From the NCBI GenBank assembly GCA_000165345.1, contig CM000434.1:32001-96000 (forward strand): a DNA stretch of 64,000 nucleotides, in the 5' to 3' direction. Both the position numbers and the translations under genes were made by a program. Below are positions 1 through 64,000 of this stretch, piece after piece. The notes under the pieces were generated by a model. It was not told the origin of the DNA and made no database searches. It saw nothing but the letters and a program-made list of their open reading frames with translations. How positions within the stretch are numbered: the first letter of the stretch is position 1; every line of letters begins with the position of its first letter.

Positions 1-1385
1 TAGTCTTGGGTGGAGATGAAGCTCACTTCATTTCAGAACACATTACTTCCTTAACTTCCTCCAACTTCGAAGACTTCATTAAGAGCAAGGAACACGTAAT
101 TGTTACTTTCTTTGCCCCATGGTGCGGCCATTGTACTGCTTTAGAGCCAGAATTCAAGGCAACATGCGCTGAAATCTCAAAGCTCTCTCCCCCAGTACAC
201 TGTGGCAGTGTTGATGCAACTGAAAATATGGAGCTTGCACAACAATATGGTGTGAGCGGATACCCAACCATCAAATTCTTCAGTGGTATTGACAGTGTTC
301 AGAACTATTCAGGAGCAAGAAGCAAGGATGCATTCATCAAGTATATTAAGAAGTTGACCGGACCAGCAGTCCAAGTTGCTGAATCAGAAGAAGCTATCAA
401 GACAATCTTCGCTTCTTCTTCTTCAGCCTTTGTTGGAAGATTCACCTCTAAGGACTCAGCTGAGTATGCTGTCTTCGAGAAGGTTGCTAGTGGTCACCGC
501 GAGCACAACTATGCTTTCATTGCTTTCTTCCAAGAAGGTGAACAAAAGCTCGAGGTATTACACAAGGACGAGGAGCCAGTTTCTCTCCCAATGCCAAAGA
601 CTGTTGAAGAGTTGGAGGCCAAGATATCCATAATGAATGTACCATTGTTCTCTGCAATTAGTGCTGAGAACTACTCCCTCTATATGTCAAGAGAAGGTTA
701 TACTGCCTGGTTCTGTGGTACTAACGAGGACTTCGCCAAGTATGCTTCAAACATTAGAAAGGTTGCAGCTGATTACAGAGAAAAGTATGCCTTTGTTTTC
801 CTTGATACTGAGCAATTTGGTTCCCATGCTACTCAACATCTCTTAATTGAGAAATTCCCAGGTTTGGTTATCCAAAGTGTCAATGTTCCATCAATTAGAT
901 ACATGTATGGTCCAGCTAAATTCGACTCTGTTGAGCCATTAAAGGAATTTATGAAGCAAGTTTCTGAAGGCAAGCACGAACTCAGCATTAAGTCTGAGCC
1001 AATCCCAGCTGAGCAATCTGGTCCAGTCACTGTTGTTGTTGGTAAGACCTTCGAAGAAATTGTTTTCAGAAGTGACAAGGATGTTCTTTTGGAAATCTAT
1101 GCCCAATGGTGTGGACACTGTAAGAACCTCGAGCCAATCTACAACCAACTCGGCGAAGAGTACAAGGACAACGACAAGGTTGTGATTGCAAAGATCAATG
1201 GACCACAAAACGATATCCCATATGAAGGTTTCAGTCCAAGAGCCTTCCCAACTATCTTGTTCGTCAAGGCCGGAACTAGAACCCCAATTCCTTATGATGG
1301 AAAGAGAACTGTTGAGGCCTTCAAGGAATTCATCAGTGAACATTCTTCCTTCCCTCAAGAAAAGGAATCTCGTGACGAACTCTAA
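1..1385 (+). CDS. Protein disulfide-isomerase with a-b-b'-a' thioredoxin-fold layout and C-terminal RDEL. It is 5'-truncated by the window edge, so the signal peptide lies upstream.
   Basis: Two WCGHC active-site motifs (about aa 38 and 366) are separated by redox-inactive thioredoxin-like domains. The C-terminal ...ESRDEL is a KDEL-type ER retrieval signal. The ORF is open to position 1. Codon usage is GC-rich (AAG/TTC/GCC/GGT), which suggests high expression. Confidence 0.9.
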   Translation, partial: VLGGDEAHFISEHITSLTSSNFEDFIKSKEHVIVTFFAPWCGHCTALEPEFKATCAEISKLSPPVHCGSVDATENMELAQQYGVSGYPTIKFFSGIDSVQNYSGARSKDAFIKYIKKLTGPAVQVAESEEAIKTIFASSSSAFVGRFTSKDSAEYAVFEKVASGHREHNYAFIAFFQEGEQKLEVLHKDEEPVSLPMPKTVEELEAKISIMNVPLFSAISAENYSLYMSREGYTAWFCGTNEDFAKYASNIRKVAADYREKYAFVFLDTEQFGSHATQHLLIEKFPGLVIQSVNVPSIRYMYGPAKFDSVEPLKEFMKQVSEGKHELSIKSEPIPAEQSGPVTVVVGKTFEEIVFRSDKDVLLEIYAQWCGHCKNLEPIYNQLGEEYKDNDKVVIAKINGPQNDIPYEGFSPRAFPTILFVKAGTRTPIPYDGKRTVEAFKEFISEHSSFPQEKESRDEL

Positions 1386-1719
1386 ACTTTTTTTTTTGTC
1401 ATCTAAGTAGTTAGCAACTAGACAGGACAAGATACTATTGTAATTACTATTAATTGATCTCAAACTACTTGTTTCTATGATTAAAATTTTCTAACAATTT
1501 GCATCTTTTATACATCTGTCACCTAATTACATTACATATAAATTACTTGTATATACCTGAATACAATGAATATTTGGATAAACGTTGATGAAAAACCATT
1601 GGGTAAAATAATCATAAGTAATATTAGTAGTAATACTAATCATTGTTTGAGTTTGAAATATAATAAAATGTTTTTTTATCGATCAAATGAAAGTTGAATT
1701 ACAATTTATGGCAACATAA

Positions 1720-4335
1720 CTAGTTTTCTGGAGTATATTCATTAATAACTTCTCTAGAAAGAGAGGAACTGAAAATAAACCTCCTGTCTTCACACAAAGC
1801 TAGAAGTTTCTCTTCATCTTCTTCTAATAAAAGTCTAGATTTGACAAGTACCTTCATTGAATCTCTGAGAGCATTAAAGAGTATGTTAACTGAAATATGA
1901 GAAATAGCAATGCTGTATTGCTCTTGAGAGTAAGATAAAAGTAATTCGAGATATTGTTGTGCCTCAATTATTTGGTTTTGGAAAAGTTGAATACTAGAAG
2001 GGCCAAGGTAAGACTGAAGTTCCTGGAAATCATGTTCTAATAGATCAACTCTAGCTGTAATAAATGAAAAAAGAACTTCAATATCTAAAAAGAGATTTTT
2101 TGATTTTACCTTATTTCTATAATAATTAATAAAAGAAGGTAAACAAAAAGTACTTGAAATGTTCTTTTGATTGTATTCATTAAGCAACTCACTTGAAAGA
2201 GAGAGAGCTTTTGTATCAGTTAATAGATTTTCCTTACATATCCAAAGCTGACTTCGAATAGAATCCCATTCGCTTGAAAATGCAAAATGAATTGGCAAAT
2301 TAAGTTCCTCACAGGAATAGAAAACTTTTGAAATTGCTTTCTTAAGCACAACCAGAGCTGCACCTGAAATTACGTGATTCTTAAAAAGAAGATCATATGA
2401 TTGCCAGACAGTACTCAAAACCATCTGGCCAATGTAAACATGTCTACCAACTTTAATCTTAGAGTTGTCAGAAGTTATACTTTCTCTTTTCAAAGTTGAA
2501 ATAGAAGAGTTATCATTATTACTTTTATAATTTGAAACGGGTACTGAATTAATTAAAAGAATTGTTTGATTTTCTTCAGGCTTAGCATTTAATAAATTAT
2601 TTGGGCTATTTTTGAAAGAATTACTTTCGGTTTGAGTATTATTAATGTCCAATTCTTTGATAAACCTGTCTTCAAATTCCTCATCTCTAGTTAAACATGA
2701 TAAGGTTCTTTGATTCAAATACTTATTTGAATCATGCCCAATGGGAGCTGTTGGATCCTGCATTATTAATTGTATATTAGTTGATTTAATATTTTTAATA
2801 AATGTATATTGAGAAAGTTGACTAGAAAGTATGATTTCTCCAGTCTCTGTCATTTTAGCATCTATTACATTTGGTATAAAGGTATCGCAAAGTTCGAGTA
2901 ATCCTGGATGAGCATTAAAAAACCAATGCTTACGAATCTGGTCATTAATGACCAATCTATATTCCTCATTAATGGATTTCATTACTTTTTTAAAAAACAT
3001 TCTATGGAATTTTGGAGTCGTATATAACTGGAGCTTCTTATATATAAATTCTACAGTTGTACCATTTATTAATAATGTTAATAATACGGTACCTGCCACA
3101 TAAAATGCAATTTGTCCTTTTAGTTCTGGATCTATATAATCTTCAGACTCCAAGCTCATTGCAAGAGCAAGAGAGACTCCTCCTCTAAGTCCACCCCAAA
3201 TCAAAATTATGGCCTCTTTAATAGTTAGCCCGTATCCAATTCTAGTTAGTAGTGGGGATAATATAAATACCATAATTCCTCGAATGACACAAATGGCAGC
3301 AAATAACAAGAAAAGATTCATAAGCATGTTAGTGTCTTCAATGTAAGGTCTAAAAAGTCTTGCACTAACAATCCCAGCCAACATAAAGATCATATGGTTC
3401 CCAAGCTTTCCAACAAAGTGAATTATTGTGTTATGTATTTCCTGTGCTTTAGGCTTAAATAGAGCAGCTTTTCTGGAAGACATAAAAACCCCATAAGTAA
3501 CGACAGCTAAAACTCCTGATGAGTGGATTAATTCACTAAGGAAGAAAAGAGTATAAACTATCGAGATTGCAATAAAAACTTGAACATCATTTGTAGCTTG
3601 TGCAACTTTCAAGAATAGGTGTACTCCCCATCCAAAAAGAAATCCAAGTAAGGGACCTCCCAAAGCACATCTAATAAATATCCAACCGGAAGTCAAAATT
3701 AAAGAAGGTTCCAAAAACCTATTCAAAAGTATATTCTTGCAGAGTTGGAAAAAAACAACAGCAGCTCCATCGTTCAATAGTGATTCACCATCAACTAAAG
3801 AAGCAAGCTTATCAGGAGCATTAAGCTGGTGAAGAGACGCAATAACAGCGACAGGGTCAGTAGCCGAAAGAATTGAACTGATTAAAAGTGAACATGTCCA
3901 ATCAAAAATTCCTCCAACAAAATAATACATGAAAAATGTAGTCAGAATCATTGATACGATAACACCTGGAAGCGCTAATAAGACAGAAGAGATGAGGTTA
4001 CGCTTAAAAATATGGTAATTAAGCTGTGAAGATGACTCATAAAGGCATATCGGAAGCAGAACGGAGAATATAATATTGGGATGCATGGACTCTGCATGCT
4101 TGATTGCCATACTGAAAATACCAAAGTTGAAGGTTCTGAGTACATAATCCATCATAATTCCATACCCAAATAATACAACACTAAGTGGCAGACGAACTTT
4201 CCCATTAAATATCGTCCTATGACCAAAAAATGATTCCAAAAATGCTGAAGATGGTGCACATATTCCAAACAAGCATACCACCGTCATAACCTGCTCTCCT
4301 GTAATTTCAGGAGGAAAAATGTTATTATTCTCCAT
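1720..4335 (-). CDS. Na+/H+ exchanger (CPA1/NHE family) with a long cytoplasmic C-terminal regulatory domain.
   Basis: The 871-aa ORF has about 12 TM segments and the NHE signature ...SATDPVAVIASLHQLNAPDKLASLVDGESLLNDGAAVV... followed by GGLRGGVSLALA. Its C-terminal about 300 aa share blocks with the neighbouring paralog (CWQSYDLLFKNHVISG, LLEEDEEK). Confidence 0.9.
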   Translation of the reverse strand: MENNNIFPPEITGEQVMTVVCLFGICAPSSAFLESFFGHRTIFNGKVRLPLSVVLFGYGIMMDYVLRTFNFGIFSMAIKHAESMHPNIIFSVLLPICLYESSSQLNYHIFKRNLISSVLLALPGVIVSMILTTFFMYYFVGGIFDWTCSLLISSILSATDPVAVIASLHQLNAPDKLASLVDGESLLNDGAAVVFFQLCKNILLNRFLEPSLILTSGWIFIRCALGGPLLGFLFGWGVHLFLKVAQATNDVQVFIAISIVYTLFFLSELIHSSGVLAVVTYGVFMSSRKAALFKPKAQEIHNTIIHFVGKLGNHMIFMLAGIVSARLFRPYIEDTNMLMNLFLLFAAICVIRGIMVFILSPLLTRIGYGLTIKEAIILIWGGLRGGVSLALAMSLESEDYIDPELKGQIAFYVAGTVLLTLLINGTTVEFIYKKLQLYTTPKFHRMFFKKVMKSINEEYRLVINDQIRKHWFFNAHPGLLELCDTFIPNVIDAKMTETGEIILSSQLSQYTFIKNIKSTNIQLIMQDPTAPIGHDSNKYLNQRTLSCLTRDEEFEDRFIKELDINNTQTESNSFKNSPNNLLNAKPEENQTILLINSVPVSNYKSNNDNSSISTLKRESITSDNSKIKVGRHVYIGQMVLSTVWQSYDLLFKNHVISGAALVVLKKAISKVFYSCEELNLPIHFAFSSEWDSIRSQLWICKENLLTDTKALSLSSELLNEYNQKNISSTFCLPSFINYYRNKVKSKNLFLDIEVLFSFITARVDLLEHDFQELQSYLGPSSIQLFQNQIIEAQQYLELLLSYSQEQYSIAISHISVNILFNALRDSMKVLVKSRLLLEEDEEKLLALCEDRRFIFSSSLSREVINEYTPEN

Positions 4336-5140
4336 TTATTTAGATTGAAAAGTAGACAATTTAGAGAATGGAAATGGGTTAGAAAAAGCTCCAGCAAATA
4401 CAGCAAGGTTTTAGGAATGAAGTATAAGAGATTTCTTTGTACTTATGCTTTTGGCTCGTTTCAAAAATGTAGAATGTACATGTAAAACAATAATTTTTTT
4501 AATATTCCAGTAAGAAATCTATGTTTTCTTACTGTACCTTTGTTATAACAATAGTAATGTTAATAATAAAAACAATATTAATTTAACCAGAAAAAAGGTT
4601 AATGTTGTATAGTAATGCCTAAAAGATTTCCTTTAAAGCTTTTTAAATTAGTATATATTTTCTGGAATGTTTCTGAAAGATTTATATTCTGATTTTTTCC
4701 CAATTTTCTCCTTTTTCAGCTTAGCTTTTCTTTTTTGACAGTCCAAATAAAAATAGTTGTGGCGGGTTATTTTAAAAAGTAATTTATTATAGATAATATT
4801 TAAAAGAAACAAGATAAGAAAGGGGAAGAAGGATAATGGAAAGGATGATGATAAAATAGGTAATATAGAGTAATTTTTTGTGTTTTCAGAATCAATTCTG
4901 TGAGATTTTATTGTGGATATTCGGGCACATAAAAGAGGGAATAAGGCAAGATTAAACTCTAGTGGTTCTATAACAATTAATTAAAAAAAGCTTAAACTAA
5001 GAAAGTTTTTTGTGAGGGGGAACGTTCTAATATTTTACAAGACTTTCTTTATATTCAAAATTATACTTGAGATTATAAAATCTTCAGCAGCATGCAAACT
5101 TTCCAAAAACTATAATTTTTGCAAAGTGATTGCGGTAGCT

Positions 5141-5230
5141 GTAAGTAAATCAGGACAGGACGAGGATTGGCGGTAAAATAGGTGCAGGTGTCCCGCCATC
5201 CATTAATTGCGCGGCATTGTGAAGTAAGGC
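5141..5230. promoter_or_regulatory. GC-rich island (about 50% GC) with a perfect 9-bp-stem hairpin in the bidirectional intergenic region between the two NHE paralogs.
   Basis: The sequence ggattggcgg-taaaataggtgcaggtgtc-ccgccatcc forms a stem of GGAT(T)GGCGG with CCGCCATCC. It is flanked by gcgcggc, in otherwise more than 80% AT DNA. Confidence 0.35.
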
Positions 5231-5352
5231 TTTTTATATGAGAATAAAGCAGATTTTTAGACAAAAAAAAAGATTAGAGTAAGTAAACAATAGGTAATAA
5301 ATTACAACTGGAATTAGAAGAACCATACATTATTGATAGTTGATTGGAGAGA

Positions 5353-8136
5353 ATGTCAGGTTTATCAGCTGTGGCAGATGTAATAATGTCGCATGAGGCA
5401 GGAGGAGTGCCGATACTTGTTGGATTTGTGAGTACATGTTTGCTCGGATCGGCACTCTTAGAATGGATATTGTCAGTAGTATTTGTTCGTCAACCCCCAA
5501 CAACAGTTGCTTTGTTTTGTTATGGGATGTTTCTAAGTTATATATGTGAATCATTTTCATTAGGCACATTGGCTGAGGGAGTACGAATTGTTGAGAGGAC
5601 AGATCCAAACGTTATATTTTATATATTACTGCCTATATTTTTATATGAATCTTCAGCAACATTAAACTTTCATGTCTTTAGTAGAAATCTCCCGTCAGCT
5701 CTACTTCTAGCAGGCCCCGGAGCAATTTTAACAATGGTATTATTGGCTTTTGCAATTAAGTTCATTACAAGTATGAATTTTGTTTTATGTTTCCTAGTCA
5801 GTTCAGTGCTCTCAGCTACAGATCCTGTTGCAGTTATAGCTTCTCTTCATCAACTTAATGCACCTGAAAAGTTAGCTTCTGTTGTAGATGGTGAATCATT
5901 ACTTAATGATGGTGCAGCTGTAGTTTTCTTTGAAGTTTTCAGAGAAGTTATTATATCTGGTATGTCATCTTATAGCCACTATATCTGGACATTTATTAGA
6001 CTAGCTATTGGAGGTCCTGCTGTTGGAGTTGTATTCGGATTCCTTATTTCCGTCTGGTTAAGAGCAGCTCAGGCACTTGGTGGAGTCCAGGTAATTGGTG
6101 TTACAGCTTCTGTATACTTTGTCTTTTTTATAGCTGATGAGCTCCGTACATCTGGTGTACTTGCTACTGTAGTTTTTGGACTATTTATGTCTGCTTGGGG
6201 CCCAACATGTTTCAGACCAAAGGCTCAGGAATCCCATTTTCATTTCGTTAAGATTTTTGCTCACTTAGCAAACCATCTCATTTTTGTTTTATCAGGAGTT
6301 GTAAGTATGAGAATCTTCAGACCTTATTGGTCAGATGGAAGAATGTGGATTAACTTAGTGTTGGTTTATATTGCTATGAATATTGTTAGAGGAATTATGG
6401 TAGCAACATTATTACCATTATTGAACAAGGTTGGATCAGACTTATCCTTCAAGGAGGCCGTAATTCTTATTTATGGAGGTTTAAGAGGTGGAGTTTCCAT
6501 GGCTTTAGCTATGGTCTTTGAAGGAGATACTTCAGTACCAGGTTCTACAAGATCTCAAGTAGCATTTTACGTTGCAGGAGCAGTTTCATTATCTCTTTTA
6601 GTTAATGGCACTACTGTGGAGACATTATATAAGAAGCTAAAGATCTATACTGTACAAAACTTTAGAAGAGCCTTTTTACTTAAGGTTATGGAAGGAATAG
6701 ATGATGAGTATATGAAAGCATTTGAGGAGCTTAAATGCCACTGGCTTTTTGGTAATCATACGAATGCTTTAGATGCAGCTAATTTACTAGTTCCAAGGCT
6801 TAAAGATGGATATCTTGATTTTTATGGCGATTTACACATACTATTAACCCCTCCACCACATGTATTTGCAAGATTGAATGTTAAGGGTATTGAATCACAA
6901 CTAGAGGACTACTCAAAATATCGTAGTATGGCAGTAGATGTTGAAAATGGTGAAGATGAATTTAACCACTTGAATAGTATGGGAGGTAGCATAGGAAGAG
7001 AAAGGTCCAGATCAGCTTTAGTTGGTGTAGATGGTTTGGATATTGATGAAAGGTGTTGGAATATTATTGCAACATCCGTTAAGATGGCAAAGAGTCAGCC
7101 ATCTGTGGATTCTAGTGCAAGAGGAAGCCTTCTTCCTTCATTAGATGATCATAATAATGGACTAGAACCTGATGAAAGTGCATCTATTATTAGCTTTAAG
7201 AATAAGAGGAAGCCAGAAAATAATCCAATTCCAGAACTTGAAAACTCGAGCTCAGGTAGCGCTGAGTGCTCAGCCTTGCTTGGAAATACTTCCTCGATGG
7301 TTAAAGAGGAGAGATCACATTCTGAATCTGCTCCTTTGGTTAAAACAGAACAGGAAGAGGAGATTGGACAAAATAAGAGACATACATACGACGATGCAAC
7401 TCAAGTTAATAATGTTTCTGGAAACTTATTATGCCATACGGAATCTGATGAAAATAAAGGTAGAAGTCCTACATTTGCTCCTTTACTTATGGCTACAGGA
7501 TCTTTACATACTTTTGCAGAGCAAGAGCTTTTAGTCTGTAATATGGTTTTCAATACTTGCTGGCAAAGCTATGACTTAATGTTCCGTAAACACGTAATTT
7601 CTGGTACATCGCTTTTAACTTTAAAGAAGGCAATAAATAAGGCAAATCACGCAAGCCCTGAAGAAAAGACTAGCCCATTCACAGTTGAATGGGAATCAAT
7701 TAGAAGTGATTTAAGATCAACAAAGAGACCTGGTTTCATCTTCAATATGTGGCAATCAGATTTTGAAAAGATACTTCATGATATGGAAGTTTTATTTGCT
7801 TTTATAAATGCTAACAAAGATCTTATGAAAGCAGGTGGATTTGAAGTAGAATGCCTTTTGGGTGCTTCTTTATTAGATTCATACAAAAGACGTATGATTC
7901 AAGCTAAACAAGAGCTACACAGACTACGTGACCAATTCACTAACTACTATGTTTTAGGCCTTGCAATAATTGCGACAAATATGCTCCTCAATGTTAAAGA
8001 GCAGATTGTTTCTGTTGAAGTTTCTAGAGGTGTGCTTTTAGAAGAAGATGAAGAGAAAATTACTGATATACTTGAACAACAAAGATTGGCCCTTGATGCA
8101 TTCATTTCACAAGGTGCTGAGACTCAATCAATTTAA
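5353..8136 (+). CDS. Na+/H+ exchanger paralog (CPA1/NHE family), divergently oriented to the gene at 1720-4335.
   Basis: ATG at 5353 (MSGLSAVADV...). It carries the same NHE core motifs (SATDPVAVIASLHQLNAPEKLASVVDGESLLNDGAAVVFF, GGLRGGVSMALA). It also has the conserved C-terminal module (CWQSYDLMFRKHVISG...LKKAI...LLEEDEEK) with an acidic/Ser-rich linker. Confidence 0.9.
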   Translation: MSGLSAVADVIMSHEAGGVPILVGFVSTCLLGSALLEWILSVVFVRQPPTTVALFCYGMFLSYICESFSLGTLAEGVRIVERTDPNVIFYILLPIFLYESSATLNFHVFSRNLPSALLLAGPGAILTMVLLAFAIKFITSMNFVLCFLVSSVLSATDPVAVIASLHQLNAPEKLASVVDGESLLNDGAAVVFFEVFREVIISGMSSYSHYIWTFIRLAIGGPAVGVVFGFLISVWLRAAQALGGVQVIGVTASVYFVFFIADELRTSGVLATVVFGLFMSAWGPTCFRPKAQESHFHFVKIFAHLANHLIFVLSGVVSMRIFRPYWSDGRMWINLVLVYIAMNIVRGIMVATLLPLLNKVGSDLSFKEAVILIYGGLRGGVSMALAMVFEGDTSVPGSTRSQVAFYVAGAVSLSLLVNGTTVETLYKKLKIYTVQNFRRAFLLKVMEGIDDEYMKAFEELKCHWLFGNHTNALDAANLLVPRLKDGYLDFYGDLHILLTPPPHVFARLNVKGIESQLEDYSKYRSMAVDVENGEDEFNHLNSMGGSIGRERSRSALVGVDGLDIDERCWNIIATSVKMAKSQPSVDSSARGSLLPSLDDHNNGLEPDESASIISFKNKRKPENNPIPELENSSSGSAECSALLGNTSSMVKEERSHSESAPLVKTEQEEEIGQNKRHTYDDATQVNNVSGNLLCHTESDENKGRSPTFAPLLMATGSLHTFAEQELLVCNMVFNTCWQSYDLMFRKHVISGTSLLTLKKAINKANHASPEEKTSPFTVEWESIRSDLRSTKRPGFIFNMWQSDFEKILHDMEVLFAFINANKDLMKAGGFEVECLLGASLLDSYKRRMIQAKQELHRLRDQFTNYYVLGLAIIATNMLLNVKEQIVSVEVSRGVLLEEDEEKITDILEQQRLALDAFISQGAETQSI

Positions 8137-8405
8137 GAATACAATAAAAAAGTCAATTTTTATTCTAAACTATTTTTATAATACTTATATTAATTTGAAT
8201 GCATCCATATAGAGTATTGTATAATTAACAATGAAAATCTTAAGCGATGATTTTTAAATAAAAATCAAGTAGGAACTTTTTTTTTATTTAGTATTTTCTT
8301 AATTACATGTATAACTTTTTTTTTGTAAATTGCATTGAATTTTACCTTTAGATGGCTAAGCGCTAAAAGCGGTACCGAATTAATTCCTGGTAATATAATA
8401 GGGAA

Positions 8406-8414
8406 TTAGGCGGG
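8406..8414. promoter_or_regulatory. TTAGGCGGG motif with an adjacent GGCGGGAAGCCTGCC hairpin.
   Basis: This is one of four TTAGGCGGG copies. The others are at 47141-47149 (+), 14013-14021 (-) and 51558-51566 (-). All lie 150-530 bp upstream of a gene start. Confidence 0.3.
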
Positions 8415-8862
8415 AAGCCTGCCAAAAATAAAAAAGTTTATTGAATAATATTTAATTCAATCAAAAAAATAATTAAAAATCTAAAAGAAAGGCAAGGAGA
8501 TAAATAAGGTTGAATTAGGATCAGAGAATTAAAAGGTAGGAATTTGATTAATTAGCTAAAGCAGTGAAAACCAAGACAGTTTGATACTTTTATCACTAAA
8601 GCTGAAAATAATTAATATTAGAGTTGCAACTGATTATTGTGTGGGCATTAGTGCTTGTATCAAAGAAAACTTTACTAACAAACTTTGTATATTTAGAAGA
8701 ATAGTTAAAAGAAGTCATCAAAATAAAAGAATATCCTGAGCGATCATTAGCTGAAGAATAGTTTGAAGAAATTTTGTTTGAATAATTAATTGTATATATA
8801 TAAATATAAAATTATCTATGTATATTTATATTTGTGGATTTCATTGGATGTTAACAATATAA

Positions 8863-9747
8863 ATGTCAGTTCAATCTAATGAATTAGATCAGGAGGCACA
8901 GCAATATAATCTCTATAAGGATTTGGAAGAATTTGAGAAGAAGCTGGCAACAGCAAGAAAAAGGACTAGGGATGCTGACTATTTGGATAGAAAATTAGTA
9001 ATTTCTGATTCCACAGAATTTGAAAGGCACTTTGATAATTTAAGTGAAGCAATTGCAAGATTGCTTCCTTATCATACATTTTATGTTGATGAGATTAAAT
9101 CTAATAGAATTTCAGAAGATCCTGATAAAATTTCAGAAAGAAACAAGAGAATTAAGAATCTTGAAGATTCTATTTTAAATATTAGTACAAGCAGCCCTTC
9201 ATTTATATTTAATACTTGTAAATATGGGTTTGTTAGGGTTATCCATTCTTCCATCTCAATGGATTTGGAAAGAAACAAGAAGGAACTTGCTCAGTTACAG
9301 GCTTTGGAACTTACTTGGAAGTATCCAATAGAAAATAGTTCAAATTTTCCAAATGACAAGAATATGATTGGTGGCTCATCAGTATTAACGGGTTCAACAT
9401 TAAATAACTCAAATCACTTGAGTACGACTCATTTTGACCATAGTAATGAACTCTTATACCGAAATATGGTCCCTAAGAATCAAGTTAACAGCCAGGTCTC
9501 TAACATGATTGGAAATTATAGTATGAATAAGCACTATTTTGACACTAATGAAATACTAGGACGCGAAAAAGACAAGGATTTACTTCCAAATTCCGTTCCT
9601 AATAGTAACCAAATTTCTCATAATCCTAACTTAGAGAGTGTTTACCTAACAAAAATTAATGGTAACGCCAACAAAAATCTTGACTTATATTCCCTACCAC
9701 CTGATATGCTAAAGACTGAGAGATTTTCTAATATTAGCAATAACTAA
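8863..9747 (+). CDS. Hypothetical protein with an N-terminal coiled-coil-like region and an Asn/Ser-rich tail.
   Basis: 294-aa ORF with an ATG and no recognisable domain. The C-terminal half is low-complexity (N/S-rich). Confidence 0.5.
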   Translation: MSVQSNELDQEAQQYNLYKDLEEFEKKLATARKRTRDADYLDRKLVISDSTEFERHFDNLSEAIARLLPYHTFYVDEIKSNRISEDPDKISERNKRIKNLEDSILNISTSSPSFIFNTCKYGFVRVIHSSISMDLERNKKELAQLQALELTWKYPIENSSNFPNDKNMIGGSSVLTGSTLNNSNHLSTTHFDHSNELLYRNMVPKNQVNSQVSNMIGNYSMNKHYFDTNEILGREKDKDLLPNSVPNSNQISHNPNLESVYLTKINGNANKNLDLYSLPPDMLKTERFSNISNN

Positions 9748-10327
9748 ATATTCATTTCTATATTAAAGTTAAATAGACTTCTCAATCTGTAGTCTTAAAT
9801 TATCAAATTGTTTTATTTATATAATTTAATTGTTTGTTAATCTAGTAATAATTCCTCTTTTTTATTTTAATCTATTGTAAGCTACAATGTCAGCTTATTT
9901 ATATAACTTCTCACGGAAATATTTATTTCCTTTTAAAATTCTCTCTCGCTCTTCTCACCAATTCGAAAAATTGTAATTTGCTTCAGTAATTTATGTTCAC
10001 GTAGTAAATCATTAATATAAAAATTAAGATGCGTGCTGGCGCCGGCGCCACACAATTATGGCAAGCCCGGACTAAGTACATCTGAAAATTCAAATTTTCC
10101 CAAAAAAGGAAAAGAATTTCAGGAGATTAAAGGAAGCAAGGATTGATATTAATGGATACAATATATGCAAACTCACTAATCCATTTCTAATTCTTTCTTT
10201 TCCAAAATAAGTTCAGATCAACCAGAACAAATTATTATATTTTATTAATTCTAATTTATGTGTGGAAATAAAACAAGAAATTAAGGTATAAGAGGCAGGA
10301 AAGATTAATTTGTGGACGGTAAAACAT

Positions 10328-12400
10328 ATGTCGGATATTTCGTGTATATTATATTCTGGAATTTATGAGGTACTGGTAGAATACTTAGATTATGAAGATG
10401 TTTATGAGTTAGCACTTTTAAGTGTGGAGTGGGGTAATTACTTAGGAGGTACTTTTATAAGATACTGGAAAAGAGCTTCAACTCATATTTTTGGACTCAG
10501 ATTTGACTTAATTCGAGTTTTGACTGATAAAATGTTTATGGATACCAAAGACAAAGAGTTTGAGAATATCATTCATTCACGAAATATAAAAAGTTGGTTT
10601 GAATATTTCGAGTTTTTGACTACTTCTGAGCTTAGAACATTATTAATTAATCAAAAAAAAATGAATAAAGTTCTACATGATCTGCTAGTTAAGCTAAAGG
10701 TTGAGTTAAATCCTACTAATTCTTATTTTTCAATCCAGAACTCATCCAATTTCGAAGGAAATATTGGCTTTAACAAATTCATTCAAGATTATACTAGGAA
10801 TATTTCTGAAGCTTTGACATATCCTTTCAGGCCTATAAATAAGCAAAATTCTAAAGATCATATTAATAGTAAGGATACAAATTCTACAGAGTTCACAAGT
10901 TTTAATAGAATTGAGTTAGATTTCGGAGGATTAGGCAAGGGGTATTTATGGGATATGGAAATTACTTCAATAACATCTCAAAATATCATCTTAAAATCAG
11001 AATTTCAGATAGAAGATATACCTTATTGGGATATAGGCCAATTAATGATAGAATATATTGCAGTTTGGGGAATAATCAATGAAGATGATCATTTATTATT
11101 ATATCATCATAAAAATCCATTTCATAAAACTGATGATAGAATTCACCAAAATTCCAATAATTATCAGACTTTAATACTTGAACATGGTACCAAGATTTCA
11201 AATCTAAATGGAATTAATTACTTCCTATCCAGTTTGAGTAGTTTTGCTGGAATTGAAATGAGTATTAATGAACAATTGTCTAGAATTACTATTTATATTA
11301 CTTTACAAGTAGTGTTCATCTTAGAAAATCTCAAGAATCACTTTTCATCAAATACAAAAAGTTTCTTATATTCAAATAAGCAAACAAAGAGTATTCAGGA
11401 CTCGGAGAGATGTAATATTATTGATAATTTTCAATTCAAAGAAAACATTCATACATGTAGTAATACTGTTGAATATATAGAAGAAAATTATATGCATTTA
11501 GAAGATTATCATTTATCAACAGAAAAATATAATTCAAAAGAAGATTCAGACTTTAATTTGCTTGATATTGAGTGTGAATATGATAATATATCAACTCAAG
11601 AATCATTGTTTCTCTCTGAAGATGAATTTGATCCTTTCGAAGGCAATCTTACATTATTACCATCATCATCAGTATCATCCTATAAAGATCATCTTGAATC
11701 AAATCCATCAATAGAGAAACAAACAAAATATTGGGTACCTTCATTTCTAAGTTTTAAACCAAAATTTATGTATTCGATACCTTTTAAATGCAACGAAAAT
11801 AAATATTCTAGATCATATTATAATATTGAGCTACAATTAATGGATACAAGAGCAAGTATTCCTTTATATTTATATGGAGATTTGGAACCATTTATTGAAA
11901 GTAAAAGCATGGACTTTGTTGAATTAAGAGTATATTTTGGACGAAATTATCCAAATTCTAGTTTTATCAAAACAAATTGTTTATATCAAGCAGGAATTTC
12001 TGTTATAGACAAAACTAATGGCGAAATAGTATTTAGTTTAGTTTTCCCAAAATCCAAATCATTTTATGATAGAAGAGTAGTTTCTTCAAAATCTAAGCGA
12101 TTATTGAAATTATGTTCATATTCTAGAGTATATAGTACTCAAGTTCCAGTTGTGGATCCTCCTTCACAATTAACTAATATGCCAGAATCAGTATTTAGTA
12201 AGCTTGAAATACTTATCCATCCTCAGAAGAGTACTGTAGGTAAAGTTTCAGAACTTAGTATATCTTTGAATGTTAAAGAATGTTTAGCTTTATTTCCTAT
12301 TAAAAAGTTTAAAAGGTTTCTCAGATTACAAGGATTTCAATCTCAGGATCAGTATAAAAGAAAGATTAATTCTCCAATAAAAAATATTCACAAGTACTAA
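10328..12400 (+). CDS. Hypothetical protein with an N-terminal F-box-like motif.
   Basis: ATG at 10328. The N-terminus MSDISCILYSGIYEVLVEYLDYEDVYELALLSVEW fits the F-box pattern (LxxEIxxxIxxYLDxxDLxxLxxVxKxW). The remaining about 650 aa are unassigned. Confidence 0.45.
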   Translation: MSDISCILYSGIYEVLVEYLDYEDVYELALLSVEWGNYLGGTFIRYWKRASTHIFGLRFDLIRVLTDKMFMDTKDKEFENIIHSRNIKSWFEYFEFLTTSELRTLLINQKKMNKVLHDLLVKLKVELNPTNSYFSIQNSSNFEGNIGFNKFIQDYTRNISEALTYPFRPINKQNSKDHINSKDTNSTEFTSFNRIELDFGGLGKGYLWDMEITSITSQNIILKSEFQIEDIPYWDIGQLMIEYIAVWGIINEDDHLLLYHHKNPFHKTDDRIHQNSNNYQTLILEHGTKISNLNGINYFLSSLSSFAGIEMSINEQLSRITIYITLQVVFILENLKNHFSSNTKSFLYSNKQTKSIQDSERCNIIDNFQFKENIHTCSNTVEYIEENYMHLEDYHLSTEKYNSKEDSDFNLLDIECEYDNISTQESLFLSEDEFDPFEGNLTLLPSSSVSSYKDHLESNPSIEKQTKYWVPSFLSFKPKFMYSIPFKCNENKYSRSYYNIELQLMDTRASIPLYLYGDLEPFIESKSMDFVELRVYFGRNYPNSSFIKTNCLYQAGISVIDKTNGEIVFSLVFPKSKSFYDRRVVSSKSKRLLKLCSYSRVYSTQVPVVDPPSQLTNMPESVFSKLEILIHPQKSTVGKVSELSISLNVKECLALFPIKKFKRFLRLQGFQSQDQYKRKINSPIKNIHKY

Positions 12401-12542
12401 TTATATTAGGGAATATAGCAAATTTAGTTTTGATTCTATATTATAAATATCATATATATATATATATATATATATATTGGTTGTGAAAGTAGTATTTAAG
12501 TTATATCTATATCATCTTTCAAATAGATCTTTTTGTATATTT

Positions 12543-13486
12543 TCAAGTTTCATTTGGCTTTTTTTTAGTGTTTAATTCATTAATAAATTCATCTACTTCT
12601 CTAAAAGCTGGTTCGTTGAATTTATCGTCATCGTTATTATTAATAAAAGGTTCAGGAATGTAATTATTTGGGAATTTATGAATACAGTTATTAAGAAATA
12701 ATCCTCCACAATTGAATGCAAGGATAATGTAAATACTCAATATAAACGTTCCTGCTAAAAATAACATTATAATTCTCTTAATAGGAAGCCATTCAGCACT
12801 TTGTTGTAATCTATAAGACTGTCTTCTGAATGTATTGGATTCCATTGTCAAGTTTTTTGCTTGAGAAACCAGTAAATCTAACTTTTCACCTCTTTCCAAT
12901 AGAATATCTATATTTTCAATCAGAACATTTTGAATTGTGGAAATTTGGTTTGCTAACATATCATATTCTGTATTTTCTGGACAATTCCAATAAATCTAAG
13001 TTATATTTAAATAATAATTTGTAATTTCATATATTATTAATGTTACTTACCATTCTTTCTTTGATTATTGGAGCAACAACCCCATTTAATATTAAAGTTA
13101 TTGGATTTGTAAGCATTTCAACAAACGGTAAAGTCTTTGATCTAATATCTAATAAATATTCATAAGGTATAGTTAGACCAAAAGATCTATCTGTCATTGC
13201 CATATATATAACTCCTGGCTCATAAATTAAGAAGTGAAAGCAATATATATCATATGTATAAGATTGTTTATTTAAGCTTTTATTTATTTTTTTCAAGAGA
13301 AATCTTGCAATTGATGGAAAATTTCCTGTGTTTTCTGTATATTCTGCCAATACCACATTATCTGAATACGTAATTAATTTGAATTAATTATATTTTTAAA
13401 AAAATAATAAATTTAGTTCAAAATTGACTTTCAAGCTTATTTGACCTTAACGTACCTTTAGCTACAAGACTGTAAATAATTGACAT
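12543..13486 (-). CDS. Longin-domain R-SNARE (VAMP7-like). It has 3 exons: complement(13456..13486, 13051..13361, 12543..12995).
   Basis: Exon 1 is a 31-nt micro-exon (ATG TCA ATT ATT TAC AGT CTT GTA GCT AAA G | GTACGT) encoding MSIIYSLVAK. Exon 2 encodes the longin domain (YTYDIYCFHFLIYEPGVIYMAMTDRSFGLTIPYEYLLDIRSKTL), donor ATG|GTAAGT. Exon 3 encodes the SNARE motif (NIDILLERGEKLDLLVSQAKNLTMESNTFRRQS) and a TM helix ending ...AFNCGG, like the VAMP7 ...PLCGG. Confidence 0.8.
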
Positions 13487-14051
13487 TTTTTACATAATAA
13501 ACAAAATGAGAAAAAAACTAATTTATATATTCAAAAGGTTCAAAATTTTTTTTCAATATATTTCATTATTAAATTGTCAAATTAATTAAATATTAAATCG
13601 AGTGATGGCTCGTCAGCGTTGAATTTTTTTTTTTTTTTAATTAAAATATAATAAATCAATGCATAAATAAAATGAGTAATAATTATTTAATTAATTTAAT
13701 TTTGTTTTAATTAGTAATCAAAACAAGTTTATTAAATATTTTCAAACATAATTCAAAGTAAAAAGGTAGCACTGCATTTAATATAAAAGATATATTTAAT
13801 TTATTAGGTACTTGGCATTATTCAAGCCTAATTCATTGAATTGATGCCATGTACAGTAAGGACAAATAGTCAATGCTTTAAACTGAAATAGCTACAAAAG
13901 AAATATTTACATGATATATTTTTTGCGATAATTTAACACAATTTTTTCTTGTTTGAATTGTGAAATAGTTTAGATTTAACACTTTGTCATATGGGTCATT
14001 TCCACACAGTGCCCCGCCTAAACACTTGAGAAATAATAAATATGGAGGAAA

Positions 14052-15068
14052 TTAAAATTCGAATTCGCCAATTAAAGTATCAAAGGGGATTTCTTGATTT
14101 GCAATTTGAGCGATTCCATTTCTCAGTTTGACTCTCCATTTTCCTTTTTGGTTTTTTTTTCTGGTATATGGTCTGATAACTTTTTCAAAATGTCCAATAA
14201 TGACGTCACTGCATTCAGGTTCTTCATCGTCTAAGTCAGATACATTCTCAAGATCTGATCCAGGGTCAGATAAAATTTCTTCATCAAAATGATCATTGTT
14301 TCCACTGATCTGACCATTTGTTGTACTATTTTGGTTGTTTGACTTTGATTTATTTTGTTCCTGAAAATTATCTGTTAGGTTATCTTTAGTACTTTCGCTT
14401 TCGCTTGGTGCAACTACATCCCAAGATGCGTCTCCAAACTCATCATCCTCGAATTCATCATTATTATTATTTTCATTTCCATTAGAGTTTTGACATTTTT
14501 CAGTATTGAATTGTTCACAAGTTGTATTTTGTTTTTCTTCTAAAAAAGCATTTCTTTCTTTACCTTCTTCTTCTTCCTTTTCTATGTCTTTTTCATCTTC
14601 ATTTCCAACATATTTTGAATCTGAATCATCTAACTTTGATTTCTTAGAAACCATCTTACAAAAATCATATTCAATATTTAACTCGTTAACATTTCTCATT
14701 TCTTTAGAAGATATTATTGGAGTTGGAATACTTTGAAGTGATCCCTCACTAAATCTTTTATTATTAATTCGATTGTCACAAACTATGATTTCATTACTGT
14801 TAAACTCGCTAATACTATCATTATGATGATTATTAATATTGCCATAATTAATATTATTACTAATTTCACTAATATCGGATTTTTTCGGAACTGATTCAAT
14901 TTTAACAGGTAAAACCCCATCCAATTTAGGAGCAATAACTTCCATCTCTGTCGGTACCCATTCTTGATTACGATCAGATTTCTCATCTTTTGTTACACCC
15001 AAACACAAATCATTTAACTTTGAAATCCACCTGAGTTTTAATTGTTCAAGCATCTCAGGGGTTTGCAA
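14052..15068 (-). CDS. Hypothetical acidic, Asn-rich protein.
   Basis: 338-aa ORF. The middle is a low-complexity N/E/D/S tract (NSNGNENNNNDEFEDDEF...). No recognisable domain. Confidence 0.45.
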   Translation of the reverse strand: MQTPEMLEQLKLRWISKLNDLCLGVTKDEKSDRNQEWVPTEMEVIAPKLDGVLPVKIESVPKKSDISEISNNINYGNINNHHNDSISEFNSNEIIVCDNRINNKRFSEGSLQSIPTPIISSKEMRNVNELNIEYDFCKMVSKKSKLDDSDSKYVGNEDEKDIEKEEEEGKERNAFLEEKQNTTCEQFNTEKCQNSNGNENNNNDEFEDDEFGDASWDVVAPSESESTKDNLTDNFQEQNKSKSNNQNSTTNGQISGNNDHFDEEILSDPGSDLENVSDLDDEEPECSDVIIGHFEKVIRPYTRKKNQKGKWRVKLRNGIAQIANQEIPFDTLIGEFEF

Positions 15069-15490
15069 TCCTCTTGATTTCTCAATTGTGCCTATTTAAT
15101 AGAAAAAAAAAAAAATTGCGAATTATTAATATAATTACATTATTCAAAATAAAATCAATTCAGTTTATATCAACTTACGGTCAATTATCTTTAAATATAT
15201 ATTTAAAGAGTCTACGGAACTCATTCTGCTTTCCCTTATTTCTTACTATTCCCCTATTTTCCTTTTTCAATATTGTTTGTTTCTATTCACACAACAAAAT
15301 TATTTGTAAGCTTATTAATTATCCTTTTTTTTACAATAGTGTATTCACTTCTACCCTAAATATAATTCAATATTCCATTCCCTTCCTTCCAACTCCCAGC
15401 CCTCTTTAATTTCCGTTAAATTAAAAAAAAATTAAAAACTTAATAATACACGTAATTATTTAATATAATTACTAAGAAAATAATATTTCA

Positions 15491-15504
15491 TTTGGCGCCA
15501 AAAC
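15491..15504. promoter_or_regulatory. Candidate E2F-type site TTTGGCGCCAAAAC.
   Basis: A palindromic GGCGCC core with T/A flanks matches TTTSGCGCSAAA. It lies in an AT-rich intergenic region about 430 bp upstream of the minus-strand gene at 14052-15068. Confidence 0.3.
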
Positions 15505-16414
15505 AAACTCCATTAAATTCTATAAATTAATCACATTTAAAAACTAGAGAAAATATTGAATTTGAAGTAAAATCAGCCTAAACTGCTTTGTAGAAAATTT
15601 TATAGGAAATAAAGATGATATGAAGGTTGCTATTATTATTACTATTATAATCATTGCTACTGTTTCTAAAAAAAAATTTTAAAAAACATCTTTTCTTCAA
15701 TTTTACTAAACTTGTATCATTTCTTAATCTTAAACTTCATTGAATTATTTATTATTCAAATTCTTATCATCAAATTTGAGTTTATAAATTCATTATTTAG
15801 AAATTACTTCTAAAAAACAAGTTCCCAAAATTTGCACTTTTGCACTTTTTTAAATTAGCCCCCACTGCCCCCCACTATAATTGACTGGTAGGCTTACCAC
15901 ACAAATAATTTGGCATGCAATATTAAATATTTATAATAGTTAAACTTAGAATATGAAAATATAACCATTTCTGAGAATTTTATAAATATCATTAATAGAA
16001 AGAAAATTTTGAATTATTTTAATAAATTCAAGTATTATTTAAATAATAAAAAAACATACATTTACCTTATTTTATATTAAATTTAAGTTCAGTTGAGTTA
16101 ATTGGAATTGAAATCATTAATTAATATCAAGCAATAAAAAATAATAAGAGCTCATCTTTATTTCTTGGAGCTAATACTATAAATACTGAATATTAAAATT
16201 ATTAAATAGGTATTTTGTTTTACATTAAAGTCTGATAATATATATAAATATTATATTATAAATATATTTATATTATATATAATATATTCCCAGTAGATTC
16301 TAAAATTCAATTAATAAAGATAAACATTTCCAACCTTAATTTAAAACCAACCCCTTTATTAATATAAATATTATTATGTAAACACATCATTTATATTAAT
16401 TGAAATCAATAAAA

Positions 16415-18244
16415 ATGAACTTTGAAAAATCTTCGAACTCATTAGAAACTATCAACTACAATACTGAAGAAATCAATAATTCCAATTCATATAGTCAAAG
16501 TTGTAATACTATAGCAGAAGAACAGTTGGCAATTTTAGATTCAAATCTCTCAAAATATTCGGATATATTTAAAATCCAATCAAAAAGTGTTTCTCAATCA
16601 GAAAGTGAACATGAAGATATCTTCCAAAAATTCACAAATGATGAAAAAAATAAAAAGTTTCTTGAAATTAAAGTTTGGGAAGAAACTAGAATTGAAAAAT
16701 ACCAACATTTTATTAGTGCTATTGATCCAATTTTTACTGAACTTTCAAATTCTATCTCTCAAGCAATGCAAACTAATAAAGATTTGGCTACAATTCTACA
16801 ACAAAAAACCAAGTACTGGAATAGTTACTCAAAGAATCTGGAACTAATTTCTCAATATGGATCAAAAAATGGACATAGTAATACTCATATTCATAGTTCA
16901 AGTAATCCATGTCCATCTTGCTCTTCTTCTGCAAAGTCTTGCTCTTGCTCGTGTCCATTAGTTACTTTTTCATCATCAAATAGCTTCCTAATACAATTAA
17001 AATCAGGAGAACTAAAGAACCAATATAATCAAGATGAAACTAATAATGAGAGTTTACATGAAATTATTATGAACCAGGAACTTAAAGATTCGAATAATAA
17101 TAATAATAATAATAATAATAGTAATAATAATGAGTATTCAATTTCAAGTAATTTACTGAGTTCTATTTCAAGTCAGAAAGTCTGGCCAAATTTACTTGTA
17201 AACTTTGGAAGATACGAATCAACTTTTCTTAAAAAACTTTGTCAAAGTATTGAAACTGATGTAGTAAATGGACATCTTTCATGGATATCTAAAAGATATC
17301 TAAATAATGCTCAATCATACTTAAAGGCATTACGTATTGCCAGAAAAGAATTTGAAACATTTATTAATAATGCACAACAATCTTGGAATAAATATGATGA
17401 CGCATTTAAAAAATCACAAAGACTTAGTTTAGATGTAAATTATTCAATGAAAAATAGTAAACCATGTGATACTTGGTATTTTGATCAAATCTATAGACAT
17501 AATATTAATAAGTTTATTCAAGCCCAAACAAAATTTTTTGAAACAATACTATTAACTATTGATAATCTGATGGAGCTTGAAAATTGGAGAGCAACTTCTG
17601 TTAAACTTACATTTAATTACTTCTTGGTTAAACAAAATGAACTTTTTGAATTTCTTCAAAAACTTGGAAACTCTATGATTGATTATATCAATGATCAAAA
17701 CAAACAAAACTCTTTATTTCAAGACCACTATGCAAACTTTGATATTATTACTTCAATTCCTGGTCTAAGACCACCCCCAATACCTATTTCTAATGAAGCA
17801 AATTTCTCAAAAATTTCTCAATCGCTCTCAAAATGTCCTATTTTACAACAAATTTCAACTCTAATGAATTATAATAATCTTCCAAAATCTTCACTAATTA
17901 TTTATCACGGGCATGTTGAAATTTTTAAAAGAAAGATCTTCCTTGGGCAATGGCAATCTGCTTATATAATACTCACAAAAGATAAATTCCTTTATCTTCT
18001 TAATCCAAGAGATGATATTGAAATGGAGGAGCTTCTAAAGCATGATGAAAAACCTATCTGGTCTTTTTTTATTGGATCTCAAGATATATCTATAGAACTT
18101 AATGAAAAGAGAGGAAAAAGATGCCTTAGTATTAGATTTAAAAAACAGAAATTCTTCACCAAGAAAATGACCATTAGATGTTCAAATGAAGAAGAGTGTA
18201 GTAAATGGATGAATTATCTTAATTCGGTAATCCCTCCATATTAA
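16415..18244 (+). CDS. Hypothetical protein with a C-terminal PH-like domain, a possible BAR-like N-terminal region, and a poly-Asn insert.
   Basis: The C-terminus LIIYHGHVEIFKRKIFLGQWQSAYIILTKDKFLYLL...KRCLSIRFKKQKFFTKKMTIRCSNEEECSKWMNYLNSV fits a PH fold, including the terminal W. There is an N12 run in the middle. Confidence 0.5.
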   Translation: MNFEKSSNSLETINYNTEEINNSNSYSQSCNTIAEEQLAILDSNLSKYSDIFKIQSKSVSQSESEHEDIFQKFTNDEKNKKFLEIKVWEETRIEKYQHFISAIDPIFTELSNSISQAMQTNKDLATILQQKTKYWNSYSKNLELISQYGSKNGHSNTHIHSSSNPCPSCSSSAKSCSCSCPLVTFSSSNSFLIQLKSGELKNQYNQDETNNESLHEIIMNQELKDSNNNNNNNNNSNNNEYSISSNLLSSISSQKVWPNLLVNFGRYESTFLKKLCQSIETDVVNGHLSWISKRYLNNAQSYLKALRIARKEFETFINNAQQSWNKYDDAFKKSQRLSLDVNYSMKNSKPCDTWYFDQIYRHNINKFIQAQTKFFETILLTIDNLMELENWRATSVKLTFNYFLVKQNELFEFLQKLGNSMIDYINDQNKQNSLFQDHYANFDIITSIPGLRPPPIPISNEANFSKISQSLSKCPILQQISTLMNYNNLPKSSLIIYHGHVEIFKRKIFLGQWQSAYIILTKDKFLYLLNPRDDIEMEELLKHDEKPIWSFFIGSQDISIELNEKRGKRCLSIRFKKQKFFTKKMTIRCSNEEECSKWMNYLNSVIPPY

Positions 18245-18473
18245 TTCATACTTTTGAGATTTGTATCAAGAATTTGAAGTAGTAAAAATAATAACATCAA
18301 CATTAAATTATTATCAAAGTTGAAATAAACTGAATAAATACATAAATTAATACATTTATATATATTTATATATCTCATCTCATTTAGAATAAGATATATT
18401 ATAATCTCATTTACTAGATATATCTATCTATATCTGAAATTTCTTTGATAACATTAATAATTGTTTAAAATTC

Positions 18474-19847
18474 TTAATGATGATGATGACGTCCACCAGT
18501 TATTGTAGTTTGAATAATTTCTTGTTGTTGTGAAGCCATTGTTGGTTGTACAACAACATTTCTTATGCAAGTACCATTAGCGTTAAGAGTTGTTCCAGAT
18601 GGGCAATTCAATGTTGATGGAACGATTGATTTACATAATCCTTTATCACCATCAGTATATCCAACTGGACATCCTAATTCACCAGGAACAGTTTGGGTAT
18701 CAAAGCATTTCTTTCTTGGGACTTCCTGAATAACTGGAATTGGTTGTACATATGTTTGTTGAACATATGTTTGAATTGGATAGTATGCATTATGATGATG
18801 ATGATGTGAAACACCTCTCTTTCCTAATCTTCTAGTAATAATTCCAGCTGGCTGATTGAAATTCTGAGATCCTTGTTCATATACATATTGGCTTCCATAA
18901 CCAAGACTCTTAACAGATTGTTGTGGTGAGTTTCTGAGTGAATAGTATTTACCATCATAGAATTCATTTGTTGGCTTTGGGGTTGGGTTTGGACATTCCA
19001 ATTCTGCTGGAACTGTAATAACTTCAACACACTCTCCATTTGCGACCATTGAGCCATTAGCACATCCTAAAGTTGGTTCAGTTGTTGATGTATATAAACA
19101 TCCAAATCCTGTCAAACTTTTTACTGCTCCTTCTGGGCATATCATTTGTGCTGGAACTGACTCACTTCTTGAGCATGTTCTTGAAACAACAGCCTGTGGA
19201 ACAACATAGCTTGTTTGATGATGATGATGTCCATGTCCATGTCCATGATGTGAAGTTGTTGTATATCTAACTGCAGTTGCAGCTGGAGTGCAATCATATA
19301 AAACTTCTCTTACACATCTTTCATTACTAACTAAAGTGAAATCAGGTGATGGACAGGTACTAATTGGGGATACACTCTTTTGTAAGATACATTCATTTTG
19401 CATTTCATTTAAAACTCCTTGCATACATTTCTTGATTGGTGCAACAGTCTTTGAGCCACTGCACATTTGACCGTCAGTTAAAGTAAATCCTGATGGGCAT
19501 ACAGCAACTGGGTCGATCTCAACATTCTTTTGACACATATTTTCACCTACCAATGTATATTCCACTGGACATTTCATGATTGGGTTTGTTGTCTTCATAC
19601 AATTAAAATCGCTCATTAATTCTCCTCCATTCAAGCAGACTCTTTCTGGCATTATCTCCTCTCTAGCAACGCATTGTCTATTTGAATCCAAAGTATATCC
19701 TGTTGGACACACCATTGTTGGAACGTTGACTACGGAGACTGTTGAAACTGCTTGTTGTTGATGATGATGATGATGATCTCCAGCATAACAACTTAGTGGC
19801 AACATTGCCATCATAATAATTGTATTTATCTTTCTTAACGATATCAT
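18474..19847 (-). CDS. Secreted Cys-repeat protein with four His runs and about 13 copies of C-P-x-G-[YF]-T-L-x(5-7)-C.
   Basis: ATG at 19847. The signal peptide is MISLRKINTIIMMAMLPLSCYA. His runs are GDHHHHHQQQ after the signal, SHHGHGHGHHHHQ and VSHHHHHN internally, and a GGRHHHH C-terminus. Repeats include CPTGYTLDSNRQC, CPVEYTLVGENMC, CPSGFTLTDGQMC, CPVGYTDGDKGLC and CPSGTTLNANGTC. Confidence 0.8.
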   Translation of the reverse strand: MISLRKINTIIMMAMLPLSCYAGDHHHHHQQQAVSTVSVVNVPTMVCPTGYTLDSNRQCVAREEIMPERVCLNGGELMSDFNCMKTTNPIMKCPVEYTLVGENMCQKNVEIDPVAVCPSGFTLTDGQMCSGSKTVAPIKKCMQGVLNEMQNECILQKSVSPISTCPSPDFTLVSNERCVREVLYDCTPAATAVRYTTTSHHGHGHGHHHHQTSYVVPQAVVSRTCSRSESVPAQMICPEGAVKSLTGFGCLYTSTTEPTLGCANGSMVANGECVEVITVPAELECPNPTPKPTNEFYDGKYYSLRNSPQQSVKSLGYGSQYVYEQGSQNFNQPAGIITRRLGKRGVSHHHHHNAYYPIQTYVQQTYVQPIPVIQEVPRKKCFDTQTVPGELGCPVGYTDGDKGLCKSIVPSTLNCPSGTTLNANGTCIRNVVVQPTMASQQQEIIQTTITGGRHHHH

Positions 19848-20130
19848 TTTTCTTTTAAACAAAAATTTTAAAAAAATTTTTCTTTATTGTGAATTCTTTC
19901 TTTATAACTAGATTTTATTAACAAATTAATTTAATTAAGACTGTTTAATACTAGTCAAAATTAAATTTATTTTAAAAATTAAATAAAAAAAAATTATTTT
20001 TATTTTTTTATTATTGTTATTTTATTTATTTAAGAAAATAATCAATAATAAAAAAAGTGACATAAATTTGTTTTATAACTACCATGTATCTGGTGTACTT
20101 CCTCTTATGACTAATTTCACATCATTTTTA

Positions 20131-20234
20131 TCCACATGAATGCATGCATGTAACGTGCACATCAAAATTTGCATACCGGTATTATGTTTTTTTTTGTTTA
20201 ATATTACTAATAATTACTAATTTGTCCACATGAA
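20131..20234. promoter_or_regulatory. Composite motif cluster: TCCACATGAA...CATGCATG...ACGTG...ATACCGGT plus a second TCCACATGAA.
   Basis: TCCACATGAA at 20131-20140 and 20225-20234, and ATACCGGT at 20173-20180. The cluster is about 280-390 bp upstream of the His/Cys gene start at 19847. The same bipartite motif recurs at four other loci. Confidence 0.4.
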
Positions 20235-20447
20235 TATTAATTATTATTGTTATTTAAATTAATAGTTACTAATATGAAATAATATACAAATGACGAATAA
20301 AAATTAATAGTAAAATTTGTAATTATTAGTAATGAATTAGTAATTATAATTAATTAAAAATAAAAAAAAAAAAAATACAAATTGAAATTTAAAGAGGAAA
20401 ATAAATACTGATAATGAGATTATATATATATCAATACAAATTTATTT

Positions 20448-23400
20448 TTAATTATTTTCCTTTTGAGGGTTATTCTTATCTAAATTAATGTTATTTAAAA
20501 ATATTCTTAATAACAATGGCATAGTCCATAAAGGTTTAATTAAATCTACTTCATGACACATTTTTTGTGAATAAGAAGGAACCACAGTTCTTCCAAATGA
20601 TTTCATTGAAAATATTCTTGTATTTGTAATGTTATATTTATCAATATTTTCAATTTTAAAATTACTAGTATTAAAGTAATCAAAATCAGGATATAAGTTA
20701 TCTTCAGTTGTGTTTTTAATTTCTAAATTCTCATCTTTCACATTATGTTCGGTAGATTCATGATTTATTGTATTATTTAATTCATTTATGAAAATTTCAT
20801 TATTAGATTGGTCCAACAATATTGAATTATTTTGATATTTTTCATCAATTTGTTGAACTTCTGGATTAGAATTATTTTTCATCTTTTCAGAAATTAATGA
20901 ATATAACTTAGTAATATTATATTCAAAAGGTCTGAATACATTTTCTGGAAATTTTGGAGGGCAATAGTAGTGAGTAAAAACTGTCTGCTTTGAAACACAA
21001 CGTGGGGGAGCCTTTCTAAAATGCTCTGGTGGCAAGAGTAATAAGGCTTCCTCATCTAACTTATAGCCTTTTGGACATTCAATGGTAAAATCTGTATAAC
21101 CCTTCATTTTACACGTATTAGTTGCTACTAATACGGTATTTTCAGGGCAAGATAGATATGGTTTTGCTGTAATGACCTTCAAACAAATAATTTTAATAAC
21201 ATAATCTGTTTTACCAATTATTGCATCATATAAACTTATTGGTGAAATAGGTAACTTTTTTTTCCCCTCTACATTTCGATTTATTAAATTAATTGATTCC
21301 AAATCTTCTATTAGTTGACGCCTTATAACTTCTTCAGAATTATTCTCATTACTTGTTTCATTTTTGATATTTGAATGCTCAATATTTGGAACTTGATTCA
21401 AAGTAATGAATTCAGTTATTACATTCTTTTTTGTACTTCCAAATGAAGGAATAATCGTTTCATTTTTCTCTAAATTTGTTTCCGTTTCATTCAACATACT
21501 AATATCAATGTTTTCCGAATCCATATCCTGAATATATTCAGGAAATAATGTATTCGAGATAGCAAGAGAATTATCAATTACTTCACTTGGATTAAATAAA
21601 GATTCTTTATCAATATTATCTATATCTTCCTTTGTTACAATATGAATTCCAGTTTTCTCAAAGTAATTTAATGGTTCTCTTAATGATATGAATGGAATCT
21701 CTTCTTTTGTTGTACACTTTGGTTGTAATGGCACTTTCATTACTTGTATACAAGTATCAAAAGGATTAATGAATTCGTGCCGGTATACTATAGGAGGATC
21801 ATTACCATTTGAAATATAAGCGTCATAAGAAACCGTACCTTTTGGGCATTTATAATCTACTACTACAACATCTTTGTACTCACAATAAGGTCTTGGACCT
21901 TTTTCAAACATCCATGAATGATTATAATCATATTTAAGGCTAAATGTACTATTTTGACAGAATGGAGCACCAATACCATTGTACTTAACCTCATCAGTTT
22001 CTTTCTTAAAGCATTTTATTTTTGTTTTAAAGTTTTGGAATTTTTTTGTAATTGATTTGCTTTGTATTCCCGATTCTGAATCATTCACTTTCCTTGTCAT
22101 TATTGGTTCTTCTTGGATAATCGGAGCATAATATTTATTAAAGTTTTCACTTGCTTCATTTAATTTTTCTTTTCTGTGTTCAACATCAGAAATATCCTTT
22201 TGGAAAAAATCCTCTTCTAATTGTGCTGTATATCCTTCCGGGCATTCATATTCTTTCACTACTTGATAAGCCATAATACATGTTTGCAAGTCATAGTAAA
22301 CACTTCCTTCAGCACATCCTGGAAATCCAGGTGCAAAAGTTTCGATTACACAAGTCTTTCTTGGTTCATTAAATACGAATGGCTCGTCACATTTTGGCAC
22401 TGAAGGCAAATACTTTCTTTGTTTAACATGGCAGCCTCCTCCACCTCTATGTGAACCCCATAACTTTGAGTGGGAATAGCTTAAAGGGCAAAATGCGACA
22501 GAGTCTGCATAAGTAATTGAAACACAACTTTTTATTTCATGGTCATACACTGAATTCAGGCCATTTGAAGGACAAATACCAATAATATCTAGTTCTGCTC
22601 CTGTTGGTCTGCTACAATAGGTTGCATTGTATGGCTGAATATTCAATAATGAGAATGTAGGTAGCATATAATCTTCCCTAGATATATTCAAATTTTTAAT
22701 AAGCTCATCTATTAGCATCAATTCTGCACTATCTCTTTCATTTGCGCATAGATTATATGTATTCTCATCCTTAGTATTCAAATTACTTAATACCATTTTT
22801 GGTATTAAAGTTATCAAGCTCCAAAATCCTTCAATTGAAAATCTTACCTTATTTTTCAGATTAATGTTATAATCATTGATTTTACTATTATTCCCACTAA
22901 AGTCTATTTCTTTCCAAGAATCTGAGTTTAATGCAGTATAATTCAACCAAAATTCACTATTATTCGACAATTTCTGATAATCGTATTCTGGGATTGATTT
23001 CCTCCATGGAGTAATATCCATTGGAACTCTATAAATACATTGTAATAAGCCATTCAAGGACCTGATTACTACATTACTTAATTGAGGAGCCAATTTTTCC
23101 AATAAATTATCGTCATCTGTATTTTCTTTTGTCTGATTTAATAATTTGGTTTCATTCAAATTACTTGTCGCATTACTTAAGTTTTCTTCATTCTCATTTT
23201 CTTTAATTTTTAATTCATTAGTACTTTCCACGTCATCTTTTTTATCCACATCAAATTCTTGTAATGCATGCATATTATCGAGAGGGGTCTGTAGATTCAA
23301 ATTTTGAAGCTCATTAATAGAGTTTGAATCATTTAAAAAAATTGAATTATTGTTAAATTGATAGGTTTCTGTGTTATTAATATTTATATCAGTATTAGTT

Positions 23401-23999
23401 TCATTTCCAAATAGTTTATCAAGTATTTTTAAAGTAGATATTGACCAATCACAGTTTGGAGGCAAATCAGGGATTGAAAAATTTGAATAATAAACAAACT
23501 CATATGAATCGTTATCTTTAGATGTTTCTGTCAAATCATTATTATCCATGTACTTCTTTTTAATTTTTTTAAAATCTATTCTACATTGGCAAGAACTTAT
23601 ATTTTTGTATTCTATTTCAAAGGGATATAAAATTGGGTTGCTTTGAATTATTTTGTTTGCAAGTATTAATCTTAGAGTATGAGTTAATGAAAATGGAGCA
23701 TTTTCAAATGAAGCTTTTGATCTTTGAATGATATTTCCATTATTCTCAACCAGATTAGAGAGACTGTTTTTCCCTTCTTGATTATTTATTGAATTTGCAA
23801 AAGAAGCTGGAAGCTTTTGTGCAGAGTAAATATTTGAATTGGAAATTGGTTTAAATGAAGGTATTGAACCTCCATCCGTATATGATGTACCACCAACCTG
23901 AATTGAAAGTCTGCGTAAGTTACTACTTATATTACATTGAGAAATATTTATTGAATTAAGAACAAATAATATTAGAATTATAAGTATTAACCCATTCAT
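20448..23999 (-). CDS. Large secreted protein (1183 aa) with Asn-rich low-complexity regions and the same CP.G[YF] Cys-pair repeats as its neighbour.
   Basis: Signal peptide MNGLILIILILFVLNSINISQC. Repeats include ICPSNGLNSVYDHEIKSC, CPEGYTAQ, YKCPKGTVSYDAYIS, LSCPENTVLVATNTC, IECPKGYKLDEE and YYCPPKFPENVF. It sits in tandem with 18474-19847 on the same strand. Confidence 0.8.
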   Translation of the reverse strand: MNGLILIILILFVLNSINISQCNISSNLRRLSIQVGGTSYTDGGSIPSFKPISNSNIYSAQKLPASFANSINNQEGKNSLSNLVENNGNIIQRSKASFENAPFSLTHTLRLILANKIIQSNPILYPFEIEYKNISSCQCRIDFKKIKKKYMDNNDLTETSKDNDSYEFVYYSNFSIPDLPPNCDWSISTLKILDKLFGNETNTDININNTETYQFNNNSIFLNDSNSINELQNLNLQTPLDNMHALQEFDVDKKDDVESTNELKIKENENEENLSNATSNLNETKLLNQTKENTDDDNLLEKLAPQLSNVVIRSLNGLLQCIYRVPMDITPWRKSIPEYDYQKLSNNSEFWLNYTALNSDSWKEIDFSGNNSKINDYNINLKNKVRFSIEGFWSLITLIPKMVLSNLNTKDENTYNLCANERDSAELMLIDELIKNLNISREDYMLPTFSLLNIQPYNATYCSRPTGAELDIIGICPSNGLNSVYDHEIKSCVSITYADSVAFCPLSYSHSKLWGSHRGGGGCHVKQRKYLPSVPKCDEPFVFNEPRKTCVIETFAPGFPGCAEGSVYYDLQTCIMAYQVVKEYECPEGYTAQLEEDFFQKDISDVEHRKEKLNEASENFNKYYAPIIQEEPIMTRKVNDSESGIQSKSITKKFQNFKTKIKCFKKETDEVKYNGIGAPFCQNSTFSLKYDYNHSWMFEKGPRPYCEYKDVVVVDYKCPKGTVSYDAYISNGNDPPIVYRHEFINPFDTCIQVMKVPLQPKCTTKEEIPFISLREPLNYFEKTGIHIVTKEDIDNIDKESLFNPSEVIDNSLAISNTLFPEYIQDMDSENIDISMLNETETNLEKNETIIPSFGSTKKNVITEFITLNQVPNIEHSNIKNETSNENNSEEVIRRQLIEDLESINLINRNVEGKKKLPISPISLYDAIIGKTDYVIKIICLKVITAKPYLSCPENTVLVATNTCKMKGYTDFTIECPKGYKLDEEALLLLPPEHFRKAPPRCVSKQTVFTHYYCPPKFPENVFRPFEYNITKLYSLISEKMKNNSNPEVQQIDEKYQNNSILLDQSNNEIFINELNNTINHESTEHNVKDENLEIKNTTEDNLYPDFDYFNTSNFKIENIDKYNITNTRIFSMKSFGRTVVPSYSQKMCHEVDLIKPLWTMPLLLRIFLNNINLDKNNPQKENN

Positions 24000-24417
24000 A
24001 AAAGCTCATTTAATTTGTTAAAAAAAAAAAAATAAAATAAAATAATACCTTAAAAAACCTTAAACATAAATATATTAAACAAACAAATATCTTTAAATTT
24101 CCTCAAATATTTTAGGAAATAATTATAATAAATTTTTTAATGATAAATAATTCCTTTGTTTACTTTTTATTATATATAAATACATATATTAAGATAATTT
24201 TTACTTGCAAAAAAAAAAATAATTCAACGAATTCTATAAAATTTTCATCTTTAATTCATATCAAAAATAAATTTTAATTATAATATTATTTGACAATTTT
24301 TATTGAGTATTTTCTTCTTAATACAATTTTTAATAAAGGTTAATTTTTATTCTGTGTGCATTAAAAGTTGTTTTATATGCTCGGATTATAGTCGAAATTA
24401 TAAAAAAAATAATGAGT

Positions 24418-24951
24418 TTATTTCTTAGAAATGCTTCCAATTTCCTTATCGGCTCCAAGTCCTGACTGATTATAGTTCCTTTTCTTGAATATTTTTGGCT
24501 TTGTATTGTGTATTTCTGGATTGTATCCCATACCTCTTAACATTGCAATACCAAACTTATCTACAGGGATTCGAAAATTATCTTTATTAGTTGAAGAATC
24601 TAGATCATCCTCATTAGTATCGTTGGATGAATTTTTCTTATTTAAAAGTATCTCAATATTATTAACATTCTTGGATGATTTTAATGGGTTTTTGCATTCT
24701 ATTATTAATTCGTCATGTTCATCACCAGATTGTTGTTCGATTTCAGATTGTGTATTTGAAAAAGAAGTAATCAGAGTTCTTTTACATGGGATTGAATCTT
24801 TTTTGTAAGCTCCTTTATTATCAACTCCTGCTGATGTTCCTGTACTTGAATCATTTTCTTCAAAACCCATAATTGAAGAATTACTTTTTGCAACCGAGTT
24901 ATTTTTCTCTGATGGCTTTTTAATTGAAAAACTAAACTTTGAGTTATTCAT
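24418..24951 (-). CDS. G-patch-like protein (Spp2-type, possible splicing factor).
   Basis: C-terminal motif IPVDKFGIAMLRGMGYNPE...NQSGLGADKEIG resembles the Spp2-type G-patch (FGxAMLRGMGW...GLG). The rest is low-complexity. Confidence 0.45.
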   Translation of the reverse strand: MNNSKFSFSIKKPSEKNNSVAKSNSSIMGFEENDSSTGTSAGVDNKGAYKKDSIPCKRTLITSFSNTQSEIEQQSGDEHDELIIECKNPLKSSKNVNNIEILLNKKNSSNDTNEDDLDSSTNKDNFRIPVDKFGIAMLRGMGYNPEIHNTKPKIFKKRNYNQSGLGADKEIGSISKK

Positions 24952-25284
24952 ATTTGATTATATTCGAATAGAAATTTTAATTCTATTTTTATTTCTTTTT
25001 TCTTGGTATTATTTATAGTAAATTATGACAGTATATATATATATATAATACAAAATGATTAAAATAGTACTGTTCTTTAAGCTAGTTATTTGCAATTATG
25101 ATTTTATTAAAAAAAAAGAAAAAACTGAAAGAAATTCCAAGTATTAAACTTTAATCAATATTAGTGGTTCTTAAATTATTTTTCACATTAAATTCCATGA
25201 ATTCCATATCTTAGCAGTTTTTTTAATTCATTTAAGAAATCACAAATTCTTCCTACTAGTCTTAAATTCATGAATAAATAAAAG

Positions 25285-25297
25285 ATGGCGCCAAAAC
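25285..25297. promoter_or_regulatory. Candidate E2F-type site ATGGCGCCAAAAC followed by ACGTAC.
   Basis: It lies in the intergenic region between the divergent G-patch gene (start 24951) and the Beclin gene (start 25463). The core is the same as at 15491 and 30553. Confidence 0.3.
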
Positions 25298-25462
25298 ACG
25301 TACATTAATAATTAAAGGTATCGTGAATAATGTAAATAAGTCTAAATTTAAAGTAAAAAAAAAAAAAAAGAATACAATCATTTAATTTGAACACGAATAA
25401 TGAATGAAATTATGAGTAAAGAAAATATTTGATTGCAAGCTTGTGTTATATTGTGATTTAAG

Positions 25463-26794
25463 ATGTTTTTATTAGGACTGGGAAGTAAGAAGATTGAAAA
25501 GCTGGAGGATGATCCGAAAGTAGAAGAAAACATGATTAGATCTTGTTCAAGGTGTGGGAGTTTCTTTGAGGTAGTAAATGATTCAGATGATGAATTAGAT
25601 CCTTCTGAGATTATAAATACTGTTGAATCTGTACATGATATGTTTATAGATTATTTAAGTTTAGAAAAAAGGAATCCTAATAATTTTGAAGACTTTATTT
25701 TACAATTTATGGAAGTTTCTTTGGAGAAGGATAATATGACTCTGAGTAATAAAACTAATGTTGAAGAATCACTTTGTGTGGATTGCATGAATTGTTCAAT
25801 TTCCCAATTTTCTATGGCTTTAAACAAGGAGATAAGTTTATTAGACAAATATAAGGAAATATCAGATTCATTAATTTCATCGGAATGCTATGATGAAGAT
25901 CAAATGGAAGATTCTGAGGTAAATTTTGAACCAACCAGCAAAGAATACTTGGAAATTATGAATATTTACAATGAATTCATAAAGATGGAACAATATAACC
26001 AAGAAAAGACGATAATTAATGACGAAAATGATAATGACGAAATAGATTGTACTGAAACAGATAAAGACATTAAAGAAGGATATGGGAAATGCAGGTTTCA
26101 AGTGATTAATACAATAGAAGTGGATGATATTGTTGAACTCAGACAAAACCAGAATCTCGAATCAAATTTAAAACATGAGTTAATTCAATATGAACTAAAG
26201 AGAGAAGGAATGAAAAACCATCTAGATTTTTTAAGAGGATACCTAGAAAGGTTAAAAAGATCGGATTTTCTGAACTTATCTTTTTATATACAAGTTATAG
26301 AAGGGGGAGCATGTATTAATGGACTTCGTCCTGCACTATTTGAAGCAGATTTTGATAATTGGAATGAGGTGAATGCAGCTCTTGGTGTCTCTGCTATGCT
26401 TTTGTATACTATTTTAGAACGTCACAAACTTCCTTTAAGTATTTACCCAAATGGGAGTTACTCTACTATTAAAGATTCAGAATCTTCAATATGGCCACTT
26501 CATGGTAATACTCTCTGTAATTCAGATTATAACGAATGTACTAACTTTGATAAGGGGATATTATCATTTGTATTTCTTATTGATACAGTATATAATATAA
26601 TTCCAGGAACTAATGAAACTTTACCTTATTCTGTTGATCAAAGAAATGGTACAATTGGAGGTATCAGTCTAAATTTGCTTTTTAATGAAAGAGAATCATG
26701 GAATAGAGCTATGAGTATGAATCTAATTAACCTCAAATGGTTATTAGTTAGATCATCTGAAAGTATTAGGAACAAATTAAACAATGAATCTTAA
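25463..26794 (+). CDS. Beclin-1 / Atg6 (Vps30) autophagy protein.
   Basis: The C-terminal BARA-domain signature ...ACINGLRPALFEADFDNWNEVNAALGVSAMLLYTILERHKLPLSIYPNGSYSTIKDS matches the Beclin ...VEWNEINAAWGQTVLLL... block. There is an N-terminal CxxC (CSRCGSFF) and a central coiled coil. Confidence 0.85.
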   Translation: MFLLGLGSKKIEKLEDDPKVEENMIRSCSRCGSFFEVVNDSDDELDPSEIINTVESVHDMFIDYLSLEKRNPNNFEDFILQFMEVSLEKDNMTLSNKTNVEESLCVDCMNCSISQFSMALNKEISLLDKYKEISDSLISSECYDEDQMEDSEVNFEPTSKEYLEIMNIYNEFIKMEQYNQEKTIINDENDNDEIDCTETDKDIKEGYGKCRFQVINTIEVDDIVELRQNQNLESNLKHELIQYELKREGMKNHLDFLRGYLERLKRSDFLNLSFYIQVIEGGACINGLRPALFEADFDNWNEVNAALGVSAMLLYTILERHKLPLSIYPNGSYSTIKDSESSIWPLHGNTLCNSDYNECTNFDKGILSFVFLIDTVYNIIPGTNETLPYSVDQRNGTIGGISLNLLFNERESWNRAMSMNLINLKWLLVRSSESIRNKLNNES

Positions 26795-27086
26795 TTTCAT
26801 TTTAAATTATATCAATATTATAAGAAATGTTAAGAGAATTCTTTTCATTCTTGTTTATTCCTCTAAAATTTCTCTTTAAGTTAATAATACAATTAGTAAT
26901 AATACTAATAGTATTAATAGTAATAATAATAACAATATGATATTAATAATTATAATAATAGTTATAATATTAATAGCAATAATAATAATAATATTAATAT
27001 TAATAATAGTAATGCTAATAAATCTATTATTAGAAAAGTATGAGTAATAGTCTAAAAGTTTGAAATCTAATTAATTTAGCCAAAGC

Positions 27087-30000
27087 TTAGACTCTACTGG
27101 ATGCTCCATCATCTACTTCCTCATCAACCATTTCGTCATCGTCATCCTCATCATCATCATCCTCTTCCCCTTCTTGCAAAATTGTATTAATTTGATAATC
27201 TTTAAGCTCAGAATTCTTCATTTCTGGTAAAAAGTCTTCAGGTTCGAGATTCTCGTCCAAATTCAAAATATCGTTTTCACTCTCAACATTTTGTGAATCT
27301 CTGGATGATTCGTTGACTTCTTTTACATTTTGGAATGTACGGTAGCCAAAGTCTGCATGCCTTGTTAAAGGTTTATTTCCTGATGATGGTTGAGGTAATG
27401 TAATAGTATCATTTACATTGTAATTAGGATGTACCTTAACGTAAGTAATTAAGATAGCCTCACTTTCCTCTTCTTGATCATTCTCTGATTGGTTCCTTTG
27501 GCTCATAATCTCCTCCTGGAATGATATATACAAAATCATATCTCTGTGAATCATTCTTTGGATTGCCCTGTGGTACTTTTCTTCCAATTCTCCAAGTTCT
27601 TCTTCACTTTCTGGGTGGTCATACTCCGAAATATGCCATGTTATTAAATCTGTTATCGAGATTTCTGAATCCTTGTTACTTTGGAGCTTATCTACAAATC
27701 TTCTAGCTATTTGGAAATATTCATTGTATCCTATCGTAACATTTGCCTTCTTTTTACTCTTAGATGAAGATTTTATATTCTTTGAAACCCGTGATTCTTG
27801 CGACATTTCAGTATCTTCTCCTTCATCAGAGTCTTGATCATTTTTATCTCCTACTTTCTTAAGTCTATGACTCTTTCCATCCTTGTCTATTCCTGCAAAA
27901 TCTTTCACATTCTCTTCTTCTTCTTCTTCTTCTTCATCCCCATCTTCATCATACTCATCTAAATCACCCAAGTCTATATCATTATATCTAATCTTACTCA
28001 GAGAACTCTTAAAGATTTGACAAGCTTCTTCTACATGCTCTGGAGTAACTAAATAAGAGAATCTAAGCTTTGCAACGGCTTCAGAAAGTCGAATCAGACT
28101 TTCAAGTTGTCTTACAGTAATCCTCATTGCTTTAGCTCCAGAAGTAGCATCTCCCATTCTGAGAGCTTTGTAAGTTCTGACAAGTATAGTCTTTGCAGCT
28201 GGAGTAATGCAAGGCTTAAATGTTTTTGCATAGGCTATATACTGGTTTAGCTCATCCTTGGTGAGTTGAAGGTTATTAGAATCTGAAAAATTAAGATTAT
28301 CAGCAAATTGCTTTTGATTAAATGAACAATCATTATCCGTATTAGAATTAGATGCTTCATCCTGGGTAACTTCTCTTCCTGATACTTCAGTTGCTTTTGA
28401 ATGCAAGCCAACAATGAATGATGCAAGTACCTCATCATAAACATCTTCTGGATCATCAATCATTACAAAGAAAAGATCAAACCTGGATAAGATAGGGGCA
28501 GAAATCCTAACATTCTGTGAAAGAGTCTTAGATGGATTGTATCTACCACCCACTGGGCTACAAGCTGCCAAAACTGAAGCTCTAGCATTTAATGTAGCTA
28601 ATACTCCTGCTTTAGTTATTGATATAGTCTGCTGTTCCATAGCTTCATGTATTGCTACAACATCTTTATCATCCATCTTATCAAACTCATCAATACAACA
28701 GATACCCTTATCAGCAAGCATTAAAGCTCCAGCTTCTATTACAAAGTCACCCTGATCAGGATCTCTATGAATAGATGCTGTTAAACCAGCAGCAGTTGAG
28801 CTTTTTCCTGATGTATATACAGTTCTGGTAGAAAATTCATTAACAAATCTTAAAATTTGACTCTTCGCAGTGGATGGATCTCCAACAATACAAACATTAA
28901 TGTCTCCTCTCAACTTAATATTATCTTTAGTTCTCTTCTCTACTCCACCAACTAATAAAAGCAATATTCCTTTCTTTAACTGCGAGTAACCATATACATG
29001 TGGCGCAACATATTTAGCAAGCATATTAATTCCATTTGGATGTTGAGAAATTTCCAAAAACTTTCTAAATGAAGTTTCTTGTACATTTAAATCTTTCAAA
29101 TGATCAATCATACCACCTGTATTTGCTTCCAATTCTTGATTTACTTCAATTTCACTATTATTTAATTCATTATTATTTACGATACCTTGGACACCTTGAT
29201 TATGTTGATGATTAATTTGTTCAATAATACGTCCATCATCAGCTGATGCAATAGCATTAACAACTTCAATATGACATGCAAGGAAACAGAGACGATAAGC
29301 TAAATCTCTTACTCCTAAAGATTTAAGTCCACTAATTCCAGAATTATAATATTCATTCTGACTTCTACTTCTGTCTTTATAGACACTTGATGGTATTTCA
29401 CCAGGCTTCATTAGAGAAGGAACGTCAGGGGCAACAATTAACATTCCAGTAAAGATTACTTTATCTCCTGGTTTACATTTATCAACAAAATCACCTCTTA
29501 ATATCACATTCATAGACCTTGGCATTGATCCTGGTGGAATTTCAGTTGCATGTTCTTGAATTCTAAGTTTTTGCCAATCCCCAAAATCACAATTTTCGAG
29601 TCTAAGTTGCCAAGCTGTTCTATTTCCACATCCTTTAGTAGGACATACTGAAGGTAAAGAATATACAAATTGTTGTACTACATTATCTACAATACATCCA
29701 CATATTTCACATTCAAAACATGCTTTAATTAGTTCAGGTCGTACATCAGAAGTTCTTGTAATGGTTCCTCTTAAACTACAAAGTTTTCCAAGTTTTTCAC
29801 ATCTTAAAGTTCTTAAACTTTCTATCCATCTTAATCCATAGAAAGAAGCAGTATAGCCTCCTAATCCTGGATCTAATCTTCCATCCCCTCTTTCATCACC
29901 TATAGTAAAACTTTTGCAGAAACTGGTTACTAAGTTATCTATTGCTTGTTTATATTCACCATATTGTTCAGTTAAAGCAAGTAACATGGTTTGTCCGCTA

Positions 30001-30248
30001 ATTAGTCCATTATTATTTCTCTCTTCTTCTATATTTGAATTATCTCCTGAATTATTATTATCAATCGAAAAATTTAGCATATCATTTACATCAATATAAA
30101 CAGTTTTTGTTAATCTGGATGATAATAATTGTTCAACTTGTCTCACATACTTAGGTATACCTTCTTCATTCTTAAATGTTCTTAGAAAGTGTAGAAATGA
30201 TCGCTCCAAAGCAGGAGGAAATGAATTAAATGTTACATTATTAGACAT
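27087..30248 (-). CDS. mcm6: DNA replication licensing factor MCM6.
   Basis: It has Walker A (GDPSTAKSQ) and the MCM box ICCIDEFDKMDDKDVVAIHEAMEQQTISITKAGVLATLNARASVLAA. The MCM6-specific C-terminal block is RITVRQLESLIRLSEAVAKLRFS. There is a Zn-finger CFECEICG...C..C and a long acidic tail (DDDDEDDDDE). Confidence 0.9.
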   Translation of the reverse strand: MSNNVTFNSFPPALERSFLHFLRTFKNEEGIPKYVRQVEQLLSSRLTKTVYIDVNDMLNFSIDNNNSGDNSNIEEERNNNGLISGQTMLLALTEQYGEYKQAIDNLVTSFCKSFTIGDERGDGRLDPGLGGYTASFYGLRWIESLRTLRCEKLGKLCSLRGTITRTSDVRPELIKACFECEICGCIVDNVVQQFVYSLPSVCPTKGCGNRTAWQLRLENCDFGDWQKLRIQEHATEIPPGSMPRSMNVILRGDFVDKCKPGDKVIFTGMLIVAPDVPSLMKPGEIPSSVYKDRSRSQNEYYNSGISGLKSLGVRDLAYRLCFLACHIEVVNAIASADDGRIIEQINHQHNQGVQGIVNNNELNNSEIEVNQELEANTGGMIDHLKDLNVQETSFRKFLEISQHPNGINMLAKYVAPHVYGYSQLKKGILLLLVGGVEKRTKDNIKLRGDINVCIVGDPSTAKSQILRFVNEFSTRTVYTSGKSSTAAGLTASIHRDPDQGDFVIEAGALMLADKGICCIDEFDKMDDKDVVAIHEAMEQQTISITKAGVLATLNARASVLAACSPVGGRYNPSKTLSQNVRISAPILSRFDLFFVMIDDPEDVYDEVLASFIVGLHSKATEVSGREVTQDEASNSNTDNDCSFNQKQFADNLNFSDSNNLQLTKDELNQYIAYAKTFKPCITPAAKTILVRTYKALRMGDATSGAKAMRITVRQLESLIRLSEAVAKLRFSYLVTPEHVEEACQIFKSSLSKIRYNDIDLGDLDEYDEDGDEEEEEEEENVKDFAGIDKDGKSHRLKKVGDKNDQDSDEGEDTEMSQESRVSKNIKSSSKSKKKANVTIGYNEYFQIARRFVDKLQSNKDSEISITDLITWHISEYDHPESEEELGELEEKYHRAIQRMIHRDMILYISFQEEIMSQRNQSENDQEEESEAILITYVKVHPNYNVNDTITLPQPSSGNKPLTRHADFGYRTFQNVKEVNESSRDSQNVESENDILNLDENLEPEDFLPEMKNSELKDYQINTILQEGEEDDDDEDDDDEMVDEEVDDGASSRV

Positions 30249-30552
30249 CTTTTTCTATTTCCTTTCAGTTGAGGAGAAATAGCAGTAATAACAGAAAAAA
30301 AACAAGATTTCTTTTTGATCTTTCAATATTTTTCTCACTAAGCTTTGTTTTCACGTTTCTTCTAGTTTGATTTCCCACCTTTCTATTATTCAAATCTTTT
30401 TCTTTATGCTTTGATTCTCGAATTTATTTACAATATTTTTCGCAAGCTATTCTCACAATTATACCTATATGCACTAATACTTGCCTTTGCAAATATTTAT
30501 CTCAGCATTAATTTAAATTTAATTTATTTTACCGATACCTTTTTCCCCACAT

Positions 30553-30563
30553 TTGGCGCCATA
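30553..30563. promoter_or_regulatory. Candidate E2F site TTTGGCGCCAT about 305 bp upstream of the MCM6 start codon.
   Basis: TTTSGCGC matches the E2F consensus. MCM genes are canonical E2F targets in animals and plants. It is the only GC-rich element in this promoter. Confidence 0.4.
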
Positions 30564-30863
30564 TTAGTAATTTAAGATTCTATTTAATGAGGTAGATATA
30601 TAATTTTGATTTTAATTAAAAATAGGTGTGAACTCATTTTTCTTTTTTTTTTTGAATAAATTTGATTTTTTTTTTCTGGGATGAATTTTGAGTTTTACAA
30701 TTCTTTTTTAGTTGATTTTGTTTAGAACTGAATAAATTCTTATTTTTATAAATTTGATAATATAATATTAAACCGGGATATTGATATGATTTAACAAAAT
30801 AATTTCAATTAAAATAAAAATTATTAGTAGAAAATTTTTAATTTTTTTTTGATGATTAAATCA

Positions 30864-32169
30864 ATGAAAGAGTTAAAATTTATAGATATTGGATCAAATT
30901 TGACAGATTTGATGTTTCAAGGTATTTATAATGACAAGAAACAACATGATTCAGATTTAGAAATGTAAGTATAAGAGTATTTTCAATAAATAGCTTCTTT
31001 TTTAATTAAAAAACAACTTATTCATTTGAAAATTTCTGATATTGGATGAATTACATTATTAATTTTCTTTTTTTTTTCTTTCCTTTCCTTTCTTTTCCTT
31101 TCTCATAGTGTAATTAAAAGAGCAATTAAAGGAGGTTTGGATAAAATTTTAATAACTGCAGGAAGTTATCAAGAAACTGTAGAAGCATTGAAAATTTGTG
31201 AGGAATTGGATCCAAAATGCGAATTATTATTTACTACAGTTGGTGTACATCCAACAAGAACAAAAGTAAGTTGAAATGTATGAATTTCAATAATAAATAA
31301 TTAAAACTTTAACAGGAATTTCTATGTAATGATTGTAATAAAAAGACTGATGAAGAATTGGATATAAATTGTAAGGACTGTAAAGTACATTCTGATGATT
31401 ATTTAAAAAGAATGAAGGATTTGATAAGAATGAATTCATGTAGAATTAAAGCAATAGGTGAATTTGGATTGGATTCTGATAGATTACATTTTTCAAGTAT
31501 GAAAATTCAAGAAAAATACTTTGAAAAACAATTTGAATTGCTTGAGGAATTTTGTTTACCAATGTTTCTTCATATTAGAGGTGACCAAGATTGTTATTCA
31601 AAATTTGTTAGAATAATTAACGAAAAAAAAAGTCTTTGGATTAAAAGAGGTGGAGTAGCACATTCATTTAATGGTAATTTGGAACAACTTAAGATGATTT
31701 TAGAGATGGATCTTGAAATTGGAGTGAATGGTTGTTCTTTAAAAACTCAAGATAACTTAAATATAGTAGAAAATATACCATTGGATAAATTACACATTGA
31801 AACAGGTAATGTTTTTTTATTATTAATTTTAATAACAAAAACAATTAATTTTCTTGATATTTTTATTAATGTTATTATATATATTATTTTTTATTTAAAT
31901 TAATTTGACTTATAATAGATTCACCTTGGTGCGATATTAAACCAACACATTCCAGTTATCATTTGATTGAAACACATTTTCCTCAAGTAAATAAACCCTC
32001 AAAATGGGAAGAAGATAAACTTATTAAAGGAAGAAATGAACCAATAAAAATTATTCAAGTTGCAGAAATTTTATTTAAGATTTACTCCAATAATTCAAAA
32101 TTTTCATTCAATCAATTTATTGATGAAATATACAAAAACACTTTTAAAATGTACTTTAAAGCAATATAG
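30864..32169 (+). CDS. TatD-family Mg-dependent DNase. It has 4 exons: about join(30864..30964, 31109..31265, 31315..31805, 31919..32169), with coordinates good to within 1 nt.
   Basis: Exon 1 encodes MKELKFIDIGSNLTDLMFQGIY. Exon 2 encodes ...GLDKILITAGSYQETVEALKICEELDPKCELLFTTVGVHPTRTK. Exon 3 encodes ...IGEFGLDSDRL...LPMFLHIRG...VAHSFNG.... Exon 4 encodes the motif ETDSPWCDIKPTHS. All introns are GTAAGT/GTAATG...YAG and more than 85% AT. Confidence 0.85.
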
Positions 32170-32404
32170 AGATTTGATTTAATTTAATAATTTTTAAAAT
32201 TCATATATATTCTTTTTTTAATTCTTCATATTTTATTTATTTTTTTCATAAAATTTTATTCTTTGAATAATTTCTCTTTTTTTTCTTTAAATCTTTATGA
32301 ATTATTTTTACTTTAATTTCATTTTTACATTATTATAATCTTATTTGTATTTCAACAAATAATTAAAATTAAAATTCATCAATGCAAAAATTATTTATAT
32401 TTTA

Positions 32405-32473
32405 TCCACATGAAATAATTTTTTATATACCGGTCAAAAATTTACACGTAAAATTGTATTTTTCAATACCGGT
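32405..32473. promoter_or_regulatory. Composite motif TCCACATGAA-N12-ATACCGGT, followed by ACACGTAA and a second ATACCGGT.
   Basis: 32405-32414, 32427-32434 and 32466-32473. It lies about 330-400 bp upstream of the DGAT2-like ATG at 32806. Confidence 0.4.
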
Positions 32474-32805
32474 TATTCGTAATACGAATTATTTTGGGTA
32501 AACAAAGAGGAAAAAAAAAGGAAAAAAGAAAAAAAATAATAAACATTAATTTTATAATTTAGGATAATTTTCAAGCAATATTAGTTTTTGGTGAAGTTTT
32601 GAAAAAAAAACAGATAAATTGAATTTGTTTGTTATTTTATTTGTGGGGAAATTTTTTGTTAATTATTATTATTATTGGTTTTGGTAATTATATTTGTGTG
32701 AAAGTAAACTCTTATGGTTTCGATAAAAATTATTGATTAATAATATAAATAAAGACAAAGAAAAAAAAAGAAAATTTGGCTTATTTTTAAACTATTTGGT
32801 TAATA

Positions 32806-33956
32806 TGGAGAATGCAAAAAATGAAATTTTAATTAAAGAATCTGATTGTAAAATAAAAATAATTGATATTCCAGTTGATTTTCAACAAGGCGGAATAAGA
32901 CCAATTTTAGGATGTATTTCATATACAATACTAATTTTAACATGGGGAATTTCAATATTAATACCTGTTGGACTAGTATATTGGTTTTTTCTTGGTAATT
33001 GGAATATGATAATACTTTTATTAACCATAATTTTAGTACCAATAATTTTTAATTGGCATGATAATGTTCCTGGTGTTATTAAGTATTTAAGTAATTTATT
33101 AACAAAAGATGTTCATCATTGGACTGGTAAGTTAATTAATTTTTATTCTCTATTTTTAATAATTATTTTTATTTTAATTTTAGGCCCTGGTAAAATAATT
33201 ATTGAAGATCCAGATTTTGATGTTAATTCAAAACAATTATTATGCTTACATCCACATGGTATATTGGGAATAGGATCTATGTATATTATTATAAGTGGAA
33301 TTTTTTCAAAGTTACATTTAATTGTTACAGAATCACTAGTATGGTTGCAACCGATTATTAGTGTAATATTAAATTCAACAGTAAAATTAAGAGGAGCCTC
33401 ACATTTTTCATTTAAGCAAACTATGAAAAGAGAAGAGGGACCATTAGTCATGTTTCCTGGAGGGTTTCATGAAACTATACTTTTAAATTGGGGTAAAGAT
33501 GCCGTATTTATTGAAAGAAGATTTGGTTTTATTAAATATTGTTTAAAGTACAATTATTTAATACGTCCAGTTTATGTTTTTGGTGAATGTTTATCTTTTC
33601 ACCAATTCCAACATTTTAAGAGATTTAGATGGATTCTTAATGATTTCAGTTTACCAAGTGTTATATTTTGTGGCGAAACTTGGTGGAATCCTTTATTACC
33701 TCTCAGAAATGTACCTTATTTAATAGTTATTGGAAAACCAATCAATTCTGATATTATTAATAATTCTTACAATTCTAAATTAAACAATAACAATAATCCT
33801 TCTAGAGAAATGGTTAAAAAATACCATTCACTTTATATTCAAAATCTCAAAAGAATTTATACCCAATATTCACCATTCTACCAATCTTTTTTTAATGATC
33901 ATCCTTTACTTGAAAGATATATTCAAAACAAGTCAAAAGAACTTACTATTGAGTAG
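32806..33956 (+). CDS. DGAT2/MGAT-family acyl-CoA:diacylglycerol acyltransferase. A 57-nt intron may lie at 33126-33182.
   Basis: The HPHG catalytic motif (LCLHPHGILGIG) and FPGGFHE (aligns to the DGAT2 GGAAES block) are present, and there are N-terminal TM helices. The segment 33126-33182 looks like an intron (GTAAGT...TTTTAG, 95% AT, length 3n) but also reads through as 19 hydrophobic residues. Confidence 0.8.
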
Positions 33957-34228
33957 TTTACCAACTTAACTCCTTTTTTTTTTTTTTTTTTTCTCCCTTT
34001 CCAAATTGAATACATTCATTACAGAAAATGAAAATAAGTTCATAAAAATAACAAAATATTTATTAAAGAAAAAAAAAAATAACAATAAAAAACAATAAGA
34101 AAAATATTATTACTATTATGAATAATAATAATACCAATAATTCTATCATATATATCTCTAAGAAATCCGATTTCTACAGATAATAATCATCTTTTCTTCT
34201 TTTTTTTTTTTCTCCCTTCTCTCTTCAT

Positions 34229-37200
34229 TCAATAAATATCACCAAAATCTATATTCAATAAACGAGAATGTCTTCCATAGCCATACTCATCTTCAATTCC
34301 TTTCTTCTTTATTGCATTCATTGATATACTGGTAGTCTTTCTGTTCTCATTATTATTATTATTATTATTATTACTTGTAATATTACCACAAGATCTTATT
34401 ATATCTTCATCATTTGGTATCTTTCTTTGAAGAGAAACTATGTGATCACCTAAAGATAAAGCAATACCTTGTGTCCTACTTCTTATGCGAACTGTTCCTG
34501 TTATCATCATTTTTGGCTCCTTTTCTACTCCTTCTCTTTGATTATTACTAACCAATTGTTTTTCTAAACTTATATTAACTAGAGCATCCTCTCCAAAAAT
34601 ACTTCTTGCATACAAATTTGTAGCAAAGAAACTTGACTTCTTATCCATCATTATTAAATGATTTGAATTATCACTCTCATTATTATTATCATTATTATTA
34701 TTACTAGTATTAGTATTACTACTCTTATAAGTACCGATATTTATACCGGTACCATTACCACCAATCATCATCATCATCATACTTTCAATACTACTATAAC
34801 CTACCAATGATAATTTAGTTTCTTTGATCAAATATTTTAAAAATTGTATAAAAGAGTCACAACTTGTATGTATTGGAATTTTATTTTCCCATTCAAATTC
34901 TGACCATAATTGTCTAAATAATGGACAAGGAATATTTGAATTAGTAATGAAATCAATCAAATCTATACTAATTTCATTCAATACCACAATATCATTCAAA
35001 CCTAATAATTGAGATGATGATGATGATACTGCTCCGGATCCTATTCCTCCTCCTAATCCATCATTTTGAGAATTTTTGGTTTGAAATGTAACAAAACCAA
35101 ACAATATTCCAGTCTCAATAGATTTTACTTGTGCAACAGAATAAACATGAATAGTATTTCCAGGATCTAAATGATTAATATTTTGTGGTTTTTCTATTAC
35201 TCTTAAATTTCCATAAGGATATAATTCAATTTGTACGTTTTGAACTGCTTTATAACTTTGATTAGTTACTATCAATTCTAATAATACATCTTGATGTTGT
35301 ACTTGAAGTATTGCTTCTATGTAAATTGGATCACTTAAACCTGTTATTGAATATATTCTTTTAGATGTATTAGATTGATCAATACTTCCTTTTTTTCCAT
35401 TATTCGAATTTTTTATATTTAAAGGATCCATTACCATACTATCATCAAAACATTCAAATTCATCATCATCATCATTAATCTGTGTTATATCCACATTATT
35501 TGAAAATACTTTTTCTCTAAATTGTCTAAAATTAACAACATTATATGGAAATCTTCTTGAGGAATTCTTATTTAAACGTTTATTCTCTTTAAATAACTCT
35601 CTCAACTTCATTCCACCATTAATTCCTCCTCCAAGTTCAATTTCATTCCCTTCAATTCCTTGAAACTTTGGAAATAATTTCCTTCTTAACATGATTGTTC
35701 TTTTACTTAATCTAATCAATTCCAAATCTTTAAGATCTTTTTCATTTCCTAATTCTTCTTCATTCTTTTTCAATTGATCCAAATCATTGTAAATTGATTT
35801 AAGTAAAATATAACAATGACTTAATCTATGAGTTGNATCNTNCNNNANNCCNCCANNNNTNTGNTCATTTAAACAATNNNNTAANNAGCANNCNNTANTN
35901 TNAANANNCTTNTTAAANGTANNTANNNCTAAATNCAANATATTTTCTTCNTNCTTATTTTTTCCTTGTTCATCTTTAATTCCAATATTATTAGAAAAAC
36001 ATAATAATTTTATTAATGAAACTCCAATACTTGCAATTAAAAGTAAATCTTCATCTCTAATAATAATATTTCTCAAGTTATTAGTAGTAGTAACTCCAAT
36101 ATTATAACAATTTCCACCTTCAATACCTGTTGAAGAAGAATTCAATTGGGAATTACTAGTTCCTAATAAATTTGTAGAATTCATATTATTATTAGCACCA
36201 TAATATCCATCAACATTACATTCCAAATCCTGAGTTGCATATGTTCCATCNTCCANNNNNNCNNNTNNNGTCNACTNNNTTTGTCATGNATAAGTATTTC
36301 CTACTCCTACCCCTCCTCTTTTAGCAATCTTATCATTATCAATAAAACTATCATTATTAGAATTATTATTATTATCATTATAATCATAATCATCATCATC
36401 ATTGTAATTATCATTTCCCATTAAACTTTGACTAGCTCTTCTATTTGGATGATTTCTTATTTTAATAGGTAAAGGTTCCAAAGAATTGTAAATTACATTA
36501 ATAATATCAATAATCTTTCTTTTATCATTTCCATATTCACATTCACTTAAAATCCATAAACAAGTTCTTAATGGTCTACTGAATTGTATTAATGATAAAT
36601 GAATTATTAATTGATCAACAATTTCATATTGATATTCTGAATAATTAACAACCATTTCTCTAAGAAATTGAATAATTTCATTAACAATAATAGGATTTGA
36701 ATTGGATAAAAATGTCATCATTGAATTAATCATAGGCTTAAAAGTAATTTTATGGTATTTTCTTGTAATCTCATGTAATGCTTTAATTAATATTAACTGA
36801 TAATTTTGAAATTGTTGAAAATCAGATAATTTCCCTCCTCCATAATTCATTGTTCTTAATCCACCAAAAGCTTCTGCTCCTCCCATTCCAAAACTATTAT
36901 CATCATTATTATTATAGTAATTAAAGTCAATATCTGCAGTAAAATGATAAGTTTGATTAAATTCATGATTACCAAATCCAGCAATATTATGATGATGATG
37001 ATGAACAGAGTTATTATTACTACTTCCATTATCATTAACATTATTATTATTATTATTATTATTACTATTGTTATTACTATTAAACTTATAATTTTGAAGT
37101 GAAATATCTTGTAAATGTTTTAATAGAAATTGAAATATATCCAAACAATTATTTTTAGTTAATAATGATGACAACACAATTTGAATAACTTTAATCTGTA

Positions 37201-38221
37201 AAGAATAACAATTTGAACATAATAATACTCTTAATATATCTTTGACAAAGAATTTCTGTAGAATATATAAAGCTGAAGTAATTCCAGTGATTTTAGAAAT
37301 TTTATTTAATACAATATAACGAACATTATTATCAGAATGAGTTAATAATAAGTTAATATATGCTTGCAAAGCAATCTTTATAGAACTATTTGGTGTAGAA
37401 TTTCCAATCTTAATTAATGTATTAGCTCCTTCAAAAGATACTGCAGAAGATCCTGATTGGGTAATATTAATAATAAGCTGAACAAGATTATTTCTATAAT
37501 TTGGATGATCCTTATAATTCTTTCCTAATAATTCCAATAATACCATTTGAATAACATCTCCCATATAAGTAACATTTTCTTGAATGGATAATATATATCT
37601 TAATGATCTTTCAACATCACAATATGTTAAAACAAGAAAAGCATTTCTTTTTGTTGATATATCTCCTTCTATTAATAATAATTTTTCAACTTCATCAACA
37701 GCATTAGGAATAATATCAACTCCAAATGTTTTGATAATAGAATATATACACATGACAGCATTTCTTCTTACATAAGAATGTCTATGTTGGAGATTCTCTA
37801 AAATAGATTCGATTAATGGTTGAATCAATTTAATGAATCTTAAATTACATAATAGACGTAAAGTTGAACCTCTAATATATTCATTAGGATGTTGTAAATC
37901 ATTTCTTAATGCATTACAAACAAGAATCATTTCTTCTTTAAGTGATCCGTCACTATTACATTTTTCTACAATTTCCCAATAAAGTTGTAAGTACTTTTTT
38001 ACTTTATGATTCGTACTTTGTACTACATATCTTATAACAGTCATTAATAATCGATTATAAGATTCACCATGAGTCATCCATATAATTAATTCTCTTAAAG
38101 CTTTACATTTTTCATTATCACTTGGATCTTCCAATCTTTTTTGTAATTCTGAACTTGATGGTGCATTTGAACCAACAATTGCTGGTACTAATAATGTACA
38201 ATTTTTTTCATACTCGAACAT
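34229..38221 (-). CDS. Coatomer subunit beta (COPB1). The reading frame is interrupted by ambiguous-base stretches at 35836-35950 and 36251-36289.
   Basis: The N-terminal part (36284-38221) aligns to beta-COP: EMILVCNALRNDLQHPNEYIRGSTLRLLCNL...HRHSYVRRNAVMCIYSI. The C-terminal part (34229-36226) ends ...NLYARSIFGEDALVNISLEKQ...GTVRIRSRTQGIALSLGDHIV, as in COPB1. There are large Asn-rich and His-rich insertions (N19, HHHHH). Confidence 0.88.
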
Positions 38222-38323
38222 TATTATATAATATAAATAATATATTATTTCTTGTCCTGATCAACTTCCAATTTAACTTATTAATTTGAATTTACTTTAG
38301 GAATAATTTGATCTAGGCAAGGC

Positions 38324-38371
<48 letters not shown>

Positions 38372-38794
38372 ATTATTATATATTTGATATATTATTCTTT
38401 CTTTTATATATTAATAATAAATTTTAATCTTCAAAAAAGAAAGAAAATTCTCATATATAAATATTTATATTTAAAGAGGATGAAGATTTAAATTAAATTG
38501 ATTCCAATTTAATTCAATAGTTTTTCTTTAATTAAAGAAAAAAAAAAAACTTCACACCCCTCTTTATTAGAATAAATTTGATTACTTTTTTCCTTTCTTA
38601 AAATAATAATTTATATATATTTATTTATTCTTGCATTTTAACTTGAATAATTAATTCTTTATTCTAAATATAATTATTGCTCTTTAGTAATTTTCTTTCT
38701 TATATTTATTATTAAATATTATACACGTAATAAATAAATGATTAAAATCAGGCGGGCCAAGCTGGCGCCTGTGAGGACTGTGGGGGAATATAAA

Positions 38795-39595
38795 TCAACT
38801 CCATTTTTCTTGATTTTTTTTAAAATTCAAATGATTTGATTTAGTTTCAGATATTAATGATTCTATGACATTTTCTTCTTGTACGATTAATGTTTTTTCT
38901 TTTTTTTTATGTTGATTTCTGATTTTCAATTCTTGTTCTTTATTTTTGATACCATTTTCATGTTTTTTTCCTTCATCAGCTTTAATATCTTGATTATAAT
39001 AATCTTTTCTTGAATCAAATTCCAACTCTTCATCATCTCTTTCTTCTTTTTTTTCTTCTTCATCATCGTCATCATCGTCATCATCATCGTCATCATCATC
39101 ATCATCTTCGTCATCTTCAGCTTCATAATCCTCATCATCATCAGAATCATACAATGAATCATCATCTAATGGATTACTGATAGTATTTAGAGAAGTATTC
39201 TTATCAAAAAAAGAGTCATTTGAGATTTGAGAATTAATATTTACTAATTGAGACTCATCTTTTTCTTTAGAATATGAATTTACTGGAATTATTAAATTAT
39301 GATTATTTTTATCATCATTTTCTTCTTCTTCATCCTCTTCTTCATCTTCCTCTTCTTCTTCCTCTTCATCTTCTTCTTCATCGCCTTCTTCATCATAATT
39401 ACCATTAAAACTACTATACAAGTTATTTATTAAATCATCTGAAAATGTTAAAGGAAGTGAATAATCAAAAATAATATGAATATTCTCTGGAAATGATTTA
39501 TTTAAAATAAAAAATTCATTGATTGGATTTCCTGTCAAATTGATCTCCAATTCAAATAAATTATCATTAACTAATTCCAATATAAAATTTCTCAA
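38795..39595 (-). CDS. Acidic protein with N-terminal LRR-like repeats and long D/E tracts (ANP32-like layout).
   Basis: The N-terminus LELVNDNLFELEINLTGNPINEFFILNKSF is followed by EEEDEEEEEEEDEEEDEEEE and a D19 run. It may form one gene with the ORF at 39696-40649. Confidence 0.4.
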   Translation of the reverse strand: MRNFILELVNDNLFELEINLTGNPINEFFILNKSFPENIHIIFDYSLPLTFSDDLINNLYSSFNGNYDEEGDEEEDEEEEEEEDEEEDEEEENDDKNNHNLIIPVNSYSKEKDESQLVNINSQISNDSFFDKNTSLNTISNPLDDDSLYDSDDDEDYEAEDDEDDDDDDDDDDDDDDDEEEKKEERDDEELEFDSRKDYYNQDIKADEGKKHENGIKNKEQELKIRNQHKKKEKTLIVQEENVIESLISETKSNHLNFKKNQEKWS

Positions 39596-39695
39596 TATTA
39601 TTCAAGAAATTGCTCTTAATAAATTATTAGAAAAATCAAAATAAATTTTATAATTGGACAAATTTAATCCATTTTTATTATTCAATATAATATTA

Positions 39696-40649
39696 TTAAG
39701 AAAATTCTTTCATAATTAATAATGCATTTTCATCATTTAAATGGTTACTATGAAATGATAATATTCTTAAATTCATCAAATTTGTTCCCATTTTCTCCAA
39801 ATTCATATATTTTATTATATTATTTAAATAAACCTGATTTCTAATTTTCTTTTTAGTATCATCAAATAATAATAATTGACTTATATTTAATTCACTCAAT
39901 TTTATTTCCATTTTATTTAATATCAAATCAAATATATTCCTTAATTCTATTTGATCTATTACAATATTTACCAAGTTAAAACTTAATAATTTTTCTTTTA
40001 TTAAATTCATATTATTCATTATTTTAGATAATAATGAAAACATAAAACTTTTATTTTCTTCCATATTCTGATTATTATTATTCAAAATTTTTCTTCTTTT
40101 ATTATCAATTCTTAAAGTTTGAGATTTTGATATATTATTATAATAAAATCTACAATCTTTAAAATATAATTCTAAACCATATTTTCCATTTAAAGTAATA
40201 TTATTAAATAACCAATCTAACCAATAATTTATTTCATAATTATTTAATATTATATTACTATTAATGAATTTTATTTTATTAATATTCTTAAAAATTATTC
40301 TTGAAAGATTCTCATTTATATCATTTAATAATAATTCATCCAATTCAATATTTTCATTAATATCTAATATTATCAATTCTTGTATATTATCACAATATTC
40401 AGTAATTGTATATTTATCATAATTTAATCTTAAAAATTGTATTATTTTAAATAAACCAACAATATTTGTTTTTAATTTAGTCATATATTTTGAATCTTTT
40501 TTGATTATTTTCCAAATCTCATCATCATTAATATCTTTTAAATCCATTTCCTCACATATTAATTTCCTTTTAATTCGTATTCTTTCATTTATTGGTAAAT
40601 TCTCCAATATTATTTCTTTTATTAAATATTCTTCTTTATTATTTACCAT
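39696..40649 (-). CDS. Hypothetical Leu/Asn/Ile-rich protein, possibly LRR-like. It may be the upstream part of the acidic protein gene.
   Basis: 317-aa ORF with repeated L-x-x-L-x-L-N-x-I-like periodicity and no clear domain. Confidence 0.35.
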   Translation of the reverse strand: MVNNKEEYLIKEIILENLPINERIRIKRKLICEEMDLKDINDDEIWKIIKKDSKYMTKLKTNIVGLFKIIQFLRLNYDKYTITEYCDNIQELIILDINENIELDELLLNDINENLSRIIFKNINKIKFINSNIILNNYEINYWLDWLFNNITLNGKYGLELYFKDCRFYYNNISKSQTLRIDNKRRKILNNNNQNMEENKSFMFSLLSKIMNNMNLIKEKLLSFNLVNIVIDQIELRNIFDLILNKMEIKLSELNISQLLLFDDTKKKIRNQVYLNNIIKYMNLEKMGTNLMNLRILSFHSNHLNDENALLIMKEFS

Positions 40650-41059
40650 TTAAAGAAAATAATAATTTCTATTAAAATTAATAAGCATTAATGAAAATAA
40701 TAATAATATTAATAATATTTCTTTCTTTCTTACTTTAACAATAATTTCTTAATAATTATTTCTGCATATTATTTGAATTTTAATATTTGAATAAATAATT
40801 TATTTATTGATTAAAATAATAATATAACAATTATTATTACTTAGAAATAATAATTTCTTATTCTTAAACTCTTCAAAATTCAAAATATTTTTTTTTTCCC
40901 AACAATTATTATATTTTGTGTTCTTTCATATATAGTTTCATGTATACCTTAAATAATATATTTTTTTAATAATAAAAATTCCACGTCATTATTCCCTTTA
41001 TATTTATTTTATTTTTATTACTTTTTTTTTTATTAAATATTTTCAATATATTTTAATTA

Positions 41060-42530
41060 CTATAATAAATTTCTTCTAATATAAATATTTTCCGCCTCAT
41101 TAATATTTTCTAATCCAAATTTATAATGATAATTATCAATATTTTGTTCTTTTTTAATAATTTTTGTTGAATTGTTATTAACTTTTGTTCTTGTATTATT
41201 AATATTTTCTGTAATATTCTGAACTAAACCCATTCCATTAAATATAATTTGTTCATTATAATAGTTATTATTATCATACTCAAAATTAGGATTTCCATAA
41301 TAATTATTATAATCATCAACATAATATCCAGCTTGATTATTCTGATTATAATATGATTGTTGTATATTTGTATTGATTTTATAAGAATCACTTTCTGGTA
41401 TTACTACTGATCCTAAACTAAATGGAACATATGGTGGTAAATTAATACCTACTTTTCTTAATGATAATATTTGATAACCATTTGAAGGTGAATATATATC
41501 AATCCTATTTGAACCAAATCTTAATGCACCAAAGAAACCAAGTTGAACAAATCTTGCAGAAGTTGACATTGAATGTTTTTCATCTTTATATGTTTTATCC
41601 ATAAATAATGTTGTACATAATCTTATTGGAGATATTAATGATGCATCATCAAACCAATAAGCTCTTAACCATTTATATATTGTTGACTTTACTGGCCAAT
41701 TAATTGGTTTTGTTATATACATAATATGTACTTTAACTCCATCAGGTCTTAACCAATCACCACTTAAATCATGTTTATCAAATAACCCTAGATATTTTAA
41801 GAAATTAATTGAAAAAAGAAAAGTAAAATAAAATAAAATAAAAAAATGAATAATAAACTTACATGATTGATTAGCCTTTGATAAAGTTGTATCAGCCCAT
41901 CTTGTTCTTAATGTTATTGTTCTTCCATGTTGATCAACAAAACCTTCAGCATTTTCTAATAAAACAGCAGTATTATCATTTGCATCCAAAAATAATCTTG
42001 AAAATAATCCATTAGCAGCTTGAGTTATACCATTAACAGTAAATATTGAACCTGTAATATATTTGGTAGCTAATACTGCATCAGTTCTATCAAACCTAAA
42101 TAAAAACTCTTCATTAGTTAATGGACTTAAAATTGGTTGTACTCTTGATGATTCTTCTCCTGTATATAATTGCCAATTTCCAGATAAATCCCATGTACAA
42201 CCTCTATATGGATTTCCTGATAATGAAATCCCTGTTGCAACATCTACTGCACAATGACATGTTGGCTGTTTTCCAATAATAAAACAATTTGCTCCAGGAC
42301 CACATTTTGCATTTTGACCTTCTTGTTCATTACATGCTAAGATTTAATATATAAAATAAAATCATTAAATTTTTAAGAAAAATTAAAGATTTATTGACTT
42401 ACTTTGATATATTTCTGTTACATACTGTGAATTTATTCTGCTTAATCCTGAAAATAATAAATTTATTAATATAAGATAAATATAAAATTGTGTTTTTGAT
42501 TTTATTAAAATATCAAACATTTCATTATGA
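41060..42530 (-). CDS. Secreted EGF-like-domain protein with a Tyr/Asn-rich C-terminus. It has 3 exons: complement(42413..42530, 41863..42346, 41060..41787).
   Basis: Exon 1 encodes the signal peptide MFDILIKSKTQFYIYLILINLLFSGLS..., donor CAAA|GTAAGT. Exon 2 encodes the EGF-like CNEQEGQNAKCGPGANCFIIGKQPTCHC. The 75-nt intron is GTAAGT...ATCTAG. Exon 3 matches the ORF-track protein LFDKHDLSGDWLRPDG.... The ORF track shows only the last exon. Confidence 0.65.
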
Positions 42531-43253
42531 AGAAATTTGTCCATTTCTTCATATTATATATATGCAATATAAATATAATATATTTAATTATTTATTTAAA
42601 TAGTAGTTTATTTTGATGAAATTTAACTTTTTTCGAAATATAAAATTTATTATATAAATTTGACCATTTTACTATTTTACGATACCTTATTCTTGAATTT
42701 TTATTATTATTTTGAATTTCTTCATTTTTTTTTAATTCTGATTTATTTCTAATTAATTTTTTTGTTTAAACTATTATTATGTTTTTAATTAAATTCAAAA
42801 TAATAATAAAAAAAATTCAAGATCTTTTCTTTACTCCAATTATATTAATTAATTTTTATTCATTATTTAATTTTTTTCTTAAAAATCAATGCAATAAGCC
42901 ATAAACATGCAATGCATTTTTTTTTGTTTAATTTTTACCCTCCCCCCAATTTAACATACCTAATATATTATTCTCTTATATAATAATTTGACCAAAGTTT
43001 TGGCGGGCTGACCATTAATTTTTTTTTTATTAATATTTTTTTTAATGATTTAAAGTTATCCTCACTGAAAAAGACCAAATTTGTGTTTGATTAAAATAAT
43101 TAAATATAGATTCTTCAATAATGGGAATTAAGAAATGATATATTATTATTTCTTGCTCACTTGAATTCTTAATGCATTAAGAATTTAAATTTTGAATAAA
43201 AGCAAAAATAATATAAATTTTAAAGAGAATAAAAAAAGTGAGTGAGATGATAA

Positions 43254-45065
43254 ATGAATGAAATTATGTTAGAAGAAATGACTGAGCAAAATATTGATAA
43301 TTCTGGAGAATTATCAGTTTCAGAAATTTCTGGTGTGGAATATATTTTTTTCACAAAAAATGATGAAGCCAATATAAAATTTAGATTAGACAAAATGAGT
43401 ATGGATGATAAGTTATTGGAGGAATATTTGAATGATAAGAAGAAAATATTTATGAATGAGAAGATTCTGAATATATACCAAGGTGGGAGAGTTCTTGTAG
43501 GTATAATATTAAAGAAAGAATATAAATTATGTGATATAATTTTTGACTTGTCAAATTCTGAAAAACAATCGGTATTGAGTAATTTTATATGGGAAGGACA
43601 GTACCAAGTATTAGTAACCAAAGAAAATAATTACCTTGAAATTTTTAATGATGGAAAGGAAGGGAATAATTTAATGAATTTAGATGATGGATCATATATA
43701 AATTTGATAGGTATTTATAATTTAAAGAGTATAGAATGTAACTTGTATATTTTTCAATGTTCAATTATTATTAAACCACAGTATTGGAATGATTTATTAA
43801 ATTTTGATATTTTGATAAAGTATCATCAAAATGACATGTTTGAAAATTCAATATTAAATGATGAAATTAATGAGAGTTGTAATGAGATTGGTAAAAATGA
43901 ATTAAATTATGGTAGTCCTTTTGGTGATTTATTAGTATTGAATGAATTTTCAGATTCAAAAATATATTCTTATTCACTTTCTAAGCCAATATTTATTAAA
44001 GTTCCAATAATAATTTCAAATTATTTTCTTCAAGAAAGTTCTCAGATTTTATTTATTGAGATTTTAAATATTGGTGAAATTTCAGATTCAATATTGATTT
44101 ATGATATATTTAGTCATAATTTGAAACTAAATGGTAATAGCCCACTTGAACTTCCTTTTACATTAGGTAATAATCAGTCATTAGGATGTTCATTAATTAG
44201 AGTAGGTGGGAAAAAATTCTTAAATCAATAAAATATTGTGAAAAGATGAAATGATTCATTTACACCCATATATTCCATTTTTATCAAATGGAAATCAAAA
44301 CAATTTAATTCAAAATTAATTCTTACTCAATTTGCTCTTCAAATCAATTTTGATCAGAGAGTTGATATTATAAATTCAAGAGAAGAGAACCAAATCAATT
44401 CAATTAATGTTAATAAACATGAAAACAGTAATGATCATGATAATATCAATTCTTCATCTTTCTCATCATCATCTTCTGCAGTTTCTTCTTATTTATTTAG
44501 TCCAAGTTCACCACAAGCTTCTGTTCAATCAATTTGCTCTCCATTCACTCAAGAAGTCTGTTACTCTTCAAAATCTAATCTTGAAGAAAATTCAAGTAAT
44601 TGTAATAACAACTTGGAAGTTTATAGCAATAATGATAGTATAATACAAAAAAATGAGAATGATTTGGAAATAGAATCAAACTATAACTTTAAAGCAACAT
44701 GTACTTTTGATCGAATTTCAAAATACCCAGGTGAAACTGTTTATTTACTTATTGAAATATTTCCTATTGAAAGAGATAAATCATTAAATTTACTTGTAAC
44801 TGTTGAGTATGATCAATATTCACCCATTGTTCCTTTGTACGTTTCAATGCCAATAAATTATTTCCCAGAACCTAACTCTTCATCATATTCACAAAATATT
44901 TATGAAAATCCAACTTTATTGTATCCACTTAAAATTTGTAATCCTGGTATTTATAAATGTCCAAATATAACTATTTACGATTTTTCCACAAAATCTAATT
45001 ATACGATTAAAAAATTACCTTTATTGGTTTGCGAATCTCAACCAAACTGTAATAGTTCACTTTAA
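43254..45065 (+). CDS. Hypothetical protein. It probably has two exons, 43254-44201 and 44358-45065, joined across a 156-nt intron.
   Basis: The ORF at 43254-44231 is followed by an 800-nt open frame (44259-45065) in the same phase that has no ATG. A GTAGGT donor follows codon AGA at 44202 and a YAG acceptor lies at 44357. The intron length is 3n, and its in-frame stops would be removed by splicing. Confidence 0.45.
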
Positions 45066-45316
45066 AAAAAAGACTAATTAATCACTTCAAACTTTAAAAT
45101 AGTATAATGAAATTAAATGTTTTAAAAATTATATAACTTTTAATTCTGTATATATTTTCAAATTTAATTTAATAAAAAAAAAATCTCAACATTTTGATCT
45201 CTTTATTTTGATTCACTGCCATTTTTATCGTTTTCCCAATTTTTATTTTCATGCAAAAAAAACAATAAATATTTATTATTTTTTTTTTTGCATGCCAAAA
45301 AGAAATTTCAATTTAT

Positions 45317-45345
45317 TCATGTGGACAATATTACATAATACCGGT
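45317..45345. promoter_or_regulatory. Composite motif TTCATGTGGA-N11-ATACCGGT-GCATGC, with the first half inverted.
   Basis: It lies about 200 bp upstream of the ATG at 45540 and is flanked by CATGCAAAAAAAA and TGCATGCAAAAA repeats. Confidence 0.4.
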
Positions 45346-45539
45346 GCATGCAAAAAAAAAAAAAAAATGCAAAAATGCAAATGAGTGATATGAAAAGGAA
45401 AATAATTAAATAATAAAAAAAAATAACAATAATTTAAAAGTCCCCTTTTTTAATATTAAAAGAGGAAAGAAATAAAATATCATTTTTTAGATTGATATAG
45501 ATAATTTTCTAGGAAAGATATTTCAAGTAGAAAACAAAG

Positions 45540-46537
45540 ATGAAACTCAAGTATATTTCCAGTGGAATTCTAATAATAATCAGTTTATTTGGAAATTCTT
45601 ATCAAGTACAATTAAATTCAAAAGCTAAATCGGAATTTCCTTTAGCACTTGCAACCGGAATTCTTGGTAGTGTTGCTGAATCCATTAAAAATGGACCAAT
45701 TGGAGGAGCACTCATGATTCCTGTAAGTTTGGTTCAAAAATATTAAAAAAACAAGTTAAATTAATATTTATTTTTTAAAAAAATTATAGAAGGATAGAGT
45801 ACAAGGACCTTATGATGATTTATCAGAAGATCTAAATACCGCAACCACTGATATTAGATTGGAATATGAATCAGCAAAAAGAAGGATTTCCAAGTTTAGA
45901 GATGAGTTAATGGGGCCTGTTGATGAAGTACTACAAACTAAATTGGCTAGTAAGACTCAGGTATGTTATAATATTGTTTATAATTTCAATTTAATAATAA
46001 ACAATTTTAGTTAATGAGCAGATTAGAATACGTCGGGAAACTACTTAGAGCAGCTTATGATCAAGCTCATCCAGGTAAGTTATTGATAAAAATTAAAATT
46101 TTAACAAATATTAATATACCAATTTTTACAGATAAGGCTGGATTACCAATTGTATTAGTACAGAAGACATCAGCTGATGAAATGTTGTATCCACCAGAAG
46201 GATCAGATTTATCAGAATGTGCTGCTTCTGTCATTGAAGAAGCCGATGAAGAAATTGAGTTATTGGTAAGTTTTAAATTAACAAAATTTATATATTAATA
46301 ATTAATAATCACTTTTTAACCAATTTCTATATTTTTTTTTCTCAAAATGATTAACAGAGTCCACCAGATGTTACCAATCAAAATGAAATTCTTGATCAAA
46401 TGGATGATCAAGAAAGATATGAATATAGTTCAAATATGGCAGAATTCTTCAATCAAAAAGCTAATGCACTTAAAGAAGAACTTTCTAGTTCATTAAATAC
46501 TTGGGTTAACAATCAACTCATTCCAAGAAATGCATAA
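45540..46537 (+). CDS. Small secreted protein of about 243 aa encoded by 5 exons: join(45540..45722, 45790..45960, 46011..46074, 46132..46265, 46358..46537).
   Basis: Signal peptide MKLKYISSGILIIISLFGNSYQ. All four introns are GTAAGT/GTATGT...YAG, about 50-90 nt long and more than 85% AT. The exons are GC-richer than surrounding genes. The product is acidic and helical (...EYESAKRRISKFRDELMGPVDEVLQTKLASKTQ...). Confidence 0.65.
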
Positions 46538-46824
46538 TTATGATTAATTACCTTAATATTACTAATTAATTTCATTATTAATGAATTATGAATTTGAAGA
46601 AAAAGGGTAATGAGAAACTTTTATGAACAAGACAATAAATTATTTATAAACAAGTCGTCCATCAAATATAATCACAAAAAAAAGAAAACAACTCTTCATA
46701 TTCCCTATCTTTGTTATTCTTTCATTTTTTTTGATAATTTTCATTTATATTATAAATTCATATTGCTAGTAATATTATTATTCACTATTAATATTTATAT
46801 TTCTTCTATTTTTGCCTTATCAAA

Positions 46825-46893
<69 letters not shown>

Positions 46894-47624
46894 ATAATCT
46901 AATAAAACTATTTTCACATTAATAAACTAAAGATCAAAAAAATAAAGAAATTAAACAAAATCGTCATTAATATTTTCTCACTTGAAAAAAAAAAGTGCAC
47001 ATTTTAGCGCCAATTAGAATTTTAATTATTTGATGAATTTGTGTGATGTGCTGTTAATTAGTTTAAACGAATTTATTTAATTAAATTGAAATGGCGCGCA
47101 AACTTTATTGAGTATTTCCATGTAATGCTATAAAATAGTTTTAGGCGGGAGACTTGCTAATTACTGTTAAAGTCAGGAAAAATGAAGGCAAAAAAAAAAT
47201 AATAATAAAATTTACAAGGGGAAAAAGCTGTTAATTACAATATTTATGTAGTTAATAAATAAAAGGTTTAGTGATCAAATTGATAAAAAAGGAAATCGAG
47301 GAGGAAAGTTGTAAAATATAGAACTTTTTATACTGAAAATATTAACATACAAGTTAAATAATAATTAAAACAAAAGAAAAAAATTGCTTCTTTTGATAAT
47401 TGAATTATTCATTCGATTGGTCTGGTAATGGAATAAATTTAAAAGAGTGAATGGGAATAAAGATTATTTTATTACATTGAGATTGATAGTTTTTTAAACT
47501 ATTTCAAATTTTTTAAATTTGAAGAATTGAAATAATTATATTAAAAAATAATATAAATATTGATTCAATTCATCATCTTATAAATCATTTAATAAAATAA
47601 TTTGAATTATATTTGGAAAATAAA

Positions 47625-50051
47625 ATGTGGTATTTTGGAATATTCACAGCTTTATTATCATCCATTTTGGGTGGATTAGGCGATAATTTGATTAGATTGA
47701 GTTTTACTTTAGAAGAAGAGTTAAACCATAAAGAAAGAAGACCAGTTATTTTAAGACCAATTTGGATATTAGGTGTACTTTTTTCGTGTATATTAAATGC
47801 AATATTAATAATAATTAGTTTAAATTTTGCATCAGCAATGATAGTAACTCCATTTTCTGGCTTACATATATTTTGGAGTATTATATTTAGTAAGTATATT
47901 TTAAATGAAGAAATAAAATCAAGGCATTATAAAGGTACAGGTTTGGTAATTTTTGGATTATTATTTATTATATTATTTGGTATCAAAGATGTACCAGTTT
48001 ATAATGTACATGAACTCGGTATATTATATTCACAACCAAAATTTGTTTTATATTGCTTTGTAAATATTTCATTTATATTAATTTGTACATATTTATCATT
48101 TTTTGGACTGGATGGGACTGAAGAAAATAAATACAAGAATGAAATAAACATAAATAATACATTATCAAATAATAAAATTGAAAATAATAATATTGAGCAA
48201 AATGATAATAATATTAATAGAAAATCAATTAAAGATATTATTATTTTAAATAAAAATACTTTACATTTAAAAATTTCGAATTTGAGAGATTATTTAAGTA
48301 AAAGTAAATATATCGAATACGAAAAGAATGTTTCTGTAATGGATAACTCAGATTTAAATTATAATTCTAATGAAAATGTAATTAGAACAATGGATATAAA
48401 AAATGATAATATTATAGGTGATGGATATATGAATAGTAATTCTGATATTAAATATGGATTTGGAAGAGAGAATAGTATATATGAAAGTAATAATGTGGGA
48501 TTTTATAATAAAATATTGAATTATATTAATAAGATAGAAAAAAGAATTGATATAATTAATTCATTATTTATTGAATTAACAAAAGGATTCCCAAGAGTTG
48601 AGATATCAATACCAATTAAAAGATTTTGTATTTGTTCAGTATCAGGTCTTATAGGAGGATATACAAATGTTCTTGTACAGAATTTGATACAAATAATATT
48701 AATAGATGGAGTATATACTCTAATTCATAAATTAACATATCAACTTTTAATTATGATACTTATTACAGGCTCAATACAATGGGCATTTTGGAATACTGCA
48801 TTATCAAAATATCAAGCAATTTTTGTTGTACCTATAGTTAATTCAGTATTAATTGCATCCAGTGGGTTTTGTAATTTAATGCTTTATTATGACAATCAAT
48901 ACGTATCAAATTCACTTTTGGGGATATTTTTTAAGATGAATTTTCTACTTGGACAATCTCTTATTTTAGTTGGGATTTATATTATAAGCAGAGCAAATAG
49001 AACCATAGTAAATGAAAATAATAACTTGGATAATAATGATATTAATAGTAATTCAGTTAATGAAGAGAATATTTTTGATTTTAGTGAAAATTCTCAAACA
49101 TCGGATCCAATAAATAATAAACTTTATTTATATTTAGAATCAAAATTTTCTAATTTTGCTGATATTACCAGTTTTTTTAAAGCTAAAAAAGAGAAAATAA
49201 GTTCTTCTTTGGAAAGCCTTCTTGGACTATCTAGAAACCAAAATTTATCCAATAATCATTCAACTTCTTCGTTACCTAACACTAAATATTTGAAAAATAA
49301 TAATCAATTCTATATTAATAATACTATTATTCTTCCTCAAGAAGAATATGTTGATGGTCAATCTACATGCATTCATGTGGATAATTGTCAGGCGGCAACT
49401 GCCAATACCGGTATTCAAGTAGAAAAATCTCAAATTAATGTGGAAAAAAATTATTTATCATCCAATAATAATATTAACCATTTAAATGACCAAGAAGAAA
49501 TGGATATTGTAAGTCAGCAAATTATTATGCCAATAAATACAGAGTATTCTTTGAATACTTTAGGACAACAAGAAAATATTACTGATACTGACTATAACAA
49601 AAAATATGGAATTGAGTTAGAATCATATGTTTTGGATGAGTATGATATTGATGATTTTGAGATTCCTTTTTCAAATCAAGATTATACAGGAAGAGAAGCA
49701 ATGATTTTACAGAATATGGGAGGAAATTATCAATATGAAGATTATGTCAATGAACAAATAATTAATACTAGTTCAATGCTTAGTTTTGGGGATGATATAT
49801 TGGAAGAAAATATTACACAGAATTATTATGAAAGCGACTTAATGGCAACTAAAGAAACTGAATATAATGAGGATTTTACTACTAATAATCATAGTCATGC
49901 AGTCAATTCAGGTTTCAGTCATAATATTCAAAGCAATGAAACTGAAGTTAATATAACAACTAGTGATTTAAAGTTTGATTGTAATCCAAGTCTTTCAACA
50001 TGTTCAACTAATTCTACTGTACTAAATTCCTTTATTACCAATATTTTATAA
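47625..50051 (+). CDS. NIPA-family (DUF803) Mg2+ transporter with a long Asn-rich central insert and C-terminal extension.
   Basis: The N-terminal half AMIVTPFSGLHIFWSIIFSKYILNEEI is comparable to the NIPA block [27 protein letters not shown]. The second half ...CSVSGLIGGYTNVLVQNL...IQWAFWNTALSKYQAIFVVPIVNSVL has the NIPA topology. The last about 350 aa are low-complexity. Confidence 0.7.
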   Translation: MWYFGIFTALLSSILGGLGDNLIRLSFTLEEELNHKERRPVILRPIWILGVLFSCILNAILIIISLNFASAMIVTPFSGLHIFWSIIFSKYILNEEIKSRHYKGTGLVIFGLLFIILFGIKDVPVYNVHELGILYSQPKFVLYCFVNISFILICTYLSFFGLDGTEENKYKNEININNTLSNNKIENNNIEQNDNNINRKSIKDIIILNKNTLHLKISNLRDYLSKSKYIEYEKNVSVMDNSDLNYNSNENVIRTMDIKNDNIIGDGYMNSNSDIKYGFGRENSIYESNNVGFYNKILNYINKIEKRIDIINSLFIELTKGFPRVEISIPIKRFCICSVSGLIGGYTNVLVQNLIQIILIDGVYTLIHKLTYQLLIMILITGSIQWAFWNTALSKYQAIFVVPIVNSVLIASSGFCNLMLYYDNQYVSNSLLGIFFKMNFLLGQSLILVGIYIISRANRTIVNENNNLDNNDINSNSVNEENIFDFSENSQTSDPINNKLYLYLESKFSNFADITSFFKAKKEKISSSLESLLGLSRNQNLSNNHSTSSLPNTKYLKNNNQFYINNTIILPQEEYVDGQSTCIHVDNCQAATANTGIQVEKSQINVEKNYLSSNNNINHLNDQEEMDIVSQQIIMPINTEYSLNTLGQQENITDTDYNKKYGIELESYVLDEYDIDDFEIPFSNQDYTGREAMILQNMGGNYQYEDYVNEQIINTSSMLSFGDDILEENITQNYYESDLMATKETEYNEDFTTNNHSHAVNSGFSHNIQSNETEVNITTSDLKFDCNPSLSTCSTNSTVLNSFITNIL

Positions 50052-50212
50052 TTTACAAAAATCAAGAGTTTTTAAAGAATAAATTAAATAATAGCTTTAA
50101 TTTACTATTCTTGGATATATATTACAGTAGGATCAGTCTTGTCAATATAAGCAATATTACTACTATTTCTTCTATCGTATTCATCTATAATTAAAGTATT
50201 ATTAATAAATAA

Positions 50213-50250
<38 letters not shown>

Positions 50251-50258
50251 TGAATAAT

Positions 50259-50784
50259 TTAATACTTACCTCCAAGATCTTCTTCAGTTATTGAATCTTT
50301 TGTGGCTTTTAGATAAATCTTATAAAATGATCTGACAAAAGTTGCACATCCTCCTTTATGGAATGAGATCCACCATTTTGAATTGCCTGATAAAGGATAT
50401 GTTGAATTATTACATGGTTTAACAAACCCTTCCAAGTAACTTGCTAATAATACTGGTTGTTTAAATTCCAAATTATAAACATTTTTAAGTGGAATACATA
50501 AAGATACAAAATTACTTAATGCATTTGTTGAAAGTTTACTCCTAATTAATATAACTCTTTTATTAGTAACAAAAACATCTCCATGTCCTTTAAACCTTTC
50601 ATTTACATCGTCTAGTCCAAATTTTACTGATTTTCTTGACATCAACATGTATTCGTCTCTCAATAATGATGGTATTAACTCGCCTAAATTTAAATTAAGA
50701 TTTATATAATTTTTTATATGTTTATCTATTTGAAATAAAATTACCTGTTTCTCTAAGATTGAAAAGTTCTGGATTAATCGACAT
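50259..50784 (-). CDS. WBP2-like GRAM-domain protein with 2 exons: complement(50745..50784, 50259..50683).
   Basis: Micro-exon 1 is ATG TCG ATT AAT CCA GAA CTT TTC AAT CTT AGA GAA ACA G | GTAAT. The 61-nt intron ends at the acceptor AATTTAG. Exon 2 encodes ...VKFGLDDVNERFKGHGDVFVTNKRVILI...FKQPVLLASYLEGFVKP...KWWISFHKGGCATF, matching the WBP2 N-terminal GRAM-like domain. Confidence 0.55.
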
Positions 50785-51711
50785 TATTCCCCTTTTTACT
50801 ACTAACAACAGATTTTTTTTTTAAAATCCCAATACACAATTCCTTTTTTTTTTTCTCCCTTAACTTTATTCTAAGTAGTTATTAATTATATCACTCAAAT
50901 CTGAATATCTTTTTTAAGTTAAATCAATATTCCTAATTTACCGTATATCTGCTCAAATGTAAACAACTTATTTAAAAGTTTCTTTTTATACTTAATAAAT
51001 TTGATTAATCCACAGATTAATAAAGAAAAGAAAATCAAGGCTTTTTTTAATTATTAATATATTCTTTGAAAATAGAAACGAAAAAAAATGTTAATATTGG
51101 TAGTAATATTAGTGCTAGTAATAGAAATAGCAGTGTAATGAACAGTGGTAATAGTAATTACAGTATTATTTTATTACTATTAGTAGTGCAGTTTTCCTGG
51201 TATAAATATTAATAATAAAAGTAATATTTATCAAGAAGAAGGAAAAAAAACTCGGATTTACAGTTTTATTTGGTTTTAGTTGTTTAACTATTCTCACCAA
51301 ATAATTAATGTAAAATTTGTATTTTAATTTTATTGATTGAAAAAAAAAAATACAATTAATTCAAGTTTCTAAACCCTCAGTAATTAAAGAACCAAAATCT
51401 TTTCAAACTGACTACTCTCCATTCATTTATTAGATCTTTTCTTCTTTTTTTTTTTAATAAATATAAATAAAATAATAAATTTAATTATTTTATTTTCTCC
51501 ATTCTGCACACAAAGATAACACGTAATTATTACTAATATAATTTTTTCATTCACTTTCCCGCCTAAATTTTTACTATTTTTTTTTAAGAAAATTTATGAG
51601 ATATATATTGTGGGACAAAAGTAATAATATATAAATACAATAAATATATTTTTGAAATTAGTATCGAATAAAAAAAGAAAGGAAATAAAGAAGAATTATA
51701 TTTTGATTATA

Positions 51712-52476
<765 letters not shown>

Positions 52477-52639
52477 TTTATAATTATTTATTTAATTCTT
52501 GTTAATATTAATATTACCAATAATTAAACTTTAATTTTCGTAATTTTTTTTTTTTTTAATCATATTGGTCTTATAAATTTAACAAATAAAGGAAAATCAT
52601 TTATAATAAATTTATCTTTTTGTTCTTTCAATTGTGTAC

Positions 52640-53930
52640 CATGAAAAATTAAANGANNCTNTTGATATGATATGCATCGCAAATCATCATCTATTTGATC
52701 GTTTGTATTAATATTATTACTTTGAATAAATCTAGTAATATTATATTCAGTACATGTAATAAATTCTGTACCTTTAATATCCCAAGATATACAATTTGTT
52801 GGATAATTTGTTTGATTAATTATTGAATAAATTAATATTAATTTACCTCTTTTTTTCTCATATAAATCCCATCTCCATATACCTATCCAAGGTATACCAT
52901 TTATATCTTTAAATACTTGATTTATATCATCTTGCTCAGTTTTATTATCGTTATCATCATTATCATTATTATTATTATTATTGGTATTGGTATTAATATT
53001 ATTGGTATTATTTGTATTATTATTAATTATATTATTATTATTATTATTATTATTATTTATATGGTTTNGGGTATTATTTAGAGTATTATTTTGAATATTA
53101 TCGCCATTTATACCTATTATTATTACTCATTATATATTATTATTATTATTATTTAATTATTATTATTATCACTATAATTACCATTTTTGTTGAGCATTAT
53201 TATTATTACTAAAATAAATAAAAGAATCATGGCTTGTAGCAAGTATTNCATAATTTCTTGAGTAATTTGGACACCATTTAACAATCTAATACATAATTTC
53301 TTAATAATCCTGTTAATACATCATCCTCATTTTTATTATTATTTCGAGTATTAATATCTTTTGTATCATATAAACAATCCCATGTAGAAAATAATTCATT
53401 AGATTTTTTATCAATATTATCATCATTATTTATTTGATTATTATTAATAACATTATTACTATATTTGATCATCCATAATAGAATTTAATTTAATAAAAAT
53501 ACTTATCATACCATTATTTGAACCAATAGCAATCAAATTCATATTATATATATCATTTTCAATAATTGTTAAATTATTAATAAATGAAAATGATGTCATT
53601 TGATAACTATTGATTGATATATTACATGTAAATTGTTCTATGATTGACCAATTATGAAATAATGGTGAATCTTGACAAGAATATATTCTAAAATGACCAT
53701 CTTTTGTAAATACTATCAATGATATATTGATTGTTGATGTATTGATTGTTAATTTATTATTATTTTCATAATTTAATATAAAACTTGAATTAATTATTGT
53801 ATTTCTTGAATCTCTTAATCTTGCTGTCATATTACAAATTCCACCCAATTTATTAATATTATTATCAATATTATCGATATTATTTTGAGTATTATTATCA
53901 TTATTATTTAATAATGATTGTGAGGATGTA
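52640..53930 (-). CDS. Hypothetical protein, possibly WD-repeat-like. Its N-terminus is lost in the assembly gap.
   Basis: The minus-strand ORFs 53459-53848 and 53278-53472, plus a further open frame 52640-52960 (...WIGIWRWDLYEKKRGKLILIYSIINQ...CISWDIKGTEF...), read towards the N-gap. Scattered 'n' bases lie at 52645, 53068 and 53248. Confidence 0.3.
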
Positions 53931-53990
53931 TTTTCAATTGGTAATTTTAATATATCTCTATAATTTTTATTTAATAACCATNNNNNNNNN

Positions 53991-56481
53991 NNNNNNNNNN
54001 NNNNNNNNNNNNNNNNNNNNNNNNNNNNNNNNNNNNNNNNNNNNNNNNNNNNNNNNNNNNNNNNNNNNNNNNNNNNNNNNNNNNNNNNNNNNNNNNNNNN
54101 NNNNNNNNNNNNNNNNNNNNNNNNNNNNNNNNNNNNNNNNNNNNNNNNNNNNNNNNNNNNNNNNNNNNNNNNNNNNNNNNNNNNNNNNNNNNNNNNNNNN
54201 NNNNNNNNNNNNNNNNNNNNNNNNNNNNNNNNNNNNNNNNNNNNNNNNNNNNNNNNNNNNNNNNNNNNNNNNNNNNNNNNNNNNNNNNNNNNNNNNNNNN
54301 NNNNNNNNNNNNNNNNNNNNNNNNNNNNNNNNNNNNNNNNNNNNNNNNNNNNNNNNNNNNNNNNNNNNNNNNNNNNNNNNNNNNNNNNNNNNNNNNNNNN
54401 NNNNNNNNNNNNNNNNNNNNNNNNNNNNNNNNNNNNNNNNNNNNNNNNNNNNNNNNNNNNNNNNNNNNNNNNNNNNNNNNNNNNNNNNNNNNNNNNNNNN
54501 NNNNNNNNNNNNNNNNNNNNNNNNNNNNNNNNNNNNNNNNNNNNNNNNNNNNNNNNNNNNNNNNNNNNNNNNNNNNNNNNNNNNNNNNNNNNNNNNNNNN
54601 NNNNNNNNNNNNNNNNNNNNNNNNNNNNNNNNNNNNNNNNNNNNNNNNNNNNNNNNNNNNNNNNNNNNNNNNNNNNNNNNNNNNNNNNNNNNNNNNNNNN
54701 NNNNNNNNNNNNNNNNNNNNNNNNNNNNNNNNNNNNNNNNNNNNNNNNNNNNNNNNNNNNNNNNNNNNNNNNNNNNNNNNNNNNNNNNNNNNNNNNNNNN
54801 NNNNNNNNNNNNNNNNNNNNNNNNNNNNNNNNNNNNNNNNNNNNNNNNNNNNNNNNNNNNNNNNNNNNNNNNNNNNNNNNNNNNNNNNNNNNNNNNNNNN
54901 NNNNNNNNNNNNNNNNNNNNNNNNNNNNNNNNNNNNNNNNNNNNNNNNNNNNNNNNNNNNNNNNNNNNNNNNNNNNNNNNNNNNNNNNNNNNNNNNNNNN
55001 NNNNNNNNNNNNNNNNNNNNNNNNNNNNNNNNNNNNNNNNNNNNNNNNNNNNNNNNNNNNNNNNNNNNNNNNNNNNNNNNNNNNNNNNNNNNNNNNNNNN
55101 NNNNNNNNNNNNNNNNNNNNNNNNNNNNNNNNNNNNNNNNNNNNNNNNNNNNNNNNNNNNNNNNNNNNNNNNNNNNNNNNNNNNNNNNNNNNNNNNNNNN
55201 NNNNNNNNNNNNNNNNNNNNNNNNNNNNNNNNNNNNNNNNNNNNNNNNNNNNNNNNNNNNNNNNNNNNNNNNNNNNNNNNNNNNNNNNNNNNNNNNNNNN
55301 NNNNNNNNNNNNNNNNNNNNNNNNNNNNNNNNNNNNNNNNNNNNNNNNNNNNNNNNNNNNNNNNNNNNNNNNNNNNNNNNNNNNNNNNNNNNNNNNNNNN
55401 NNNNNNNNNNNNNNNNNNNNNNNNNNNNNNNNNNNNNNNNNNNNNNNNNNNNNNNNNNNNNNNNNNNNNNNNNNNNNNNNNNNNNNNNNNNNNNNNNNNN
55501 NNNNNNNNNNNNNNNNNNNNNNNNNNNNNNNNNNNNNNNNNNNNNNNNNNNNNNNNNNNNNNNNNNNNNNNNNNNNNNNNNNNNNNNNNNNNNNNNNNNN
55601 NNNNNNNNNNNNNNNNNNNNNNNNNNNNNNNNNNNNNNNNNNNNNNNNNNNNNNNNNNNNNNNNNNNNNNNNNNNNNNNNNNNNNNNNNNNNNNNNNNNN
55701 NNNNNNNNNNNNNNNNNNNNNNNNNNNNNNNNNNNNNNNNNNNNNNNNNNNNNNNNNNNNNNNNNNNNNNNNNNNNNNNNNNNNNNNNNNNNNNNNNNNN
55801 NNNNNNNNNNNNNNNNNNNNNNNNNNNNNNNNNNNNNNNNNNNNNNNNNNNNNNNNNNNNNNNNNNNNNNNNNNNNNNNNNNNNNNNNNNNNNNNNNNNN
55901 NNNNNNNNNNNNNNNNNNNNNNNNNNNNNNNNNNNNNNNNNNNNNNNNNNNNNNNNNNNNNNNNNNNNNNNNNNNNNNNNNNNNNNNNNNNNNNNNNNNN
56001 NNNNNNNNNNNNNNNNNNNNNNNNNNNNNNNNNNNNNNNNNNNNNNNNNNNNNNNNNNNNNNNNNNNNNNNNNNNNNNNNNNNNNNNNNNNNNNNNNNNN
56101 NNNNNNNNNNNNNNNNNNNNNNNNNNNNNNNNNNNNNNNNNNNNNNNNNNNNNNNNNNNNNNNNNNNNNNNNNNNNNNNNNNNNNNNNNNNNNNNNNNNN
56201 NNNNNNNNNNNNNNNNNNNNNNNNNNNNNNNNNNNNNNNNNNNNNNNNNNNNNNNNNNNNNNNNNNNNNNNNNNNNNNNNNNNNNNNNNNNNNNNNNNNN
56301 NNNNNNNNNNNNNNNNNNNNNNNNNNNNNNNNNNNNNNNNNNNNNNNNNNNNNNNNNNNNNNNNNNNNNNNNNNNNNNNNNNNNNNNNNNNNNNNNNNNN
56401 NNNNNNNNNNNNNNNNNNNNNNNNNNNNNNNNNNNNNNNNNNNNNNNNNNNNNNNNNNNNNNNNNNNNNNNNNNNNNNNNN
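53991..56481. other. Assembly gap of about 2.5 kb of N, flanked by low-quality sequence with scattered n at 56482-56960.
   Basis: A direct run of n. The ORFs at 53914-56511 and 53967-56504 in the track are poly-X artefacts of this gap. Confidence 0.99.
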
Positions 56482-57177
56482 AANTNCCCAGGNAAAATTC
56501 CCAAATTTTAAAAAATTTTTAAAAAAGGATTANTNAAAAANTATTTNCTTNCCCNTTTCNTCCCCGGGGAAATCNAGGAAAAANTCNAAATCTCTTTGGA
56601 AAAGGAAANTTTAACCTNTCGANGGTATCCCCTTTTTTTCCCNTTTTTANNCGNNTNNAAAAAAAAAAGNTTANAACCATTATANCCCNTCCTTGGCCCT
56701 TTAAANTAAAATTANNGCTTTAAAAANTNNNAAAATTTTTTTTTAAAANAANAATTTTNGACNTTAATTNATATTAANAAAANNAAAATTCCCCCATTGG
56801 GGCNCAAATTCTNTTTNTTTTTTTTTTGGTTATATTGATAGTGATAANTNGCATGNTTATTNCAATTTTGNCAAGTAATTTAATAAATTAATATTTTAAT
56901 TTTGATTAATCATCTAAATTAATAANTTCTTTTTGGTNCTNGTTGATTATNACTTGATTCATATTTAGTATGNCTTTTATGATTACTATTTCTATGCTTA
57001 GAATTCTGATGATAATCTTCTGGACTATTATCATGATGTTTATGATGACTACGATGATTATTACTATGACCATGATGAGTATGGTGATTATGATGATAAT
57101 GATTATAATGACTTTCTGATCTATTACTTGATATAGAATCATCATGAATATGTTTCTTTCTATTATTTGAATGATTA

Positions 57178-57621
57178 TTAATAAAATATAGCTTGAGCTC
57201 TCAAATTTAATTCATGTTTTAATGAATTATTAAATAATGGTTTATTAATACCACCAAATATGACTGATATTAATAAATATATTAATGAATTAAGGAATAA
57301 TATAGAGCTGATAATTAAAGAATATAAATTTTCATTTAGATTTAAACAAGATAATATAGCCATAAATAATCCTCGACCAATTGGAGTATAAATAAATAAT
57401 ATATAAGAATAAAATTTAAAACAATATGCTTCAGCTAATAAACTGATTATTCCACTCAATATAATAAATACATTTAATACCATTCTTTTAATATCGTAAA
57501 ATAAAATTAGATCTGATAAACCACCTAATATTAATATTATGAAAAATCCTATCCATAGTAATTGCAATATAAATATCTTGAATGTTGTTTTTCTACTTTC
57601 TGATGAAGTTTTTCTTGACAT
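57178..57621 (-). CDS. Small 4-TM membrane protein of unknown family.
   Basis: 147-aa ORF with four hydrophobic helices (FKIFILQLLWIGFFIILILGG, LNVFIILSGIISLLAEAY, GRGLFMAILSCLNL, SLIISSILFLNSLIYLLISVIFGG). Confidence 0.5.
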   Translation of the reverse strand: MSRKTSSESRKTTFKIFILQLLWIGFFIILILGGLSDLILFYDIKRMVLNVFIILSGIISLLAEAYCFKFYSYILFIYTPIGRGLFMAILSCLNLNENLYSLIISSILFLNSLIYLLISVIFGGINKPLFNNSLKHELNLRAQAIFY

Positions 57622-57839
57622 GATTTATTTATTTATTTAAAAATAAATTCAAAATAACTGTATTTTATTTATATTGTATTTCATTAATTATTTTTTATTA
57701 TATACTTTAATTGTAAATATAGTGTGGTAAGGTTCAAAATTCTTGTTTTTTTTTCTTATTTAAAAAAGAAAAAAAAATCTTAAATTCTATAATATATATA
57801 TATATATATATATATAATATTTGATATTATATTCAATAT

Positions 57840-60377
57840 TTAATCACTCAATCCATCAATTTTATTATCATTTTCATTAGTGTTATTACTCTCATTTAAG
57901 TGACTATTGTCATCATTTTCAAGATTATTTTGAGCTTTATTACTTGAATCATTAAAATTATCTTTTTCATTTGAATTATTACTTTTATTTGTATTATTAT
58001 CATCTTTATTATCCAATTTATTAATTTTTTCTTCATTATTTAATGCTGCTCTCTTTTTTAATATTTTTAATCCAACCCTATAATTTTGTATATACATTGA
58101 TCTATATAATTTTGAAAGTCTAGAATCAAAATGGCAAATTCTCTTACATATTAATAATGCATGTGATGGTCTTCCACCTGGCACTAAAGCAATACTTGTT
58201 TTCTCCCAATTTTTTGTACATTTTGGATCCAAATATTCTGGTTCGCATACACACCAATGGCTTAACATACCTAAAGAATTAATAATAATATTTTGTAATT
58301 TCTCCAAACCACTCAATTCTTCTTCTAATCTTTTTAAATAATTATTGATGTATTCAGTTTTATCAATATATGCATTATTTAAATTATTAATTTCTTCTTC
58401 AGCTTTATTAATAGAACAATTTAAGTGAGCATTTTTTTCTATCAAAAATTTTAATTTATATGATAAATGAAGTCTTTCGCTTTTTTCATTTTCATACTTT
58501 TTTTTTTCTTCACTAATTTGATTATCCATTTTTTTAATAAAAGATTGTAACATAACAGGATTATTATAAAATAACTCTAATGAATATTCTTTTTCATCCT
58601 TATATTCTTTTAATATTTTACTTCTTAAATTAATTCTCAAGTTTCTTTTCTTTTCATAGTATTCTTCTAAGCTTTCTGTATAATTATTATTATTATCTAA
58701 ATTACCAAACTTATTAACTGTTTTTGGCATTCTCAATCTACCCAAATTTTGTTCCTCTCTTCTTTCTTCCTTAATAATCTTTTCATCATCATCATCAATT
58801 TCTGCACCGGCATTTAATAACATATTTAACATTCTATTAAAATACGAACTATCAGTTCCATTTTTATTTTTTTCCTGTTTTTTTGTATTATTACTAGAGT
58901 TTGTTAAAGCATTTCTTAAATTTTCCCTTTTTTCAAGGTAAGCTTCATTTTCTGATTTTTCTTCTTTTTCATCAGTTTCACTATCATTACTTTCACTATC
59001 ATCAGTTTCACTATCATCAGTTTCACTATCATCGCTTTCACTATCATCACTATTATTATTATTATCAACTTCAAGTTTATCTTGATCATTCTCTTGATTA
59101 TCAATTTTATTATTATTATTTTCTTGTAACTTTTCTTTTAATTGAGTATCACTATCTATATCTTTGATATCAGCTTGATCAATGGGAACATTTTTTCTTT
59201 TTGATTTTTCTTTTTCAATAATTCCATCTAATACATTATCTGTTTCATCATAATCACAATATCCGAATAAATTCGAATCAAATAATATATCAAATCTTCT
59301 AAAATCATTCCTTGTATGTAAATCTCTAGCTTCATCATCTTGATCACTATTTTCAAGTGATGAATGAAAAATATTATCTTTTGAATTTACACAAGAATCT
59401 TCAGAAATTATCTTTTTATTTTTTAACTTTAACTTATTCTTTTTTAACCACTTCTTAAATTTTTTATAGTTGTGTTTTTCCTTAACAAAATCAATAATAT
59501 TTGTATCACATTTTATTTCATTTAAATATTGTCTTAAATATATATTATCTTCTTCCTTAAATTTCTCTTTTAACTCGTGTTCTGATATTAGTTCGCCAAT
59601 TACAGGAATCTTGTAACATGATTGATTTTCATTATCACTTTCCATTTCACTTTTTGTTTCATTATCATATTTACAAATTTCAATATTTTCATCAATTTCA
59701 TCTTTTCTAGTATGATCATTAGTACTAATTGACTCACCTTTTCTTACTACTCTTAGTTTTCTAGTAAAATCTCGTTCTTTTAAAACATTATTAATTGATG
59801 GAGGATTCCATTTTATTACTGTTTCTTCAATATTATTATATTGAAAATTTAAAAAAGGAAACCCTTTTTCTGATTTTATATGAATATTTCGTATTTCAAT
59901 ATCATTTTTTTCTCTAATTTGCTCGTTATTTTCTTCCATATCACTATTTTCTCCATCAATATATTGATTTTCATTTTCATGATTATTTTTACCAAAGCTT
60001 ATTTTTCTTTCAATTTTTGTTTTAATTTCTGGAAGGTCTTCATCAACCATTTTTTTTAACCAGTTCTTTTGTTTATCAATATTACGAAGATTTACCCTTT
60101 CATCAATACATTCTTCTAACTTATAGTTAATTTCTCTCCATAATTTCTTTTCATTGTTCTTTACTGATTGCTCTAAATCTGTTCTTTCTATCTCCTCCTT
60201 TTGTTTATTAATTAAATCATTTCTTACATTTTCATTAAGTATTGTTACTGTCGGCTTCTCAAAATAATGTGAAACTTGGATATATCGTAATAAACTTTTT
60301 CCCAATGTAGTTTTTTCACTATTTGATAAGCTATACCTTCTTGGTATTTTATTATTTATTTTATAATAATTTTTCAT
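57840..60377 (-). CDS. Large coiled-coil protein with SDDSE[ST]DD tandem repeats and a Cys/His-rich C-terminal module.
   Basis: 845-aa ORF. The acidic repeat DDSESDDSETDDSETDDSESNDSETD is encoded by a 15-nt DNA repeat. The C-terminal LSHWCVCEPEYLDPKCTKNWEKTSIALVPGGRPSHALLICKRICHFDSRLSK could be a Zn-binding domain. Confidence 0.5.
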   Translation of the reverse strand: MKNYYKINNKIPRRYSLSNSEKTTLGKSLLRYIQVSHYFEKPTVTILNENVRNDLINKQKEEIERTDLEQSVKNNEKKLWREINYKLEECIDERVNLRNIDKQKNWLKKMVDEDLPEIKTKIERKISFGKNNHENENQYIDGENSDMEENNEQIREKNDIEIRNIHIKSEKGFPFLNFQYNNIEETVIKWNPPSINNVLKERDFTRKLRVVRKGESISTNDHTRKDEIDENIEICKYDNETKSEMESDNENQSCYKIPVIGELISEHELKEKFKEEDNIYLRQYLNEIKCDTNIIDFVKEKHNYKKFKKWLKKNKLKLKNKKIISEDSCVNSKDNIFHSSLENSDQDDEARDLHTRNDFRRFDILFDSNLFGYCDYDETDNVLDGIIEKEKSKRKNVPIDQADIKDIDSDTQLKEKLQENNNNKIDNQENDQDKLEVDNNNNSDDSESDDSETDDSETDDSESNDSETDEKEEKSENEAYLEKRENLRNALTNSSNNTKKQEKNKNGTDSSYFNRMLNMLLNAGAEIDDDDEKIIKEERREEQNLGRLRMPKTVNKFGNLDNNNNYTESLEEYYEKKRNLRINLRSKILKEYKDEKEYSLELFYNNPVMLQSFIKKMDNQISEEKKKYENEKSERLHLSYKLKFLIEKNAHLNCSINKAEEEINNLNNAYIDKTEYINNYLKRLEEELSGLEKLQNIIINSLGMLSHWCVCEPEYLDPKCTKNWEKTSIALVPGGRPSHALLICKRICHFDSRLSKLYRSMYIQNYRVGLKILKKRAALNNEEKINKLDNKDDNNTNKSNNSNEKDNFNDSSNKAQNNLENDDNSHLNESNNTNENDNKIDGLSD
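58963..59048. repeat. Tandem 15-nt coding repeat (tttcactatcatcag)n, about 6 units.
   Basis: Direct read. On the minus strand it encodes the SDDSE/SDDTE repeat units. Confidence 0.9.
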
Positions 60378-60876
60378 TTTAAATTTAATTTAACTTTCTC
60401 TGTTTGAATCCAATTCTATCCTTTATTTAAATAAACTTTATTTGATTTAACTTTTTTTTTTTAATTAGTAATTAACTTATCAATACTTCATAATTTAAAT
60501 CTTGATTTGATTTTATTTTTAGTCCCACAATTATCAAAATATTCTGAAATGCACCTTTAAAAATTAAAATTAAACTTTTTTTTTCTTTTAAAAAAAATTA
60601 ATTCCCTTAACTACGATTCATATTATTCCAGCTTTTTTTTTCAATCAAATTTTTTTTGATTGCACACAAATCAAAATGTGCTTACCTTTAATATCTTTTC
60701 ATTCATTTTTTTTCACCAATTTTAGTAATATATCGTATTAAAATTATTATTAATTAAAAATACTGATGTAATCAAAATTTAACATTAATTTTTTCTAGCT
60801 TAATTTAAAATAAAATTATTGTAAATAACTTTAATTAATTTTACACGTCATTTTATTACATGCATGTAATTTTTTT

Positions 60877-60927
60877 TCCACATGAGAATAATAACAAAAT
60901 TTAATGAAAAAATTGGAAAATACCGGT
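60877..60927. promoter_or_regulatory. Composite motif TCCACATGAG-N33-ATACCGGT, preceded by ACACGTCA and CATGCATG.
   Basis: 60877-60886 and 60920-60927. It lies about 500 bp upstream of the start (60377) of the minus-strand coiled-coil gene. Confidence 0.4.
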
Positions 60928-61301
60928 ATATAGTAATGTATTTATTATATTTATGAAAATAGAATTATTAGAGAAGTAAATAATATTTCATTAGAAAAAT
61001 AGATTTTGAAAATAAATATAAGCACACACATAAATATATATATATATTTCTTTAAGTTAACTAAATGATCAAAAATTTAATGTATAACTCATCTAAAATA
61101 CAGTCTAAAGATGATGACTGAGTAATTTAATAACTTGGGTAATTTACTAATGAAGAAAATTAATAATTAAAATAAAAAAAAAGTTATTTATCTAATAATT
61201 ATAAGTTTTTTAGCAGCTTAGCCTAAAAAAGCTAGATAATCAATAAAAAAATATATTTATATATATATATATTTATTGCTTTATTTAACATATTTCAATC
61301 A

Positions 61302-62285
61302 TTACTCTGCAGGTCTTTTTTTGCTCCTTGCATTAAATGCGGTGTTGGCGCCCGGATTCATATTGTTTGGCGGTAATCCAGGGTGGTGCATAATTTGATG
61401 AGAAGGTATTGGAGGTGGAATATGCGAATGATGAGGGATATGATGAGGAAAGTTGTTGAACATGTGCTGTTGATGATAAATATTTGGATGACCTGGAATT
61501 GGTGGATTTAAGTGTGGTGGGGGTGGAGGTGGGAAATAAATCATATTTGATGGGAACCCTGTTATAGGTGGTGGTGGCGGTAAATTATTCATCATCTTAA
61601 TATTTGGATTTGGTAAACCAGTATTTGAATTATTAATATTTAAATTTGCATTCACATTATTTGAGTTAGAAATACCAGATGTTATTGTACTCTTGTTTAG
61701 TAAATCATCACTTGTTTCAATGTTTTGTTTTTTAATACGTTCCCATCTTATACCTAATTGTCTAATAATATATTCTTTAAATGTTTTTTCTGTAAAGCCA
61801 TAATTAAACCAAGGTGAAACATCCAGTAATCTACTCCAAGGCCTTAACTCTGGATTATTATCCCAAACCATTTGAAGATTTTTACATGGATTTTCTTCTG
61901 TAGCTGTATCTTCATTGTCAATATATATTGTATTAGAAACATTTAAGGCATGCAAATTTTGGTCTCCTGTATTCATTTTTTGATTATTTATATTCGAAGA
62001 GTTACCATTACTTGCTCCTGTATTTCCAGGTTTGCAATCCGTCATTCCTTTCTTCAAAACATCTGAAGCCGGATTAATTGAATTGTCTACTTCATTATCA
62101 CCACCTGTTGAACTTATTTTATCATTCAATTTTGAAAAATCTTTTAATCCTCCTTCTTCATTTCCTCCGCAAATTAAAAATGTTATATCTTCATCATCAT
62201 CTTCATTATCATTCTCATCATAATCTTCATTCTTTGTTCCATTATTATTCTTTGAAATATTATCTTCCAAATTACTCCCACTCAT
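61302..62285 (-). CDS. Fip1-like pre-mRNA 3'-end processing factor (FIP1 motif protein).
   Basis: The conserved Fip1 domain RPWSRLLDVSPWFNYGFTEKTFKEYIIRQL matches kPWRkpgaDiSDYFNYGFnEetWkaYc. It has an acidic N-terminus and a Pro/His-rich C-terminus. Confidence 0.8.
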   Translation of the reverse strand: MSGSNLEDNISKNNNGTKNEDYDENDNEDDDEDITFLICGGNEEGGLKDFSKLNDKISSTGGDNEVDNSINPASDVLKKGMTDCKPGNTGASNGNSSNINNQKMNTGDQNLHALNVSNTIYIDNEDTATEENPCKNLQMVWDNNPELRPWSRLLDVSPWFNYGFTEKTFKEYIIRQLGIRWERIKKQNIETSDDLLNKSTITSGISNSNNVNANLNINNSNTGLPNPNIKMMNNLPPPPPITGFPSNMIYFPPPPPPHLNPPIPGHPNIYHQQHMFNNFPHHIPHHSHIPPPIPSHQIMHHPGLPPNNMNPGANTAFNARSKKRPAE

Positions 62286-63526
62286 TTAATTAATTACGTT
62301 TTTAATAATCCTCAATATTATTCAGATTGTTTAATTCTCTATGAATCTATAGAAATATTACATCTCAATTCTCAATATTAATTTTTACCCTATTTAATTT
62401 TTTTTTTTCAAATAAAGCGAAAGAAATTCAAATTAATTTATTTATATACAAAATACATGAATTAATATTATTAACATAAACACATTTGCAATCCGCAAAT
62501 TTTTAGTCACTTTTAAATATTAACTTTGTAAATATTTAATATACATTTATTTTAGAATGATTATTAGTAGATTATTTTTTTTCTCATATAATTTTTATTA
62601 ATTACATATAAGCCTAGTCAATTTATTATTTTATTTGTATTATTATTTTTTTTCCACTAAATTATATATTTATACTAATTATATCAATTTATTTCATTAT
62701 TAAACTATTATTAATTAAATACTATGCTATTTAAAATATAAATATTAATATTTATATTATTATTATTAGTATTAATATATCATTAATGCTATTATTATTA
62801 TTTCTATTGTTATTATTGTTATTAATATTATTATTATTATTATATTGTTATCATTATTTATTATTAAAAATAACTTATATTATAATATAATAATTCTTAA
62901 AATATATTAACTATAATTATTCATTACTCTGATTTATCACATAGCTTACTTATTTAAAAAATTCATTATGATATATATATTTAATAGTCTATATGTTTTA
63001 AAAGACTACGTATAGTCAAAATGATTAAATTGAAAAATGCGCGGGCTTTTATTCATATTAGACTTTAATAATAAACTTTAGCTAAGAATAATTTTGGACT
63101 TGTAAATATTTAAGGTAAAGTAAGAAAAAAGGAAAGGAAAGGAAAGGGAAAAAAAAGATAAAAATACTTATATATAAAAAAAATAAAAAAGTCGAATAGT
63201 AGACAAATAGAAAAAATAGTTGGAATTAGAAATATAAAATTTATATATATATAAATATTACGCGTAGTACGAATCTGAAATATTGCTACGTTTTCTGGTG
63301 AATAGGTTAAGAATCTCTTTGAAAATAAATAGTCTAATTGCCAGATAGGAGGAGAACCATTCTGAATTAGCAAGAAGGATAGATAAAAGCAAAGTAGAAA
63401 AAAATATACAGAATATATTTAAGTCAAATTTAACCACAAGAGATTAGAATTATATACTAATATTGAGAAACTCTGAATAATTAAGTAATATAATTAACAA
63501 AAGGTTTCTGAGACTTATCAGTAAGA

Positions 63527-64000
63527 TGGATTCAGTTAACCAGATTGGATTGGATGAATCATTTAGCAATGAATTAAAGGATACTAAGATGGCAAATAAT
63601 CCAAATTTATCGAGAAGTGATATTATTTCAGGACCAACAAATTCAGGAGCTAATAATAATAACAATAATAATGTTGGCGCCACCAATTCTTCTTCATCTT
63701 CATCTGGACTTTCTGGGACACCCAGTGCTATTGGAACTAATCTTTTTGATTTAAGTGATAACAAATCTTTGAATGATGAATCAAATAAAAATGTTGGAGA
63801 AAGTATGATGGATACTGATTTACCAGGATCAGCTGATGATGAGGAAATGAAAAGATCAATATATATTGGAAATGTTGATTATGGCACTAAATTAACAGAA
63901 TTACAAGATTTATTTAAAAGTTGTGGAAGTATTAACAGAATTACAATAATGAATGATAAAAGAACAGGAATGCCAAAAGGATTTGCTTACTTGGAATTTT
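63527..64000 (+). CDS. Nuclear poly(A)-binding protein PABPN1/PABP2 homolog. The 3' end lies beyond the window.
   Basis: The [51 protein letters not shown] aligns with PABPN1 [48 protein letters not shown]. The ATG at 63527 is in good context. Confidence 0.8.

Follow-up and report, generated by a model that had tools for sequence, protein, structure and literature searches.

The oocyst wall makes Cryptosporidium resistant to chlorine, hence any principle of its assembly is of applied interest. The family of Cryptosporidium oocyst wall proteins (COWPs) reportedly received an early description from Spano in 1997, and its members COWP1-COWP9 are said to have been named by Templeton in 2004. Nine such proteins are known, COWP8 and COWP9 being among them (PMC12548878). 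[quoted passage not shown] Oocysts without cowp8 had walls of unchanged thickness, with the same resistance to bleach and the same strength under nanoindentation, and neither infectivity nor transmission was altered (PMC12548878). [quoted passage not shown] The oocyst wall proteins (OWPs) of coccidia and chromerids function in the wall of the oocyst or of the sporocyst and are devoid of type II repeats (PMC4514997). Here, we analysed two neighbouring genes in a window of 64,000 nucleotides (GCA_000165345.1, contig CM000434.1, positions 32,001 to 96,000) with regard to these systems.

The gene pair almost certainly corresponds to cowp9 and cowp8

A sequence-only reading of the window had proposed an adjacent pair of genes on the same strand with Cys-repeat products, and both open reading frames were indeed found where it had placed them, on the minus strand. 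The small product matches exactly the sequence of oocyst wall protein 8 of C. parvum Iowa II (EAK87345.1/Q5CPJ0), and the large one that of oocyst wall protein 9 (EAK87346.1/Q5CPI9). Over the 21.4 kb around both genes, the locus is 99.995% identical to CP029785.1, a chromosome-sized sequence of 1.3 Mb, and the neighbours are those expected: MCM6 (cgd6_240), Beclin/APG6, a G-patch gene and a PH-domain gene. COWP8 Gly452, COWP9 Lys1180 and the cowp9-cowp8 adjacency also agree with the published CRISPR designs (PMC12548878). Judged by these sequence matches, the pair is almost certainly cowp9 (cgd6_210) and cowp8 (cgd6_200) of C. parvum chromosome 6, and as the matches are exact, misidentification is very unlikely.

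The checks suggested along with the sequence-only reading, on spore or stalk matrix and on development, imply a social amoeba; the source is Cryptosporidium parvum, a parasite that causes diarrhoea, and a dictyostelid origin is ruled out by the exact protein matches. Both genes, their family, their localisation to the wall and even the knockout of COWP8 have been published already, and the finding is real, without being novel. The wall proteins were nevertheless correctly picked from raw sequence, which makes the locus a useful positive control.

Layout of the two genes and their products

The features of both genes are collected in Table 1. The open reading frame of the small protein is present as proposed, while its length of 462 aa had to be revised: the program had started at TTG 19862, and the annotated product, from the first ATG at 19847, has 457 aa. 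Signal peptides were assessed by eye and by hydropathy (Kyte-Doolittle, 19-residue windows, mark of 1.6), which is a heuristic. The N-terminus of COWP8 is the most hydrophobic window of the protein, with a mean of 1.24, under the mark; no window in the whole protein reaches 1.6. The cleavage-like motif at this end (Table 1) is kept in six species. In COWP9, the windows of at least 1.6 all start at aa 1-7 (best mean 2.28), and no window outside the N-terminus attains this value. The literature agrees on the signal peptides of both proteins (PMC12548878). Together with the exact matches to COWP8 and COWP9, the hydrophobic N-termini, as judged by this heuristic, bear out the proposal of secreted Cys-repeat wall proteins.

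Table 1. Features of cowp8 and cowp9, in positions of the window
Feature	Position	Strand	Remarks
COWP8 (cgd6_200) coding sequence	18474..19847	-	457 aa + stop; identical to EAK87345.1
COWP8 predicted signal peptide, aa 1-22 (MISLRKINTIIMMAMLPLSCYA then GD)	19782..19847	-	hydropathy and conserved C-x-A|G
COWP8 His run 1, HHHHH, aa 25-29	19761..19775	-	two residues past predicted cleavage site
COWP8 Cys block 1, aa 47-186	19290..19709	-	13 Cys, spacing mostly 12
COWP8 His run 2, HHGHGHGHHHH, aa 200-210	19218..19250	-	after conserved 'YDCTP' closing block 1
COWP8 Cys block 2, aa 225-285	18993..19175	-	6 Cys (as many as in a type I repeat)
COWP8 Cys-free Tyr/Gln-rich spacer, aa 286-380	18708..18992	-	10 Tyr and 11 Gln
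COWP8 His run 3, HHHHH, aa 348-352	18792..18806	-	inside Tyr/Gln-rich spacer
COWP8 Cys block 3, aa 381-427	18567..18707	-	5 Cys
COWP8 His run 4, C-terminal HHHH, aa 454-457	18477..18488	-	
COWP8 promoter motif cluster: TCATGTGGACAA, CATAATACCGGT, TGCATGCA (AP2_1 site), TCATGTGGATAA	20128..20233	-	600-bp intergenic region
COWP9 (cgd6_210) coding sequence	20448..23999	-	1183 aa + stop; identical to EAK87346.1
COWP9 predicted signal peptide, ~aa 1-21, MNGLILIILILFVLNSINISQ	23937..23999	-	hydropathy
COWP9 Cys block A, aa 462-586	22242..22616	-	10 Cys
COWP9 Cys block B, aa 663-762	21714..22013	-	6 Cys, irregular spacing
COWP9 Cys block C, aa 939-1013	20961..21185	-	6 Cys; sole stretch detectably similar to COWP8

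All Cys residues of COWP8 are invariant across its orthologues (six Cryptosporidium species), and their number is odd in block 1 and in block 3 (13 and 5, respectively). Block 1 is the region which matched other OWP family members in the profile search, and the Tyr/Gln-rich spacer is missing from distant COWP8-like relatives. In COWP9, 22 of the 29 Cys residues fall into three blocks covering about 300 of 1183 residues, the remainder being Asn-rich and Cys-poor; all of its Cys residues are invariant in 10 orthologues. COWP9 is a low-abundance, strongly diverged member of the family, in which long Asn-rich stretches dilute the Cys blocks. Upstream of COWP8, the site TGCATGCA is also found in C. 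muris, and the published upstream motifs of class II COWPs comprise an AP2_1-like motif and A[T/A]G[T/A]GGA.A (PMC3734150).

Cysteine periodicity in both proteins is far beyond chance

In COWP8, 18 of 24 consecutive Cys gaps measure 11-14 residues, against 2.8 +/- 1.6 (maximum 10) in 5000 shuffles, and COWP9, whose Cys arrays are short and partly irregular, has 13 such gaps against 2.1 +/- 1.4 (maximum 8) in shuffles. The periodicity is thus far beyond chance in both proteins. The sequence-only reading had described many copies of C-P-x-G-[YF]-x-L-x(5-8)-C in both; the spacing of about 12 between Cys residues holds, but the strict motif occurs only twice in COWP8 (47-59 and 117-129) and not at all in COWP9. 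The true regularity is a unit of about 24 residues, with a 'C-P-x-G..C' hairpin and a 'C-x11-C' linker in alternation. Both proteins also display the features of the COWP family, that is tandem arrays of Cys residues about 10-12 apart and an N-terminal hydrophobic segment, without a transmembrane window.

Structure prediction by AF2 gave a pLDDT of 58.5 for full COWP8 and of 66.4 for block 1 alone. The Cys blocks are predicted to form an all-beta string of short hairpins (pLDDT 70-80), and the His and Tyr/Gln spacers are predicted to be disordered, with low confidence at aa 289-377. Fold searches with these COWP8 models, whose overall confidence is low, returned nothing significant, and a search of solved-structure sequences with the COWP8 profile yielded only His-tag artefacts (E>0.2).

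These features may be placed in a sequence of events whose first steps are established for COWP8 in the literature: the macrogamont translates the protein with a signal peptide, stores it in cytoplasmic puncta resembling wall-forming bodies and, after fertilisation, secretes it into the oocyst wall. There, the periodic Cys residues of COWPs would form strings of small disulfide-stapled beta-hairpins, a kind of EGF-like sub-module, and such strings would give a cross-linked protein layer resistant to proteases and chemicals.

The histidine runs of COWP8 keep their position across species

The four His runs which the sequence-only reading had noticed in the small protein were all confirmed, in the 457-aa numbering of Table 1. 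All 22 His residues of COWP8 lie in Cys-free segments, namely at both ends of the mature protein and in two internal spacers; after signal-peptide cleavage, the predicted mature protein would start with G-D-H5 and end with H4. The position of each of the four runs is kept in 6/6 Cryptosporidium species, even in C. muris, a deeply diverged species whose protein is 50% identical to that of the window, and their lengths differ among species. In two distant eukaryotic COWP8-like proteins, P0077 (SRR31860988) and P0108 (25-29% identity), His runs stand at the start of the mature protein, behind the 'DCTP' that closes block 1 and at the C-terminus, which means that three of the four positions are kept there, and the gregarine relative P0006 has none. 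Runs of at least four His are rare in the family, being present in 6 of 149 representatives, COWP1 among them. The His codons read in the four runs are all CAT, arranged in uninterrupted CAT or CAT/GGA repeats. This positional conservation, deduced from sequence comparison, seems to be new, as no discussion of it was found in the literature searched; on COWP histidines and metals, the same literature offered only 'Cys- and His-rich', the usual descriptor of these proteins, and no metal or pH experiment was found there.

Metal binding by these runs is plausible. Our best guess is that they may form a metal- or pH-dependent association surface for packaging or wall assembly. In such a scheme, protonated His residues would keep COWP8 soluble in acidic storage organelles, and once the protein is secreted, neutral pH together with Zn, Ni or Cu would enable the runs at the termini and inside the protein to link molecules, which would provide the wall with reversible, non-covalent cross-links; mussel byssal preCols and the Nereis jaw protein operate in this manner. 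Association modules of this kind are a tentative explanation, possible rather than probable. The confinement of all 22 His residues to Cys-free segments is consistent with them, as are the constant positions of the four runs in six species, their presence at three corresponding positions in P0077 and P0108 and their rarity elsewhere in the family (6/149). The normal mechanics and bleach resistance of the cowp8 knockout, however, speak against such modules, as do the run-free P0006, the variation of run length between species and a literature that yielded no metal or pH experiment.

Alternatively, the runs could be low complexity generated by CAT slippage and tolerated in disordered linkers, with no specific function, which we consider unlikely. 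The exclusive use of CAT among the codons read, the species-dependent run lengths, the location of the runs in predicted disorder and the lack of a phenotype after whole-gene knockout of cowp8 are all compatible with slippage. Conservation of position at 50% identity (C. muris) and even at 25-29% (P0077 and P0108) would not be expected of neutral slippage, however, and His is wholly excluded from the Cys blocks.

Returning to the association modules, an extended form of the proposal would place COWP8 in an old 'His-capped' orthogroup of wall proteins reaching beyond Cryptosporidium, in which the runs would act as metal- or pH-switchable links for release from wall-forming bodies and for end-to-end assembly; we regard this as speculative and rather doubtful. 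Were it true, the function would be a conditional one, invisible to laboratory knockout assays. The conservation of the runs has some practical value, and they could account for the background of anti-His and Ni reagents on oocysts.

Domain matches and EGF-like similarity

Pfam has no dedicated COWP model, and a Pfam scan alone therefore gives nothing specific. The search for a COWP-type repeat model that had been recommended with the sequence-only reading was carried out on COWP8 and COWP9: it found no COWP-specific model, only a partial match to FOG_N and sub-threshold matches to cEGF, CPW_WPC and Antistasin, and the family was instead found by the COWP8 profile. The match to FOG_N (folded gastrulation N-terminus, PF15888), at aa 406-445 of COWP8, scored 35 bits (cut-off 27), and of the 111 positions of the profile it takes in no more than 4-43; the region consists of one Cys hairpin and a Q-rich tail, and it was found in 5/6 orthologues. 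We consider this match to be partial and probably non-homologous.

The match of COWP8 to cEGF (PF12662) lies on CPTGYTLDSNRQC and reaches 21 bits, below the cut-off of 26.6; in the same scan, COWP9 gave no cEGF match. cEGF is the only Pfam model reached by CpCOWP1 (51.7 bits), and COWP1 is listed in databases as a 'growth factor receptor cysteine-rich domain' protein, 'EB module' being another of the database names in use. The hairpin C-P-x-G-[YF]-x-L-x5-C resembles the C-terminal hairpin of cEGF. The claim that the repeat is unlike EGF thus does not hold, given that CpCOWP1 passes the cEGF threshold and COWP8 has a sub-threshold match.

It might be argued from this weak cEGF similarity that COWP8 and/or COWP9 are mainly adhesins or ligands, built of EGF-like or growth-factor-receptor-like Cys modules, and not a wall scaffold, a role lately put forward for COWP6. 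A 2026 preprint, in which recombinant COWP6, a protein with GFR-Cys-rich domains, binds host cells with a Kd of ~37 nM, and the intact wall mechanics of the COWP8 knockout would fit with it. However, macrogamonts were the only stage in which COWP8 was seen to be expressed, the protein lies in an unexposed inner wall layer, and cowp8-knockout oocysts infect mice normally, and we find an adhesin role highly improbable.

Family relationships and origin of the pair

A search of 1.8 billion proteins with the COWP8 profile returned 211 cluster representatives, among them Vitrella and Chromera proteins which UniRef names 'Oocyst wall protein'. Coccidian and chromerid OWPs were matched with E=1e-20 to 1e-26 (chromerid ones at 95-107 bits), and CpCOWP1 (P0067) with E=1.1e-13 and 67 bits, over 16 stretches. 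The likeness to the type I repeat of apicomplexan COWPs, pointed out in the sequence-only reading, is real, since both proteins are COWPs.

Between COWP8 and COWP9, a single match of the size of one repeat was found, which scores 29 bits in BLASTP and to which hhalign gives a probability of 45% across 44 columns, and the COWP8 profile scores 10 bits on COWP9. The best non-orthologue of the COWP9 profile, P0142, reaches 23.6 bits and COWP8 orthologues 7-11 bits; no domain match of this profile to CpCOWP1 was found. The sequence link of COWP9 to the family is weak, and what chiefly supports its membership is the periodicity of its Cys residues, together with its published assignment and its localisation to the wall. 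That COWP8 and COWP9 are each other's closest relatives was rejected, COWP8 being far nearer to COWP1 and the wall proteins of chromerids. A local duplication, as had been suggested for the pair, is unsupported by 10 bits on COWP9 against 67-107 bits on COWP1 and chromerid OWPs. The tandem cowp9-cowp8 order is also present in C. muris, which would make any duplication an ancient one that cannot be demonstrated.

An unrecognised matrix or coat protein family, arisen by local duplication in tandem in an organism that develops spores or stalks, would agree with adjoining same-strand genes, Cys repeats in both products and the lack of a COWP model in Pfam, but is practically out of the question in view of the exact matches to named C. 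parvum proteins (EAK87345.1 and EAK87346.1), a family reportedly described since 1997 and named in 2004, the experimental localisation of both proteins to the oocyst wall in 2025, a COWP8-COWP9 likeness limited to about 45 residues, the profile scores given above and the tandem order already present in C. muris. The sequence-only reading had itself listed a match of the repeats to an already described family as evidence against it, and the COWPs are such a family.

Comparison with known systems

Outside the Apicomplexa, mussel byssal preCols and the Nereis jaw protein Nvjp-1 are His-rich, metal-cross-linked structural proteins. Like COWP8, they are secreted and stored in granules, their His-rich segments being terminal or inserted between folded blocks; in sequence they are unrelated to it, and the parallel is one of analogy only.

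COWP8 and COWP9 have in common with the COWP family a signal peptide, Cys residues spaced by about 10-12, type I-like repeats, wall localisation and a late expression peak (48-72 h in vitro). COWP1 has His stretches and type II repeats in alternation, whereas COWP8 has type I-like blocks only and lacks this alternation, its His runs lying in separate, long Cys-free spacers and not between six-Cys type II units. The alternation is a feature of COWP1 which is not needed for family membership (repeat definitions second-hand from PMC4514997). TgOWP1-7, Eimeria OWP2 and OWP6 and the OWPs of Vitrella and Chromera have type I Cys repeats homologous to those of COWP8, although some of the coccidian and chromerid proteins differ from it in residing in the outer layer or in the sporocyst wall.

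The tandem genes encode oocyst wall proteins 8 and 9

In homology searches the two products matched proteins of several Cryptosporidium species named 'oocyst wall protein 8' and 'oocyst wall protein 9', and exact-sequence look-up found the products identical to oocyst wall proteins 8 (COWP8; EAK87345.1/Q5CPJ0) and 9 (COWP9; EAK87346.1/Q5CPI9) of C. parvum Iowa II. Gly452 of cowp8 (cgd6_200), Lys1180 of cowp9 (cgd6_210) and the position of cowp9 directly upstream of cowp8, as described by Bacchetti et al. 2025 (PMC12548878), agree with the window sequence. The sequence-only reading was right about two genes on one strand and about their COWP likeness, since both proteins are COWPs; its suggestion of an unrecognised family is not supported. 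COWP8 and COWP9 are already known proteins.

The smaller protein, earlier given as 462 aa, has 457 aa when read from its first ATG, which stands in an A-rich context in the DNA read directly; the longer form, listed by ORF calling, starts from TTG at 19862. Both ORFs are long and uninterrupted, which suggests that the genes are intron-poor. The order of genes is MCM6, APG6/Beclin, G-patch, COWP9, COWP8 and PH-domain protein. The window is AT-rich (GC ~19-38% in 2-kb windows, assembly gap left out), and 21.4 kb around the pair match the 1.3-Mb record CP029785.1 at 99.995% identity. The N run and the plentiful scattered single N calls are an assembly gap and low-quality stretches of this chromosome copy. 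An old C. parvum gene model of 1761 aa (CAD98622.1, 'oocyst wall protein precursor, possible') appears to fuse COWP8 and COWP9 (window 18474-23999). It draws both into a single 90%-identity cluster represented by a COWP9 sequence, and because of this merging the C. parvum and C. hominis COWP8 were not among the matches of the COWP8 homology search.

Coordinates of the features discussed, in the window unless a contig is named
Feature	Position	Strand	Details
COWP9 ORF	20448..23999	minus	1183 aa
COWP8 ORF	18474..19847 including stop	minus	457 aa from first ATG 19847
COWP8 promoter-like module	20128-20233	minus	TCATGTGGACAA, 12-mer CATAATACCGGT, TGCATGCA
Second copy of module	45317-45352	plus	TCATGTGGACAA, CATAATACCGGT, TGCATGCA, tightly packed
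Small ORF	45540..45746	plus	68 aa
Motif pair in COWP9 coding sequence	23242-23272	minus	aa ~243-253
FOG_N match in COWP8	18513-18632		aa 406-445
COWP8 Tyr/Gln spacer	18708-18992		aa 286-380
COWP9 Cys-poor region	22617-23933		aa 23-461
COWP9 Cys-poor region	20490-20633		aa 1123-1170
N run	53982-56481		2500 bases
Further N-bearing stretches	35836-36289, 52654-53248, 56484-56973		
P0077 (COWP8-like protein)	L006 8940-10283		intron-containing 14.9-kb contig, SRR31860988

COWP8 resembles distant oocyst wall proteins more than its neighbour

Six COWP8 orthologues were combined into a profile, which matched 211 relatives at E<=0.001 among 1.84 billion representative proteins, including the prototype CpCOWP1 (E=1.1e-13, 16 stretches), Vitrella and Chromera proteins named 'Oocyst wall protein' in UniRef, and unnamed proteins from Colpodella and Piridium transcriptomes. 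The profile also matched a bacterial giant-protein cluster (P0055/P0183; Pseudoalteromonas sp. T1lg23B, WP_105169424.1; E=5.5e-15, 13 stretches), which reflects either Cys-hairpin repeats that converged or a common EGF-like module.

The proposed origin of the pair by local duplication is not supported. Similarity between COWP8 and COWP9 is slight (BLASTP, 29 bits over 48 residues; hhalign of the orthologue alignments, probability 45% over 44 columns), and the COWP8 profile gives COWP9 orthologues 6-15 bits, against 67 for COWP1 and 89-107 for chromerid/colpodellid oocyst wall proteins. On family members other than COWP9, the COWP9 profile scores no higher than 23.6 bits. In C. muris the tandem order and flanking genes are as in C. 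parvum, so the arrangement is older than the radiation of the genus. Likewise, Mullapudi et al. 2007 found that the promoters of COWP genes cannot be aligned beyond one common motif.

Pfam holds no COWP model; for COWP1 its scan gave only cEGF (PF12662), and COWP8 matched cEGF below threshold on CPTGYTLDSNRQC. FOG_N (PF15888) scored 35 bits on COWP8 against a gathering cut-off of 27 and matched five of the six orthologues; since only profile positions 4-43 of 111 are covered, the match is likely partial or spurious, and it could mislead automatic annotation.

Cysteines are regularly spaced and invariant

Of the 25 cysteines of COWP8, one belongs to the signal peptide; the 24 of the mature chain are spaced by 12, 12, 12, 10, 12 residues and so on. 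Gaps of 11-14 residues make up 18 of the 24 in COWP8 (2.8 +/- 1.6 in 5000 shuffles) and number 13 in COWP9, which has 29 cysteines (2.1 +/- 1.4 in shuffles). The motif C-P-x-G-[YF]-x-L-x(5-8)-C, previously thought to recur many times in both proteins, was overstated: it matches twice in COWP8 and nowhere in COWP9. The true repeat unit spans ~24 residues; its 'C-P-x-G-[YF]..C' hairpin takes turns with a 'C-x11-C' linker. According to PMC4514997, which draws on Spano 1997 and Templeton 2004, each COWP repeat, whether of type I or type II, has six cysteines, and stretches of His alternate with the type II repeats.

Orthologues retain every one of the 24 mature cysteines of COWP8 and of the 29 of COWP9. 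The COWP8 blocks hold 13 (aa 47-186), 6 (aa 225-285) and 5 (aa 381-427); with odd counts in blocks 1 and 3, either a disulfide joins these two or cysteines are free for intermolecular cross-links. Three blocks of COWP9 contain 22 of its 29 cysteines within ~300 of 1183 residues; the remainder is Asn-rich, with 32 N-x-S/T sequons. The two Cys-poor regions of COWP9 are well conserved in 10 orthologues, with many invariant Pro and aromatic residues; they match no Pfam model and may be domains not yet characterised.

In both proteins the most hydrophobic 19-residue window is N-terminal (Kyte-Doolittle mean 1.24 in COWP8, 2.28 in COWP9) and none outside the N-terminal region reaches 1.6, consistent with predicted signal peptides that are cleaved and with the lack of a membrane anchor. 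AlphaFold2 models the Cys blocks as strings of short beta-hairpins (pLDDT 70-80) separated by disordered spacers; fold searches with them returned nothing significant.

Histidine runs of COWP8 keep their positions

The four His runs first described are confirmed exactly, at aa 25-29, 200-210, 348-352 and 454-457, and none of the 22 histidines of COWP8 falls within a Cys block. The predicted mature protein begins G-D-HHHHH and ends HHHH. All four positions are kept in six Cryptosporidium species, including C. muris (50% identity to the window protein). Two COWP8-like eukaryotic proteins from Logan assemblies, P0077 and P0108, share 25-29% identity, most cysteines and the block order with COWP8. 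Their His runs follow the signal peptide, follow the conserved 'DCTP' that closes block 1, and stand at the C-terminus; the P0077 contig also bears split myosin-head exons. The runs are missing in a gregarine relative, and runs of at least four His are rare in the family at large, occurring in 6 of 149 representatives, COWP1 among them. The pattern seems under-described, and the PLoS Pathogens COWP8 paper (PMC12548878) makes no mention of histidine. Tolerated CAT-repeat slippage is an alternative explanation of the runs. Their location, conservation and rarity make a role in metal- or pH-dependent assembly a reasonable hypothesis from sequence.

Late-gene motifs lie upstream of COWP8

Two kinds of motif known from 'class II' (late) COWP genes (PMC3734150) lie upstream of COWP8: ATGTGGA-type motifs and the AP2_1 site TGCATGCA, which cgd2_3490 binds. 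TGCATGCA also lies upstream of C. muris COWP8. Each of the three TGCATGCA sites in the window has an ATGTGGA-type motif ~20 nt or less away. The exact 12-mer occurs twice in 64 kb, once in each module, against 0.09 expected. The second module lies ~190 bp upstream of the 68-aa ORF, whose N-terminus is signal-peptide-like. Since only automatic Logan assemblies call this ORF, and the records of >1 Mb do not, it may represent an exon, or a small unannotated gene under common regulation with COWP8. Within the COWP9 coding sequence, TGCATGCA is followed 13 nt on by TGATGTGGATAA, the motif pair of the COWP8 promoter, probably by chance.

Place in the oocyst wall and a proposed mechanism

Immuno-EM places COWP8 in the inner wall layer; it is expressed only in macrogamonts, in puncta resembling wall-forming bodies, is secreted after fertilisation, and is the last COWP and among the most abundant, while COWP9 expression is weak (PMC12548878). 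COWP9 went undetected in wall proteomes (PMC3734150). Deletion of cowp8 left wall thickness, bleach resistance, stiffness, infectivity and transmission unchanged (PMC12548878). In the best-supported mechanism, the Cys blocks would be arrays of disulfide-stapled hairpins, which cross-links join into a layer of the wall; the pairing and a structural role of COWP8 are what we infer.

The Cys-free COWP8 spacer holds 10 Tyr and 11 Gln, in stretches such as YDGKYYSL..., GYGSQYVYEQGSQ and AYYPIQTYVQQTYVQ, and is missing in the distant P0077 and P0108. The Tyr/Gln spacer of COWP8 is reminiscent of the Tyr-rich proteins that form dityrosine links in the walls of Eimeria and Toxoplasma.

Follow-up and report, generated by a model that had tools for sequence, protein, structure and literature searches.

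In the sexual stages of Plasmodium, short conserved motifs, some of them palindromic, lie upstream of female genes and are read by ApiAP2 proteins (AP2-G, AP2-FG, and their partners), either singly or in complexes. Without sex and the formation of oocysts, Cryptosporidium can neither keep up an infection nor be transmitted. The published cis-code of its female stage consists of one motif, TGCATG(T/C)(G/A), here TGCATGYR or AP2_1 (TGCATGCA), which was described in macrogamont promoters and is bound by the AP2 protein cgd2_3490 (Oberstaller et al., 2013, 2014; Hasan et al., 2024, PMC11078545). In addition, an "unknown motif" A[T/A]G[T/A]GGA.A was reported upstream of the Class II (late) COWP genes (Oberstaller, Joseph & Kissinger, 2013, PMC3734150). 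Here, we analyzed a 64-kb stretch of C. parvum chromosome 6 (the window), in which an earlier note, made from the letters alone, had pointed to a 10-mer that is paired with a palindrome-containing 8-mer at five places. The species and chromosome were established by exact protein look-ups, which led us to reject a Dictyostelium origin suggested by the composition.

Paired motifs in the window

Refined, the first of the two sequences, motif A, has the consensus (T/G)CATGTGGA(C/T)AA, whereas motif B is the palindrome ATACCGGTAT, of which often just one half, CCGGTAT, is intact. Across the whole 64-kb window, the sequence ATACCGGT occurs at seven sites (20173, 32427, 32466, 34743, 45338, 49405, and 60920), three of which (20173, 49405, and 60920) carry the full palindrome. 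Counted by strand, there are 10 matches compared with 0.13 expected, a number reached by none of 100 shuffles. The core of motif A, CCACATGA, has six sites, on the plus strand at 20132, 20226, 32406, and 60878 and on the minus strand at 45317 and 49373, compared with 0.97 expected. Each of the six has an ACCGGT no more than 60 nt away, whereas at most four did so in 200,000 random placements. Recurrent pairing of A and B at five loci beyond chance, as the earlier note had claimed, is thus confirmed. ACCGGT itself occurs seven times, compared with 0.87 expected; this count had been given correctly, but all seven occurrences, rather than six, are ATACCGGT. Two further details required correction, namely the composition of the window, which is about 74% rather than roughly 80% A+T, and the motif copy that had been placed at 60877, where the actual sequence is TCCACATGAG. 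The ATACCGGT at 34743 is a lone match within a coding ORF and stands outside the pairing pattern. The window sequence is of draft quality, with a gap of 2,500 Ns (53982–56481) that exceeds the true length, as seen in complete C. parvum assemblies, by about 2.27 kb, and with scattered Ns at 35836–36289, 52654–53248, and 56484–56973.

Four of the five pairs are intergenic and lie about 194–550 nt before an annotated ATG, in agreement with the placement upstream of gene starts that had been proposed (Table 1). The gene that had been described as a His/Cys secreted protein was identified by exact protein look-up as oocyst wall protein 8 (COWP8, cgd6_200), and it is this identity that gives the motif module its meaning. 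Its module is located 284–387 nt before the annotated ATG. DGAT2 (cgd6_260) and the coiled-coil protein gene (cgd6_390) were identified by locating published qPCR primers in the window (Mauzy, 2012), and the multi-exon secreted protein gene (cgd6_313) by matching a published promoter sequence to positions 44540–45538. The module of DGAT2 is found 332–400 nt, and that of cgd6_313 194–222 nt, before the annotated ATG (about 45540 for the latter). For cgd6_390 the distance to the annotated ATG is about 500–550 nt. On the minus strand at 60684–60704, ATGAATGAAAAGATATTAAAG followed by gtaagc resembles an unannotated first exon of cgd6_390 with its splice donor; if this exon is real, the module would be situated about 150–220 nt from the start rather than about 500 nt. 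The fifth pair lies in the gene NIPA (cgd6_320). The claim that this copy is contained in the coding tail was correct, as 49372/49405 fall within the 808-aa NIPA coding sequence in two complete assemblies.

Table 1. Positions of the motifs at the five loci of the window, with their readings and conservation.
Locus	Feature	Position	Strand	Sequence and conservation
COWP8	Motif A, proximal	20129–20141	−	Reads TTCATGTGGATAA toward the gene, directly after CATGCATGCA; TCATGTGGA invariant in five species
COWP8	AP2_1/TGCATGYR site TGCATGCATG	20141–20150		TGCATGCA invariant in five species
COWP8	Motif B palindrome ATACCGGTAT	20173–20182		AATACCGGTATG, the longest invariant block of the five-species alignment
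COWP8	Motif A, distal	20223–20235	−	TTCATGTGGACAA toward the gene
DGAT2	Motif A	32403–32415	+	TATCCACATGAAA, reversed relative to the gene; kept in C. meleagridis, C. ubiquitum, and C. canis
DGAT2	Motif B half-palindrome ATACCGGT, first copy	32427–32434		Kept in four species
DGAT2	ACGT-core TTACACGTAA, between the two B copies	32441–32450		ACACGTAA kept in four species
DGAT2	Motif B, second copy	32466–32473		Kept in four species
cgd6_313	Motif A	45316–45328	+	TTCATGTGGACAA toward the gene; kept in C. ubiquitum and C. canis
cgd6_313	Motif B and TGCATGCA, one-base overlap (ATACCGGTGCATGCA)	45338–45352		Identical in C. canis
NIPA	Intragenic copy in the coding tail	49366–49414	+	CATGCA-TTCATGTGGATAA-N3-CAGGCGGCAACTGCC-A-ATACCGGTAT; CAGGCGGCAACTGCC is E2F-like
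cgd6_390	ACGT-core ACGTGTAA (gene orientation)	60846–60853	−	ACGTGT kept in C. ubiquitum and C. canis
cgd6_390	AP2_1-type site CATGCATG	60860–60867		Kept in C. ubiquitum and C. canis
cgd6_390	Motif A	60875–60887	−	CTCATGTGGAAAA toward the gene; TGTGGA kept in C. ubiquitum and C. canis
cgd6_390	Motif B palindrome ATACCGGTAT	60920–60929		ATACCGG kept in C. ubiquitum, lost in C. canis

The pair does not stand alone. TGCATGC or CATGCATG, as well as ACACGT or ACGTGT, were found beside it, as had been noted earlier. An AP2_1-type site is present within or beside four of the five modules and is kept across species together with A and B, and an ACGT-core element (ACACGTAA/ACGTGTAA) is often part of the module. 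The latter element (TTACACGTAA/ACGTGTAA) also recurs in many promoters of the S6 set of Hasan et al. (2024) and is kept across species; possibly, it is a bZIP-type site.

Downstream genes and published macrogamont promoters

Late-expressed genes lie downstream of all four intergenic pairs. By qPCR, DGAT2 is up at least 10-fold at 36–72 h and cgd6_390 peaks at 72 h (Mauzy, 2012), a period in which the sexual stages appear. The other two are published female-gamete genes: COWP8 heads the female-specific list S3 of Hasan et al. (2024) with a log2FC of 13.5, and cgd6_313 is among the 65 co-regulated macrogamont genes of the same study. Among the entries of S3 that the analysis covered, DGAT2 and cgd6_390 appear neither as female- nor as asexual-specific, so that only two of the four downstream genes are independently classed as female; female specificity of DGAT2 and cgd6_390 is a prediction. 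A search for homologues with COWP8 retrieved orthologues only.

The 64-kb stretch is rich in female genes in general. In addition to COWP8 and cgd6_313 it contains COWP9, the upstream neighbor of COWP8 (identified by exact protein look-up), as well as cgd6_190 (16400–18244, log2FC 5.6) and cgd6_300 (41060–41989, log2FC 3.1), both of which are listed as female-specific. Within the window, exact copies of A or B are absent upstream of female-specific cgd6_190, COWP9, and cgd6_300; for COWP9, the upstream region 24000–24417 contains none of the motifs. Motif A together with TGCATGCA does occur about 730–755 nt into the COWP9 coding sequence (23243–23272), and this motif A is kept in C. meleagridis and C. 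ubiquitum. It could be a coding coincidence (CAT GTG GAT encodes His-Val-Asp) or an internal element.

For the genome at large, we used the macrogamont promoters of supplementary file S6 of Hasan et al. (2024), namely 64 of the sequences for its 65 genes from all chromosomes, each cut at about 390 nt, so that all counts are lower bounds. The transcribed set reproduces the counts of a text search, including 11 occurrences of ACCGGT. In an unbiased scan of 7-mers against dinucleotide shuffles, the known AP2 site TGCATGC ranked first (at least 96 observed versus 2.4 expected, in 35 promoters), and the motif B word ATACCGG/CCGGTAT ranked second (at least 24 versus 0.40, in 17 promoters). Words of motif A were found at rank 6 (CATGTGG, at least 21 versus 0.70, in 17 promoters), rank 9 (TGTGGAC, at least 15 versus 0.49, in 14 promoters), and rank 11 (ATGTGGA, at least 25 versus 1.8, in 18 promoters), and the intermediate ranks were mostly occupied by other TGCATG-type words. 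The ACGT-core word ACACGTA was observed at least 8 times compared with 0.6 expected.

With the full promoters of COWP8 and cgd6_313 restored, motif A (ATGTGGA) is present in at least 19 of the 64 promoters, motif B (CCGGTAT) in at least 18, and both in at least 12 (Fisher p = 1.2e-4), with a nearest distance between A and B of 9–84 nt, start to start, in the 12 promoters that have both. Motif A faces the gene in 19 of 26 cases (p = 0.014), and the response to a differentiation inhibitor was stronger for A- or B-bearing promoters (p = 0.002). Altogether, only some of the 64 macrogamont promoters, about 39%, are marked by the module. The promoter of cgd8_920 closely repeats the COWP8 layout, with CAATGTGGACAA-N44-ATACCGGTAT-N12-GCATGTGGACAA, and variants of B reading ATACCGTTG (equivalent to CAACGGTAT) are found in the promoters of cgd7_1730 and cgd1_1510. 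Specificity relative to non-female promoters was tested weakly, against a small background that comprised the window and about 165 kb of orthologous loci. When metagenomes were scanned for A-N(0–30)-B, more than 120 scattered single matches came up, which is the estimated chance level for a collection of this size.

Conservation across Cryptosporidium

The orthologous regions of C. meleagridis, C. ubiquitum, C. canis, C. bovis, C. muris, C. felis, and C. xiaoi were compared, for which synteny is complete genus-wide. In the COWP8 promoter, 28% of the columns of the five-species alignment are invariant, and the longest invariant blocks are AATACCGGTATG, TCATGTGGA, and TGCATGCA, that is, pieces of B, A, and the AP2 site. 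C. parvum, C. meleagridis, C. canis, and C. felis share the order A, B, TGCATGCATGCA, A, including the distal A, which has the opposite orientation in C. ubiquitum. The COWP8 promoters of C. bovis and C. xiaoi retain TGCATGCATGCA-N4-TGTGGA and a distal CGGTAT, and that of C. muris retains TGCATGCATG and CCGGTAT in a different order. Just downstream of the module, on the minus strand at 20095–20128, there is a block aaaatgatgtgaaattagtcataagaggaagtacaccaga that C. parvum, C. meleagridis, C. ubiquitum, and C. canis have largely in common; it may correspond to the core promoter or to the beginning of the 5' leader.

The promoter of DGAT2 keeps A, B, ACACGTAA, and B in four species. Within the 23-kb loci compared for C. 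meleagridis, C. ubiquitum, and C. canis, the COWP8 and DGAT2 promoters are the only places with motif B. The modules of cgd6_313 and cgd6_390 are likewise conserved, with single losses of B; at cgd6_313, B has decayed to ATACCAGT in C. ubiquitum, where TGCATGCA is retained. In the C. muris locus, the full palindrome ATACCGGTAT is found at 14105–14114 in the divergent ATG6 | G-patch intergenic region, and ACCGGTATAA at 22834 past a PH-domain gene. These sites indicate that the motif is genus-wide, with different positions in the gastric species.

The copy in the coding tail of NIPA combines four promoter-type motifs in about 50 nt. It is base-for-base identical in C. ubiquitum, where all 13 third positions of the motif codons are unchanged compared with a baseline of 0.76 (p ~0.03). 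In C. canis the amino acids are altered, and AGGCGCCAAA and ACCGGTATA are present. A 13-mer of this copy, GGCAGTTGCCGCC, also occurs in the cgd1_1400 promoter. The conservation of the NIPA copy may be due to coding constraint. Possibly, the embedded module drives a female-specific internal or non-coding transcript.

A probable combinatorial promoter module and its alternatives

The motifs are non-random, they are enriched and co-occur in macrogamont promoters, and they are conserved at orthologous promoters. Over-representation relative to shuffles, conservation amid diverged flanks, and flexible spacing and orientation are the characteristics of a cis-regulatory module. The late genes downstream of the pairs, the macrogamont promoters on other chromosomes, and the phylogenetic footprint all favor the shared cis-regulatory module of co-regulated developmental genes that had been one of two proposals in the earlier note. 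Probably, therefore, each of the five loci holds a copy of one combinatorial promoter module that serves female-gamete (macrogamont) and oocyst-building genes.

Such a module would be composed of separate short sites, namely the directional motif A, which usually faces the gene, the palindrome B, the AP2 site TGCATGCA, and, often, the ACGT-core. Sequence-specific factors of developing females would bind these candidate sites in a stretch of about 100 bp located about 100–400 bp upstream of the start codon and would jointly activate transcription. Because B is a palindrome, it would most likely be read by a dimer, whereas A would most likely be read by a monomer or a single domain beside a TGCATGCA-binding AP2 protein (cgd2_3490 or AP2-F). 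Protein binding, the identity of the binders, and activation rather than repression are inferred. Other candidate factors, besides cgd2_3490, are cgd8_810, the early female zinc-finger protein cgd4_1360, and the female-specific Myb-like/CHY zinc-finger protein cgd2_3460.

The co-occurrence of A and B, which is far above independence, would also be expected if they were the halves of one bipartite site for a single multi-domain protein that needs both, such as AP2-F. This protein has three AP2 domains, with motifs published for D1 and D3 and none for D2, and A or B is present in six of the seven AP2-F-dependent genes named in the 2025 review compared with 19 of the 57 other promoters (p = 0.012). 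However, the spacing extends from a one-base overlap (cgd7_5130) up to 84 nt, and even at the DGAT2 promoter it is 12 nt in C. parvum versus 39 nt in C. canis; the order and orientation of A relative to B vary as well, and 13 of the 25 motif-bearing promoters carry just one of the two motifs. A single rigid bipartite site is hard to reconcile with spacing and order that vary in this way. Furthermore, ablation of AP2-F left the oocyst wall genes unchanged, although COWP8 carries a perfect module, and AP2-F alone is thus insufficient to explain the module. Taken together, a single bipartite site appears unlikely.

Some motif copies could lie in transcribed sequence, and translational repression as well as maternal mRNA granules have been documented in female Cryptosporidium. 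The motifs might, therefore, act at the RNA level, as parts of the 5' leaders of maternal mRNAs that are recognized by an RNA-binding protein for storage or translational repression, and the strand bias of A (19 to 7) would fit such a role. Yet B is a DNA palindrome whose half-sites occur either way round, 7 of the 26 A sites face away from the gene, as does A at DGAT2 in four species, and the divergent genes cgd8_4290 and cgd8_4300 share one intergenic region with the motifs, all of which makes an RNA-level role unlikely. In addition, the predicted RNA folds are unremarkable (z-scores from −1.7 to +1.0), and the published F-RBP motif, CAMCAACAR, is unrelated and is found in coding sequences. 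We consider action at the RNA level very improbable.

All four intergenic copies are located between same-strand genes, 200–400 nt past the upstream stop codon, as would also be the case for 3' ends of the upstream genes or for boundary elements between tandem genes. Against this explanation, the sequences in which the motifs are enriched had been selected by the expression of the downstream gene, the upstream neighbors (TatD, cgd6_310, and Fip1) are unrelated housekeeping-type genes, A faces the downstream gene, and the motifs are present in the divergent cgd8_4290/4300 promoter, which has no upstream 3' end at all; elements of this kind are scarcely plausible. The second proposal of the earlier note, that the pairs are termini or remnants of a small dispersed mobile element (or members of a non-coding RNA gene family), accounts for the recurrence of short motifs at several loci and for the palindromic nature of B, but can practically be dismissed, because the five AT-rich loci are alike in their motifs only (mean column identity 43%) and lack flanking terminal repeats or duplications and are thus not copies of a mobile element, because spacing, order, and orientation vary, because orthologous sites are found in species with no more than 81–90% identity between their MCM6 proteins, and because Rfam and tRNA searches of the window gave no match and the folds have nothing unusual. 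A structured non-coding RNA gene was rejected on the latter two grounds.

The combinatorial promoter module that we favor bears on the regulation of female development. Among the genes marked by the elements are several with the strongest female specificity, such as COWP8 and the crystalloid-body CCp genes; the elements are also testable targets for promoter dissection and factor finding and could aid the design of stage-specific reporters or conditional promoters. More tentatively, ATACCGGTAT might be the site of a genus-wide regulator of the late-female and oocyst-building program and would then form, together with CATGTGGAYAA and TGCATGCA, the defining cis-code of that program. If so, the motif would be a direct handle on the missing regulators of female development, by means of DNA-affinity capture and promoter mutagenesis.

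As to the families of such regulators, the plant DRE/CRT element TACCGACAT is a site of AP2/ERF-domain proteins, and the c-Myb site is YAACGG. Motif B (TACCGGTAT) agrees with the plant DRE at seven of nine positions, and its half-site TACCGG is one base away from the Myb site TAACGG; we take both to be resemblances only. They suggest the AP2 and Myb families as the first candidates.

Comparison with the described motifs separates the components of the module. As a string, motif A (ATGTGGA[C/T]A) matches the "unknown motif" of Oberstaller et al. (2013): ATGTGGA-N-A, or a sequence close to it, is found in all six copies of the window and at the 26 sites of the macrogamont promoters, and two copies lie in the module of COWP8, a gene that was placed in Class II in that paper. 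The motif had been obtained with MEME from nine COWP promoters only, and neither a factor nor a link to sex was given; that paper contains no wider female set, no pairing with ATACCGGTAT, and no conservation analysis, and the motif is absent from the motif table of the 2025 review. Motif B, in contrast, has apparently not been described before. Neither ATACCGGTAT nor the A-B pairing is described in that table, in the motif papers of 2013 and 2014, in the papers on female development of 2024 and 2026, or in the results of a text search; the literature text search for ACCGGT returned primers and an unrelated Drosophila motif, AAATACCGGT, only.

Motif B lacks TGCAT and is unrelated to TGCATGYR. 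Motif A has no TGCAT core in most sites (TCATGTGGA, CAATGTGGA); GC precedes A at 8 of the 26 sites, making GCATGTGG, and these eight sites, which read GCATGTGGA, overlap with the TGCATGTG variant of TGCATGYR. Beside motif A, TGCATGCA forms a separate invariant block. The E2F/DP core [A/T][C/G]GCGC[G/C][A/T] is absent from A and B; some of the same promoters additionally contain E2F-like GGCGCC/GGCGG sites apart from the two motifs.

The promoter codes of the Plasmodium sexual stages employ motifs that differ from A and B, and, compared with Plasmodium, Cryptosporidium has fewer AP2 proteins and makes use of E2F/DP as well. TGCATGYR shares with A and B both the promoters and the developmental program, but Hasan et al. 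(2024) gave the top DREME motif alone, and the signal that ranks second in the published promoter sets is a motif that has apparently not been described. With A and B, a female cis-code that so far consists of TGCATGYR would gain two more conserved elements.

Follow-up and report, generated by a model that had tools for sequence, protein, structure and literature searches.

MCM genes are classical E2F targets, and the occurrence of an E2F-like site a few hundred base pairs upstream of an MCM6 gene raises the question whether such a site belongs to a switch dedicated to replication or to an element of more general use. In a window of 64,000 nucleotides, the whole stretch of DNA that has been analysed here, an earlier note had read a site upstream of MCM6, together with similar sites upstream of further genes, as a conserved E2F/DP-type cell-cycle regulatory element. 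The question of E2F/DP matters because no apicomplexan genus other than Cryptosporidium, to which the DNA is assigned below, is reported to have kept these factors (PMC4117751, PMC12246861), with the absence of E2F/DP reported from other apicomplexans (PMC3734150).

Sequence setting and gene map

The window is AT-rich, with a GC content of about 25%, and the standard genetic code leads to clean long open reading frames, mostly intron-free; the ciliate code (table 6), which leads to spurious overlapping open reading frames, has been rejected. The closest named relatives of the MCM6 protein are found in Cryptosporidium species, the PH-domain and NIPA proteins show 100% identity with C. parvum Iowa II proteins, 7.8 kb of the window DNA is 99.99% identical to CP029785.1, and the length of the region upstream of MCM6, 604 bp, is the value given for cgd6_240 (PMC1779779 Table 1, Mullapudi et al. 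2007). From these protein and DNA identities together with the upstream length, the MCM6 gene is identified as cgd6_240 and the window as part of C. parvum chromosome 6. Equally, the Cys-rich neighbours match COWP8 (cgd6_200) and COWP9 (cgd6_210) by chromosome 6 gene order, with an upstream length of 603 bp for the gene at 18477-19847 compared to 604 bp listed for COWP8 (PMC1779779).

Pfam supports the identification of MCM6 (27090-30248, minus strand, with the ATG at 30248), TatD (plus strand, ATG at 30853), G-patch (24421-24951, minus strand), Beclin/APG6 (25463-26791, plus strand) and NIPA (47625-50048, plus strand), as well as of further genes including DAGAT, coatomer beta, two Na+/H+ exchangers, PDI, synaptobrevin, Fip1 and others. 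For the gene at 14055-15224 (minus strand, with the start at 15224 taken from the annotation of L008) Pfam gave no match even at E<=5, a weak match to the TFIIA beta chain was found in the PDB (E=0.15), and TFIIA large subunit is a possible, tentative label for its product. A multi-exon gene at approximately 45520-46600 (plus strand), overlooked by the simple listing of open reading frames, comprises at least five coding segments conserved in tblastx comparison (45446-45733, 45793-45972, 46008-46100, 46131-46247 and 46331-46531) and corresponds to an annotated C. ubiquitum gene of 243 aa (L012 1965-3010); its presence shortens the region upstream of NIPA to approximately 1 kb. An intergenic (AAT)n microsatellite of about 65 bp is located at approximately 46826-46890, upstream of the NIPA promoter module. 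The assembly has a gap of 2.5 kb at 53982-56481 and scattered N at 35836-35953, 36251-36289, 52654-53248 and 56484-56973, some of them within the coatomer-beta coding region, which points to an older or lower-quality C. parvum assembly as the source.

The four E2F-like sites

The E2F-like site TTTGGCGCCAT (30552-30562, no strand assigned; core GGCGCC at 30555-30560) is located in the 604-bp intergenic region between the divergent genes MCM6 (minus strand) and TatD (plus strand), 304-307 bp upstream of the MCM6 ATG, in agreement with the distance of about 305 bp given by the earlier note; it is equally upstream of TatD, whose ATG lies 298 bp away. The two near-identical sites that had been reported alongside could be recovered with the same sequences at the same coordinates. 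At 15491-15504, the first 12 bases (15491-15502) of TTTGGCGCCAAAAC constitute the perfect palindrome TTTGGCGCCAAA with the core at 15494; this site lies between two divergent genes, at an upstream distance of 270 bp from the one at 14055-15224 (minus strand) and of 921 bp from the PH-domain gene. At 25285-25297, ATGGCGCCAAAAC, which reads GTTTTGGCGCCAT on the minus strand and has its GGCGCC core at 25287, lies between the divergent G-patch (minus strand) and Beclin (plus strand) genes, at -336 and -176, respectively, a placement that had been suggested from the sequence, with the identity of both genes confirmed by Pfam. The related site upstream of NIPA, a gene likewise identified by Pfam, is present as the variant TGGCGCGCAAA at 47092-47102 (no strand assigned), 532 bp upstream of the NIPA ATG, with its start one base before the position 47093 that had been given. 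It possesses an SGCGCS core (GGCGCG at 47093) but fails the strict pattern TTTSSCGC, with the AAA offset by one base.

The occurrence of these words is far above expectation. TTTGGCGCC is found at three sites (15491, 25287 and 30552), all of them in divergent intergenic regions, with four strand-matches versus 0.03 expected and a count of four reached in 0 of 100 dinucleotide-preserving shuffles. TTTSSCGC has five matches in the window versus 0.76 expected, and TTTGGCGCCA is present at 15491, at 30552 and, on the reverse strand, at 25287. A symmetric SGCGCS core is common to all four sites, GGCGCC at 15494, 25287 and 30555 and GGCGCG at 47093, while the combination of a T-rich 5' and an A-rich 3' flank is realized on both sides at 15491-15502 and as one TTT/AAA flank each at 25287 and 30552. 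The wider flanks of the three perfect sites share 29-41% identity, with 29% expected from composition; as these flanks are unrelated, a dispersed repeat has been rejected.

Relation to the published C. parvum motif family

The TTTGGCGCC-type sites are members of the published E2F-like family, TGGCGCCA/DTTGSCGCCH and TTTGGCGGGAA, and as such already known for C. parvum. Motif 3, DTTGSCGCCH (114 clusters), and motif 4, TTTGGCGGGAAV (47 clusters), are the most over-represented upstream motifs of Oberstaller 2013 (PMC3734150). The over-representation of an E2F-like motif in the non-coding DNA of chromosome 6 was first noted in Genome Res 2003, as related in Oberstaller 2013 (PMC3734150), and a 2025 review credits Bankier et al. 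2003 with the first observation (PMC12246861). The E2F-like motif has subsequently been located upstream of 161 of 200 expression clusters, which peak at any time point (Oberstaller 2014; PMC4117751, PMC3734150), upstream of ribosomal protein genes (PMC3734150, PMC4117751) and, in the summary that PMC3734150 provides of PMC1779779, upstream of some of the replication and glycolysis genes of C. parvum. The 604-bp upstream region of cgd6_240 itself was part of the 2007 motif-finding set (PMC1779779).

The binding partner has equally been considered in the literature. Tested ApiAP2 domains do not bind the E2F-like motif (PMC4117751), and for C. parvum two DP genes and two, in one count three, E2F genes have been reported (PMC3734150, PMC4117751, PMC12246861). 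The E2F genes are cgd1_1570 and cgd6_1430, and the DP genes, with numbers deduced from the cpbgf IDs of a 2025 preprint (bioRxiv 10.1101/2025.01.17.633476), would be cgd7_3650 and cgd8_1850. With two E2F and two DP proteins reported to be encoded (PMC3734150, PMC12246861), the lack of E2F/DP homologues, which the earlier note had named as evidence against its reading, does not apply to this organism. Most of the E2F-interacting regulators of flies, worms and mammals have been reported absent in C. parvum, and the expression profiles of the E2F genes do not closely track the motif-bearing clusters (PMC3734150). In sporozoite ATAC-seq peaks, the E2F motif is dominant, and over half of them carry the annotation of a bidirectional promoter (bioRxiv 10.1101/2025.01.17.633476).

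In the window, the sites at 15491, 25287 and 30552 are exact matches to DTTGSCGCCH, the motif-4-type site TTAGGCGGGAAG (8409-8414, plus strand), 454 bp upstream of the gene at 8863, approximates motif 4, and several further sites in the window fit the GGCGGG variant. The sites are of C. parvum origin and upstream of annotated genes; with the same organism, the same chromosome and the same upstream location, there is no substantive difference between the window sites and motifs 3 and 4 of Oberstaller 2013. The likeness to the canonical E2F/DP site TTTSGCGCSAAA, for which PMC3734150 cites the E2F-DP-DNA structure of Zheng et al. 1999, consists of the SGCGCS core, the T- and A-rich flanks, a perfect instance in TTTGGCGCCAAA and an MCM gene as target. 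In contrast to canonical animal and plant E2F/DP sites, the C. parvum motif precedes the majority of genes, with no special tie to those of S phase. The three perfect sites, all of them in divergent intergenic DNA, also resemble the ATAC-seq E2F peaks, whereby those peaks reflect accessibility in sporozoites whereas the window loci have been compared by sequence alone (bioRxiv 10.1101/2025.01.17.633476).

Enrichment in promoter-bearing DNA

With an E2F-type core defined as SGCGCS or GGCGGG/CCCGCC, the promoter-bearing intergenic DNA, 16.1 kb with 20% GC, has 15 cores versus a shuffle mean of 0.29, an approximately 50-fold enrichment, and none of 300 shuffles reached 15. Coding sequence has two cores in 43 kb, with about one expected, and the convergent, terminator-only intergenic DNA of the window has none, a combination of promoter location with depletion elsewhere that is in line with E2F/DP sites. 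At least one core is present in 11 of the 19 promoter-bearing regions, 160-600 bp upstream of the start codons. The promoters concerned belong to the Na+/H+ exchangers, VAMP, COPB, Beclin, G-patch, NIPA and others, with MCM6 as the sole replication gene.

Beyond the sites already described, the divergent NHE1/NHE2 intergenic region harbours a GGCGGG core (4761-4766, plus strand) and a second core, CCCGCC (5192-5197). Two abutting E2F-like cores form the tandem GGCGCCGGCGCC (10038-10049, no strand assigned), 284-290 bp upstream of the gene at 10328, and the promoter of the VAMP/longin gene has a CCCGCC core (14013-14018, minus strand). In the COPB promoter, GGCGGG and GGCGCC cores are paired (38751-38769, no strand assigned), with TGTGGGG at 38779. 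Divergent intergenic DNA equally holds TTTTGGCGGGC (43002-43007, plus strand), 252 bp upstream of the gene at 43254, and TTTCCCGCC (51555-51563, plus strand), about 70 bp upstream of a plus-strand gene at approximately 51628. Upstream of NIPA, the variant site TTTTAGCGCCAA (47002-47013, no strand assigned) and the motif-4-type E2F-like site TTTAGGCGGGAG (47140-47151, plus strand) are found.

Among the G/C-only hexamers, GGCGGG (eight intergenic and no CDS occurrences) and GGCGCC (six intergenic and two CDS occurrences) stand alone; general GC-rich islands have been rejected, since only these two hexamers are enriched. In an unbiased k-mer scan of the promoter DNA, with low-complexity words set aside, GGCGCC/TGGCGCCA ranked top, followed by CCCGCC, GCATGC, which is the known AP2 motif, and ACCGGT.

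Conservation across Cryptosporidium

Syntenic loci were available from seven genomes, namely chipmunk genotype I, C. ubiquitum, C. canis, C. bovis, C. ryanae, C. muris and a Cryptosporidium contig of a Logan assembly. The Logan contig (L007, SRR31860986) has a GC content of approximately 45% and an MCM6 that is 81% identical, with the gene order unchanged and the AT-rich block of the MCM6 promoter kept. In a shared 20-kb block, strict cores occur almost only in intergenic DNA and there in three orthologous promoters, COPB, MCM6/TatD and Beclin/G-patch, with 0-3 strict-core matches per genome in approximately 19 kb of coding sequence. Besides C. parvum, six of the seven genomes display this three-promoter pattern, with C. 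bovis devoid of the COPB core.

At the MCM6 site, GGCGCCA is invariant in six further Cryptosporidium genomes, where it occupies the orthologous position (-228 to -312 relative to the MCM6 ATG), and in the MCM6 promoters is always followed by (G)TGTGGG and GGTA(T/A)CG. In the Beclin/G-patch region, GGCGCCATCT is kept in chipmunk genotype I, C. ubiquitum, the Logan contig, C. bovis and C. ryanae, with GGCGCCAACT in C. canis. For the site with its core at 15494, the C. ubiquitum form is TTGGCGCCAAAACA (L009 2662) and the C. bovis form TTTAGCGCCAA (L011 3023), with 270-324 bp between the site and the same downstream gene; C. canis was left out of the comparison of site 15491, its contig ending 585 bp upstream of the PH gene. 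The three elements upstream of NIPA all recur in an 85%-identical stretch of C. ubiquitum, the one at 47002 as GTCGGCGCCTAA at the orthologous position, the one at 47092 as GTGGCGCGTAAAC (L012 3427) and the one at 47140 with GCGGGAGACTTGCT kept. Of the COPB pair, GGCGCC/CCCGCC is kept in C. ubiquitum and C. canis and GGCGCC only in chipmunk genotype I, with related cores in the COPB promoter of the Logan contig and C. ryanae, and C. ubiquitum (L009 1305) also has the VAMP/longin CCCGCC (14013).

In C. muris, the most distant of the species, the 20-kb syntenic block is devoid of strict SGCGCS cores, the MCM6/TatD region included, and the very short G-patch/Beclin intergenic region (L006 14074-14193, 120 bp) contains two AGCGCC variants, TATAGCGCC and AAAGCGCCAT, together with ATACCGGTAT. 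The core is therefore not universal, and the AGCGCC variants of C. muris suggest that the gastric clade may favour another core. Other Cryptosporidium species retain the four cited sites in the orthologous promoters, at matching positions and amid intergenic DNA that has diverged, which excludes chance and a dispersed repeat as their origin and bears out the proposal of a conserved regulatory element. Across most of the genus, purifying selection acts on individual E2F-like sites, also in genomes that differ greatly in GC content.

The MCM6/TatD promoter module

The MCM6 site at 30552 forms the upstream edge of a 142-bp block (30438-30579, minus strand) which in the alignment is near-invariant in five Cryptosporidium genomes of 25-45% GC. 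The block contains the E2F-like site, TGTGGGG, GGTATCGG, a TTTAAATTAATG element, the inverted repeat ATATTTGCAAAGGCAAGTAT (9 bp, around TTGCAAAGGCAA) and TGCAT. The G-box-like TGTGGGG (30545-30551, minus strand), which matches motif 2 of Oberstaller 2013, DTGTGGGG (PMC3734150), directly abuts the E2F-like site and is invariant in five intestinal-clade sequences, with GTGTGGGT in C. bovis and C. ryanae. A TTTGCA element of the block resembles the published CAAT-box-like motif TTTTGCM (PMC3734150). The block is probably a core promoter module of MCM6, or a bidirectional one.

The conservation of the block across 25-45% GC is stronger than usual for a single factor-binding site, a feature that would also fit a small non-coding RNA gene at 30438-30579 in which the GGCGCC site is incidental. 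A structured RNA has, however, been rejected, as the block has no Rfam match either at the gathering threshold or at E<=1, no predicted pair covaries and the folding z-score is -1.24. The composition of the block from catalogued C. parvum promoter motifs, the E2F-like site, the G-box, TGCAT and the TTTGCA element, speaks against an RNA gene as well, which makes this origin very improbable.

Alternative explanations and the role of the sites

Is the MCM6 site part of an S-phase E2F regulon devoted to replication genes, such as animals and plants possess? Its position 307 bp upstream of MCM6, kept in six other species, and the motifs reported upstream of replication and glycolysis gene subsets (PMC1779779, in the summary of PMC3734150) are consistent with such a regulon, but the 11 of 19 promoter regions with a core belong to functionally unrelated genes, and the core at 30555 is equally distant from TatD and MCM6. 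The presence of the motif upstream of 161 of 200 clusters irrespective of their peak time and upstream of ribosomal protein genes (PMC4117751, PMC3734150), as well as the reported absence of most E2F-interacting regulators (PMC3734150), further argue against a regulon of this kind, which we consider quite improbable. Within the window, a small sample from one locus, an enrichment of the target set for cell-cycle and replication genes was not observed, in agreement with the 161 of 200 clusters (PMC4117751). The cell-cycle part of the earlier proposal is thus not upheld, with unrelated genes carrying the cores and MCM6 the only replication gene among them; a replication-specific framing is not supported and too narrow, the element being generic and often located in bidirectional promoters.

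GGCGCC might alternatively be the genuine cis-element of another factor, zinc-finger, Myb or uncharacterised, with a coincidental likeness to E2F sites. Several conserved instances read AAGATGGCGCC/GGCGCCATCT, which resembles the YY1 consensus AAGATGGCGGC, and at 25287 and 30552 just one flank is T/A-rich. E2F/DP binding is moreover predicted, and most regulatory components are without functional validation according to a 2025 review (PMC12246861). On the other hand, it is the symmetric GGCGCCA core that does not vary between orthologues, which is what a winged-helix heterodimer would lead one to expect, and the GGCGGG variant, which occurs in the same promoters, matches the other canonical E2F half-site. 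In addition, high abundance of the motif upstream of genes is reported precisely for the sole apicomplexan genus reported with E2F/DP (PMC4117751, PMC12246861), and the motif is left unbound by the tested ApiAP2 domains (PMC4117751), so that another factor appears unlikely. That the sites are functionless, chance GC-rich words or dispersed repeat copies in an AT-rich genome, has the small sample of one window as its sole point; the observed counts were reached in none of the 100 and none of the 300 shuffles, the flanks are unrelated, the sites are position-conserved where intergenic DNA otherwise aligns poorly and other G/C-only hexamers are not enriched, which renders a functionless origin extremely improbable.

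The assignment of the sites to E2F/DP is the best available explanation and, based on consensus match, distribution, conservation and literature, a rather likely one. Of the earlier proposal, the E2F/DP-type element therefore stands, with the SGCGCS match, the promoter enrichment and the conservation in its favour and binding as a prediction, and its replication framing does not. E2F/DP winged-helix heterodimers would bind the symmetric SGCGCS core, as the consensus match and the literature suggest. The promoters concerned are short, with the sites 160-600 bp before the start codons, and often serve two divergent genes. The bound sites might help to define an active, open promoter during asexual growth, with activation as the presumed effect. 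They would act within compact conserved modules together with other known motifs, which at MCM6 are the G-box TGTGGGG and TGCAT. The E2F-like site would accordingly be a general promoter element for many housekeeping genes, with MCM6 one among them, rather than a replication-specific switch.

A palindrome in promoters without E2F-type cores

A different word, ACCGGTAT, often present as the palindrome ATACCGGTAT, occurs at seven sites (10 strand-matches) in the window versus 0.24 expected. Two of the sites are located in coding sequence (34743-34750 and 49405-49414) and five in promoters (20173-20182, 32427-32434, 32466-32473, 45338-45345 and 60920-60929). The promoter sites fall into regions devoid of E2F cores, those of COWP8 (cgd6_200), DAGAT, the gene near 45520 and the gene at 57843-60377, whereby the two copies of the DAGAT promoter lie 39 bp apart. 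Chipmunk genotype I, C. ubiquitum and C. canis have kept the COWP8 and DAGAT copies, each at the orthologous position. ACCGGTAT is absent among the 25 motifs of Oberstaller 2013 (PMC3734150), and ACCGGT, sought in the literature as a motif of Cryptosporidium, was met with in primer sequences only and in no paper describing it. Within the NIPA coding sequence, ATACCGGTAT (49405-49414) is kept at the same relative position, approximately 1.78 kb into the gene, in C. ubiquitum (L012 5787-5796), which may be due either to constraint on the protein or to an internal element.

Implications for Cryptosporidium promoters

The inference that had been drawn from the raw sequence was sound. As the motif, its E2F reading and its promoter abundance were published in 2003-2013 and reinforced by ATAC-seq in 2025, the sites carry little weight as a discovery. 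Added here to the work of Oberstaller 2013 are the cross-species conservation of individual sites, the composite arrangement with the G-box at MCM6 and the location of E2F-like sites in compact multi-motif modules.

The ACCGGTAT palindrome is the one lead that may be new. A division into two promoter classes can be envisaged, a default class with E2F-like cores in fixed composite modules, conserved in much of the genus (at MCM6, GGCGCCA, TGTGGGG and GGTATCG) and an E2F-less class with ACCGGTAT (COWP8, DAGAT and the gene at 57843-60377), a scheme that is conceivable although rather doubtful. If true, ACCGGTAT would represent an undescribed cis-element of Cryptosporidium, possibly stage-specific and complementary to E2F.

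Follow-up and report, generated by a model that had tools for sequence, protein, structure and literature searches.

The four copies of the GC-rich 9-mer TTAGGCGGG found in the 64,000-nucleotide stretch analysed here (the window) are real, evolutionarily conserved promoter elements, and they are instances of an element which is already known, the published 'E2F-like' motif 4 of Cryptosporidium parvum with the core GGCGGG. On sequence evidence it is likely that the four copies are transcription-factor binding sites of the GGCGGG 'E2F-like' family, most probably bound by E2F/DP and promoting transcription. No new element is added by this work; the gain is a set of four individually mapped and phylogenetically footprinted sites (eight with the related cores), among which the TTAGGCGGGAGACT island 5' of the NIPA gene is the best footprinted one. 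The motif papers cited do not describe the present sites, or their cross-species conservation, one by one.

Sequence context and gene map

The window, with 99.6-100% identity to Cryptosporidium parvum assemblies, is the left part of chromosome 6 of this species. An identity of 99.97-100% was obtained for positions 1-19748 with BX526834.1 and CP029785.1, both of which carry the identical sequence for the 294-aa protein encoded at 8863-9747, the region from 37.6 to 62.3 kb has 98-99.7% identity to two chromosome-scale assemblies, and the NIPA protein (47625-50051) is 100% identical to a C. parvum Iowa II 'hypothetical protein'. The open reading frames are long and mostly unbroken under the standard genetic code, whereas the ciliate code, considered in view of the AT-richness, led to nonsensical overlaps between reading frames. 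The gene map was built from the genes called on public assemblies, and it leaves 14.9 kb of intergenic DNA with 19.6% GC beside 46.5 kb of genic DNA with higher GC content; the sequence-only reading, made from the letters without database searches, had put the intergenic part at about 25 kb and about 15% GC, figures which are corrected here. The gene names given in that reading were supported by Pfam, which assigned Mg_trans_NIPA to the NIPA gene, Longin and Synaptobrevin to the VAMP7-like gene, and Hikeshi-like_C to the C. felis and C. canis orthologues of the Hikeshi gene. The genes served by the four copies are presumed to be cgd6_150, cgd6_170, cgd6_320 and cgd6_340, a numbering derived from a single locus tag, CPHLJ_6g320; a look-up of these four names in the accessible part of the supplement of Oberstaller 2013 returned prefix matches to other genes only.

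A run of N of 2.5 kb is present at 53982-56481, where the complete assemblies have only about 260 bp, and single Ns are scattered at 35836-36289, 52654-53248 and 56484-56973. The Ns are located inside low-complexity, Asn-rich coding regions, and the run has the look of masked sequence or of an assembly gap whose size was set arbitrarily, and not of a biological feature.

Occurrence of the 9-mer and of the GGCGGG core

The four copies lie exactly where the sequence-only reading had placed them, on the plus strand at 8406 and 47141 and on the minus strand at 14013 and 51558, and the distances measured to the ATG of the adjacent gene, 148-526 bp, agree with the 150-530 bp it had reported. Copy 1 (8406-8414, +; extended 8406..8417 as TTAGGCGGGAAG) stands 448 bp 5' of the ATG (8863) of the 294-aa GLTSCR-domain gene and 272 bp past the stop of a Na/H exchanger gene. 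Copy 2 (47141-47149, +; extended 47141..47154 as TTAGGCGGGAGACT) is located 475 bp 5' of the NIPA ATG (47625). Copy 3 (14013-14021, -), in which TTAGGCGGG is followed by GCA, precedes the ATG of the VAMP7-like longin/synaptobrevin gene (13486, minus strand) by 526 bp and lies about 30 bp past the stop of the preceding 361-aa gene. Copy 4 (51558-51566, -; extended 51555..51566 as TTAGGCGGGAAA) belongs to a divergent spacer whose two genes, Hikeshi (ATG 51712, +) and a 177-aa gene (ATG 50784, -), start 148 bp and 773 bp away from it, respectively; the orientation of this copy is opposite to that of Hikeshi, and it reads TTTCCCGCCTAA on the plus strand.

The related GGCGGG cores noticed earlier at two other places are real, their coordinates having been one or two bases off: AGGCGGGCC starts at 38750 and not at 38752, and TTGGCGGGCTG at 43000 and not at 43001. 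The former (38750..38758, +) is situated 532 bp 5' of the coatomer-beta ATG and 9 bp past the stop of a 617-aa gene, with a GGCGCC 7 bp beyond it, and the latter belongs to TTTGGCGGGCTG (42999..43010, +) in a divergent spacer, where the ATG of a 613-aa gene is 216 bp away. Two further cores had been overlooked, one at 4761..4766 (+) in the divergent spacer between two Na/H exchanger genes and the other at 5192..5197 (-), 155 bp 5' of the second Na/H exchanger ATG, where ATTGGCGGTAAA adjoins it at 5166-5177.

Copy 3 and the 38750 site stand about 30 bp and 9 bp, respectively, 3' of the stops of preceding same-strand genes. With such short gaps the presumed promoter element of the next gene overlaps the probable 3' UTR of the previous one, which fits a very compact genome and possibly also the polycistronic transcripts that have been reported.

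It was clearly seen that the number of copies is beyond chance, as had been claimed: the 9-mer is matched 4 times, whereas 100 shuffles with the dinucleotide composition preserved had a mean of 0.03 matches and in no case attained 4, and within intergenic DNA the 4 copies compare with 0.013 expected under an order-2 Markov model (Poisson P ~1e-9). The compartment bias of the core is equally marked. All eight GGCGGG sites of the window (8/8) fall into the 14.9 kb of intergenic sequence and none into the genic part, which is three times longer and GC-richer, and over nine loci from six Cryptosporidium species (231 kb) 36 sites are intergenic against 3 genic, the intergenic sequence making up 27% of the total. 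With 8 intergenic occurrences against 0.28 expected, GGCGGG was the top 6-mer outside low-complexity sequence in an unbiased k-mer screen of the intergenic DNA, followed by TGGCGC, GGCGCC and then TGCATG. Promoter proximity was judged by the distance to the ATG, and by this measure every GGCGGG site of the window lies in a spacer with at least one promoter, 148-586 bp from an ATG. E2F-like cores in general were detected in 11 of the 20 promoter-bearing spacers against 0/7 of the convergent spacers, the latter being short.

The functional unit

When the eight sites were aligned with 40-bp flanks, the invariant columns were the six core bases only, and with this lack of flanking similarity the copies are not pieces of a dispersed repeat. 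The flank profile of the 39 GGCGGG sites collected from the six species is TTT[A/T]GGCGGG[A/C], with A in 17, T in 17, G in 5 and C in 0 cases at the base before the core (-1). There is a trend among the 39 sites for A at -1 to go with A at +1 and for T at -1 to go with C at +1, the sites being orthologous and thus non-independent. As the flanks are degenerate over the 39 sites, the exact 9-mer represents one spelling of a slightly degenerate site, and the GGCGGG core, together with T-rich sequence on its 5' side and A- or C-rich sequence on its 3' side, is what constitutes the functional unit. The original description of the motif as a 9-mer consequently holds as far as the existence of the element is concerned and fails in its boundaries: A at -1 is exactly as frequent as T, and copies 1 and 3 show no conservation of the outer TTA.

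Conservation in other Cryptosporidium species

The window was compared with the syntenic loci of five further species (C. meleagridis, Cryptosporidium sp. chipmunk genotype I, C. ubiquitum, C. canis and C. felis). Conservation was scored as the presence of the core per orthologous spacer, evaluated with shuffles; this presence test was adopted since in the MAFFT alignments of copies 1 and 3 the site of C. felis was wrongly placed. Of the 28 orthologous spacers, 22 have an exact GGCGGG, in every case on the strand that carries it in C. parvum; the chance expectation per spacer (from composition or shuffles) is 0.00-0.10, with the exception of a GC-rich 1.8-kb C. felis spacer (0.56). In the species that have no exact core at one of the four copies a one-base variant (GGCGGT, AGCGGG or TGCGGG) occupies the aligned position.

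At copy 1 the orthologous site reads GGCGGTAAA in chipmunk genotype I, AGCGGGAAA in C. ubiquitum and GGCGGGAAT in C. felis. The 14-mer TTAGGCGGGAGACT of copy 2 is identical in five of the six species (C. parvum, C. meleagridis, chipmunk genotype I, C. canis and C. felis), C. felis keeping it despite its diverged surroundings, and C. ubiquitum has TTATGCGGGAGACT instead; among all 14-bp windows of the NIPA upstream alignment it ranks first in conservation, 0.3% of the windows scoring as high. At copy 3, where chance would give 0.004-0.022 occurrences per region, a same-strand GGCGGG was identified in three species, chipmunk genotype I, C. ubiquitum and C. felis (TTAGGCGGGCTG). Chipmunk genotype I, C. 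canis and C. felis share copy 4 with C. parvum, and one-base changes are seen there in C. meleagridis (GGCGGT) and C. ubiquitum (AGCGGG). GGCGGG is present at the 42999 site in all five other species, and three of them, C. meleagridis, C. ubiquitum and C. felis, retain the 38750 site.

Only copies 2 and 4 show conservation of the outer TTA; at copies 1 and 3 it is replaced by GTG, GTC, GTT or TCT, with GCGGGAA or GGCGGG kept. In the per-site conservation ranks the core falls into the top 2-20%, and the full 9-mer is near the median at copies 1 and 3; these ranks are modest because the closer species show a fair degree of conservation throughout their spacers. Retention at orthologous positions of this kind is what functional transcription-factor sites would show, and it suggests that the sites are under purifying selection. 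Together with the confinement of the core to non-coding promoter spacers, it bears out the earlier proposal of a non-random, promoter-proximal cis-element.

The upstream region of NIPA and neighbouring islands

Around copy 2 a non-coding block of about 170 bp (~47030-47195, 430-600 bp 5' of the NIPA ATG) is near-invariant from C. parvum to C. ubiquitum, while the NIPA proteins themselves are only 69% identical. Besides copy 2 the block contains GGCGCGCAAA and the conserved stretches AAATTTGTGTGAAATGCTG, AGTATTTCCATGTAATG and CTTGCTAATTACTGTTAAAGTCA. A companion E2F-like core, GGCGCG (47093..47098, within TGGCGCGCAAA), stands 45 bp 5' of copy 2 and is conserved in five of the six species. A third core is AGCGCC at 47006-47011, for which chipmunk genotype I and C. 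ubiquitum have GGCGCC. A dense promoter, a 5' UTR and a non-coding RNA missing from the annotation are all conceivable for the block. Rfam returned no family for the whole window at the gathering threshold and no match for the NIPA spacer (46538-47624) at E-values up to 1, and no tRNA gene was found by a tRNA gene scan. A weak hairpin, GGCGGGAGACTTGCT, is possible at copy 2; it was flagged by a bacterial promoter/terminator scan of the NIPA spacer, which is meaningless for a eukaryote.

A second conserved island, TGGCGCCAAAAGCGGTACCGAA, was observed about 45 bp 5' of copy 1 (8355-8380) in chipmunk genotype I, C. ubiquitum and partly C. felis. In C. parvum the E2F-like core of this island has decayed to AAGCGCTAAAAGCGGTACCGAA, and GCGGTACCGA is invariant.

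Correspondence to the published E2F-like motif

Oberstaller, Joseph and Kissinger (2013, PMC3734150) described 25 over-represented upstream motifs in C. parvum, of which motif 4, with the consensus TTTGGCGGGAAV and the core GGCGGG, was grouped with motif 3 ([C/G]GCGC[G/C]) as 'E2F-like'. Motif 4 was over-represented in 47 expression clusters, and the E2F-like motifs were over-represented upstream in 163 of 200 clusters, with no characteristic expression class (PMC3734150). The genome-wide enrichment analysis that the sequence-only reading had recommended has in effect been published already in that study. An even earlier sighting of the motif, as over-represented in the non-coding DNA of chromosome 6, is credited there to Bankier 2003 (as cited in PMC3734150), and a GGCG-core motif was located upstream of all ten glycolysis genes examined by Mullapudi 2007 (PMC1779779).

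Copies 1 and 4 match the consensus TTTGGCGGGAAV at 11/12 positions, copy 2 and the 42999 site at 10/12 and copy 3 at 9/12. Allowing at most 2 mismatches, the consensus has 14 matches in the window against 4.2 expected, a count reached in 0/100 shuffles. All four copies have A instead of the consensus T just before GGCGGG, and the A-rich flank of copy 3 is poor (GGCGGGGCA). A literature search with the 8-mer TAGGCGGG matched only unrelated primer sequences.

Cores of the motif 3 type are also present in the window, at 10038, 10044, 15494, 25287 and 30555, within the canonical E2F sites 10038-10049, 15491-15502, 25287-25292 and 30552-30560. A perfect palindrome, TTTGGCGCCAAA, stands at 15491 and a tandem, GGCGCCGGCGCC, at 10038, and TTTGGCGCC is located 306 bp 5' of the MCM6 ATG in the MCM6/TatD divergent spacer. 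DNA-replication genes, the class to which MCM6 belongs, have been reported with over-represented E2F-like motifs in C. parvum (PMC3734150).

Proposed mechanism and alternative explanations

In the proposed mechanism one E2F/DP winged-helix heterodimer of the parasite would bind the GC core, with the T-rich and A-rich flanks completing the site. Binding would take place in open, nucleosome-free chromatin a few hundred bp 5' of the start codon and upstream of the transcription start, might work in either orientation, and would promote the transcription of the adjacent gene or genes. E2F/DP as the binder, the activating sign and the placement relative to the transcription start sites are inferred parts of this proposal. 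Cryptosporidium is the sole apicomplexan genus that has retained E2F/DP, and C. parvum has two E2F (cgd1_1560, cgd6_1430) and two DP (cgd7_3650, cgd8_1850) genes (PMC12246861), three putative E2Fs having been given in 2013 (PMC3734150). According to published data E2F and DP are expressed mainly in the early asexual stages (PMC3734150). In Arabidopsis, TTTCCCGCC and TTTGGCGGG are sequences that direct the binding of E2F/DP (as cited in PMC3734150). In sporozoites E2F1- and E2F6-type motifs lead, beside a poly-T motif, in the regulatory peaks obtained by ATAC-seq (preprint, bioRxiv 10.1101/2025.01.17.633476). No retinoblastoma-family orthologue is known in C. parvum (PMC3734150), so that the control would presumably be exerted via the abundance of E2F/DP and not by release from a pocket protein. 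Several points speak against this mechanism, namely the A in place of the consensus T before the core in all four copies, the poor A-rich flank of copy 3, the modest per-site conservation ranks, and the genes near the copies, which encode a trafficking SNARE, a Mg transporter, Hikeshi and a GLTSCR-domain protein and do not count among the classical targets in the cell cycle; in C. parvum, however, the motif is tied to no expression class (PMC3734150).

The sites could also be conserved cis-regulatory elements read by a different kind of factor, a C2H2 zinc finger recognizing an Sp/KLF-style GC box or an ApiAP2 protein, in which case TTAGGCGGGA would be a sub-motif distinct from the E2F site TTTGGCGCC; we regard this as rather unlikely. 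That E2F/DP is the reader of GGCGGG in Cryptosporidium is itself a prediction, and C. parvum encodes about 27 C2H2 zinc-finger proteins and many ApiAP2 proteins (PMC3734150 Table 2). In the sites themselves the only hint in this direction is the A that replaces the consensus T before the core in all four copies, an A kept in six species at copy 2 and in four of six at copy 4, along with the -1/+1 pairing trend (A with A, T with C) over the 39 sites, which however is drawn from non-independent orthologous sites. Against a non-E2F factor, the opposite strand fits the E2F consensus at copy 4 (TTTCCCGCC) and copy 1 (CTTCCCGCC), and canonical [C/G]GCGC[G/C] cores occur in the same conserved blocks at copy 2 and at the 38750 site. 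Moreover, GGCGGG is absent from the ApiAP2 binding motifs listed for C. parvum, namely TGCATGCA, GCACAC and the G-box (PMC12246861).

A related idea, which we consider quite improbable, is that TTAGGCGGGA, with A before the core and an A-rich 3' side, forms a distinct sub-class of GGCGGG sites having its own regulon apart from the TTTTGGCGGGC and TTTGGCGCC sites, and that it is read by one E2F/DP pairing of the two-by-two set or by a non-E2F factor. This reading, which would be moderately interesting if true, draws on the A that copies 2 and 4 keep as far as C. felis and on the trend of the -1 and +1 bases to covary.

A function of the 9-mer in RNA, or as some structural signal (for instance a UTR element or a hairpin), in place of one as a DNA binding site is highly improbable. 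Copy 3 and the 38750 site, 9-33 bp past stops, are probably transcribed, either in 3' UTRs or in polycistronic spacers; E2F-type motifs are also found in spacers inside polycistronic transcripts (bioRxiv 10.1101/2025.01.17.633476), and copy 2 could form the weak hairpin mentioned above. On the other hand, the sites occur in both orientations relative to the nearest gene, copy 4 being antisense to Hikeshi and the 38750 site antisense to both of its neighbours, neither a hairpin nor a flank is common to the copies, and Rfam was negative both across the window and, at E-values up to 1, in the NIPA spacer. The variable orientation to the neighbouring genes and the lack of anything common beyond the core make an RNA-level role unlikely.

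Chance occurrence, or an origin as remnants of a dispersed repeat or mobile element, is excluded by the shuffles, by the flank alignment, in which the six core bases alone are invariant, and by orthologous retention where the flanking sequence has diverged, even though the sample is small (four copies in one 64-kb window).

Binding by E2F/DP is the reading that we prefer for the four copies. E2F-like motifs are the most abundant type of promoter element in Cryptosporidium, the only apicomplexan genus with E2F/DP. The mapped sites would be convenient targets for gel-shift, CUT&RUN and promoter mutation, CRISPR being available for this parasite.

A second promoter module

A bipartite module of TCATGTGGA and ATACCGGT, seemingly unreported, was exposed by the k-mer screen. 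TCATGTGGA has 6 copies in the window, of which 5 are intergenic against 0.03 expected; its partner is the palindrome ATACCGGTAT, and ACCGGTAT was counted 7 times in intergenic DNA against 0.09 expected. At five places TCATGTGGA and ATACCGGTAT are separated by 12-34 bp, and TGCATGCA or CATGCAT is often found alongside. The parts of the module were mapped to 20131-20180, 20225-20233, 32405-32473, 45317-45352, 49373-49414 and 60877-60927. Four modules are in promoter spacers, those of a 457-aa gene, DAGAT, a 243-aa gene and an 845-aa gene, and one is inside the NIPA coding sequence. C. meleagridis, chipmunk genotype I and C. canis have conserved the module that precedes the 243-aa gene. For the module within the NIPA coding sequence, conservation was seen in C. 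meleagridis and C. ubiquitum, chipmunk genotype I keeping the CATGTGGA half only.

The four promoter spacers bearing the module (TCATGTGGA/ACCGGT) have no E2F-like core, and the 11 spacers with an E2F-like core have no module. This zero overlap among the 20 promoter-bearing of the 27 intergenic regions (hypergeometric P ~0.03, in a small sample) hints at two promoter classes, one with the module and one with the E2F-like core. The strings TCATGTGGA and ATACCGGTAT are absent from the text of the C. parvum motif papers cited here, and they were not found by a literature search either; the module of TCATGTGGA and ATACCGGTAT may merit follow-up more than the original 9-mer.

Comparison with known systems

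The Sp1/KLF GC box, GGGCGG, is a short GC-rich promoter element. The present sites resemble it in being short, GC-rich and located in promoters and in containing GGCGG; however, the four copies read AGGCGGG and are without the GGGCGG hexamer. In the regulatory literature cited here no Sp/KLF-type regulator is described for Cryptosporidium.

Motif 3 of C. parvum (DTTGSCGCCH, core [C/G]GCGC[G/C]) is a member of the same family, stands in the same kind of spacer and is sometimes found beside GGCGGG (47093 next to copy 2, and 38764 next to the 38750 site). Its core GGCGCC is palindromic, whereas GGCGGG is asymmetric, and TTAGGCGGG is no instance of motif 3.

The canonical E2F/DP site, TTTSSCGC, is matched exactly by copy 4, which reads TTTCCCGCC on the plus strand, and copy 1 resembles it as CTTCCCGCC on the opposite strand; in both systems GC cores between T and A runs are located in promoters. 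Unlike the canonical sites, the C. parvum motif is spread over most promoters and not over S-phase genes alone, and the classical Rb-E2F switch cannot apply in an organism that has no retinoblastoma-family orthologue (PMC3734150).

The closest likeness is to motif 4 (PMC3734150). It was described in the same organism and on the same chromosome, shares with them the GGCGGG core and its flanks, which are T-rich on the 5' and A-rich on the 3' side, and is likewise an upstream non-coding site in either orientation with no single expression class; 9-11 of its 12 positions are shared by the four copies. It differs from them in the flanks, in that the four copies have TTA and not TTT 5' of the core, and copy 3 is without the AA of the 3' flank.

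What the first reader, a model, noticed from the sequence alone, without database searches (positions are those of the whole stretch)
61302..64000. Divergent gene pair encoding two polyadenylation factors (Fip1 and PABPN1)
Fip1 on the minus strand and nuclear poly(A)-binding protein PABPN1 on the plus strand are divergently transcribed neighbours separated by about 1.2 kb. Both act in mRNA 3'-end formation and poly(A) tail synthesis. Such functional pairing around a shared promoter is uncommon in eukaryotes and may indicate co-regulation.
Basis: partly seen in the sequence, partly recalled or inferred. Interest (0 to 1): 0.5.

Follow-up and report, generated by a model that had tools for sequence, protein, structure and literature searches.

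The report
Neighbouring Fip1 and PABPN1-type genes, Cryptosporidium
Two already annotated Cryptosporidium parvum housekeeping genes for mRNA tail formation (Fip1 and a PABPN1-type poly(A)-binding protein) do sit head-to-head, but nothing tested shows this is more than ordinary gene order in a very compact genome.

Summary
The window is Cryptosporidium parvum chromosome 6. ORF 61302-62285 (-) is cgd6_400, a 327-aa protein with a Fip1 motif above Pfam's cut-off. The ORF starting at 63526 (+) is cgd6_410. The window end cuts it at codon 158 of 262. Its RRM is clearly of the PABPN1/Pab2 type. The start codons are 1240 bp apart.

The interpretation, a special co-regulated pair on a shared promoter, is not supported.
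- The pair is kept in C. felis, C. ryanae and C. serpentis, but so is the whole ~17 kb neighbourhood.
- Outside the genus it is absent: Toxoplasma carries the two genes at unrelated loci, and six other eukaryotic PABPN1-type loci have no Fip1 neighbour.
- The spacer ranges from 165 to 1240 bp across species. It shares no conserved G+C-containing 8-mer and has no E2F or AP2-type motif.
- Published qPCR profiles correlate (r = 0.80), but unrelated genes correlate equally well.
- Divergent gene pairs are routine in this genome.

One difference from textbook PABPN1: the Cryptosporidium protein has no recognisable N-terminal coiled coil.

Verdict: a real, ordinary, already annotated gene pair of low interest.

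The parts
61302..62285 (-). cgd6_400: single-exon CDS of a 327-aa Fip1-family protein. It has an acidic N-terminus with an invariant FLICGG segment, the Fip1 motif, an Asn-rich and Pro/His-rich low-complexity tail, and a basic C-terminal KKRP.E.
   Evidence: Pfam PF05182 at 32.9 bits vs cut-off 22.7. Human FIP1 is the only PDB match. Identical protein annotated 'Pre-mRNA polyadenylation factor' / 'Fip1 motif family protein'. The published qPCR primers for cgd6_400 lie in this ORF (sequence).
61752..61844 (-). Fip1 motif (aa 148-178, RPWSRLLDVSPWFNYGFTEKTFKEYIIRQLG), the segment that in human FIP1 binds CPSF30.
   Evidence: Pfam match coordinates. Alignment to 7k95_B/7zyh_B. Nearly every residue is invariant in nine Cryptosporidium species.
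62286..63525 (.). 1240-bp spacer (18% G+C) between the two start codons. It presumably holds both 5' UTRs and both promoters.
   Evidence: Sequence. G+C content, no E2F/AP2/CCAAT motif, and no G+C-containing 8-mer shared by three or more of four species. No Rfam or tRNA hit. No gene called here in three complete assemblies.
63526..64000 (+). cgd6_410: first 158 of 262 codons of a PABPN1/Pab2-type protein, cut by the window end. The disordered N/S-rich N-terminus is followed by the RRM, which begins at aa 112 (nt 63859).
   Evidence: Translation. RRM_1 at 45.5 bits. Best PDB matches are PABPN1/ePABP2. Full protein from L001. [quoted passage not shown]

Best explanation
[quoted passage not shown] Its conserved motif docks on CPSF30, and its acidic N-terminal part presumably recruits poly(A) polymerase (inferred from the yeast and human proteins). 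cgd6_410 encodes the PABPN1/Pab2-type nuclear poly(A)-binding protein. It has one RRM that binds the growing poly(A) tail and an RG-rich tail ending in PY that should act as a transportin-type nuclear import signal (inferred). The adjacency most likely arose once in the ancestor of the genus. It has persisted because Cryptosporidium genomes are almost completely collinear, not because selection holds these two genes together. The 1.24-kb AT-rich spacer is long enough for two independent promoters. Both genes are expressed at low, broadly constitutive levels that fall late in culture, like many other housekeeping genes.
For: Identity of the genes. Genus-wide retention of the pair together with all neighbours (BSD, PP2C, two orphans, RRM, Fip1, 845-aa orphan, COPI_assoc, Hikeshi, NIPA). 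No pairing outside the genus: Toxoplasma gene IDs 230230 vs 211020; six other PABPN1-type loci without a Fip1 neighbour; no Fip1 motif in the six-frame scan of four of them. Spacer length is 1240, 1088, 719 and 165 bp in four species, with no shared motif. The other divergent spacers in the same 21 kb are 883 and 927 bp, so 1240 bp is typical of two 5' regions, against a genome mean of 504 bp over all orientations. qPCR: r = 0.80 and rho = 0.61 over 7 time points. 7.5% and 20% of 253 background pairs do as well, and cgd6_490, cgd6_570 and cgd6_10 correlate with each gene as well as the two do with each other. The authors state that tandem and divergent genes are not correlated as a norm. More than half of regulatory ATAC peaks in C. 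parvum are annotated bidirectional.
Against: The qPCR correlation is positive, and in one replicate it is high (r = 0.92), so some shared regulation is not excluded. In C. serpentis the spacer is only 165 bp, which physically forces overlapping promoter regions there. For this one functional category, adjacency has a prior expectation of only about 0.05-0.1 per genome. I could not examine gregarine or Plasmodium loci for Fip1. No transcription start site data could be read for this locus.
Confidence: 0.8

Rival explanations
1. The pair is a co-regulated 'polyadenylation module'. One bidirectional promoter in the spacer drives both genes so that Fip1 and the poly(A)-binding protein are made in matched amounts, and selection keeps them adjacent.
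For: Divergent orientation in all four Cryptosporidium lineages sampled, including the distant gastric species, where the spacer is only 165 bp. Positive expression correlation (r = 0.80). Bidirectional regulatory regions are frequent in C. parvum. Both products act on poly(A) polymerase in other eukaryotes (established knowledge).
Against: Retention cannot be told apart from genus-wide collinearity. The pairing is absent in Toxoplasma and six other eukaryotes. There is no conserved sequence element or known motif in the spacer, and its length is not conserved. The correlation is matched by unrelated genes, and 7.5-20% of background pairs reach it. Divergent genes are generally not co-expressed in this organism.
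Confidence: 0.12
2. The functional link is looser than stated. The cgd6_410 product is not a PABPN1-like stimulator of poly(A) polymerase. It is a Pab2/Sgn1-like poly(A)-binding protein acting in nuclear RNA surveillance or tail trimming, or in the cytoplasm, so the two neighbours do not cooperate in tail synthesis.
For: The N-terminal coiled-coil segment is conserved in the animal, fungal and oomycete proteins of the alignment, and in mammals it is needed to stimulate poly(A) polymerase. It is absent from all Cryptosporidium orthologues. The AlphaFold model shows residues 1-101 disordered, with only a 7-residue helix before the RRM. Database curators named the protein 'Sgn1p-like'.
Against: The RRM, RG-rich tail and terminal PY are those of nuclear PABPN1/Pab2 proteins. 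A short or divergent stimulatory helix could escape detection in a low-complexity N-terminus. The model rests on only 10 aligned sequences.
Confidence: 0.3
3. One or both assignments are spurious matches of low-complexity ORFs, and there is no real polyadenylation gene pair.
For: Most of both proteins is low-complexity sequence. The Fip1 match covers only 31 residues, and its PDB E-values are weak (0.002). Several species' Fip1 orthologues are annotated 'CCAAT-box DNA binding protein subunit B'.
Against: The Fip1 motif scores above Pfam's curated cut-off and is almost invariant across nine species that are only 36-83% identical overall. The RRM match to PABPN1 is strong and specific. Both transcripts were detected by qPCR.
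Confidence: 0.02

Closest known systems
Fip1 / FIP1L1 (yeast Fip1p, human FIP1L1; Pfam PF05182), subunit of CPF/CPSF
   Same: Has the conserved Fip1 motif that binds CPSF30, an acidic N-terminal region and a proline-rich region downstream of the motif. T. gondii Fip1 (TGME49_230230) co-purifies with CPSF.
   Different: It is short (327 aa) and has no Arg-rich or RD-rich C-terminal RNA-binding region as in human FIP1L1 (read from the sequence). In this it resembles yeast Fip1p. The PAP-binding segment cannot be recognised by sequence. The genus-invariant FLICGG segment is only a candidate.
PABPN1 / PABP2 (human PABPN1, Xenopus ePABP2, S. pombe Pab2; S. cerevisiae Sgn1 as a divergent relative)
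   Same: A single RRM with PABPN1-type RNP motifs ([17 protein letters not shown]). It scores 60-64 bits against solved PABPN1/ePABP2 RRMs. It has an RG-rich C-terminal domain ending in PY. Relatives outside the genus are annotated polyadenylate-binding protein 2.
   Different: There is no recognisable coiled-coil segment N-terminal to the RRM. Intestinal Cryptosporidium species instead carry a ~100-aa disordered N/S-rich extension, which is much shorter in C. muris and C. serpentis (206 aa).
Conserved divergent gene pairs with bidirectional promoters (e.g. the ribosomal protein S16/L13 pair conserved from fungi to apicomplexans, PMC2871058)
   Same: Head-to-head orientation, related function and a compact genome.
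   Different: The S16/L13 pair is kept across fungi and four apicomplexan genera, including C. parvum. The Fip1/PABPN1 pair is found only inside the collinear genus Cryptosporidium and is not mentioned in that survey.

Membership tests
Fip1 (PF05182) | Fip1 motif scoring above the curated Pfam threshold | tested here: met
   32.9 bits vs cut-off 22.7, aa 148-178. Precomputed PF05182 in all nine orthologues.
Fip1 (PF05182) | Similarity to the CPSF30-binding segment of a structurally characterised Fip1 | tested here: met
   The only PDB matches are human FIP1 7k95_B and 7zyh_B, E = 0.002, aligned over aa 145-181. The E-value is weak but the hit is specific.
Fip1 (PF05182) | N-terminal region that binds poly(A) polymerase | not testable with these tools
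   An acidic stretch and an invariant D..FLI.G segment are present. Binding cannot be shown by sequence.
Fip1 (PF05182) | Arg-rich C-terminal RNA-binding domain (human-type only; yeast lacks it) | tested here: not met
   The C-terminal half is Asn-, Pro- and His-rich and ends in KKRP.E, with no Arg-rich domain. This is not defining for the family as a whole.
PABPN1 / Pab2 type nuclear poly(A)-binding protein | Single RRM closest to PABPN1-type RRMs rather than other RRM classes | tested here: met
   PABPN1/ePABP2 structures at 60-64 bits vs 43 bits or less for others. Best hits outside the genus are named polyadenylate-binding protein 2. RRM_1 at 61.6 bits full length.
PABPN1 / Pab2 type nuclear poly(A)-binding protein | RG-rich C-terminal domain ending in a PY nuclear localisation signal | tested here: met
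   RGRGMGPGGGFRGGMGRGGFRGG...NRHIVNPY at the C-terminus. The terminal P and Y are nearly invariant in the 10-sequence alignment. Function as an NLS is inferred.
PABPN1 / Pab2 type nuclear poly(A)-binding protein | Coiled-coil/helical segment N-terminal to the RRM (stimulates poly(A) polymerase in mammals) | tested here: not met
   The E(A/L)IKARV.EME.EA.KL block of the animal, fungal and oomycete sequences has no counterpart in four Cryptosporidium sequences. AlphaFold shows aa 1-101 at pLDDT ~40 with no helix, and only H103-109. The alignment is shallow, so this is not final.
PABPN1 / Pab2 type nuclear poly(A)-binding protein | Specific poly(A) binding and nuclear localisation | not testable with these tools
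   Needs biochemistry or tagging.
Co-regulated divergent pair with a shared bidirectional promoter | Transcription start sites close together (conventionally under 1 kb) within one accessible region | not testable with these tools
   The ATG-to-ATG distance is 1240 bp. No TSS or ATAC track could be read for this locus. The preprint gives only genome-wide numbers.
Co-regulated divergent pair with a shared bidirectional promoter | Conserved cis-element(s) in the spacer | tested here: not met
   No G+C-containing 8- to 10-mer is shared by three or more of four species. No E2F motif, AP2-type GCATGC or G-box in the C. parvum spacer.
Co-regulated divergent pair with a shared bidirectional promoter | Co-expression above the background of unrelated gene pairs | tested here: inconclusive
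   r = 0.80 and rho = 0.61 over 7 time points. 7.5% and 20% of 253 background pairs are as high, from a small background of 23 genes.
Co-regulated divergent pair with a shared bidirectional promoter | Adjacency conserved beyond what general collinearity explains | tested here: not met
   Kept only within the fully collinear genus. Absent in Toxoplasma and in six other eukaryotic loci.

The most novel reading that the evidence does not exclude
The Fip1/PABPN1-type head-to-head pair is a selected, co-regulated unit specific to Cryptosporidium. It would be driven from one bidirectional promoter (only 165 bp in gastric species) and would balance two poly(A)-polymerase cofactors in a parasite whose PABPN1-type protein has lost the usual coiled-coil stimulatory segment.
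Probability: 0.1. Interest if true: 0.3.

Novelty: already known. Interest (0 to 1): 0.12.

Why it matters
It matters little beyond bookkeeping. Both genes are already annotated in C. parvum and its relatives, and the mRNA 3'-end machinery of apicomplexans is already under study as a drug target (CPSF3 inhibitors are cited). If the pair did share one promoter, it would be a compact, convenient bidirectional housekeeping promoter for Cryptosporidium transgenesis and a small example of functional gene clustering. The apparent lack of the coiled-coil segment in the Cryptosporidium PABPN1-type protein is a modest lead on how tail length is controlled in this lineage.

Tried and rejected
1. A profile search of the protein database with a trimmed Fip1-motif alignment (A2), meant to find Fip1 genes outside the genus, returned nothing.
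2. Literature searches for a P. falciparum Fip1 gene ID found none. Only its PABN1 (PF3D7_0923900) is on record.
3. I looked for something hidden in the long spacer. There was no Rfam family, no tRNA, no gene called in three complete assemblies, and only short low-complexity ORFs.
4. I looked for known Cryptosporidium promoter motifs (E2F, GCATGC, G-box, CCAAT). None is conserved in the spacer. Only a lone GCGCG and an ACGCGT occur in C. parvum.
5. The 2010 survey of conserved eukaryotic gene pairs does not mention Fip1 or PABPN1.
6. I considered whether other polyadenylation or RNA-processing genes cluster nearby. The neighbours are BSD, PP2C, COPI-associated, Hikeshi, NIPA and orphans, so there is no larger cluster.

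Full report
**What is there.** The window is AT-rich eukaryotic DNA. The 327-aa protein of ORF 61302-62285 (-) occurs identically on ~1.3-Mb chromosomes of several Cryptosporidium parvum assemblies, about 80-100 kb from one end. It is annotated 'Pre-mRNA polyadenylation factor' or 'Fip1 motif family protein'. Window 61302-64000 is 100% identical to CP029785.1. [quoted passage not shown]

**Checking the observation.**
- The minus-strand ORF matches the Pfam Fip1 motif at 32.9 bits (cut-off 22.7) over aa 148-178.
- Its only matches among solved structures are the CPSF30-binding peptide of human FIP1.
- The motif is almost invariant in nine Cryptosporidium species whose proteins are otherwise only 36-83% identical.
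- The plus-strand ORF starts at 63526 and is cut by the window end after 158 codons. The complete protein has 262 aa.
- Its RRM scores 60-64 bits against PABPN1 and embryonic PABP2 structures, against 43 bits or less for every other RRM class.
- Outside the genus its best relatives are named polyadenylate-binding protein 2.
- The start codons are 1240 bp apart.
- The observation, including coordinates, orientation and distance, is therefore confirmed.

**Anatomy of the two proteins.** The Fip1 protein has these parts:
- an acidic N-terminus containing a genus-invariant D..FLI.G segment;
- the Fip1 motif;
- an Asn-, Pro- and His-rich tail, followed by a basic KKRP.E end.

It lacks the Arg-rich RNA-binding domain of human FIP1L1 and in that respect resembles yeast Fip1p.

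The PABPN1-type protein has an RRM (aa 112-181) and an RG-rich tail ending in PY, as in PABPN1/Pab2 proteins from animals, fungi and an oomycete. The coiled-coil block upstream of the RRM (EAIKARV.EMEEEA.KL) is conserved in those other lineages. It has no counterpart in any Cryptosporidium orthologue. An AlphaFold model shows residues 1-101 as disordered, with only a 7-residue helix before the RRM. The gene is therefore a PABPN1-family member by RRM and tail. One classical feature, the segment that stimulates poly(A) polymerase in mammals (established knowledge), was tested and not found.

**Is the pairing conserved?** Within the genus it is. A divergent RRM/Fip1 pair is present in C. felis, C. 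ryanae and the distant gastric species C. serpentis. Every other gene in the surrounding ~17 kb is also in the same order and orientation: BSD, PP2C, two orphans, the 845-aa orphan, COPI-associated, Hikeshi and NIPA. Retention of this pair therefore says nothing beyond the general collinearity of the genus.

Outside the genus I found no support.
- In Toxoplasma gondii, Fip1 is TGME49_230230 and the PABN1 homologue is TGME49_211020. Those identifiers are far apart.
- Six PABPN1-type loci from other eukaryotes (Pythium oligandrum and five unidentified eukaryotic contigs) have no Fip1 gene within the flanks held.
- A six-frame scan with a Fip1-motif HMM found the motif only in the Cryptosporidium loci.
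- The Plasmodium Fip1 locus could not be found.

**Is there a shared promoter?** No transcription start data were available to me.
- The spacer is 1240, 1088, 719 and 165 bp in the four species.
- It contains no G+C-containing 8-mer shared by three or more species, and none of the known Cryptosporidium upstream motifs. E2F is the dominant motif of accessible regulatory regions in this parasite.
- It holds no Rfam family or tRNA.
- The two other divergent spacers in the same 21 kb are 883 and 927 bp, while the genome mean over all orientations is 504 bp. So 1240 bp is what two back-to-back 5' regions normally occupy here.
[quoted passage not shown] Head-to-head arrangement is therefore routine in this genome, not uncommon.

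**Co-expression.** I used the 72-h qPCR time course of Mauzy et al. 2012 (PMC3305300). Both genes are expressed at low levels from 2 to 36 h and decline at 48-72 h. Their median profiles correlate with r = 0.80 and rho = 0.61. In a background of 253 pairs among 23 genes from the same supplement pages, 7.5% and 20% of pairs do as well. cgd6_490, cgd6_570 and cgd6_10 correlate with each of the two genes as well as the two do with each other. The tandem neighbour cgd6_390 is anti-correlated with both. [quoted passage not shown] This test is inconclusive and leans toward a generic housekeeping pattern.

**Chance.** C. parvum has about 3,800 genes (3,302 is stated to be 87%), and the polyadenylation complex has 15-20 subunits. 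The expected number of adjacent pairs within that set is n(n-1)/N, about 0.05-0.1 per genome, and roughly a quarter of that for divergent pairs (my calculation). For this one category the adjacency is mildly unusual. The category was chosen after seeing the pair, and summed over all functional categories several such neighbour pairs are expected per genome.

**Conclusion.** The feature is real and correctly identified, but it is an ordinary, already annotated gene pair. The best-supported account is fortuitous adjacency fixed in the Cryptosporidium ancestor and carried along by genome collinearity, with two separate promoters (confidence about 0.8). A selected, co-regulated module remains possible at roughly 10%. 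Genome-wide expression ranks, TSS and ATAC tracks, and gregarine or Plasmodium synteny would settle the question. The only mildly notable biology is the missing coiled-coil segment in the Cryptosporidium PABPN1-type protein.

Noticed in passing
window 53982-56481, and scattered single Ns at 35836-36289, 52654-53248 and 56484-56973: There is a 2,500-base run of N plus many isolated Ns, so the window comes from a draft-quality assembly. Next to the gap, the COPI-associated gene (start 57621, minus strand) reads as a 147-aa ORF here. In the complete assembly CP029785.1 it is a 237-aa ORF, and the window is only ~91% identical to that assembly in this stretch.
   Followed up: partly
window 57840-60377 (-), cgd6_390: This is an 845-aa orphan protein with no Pfam domain and an acidic repeat (SDDSESDDSETDDSETDDSESNDSETDE). 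It is conserved across the genus. Transcripts are undetectable at 2-6 h and rise to 72 h, anti-correlated with its neighbours cgd6_400 and cgd6_410.
   Followed up: partly
window 62286-63525; L007 7836-8000; L008 7282-8000; L009 6913-8000: The Fip1/RRM spacer shrinks from 1240 bp in C. parvum to 165 bp in C. serpentis. In parallel, the low-complexity N-terminus of the RRM protein is about 55 aa shorter in the gastric species (206 vs 262 aa).
   Followed up: partly
window ~62160-62190 (-), aa 33-42 of cgd6_400: A short segment D(V/I)(T/K)FLI(C/Y)G(G/V), just after the acidic run, is nearly invariant in nine Cryptosporidium Fip1 proteins. It is a candidate for the poly(A)-polymerase-binding segment.
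   Followed up: no
database annotations of cgd6_400 orthologues (P0003, P0007, P0008, P0010): Several Cryptosporidium Fip1 orthologues are named 'CCAAT-box DNA binding protein subunit B' in public records. This looks like a mis-annotation driven by the low-complexity Asn/Pro/His-rich tail, since all carry PF05182.
   Followed up: no
window 63036-63050 and 63260-63266: The only G+C-rich islands in the 18% G+C spacer are 'atgcgcgggctttt' and the palindrome 'acgcgt'. Neither matches the canonical E2F site, and neither is conserved in C. felis, C. ryanae or C. serpentis.
   Followed up: partly
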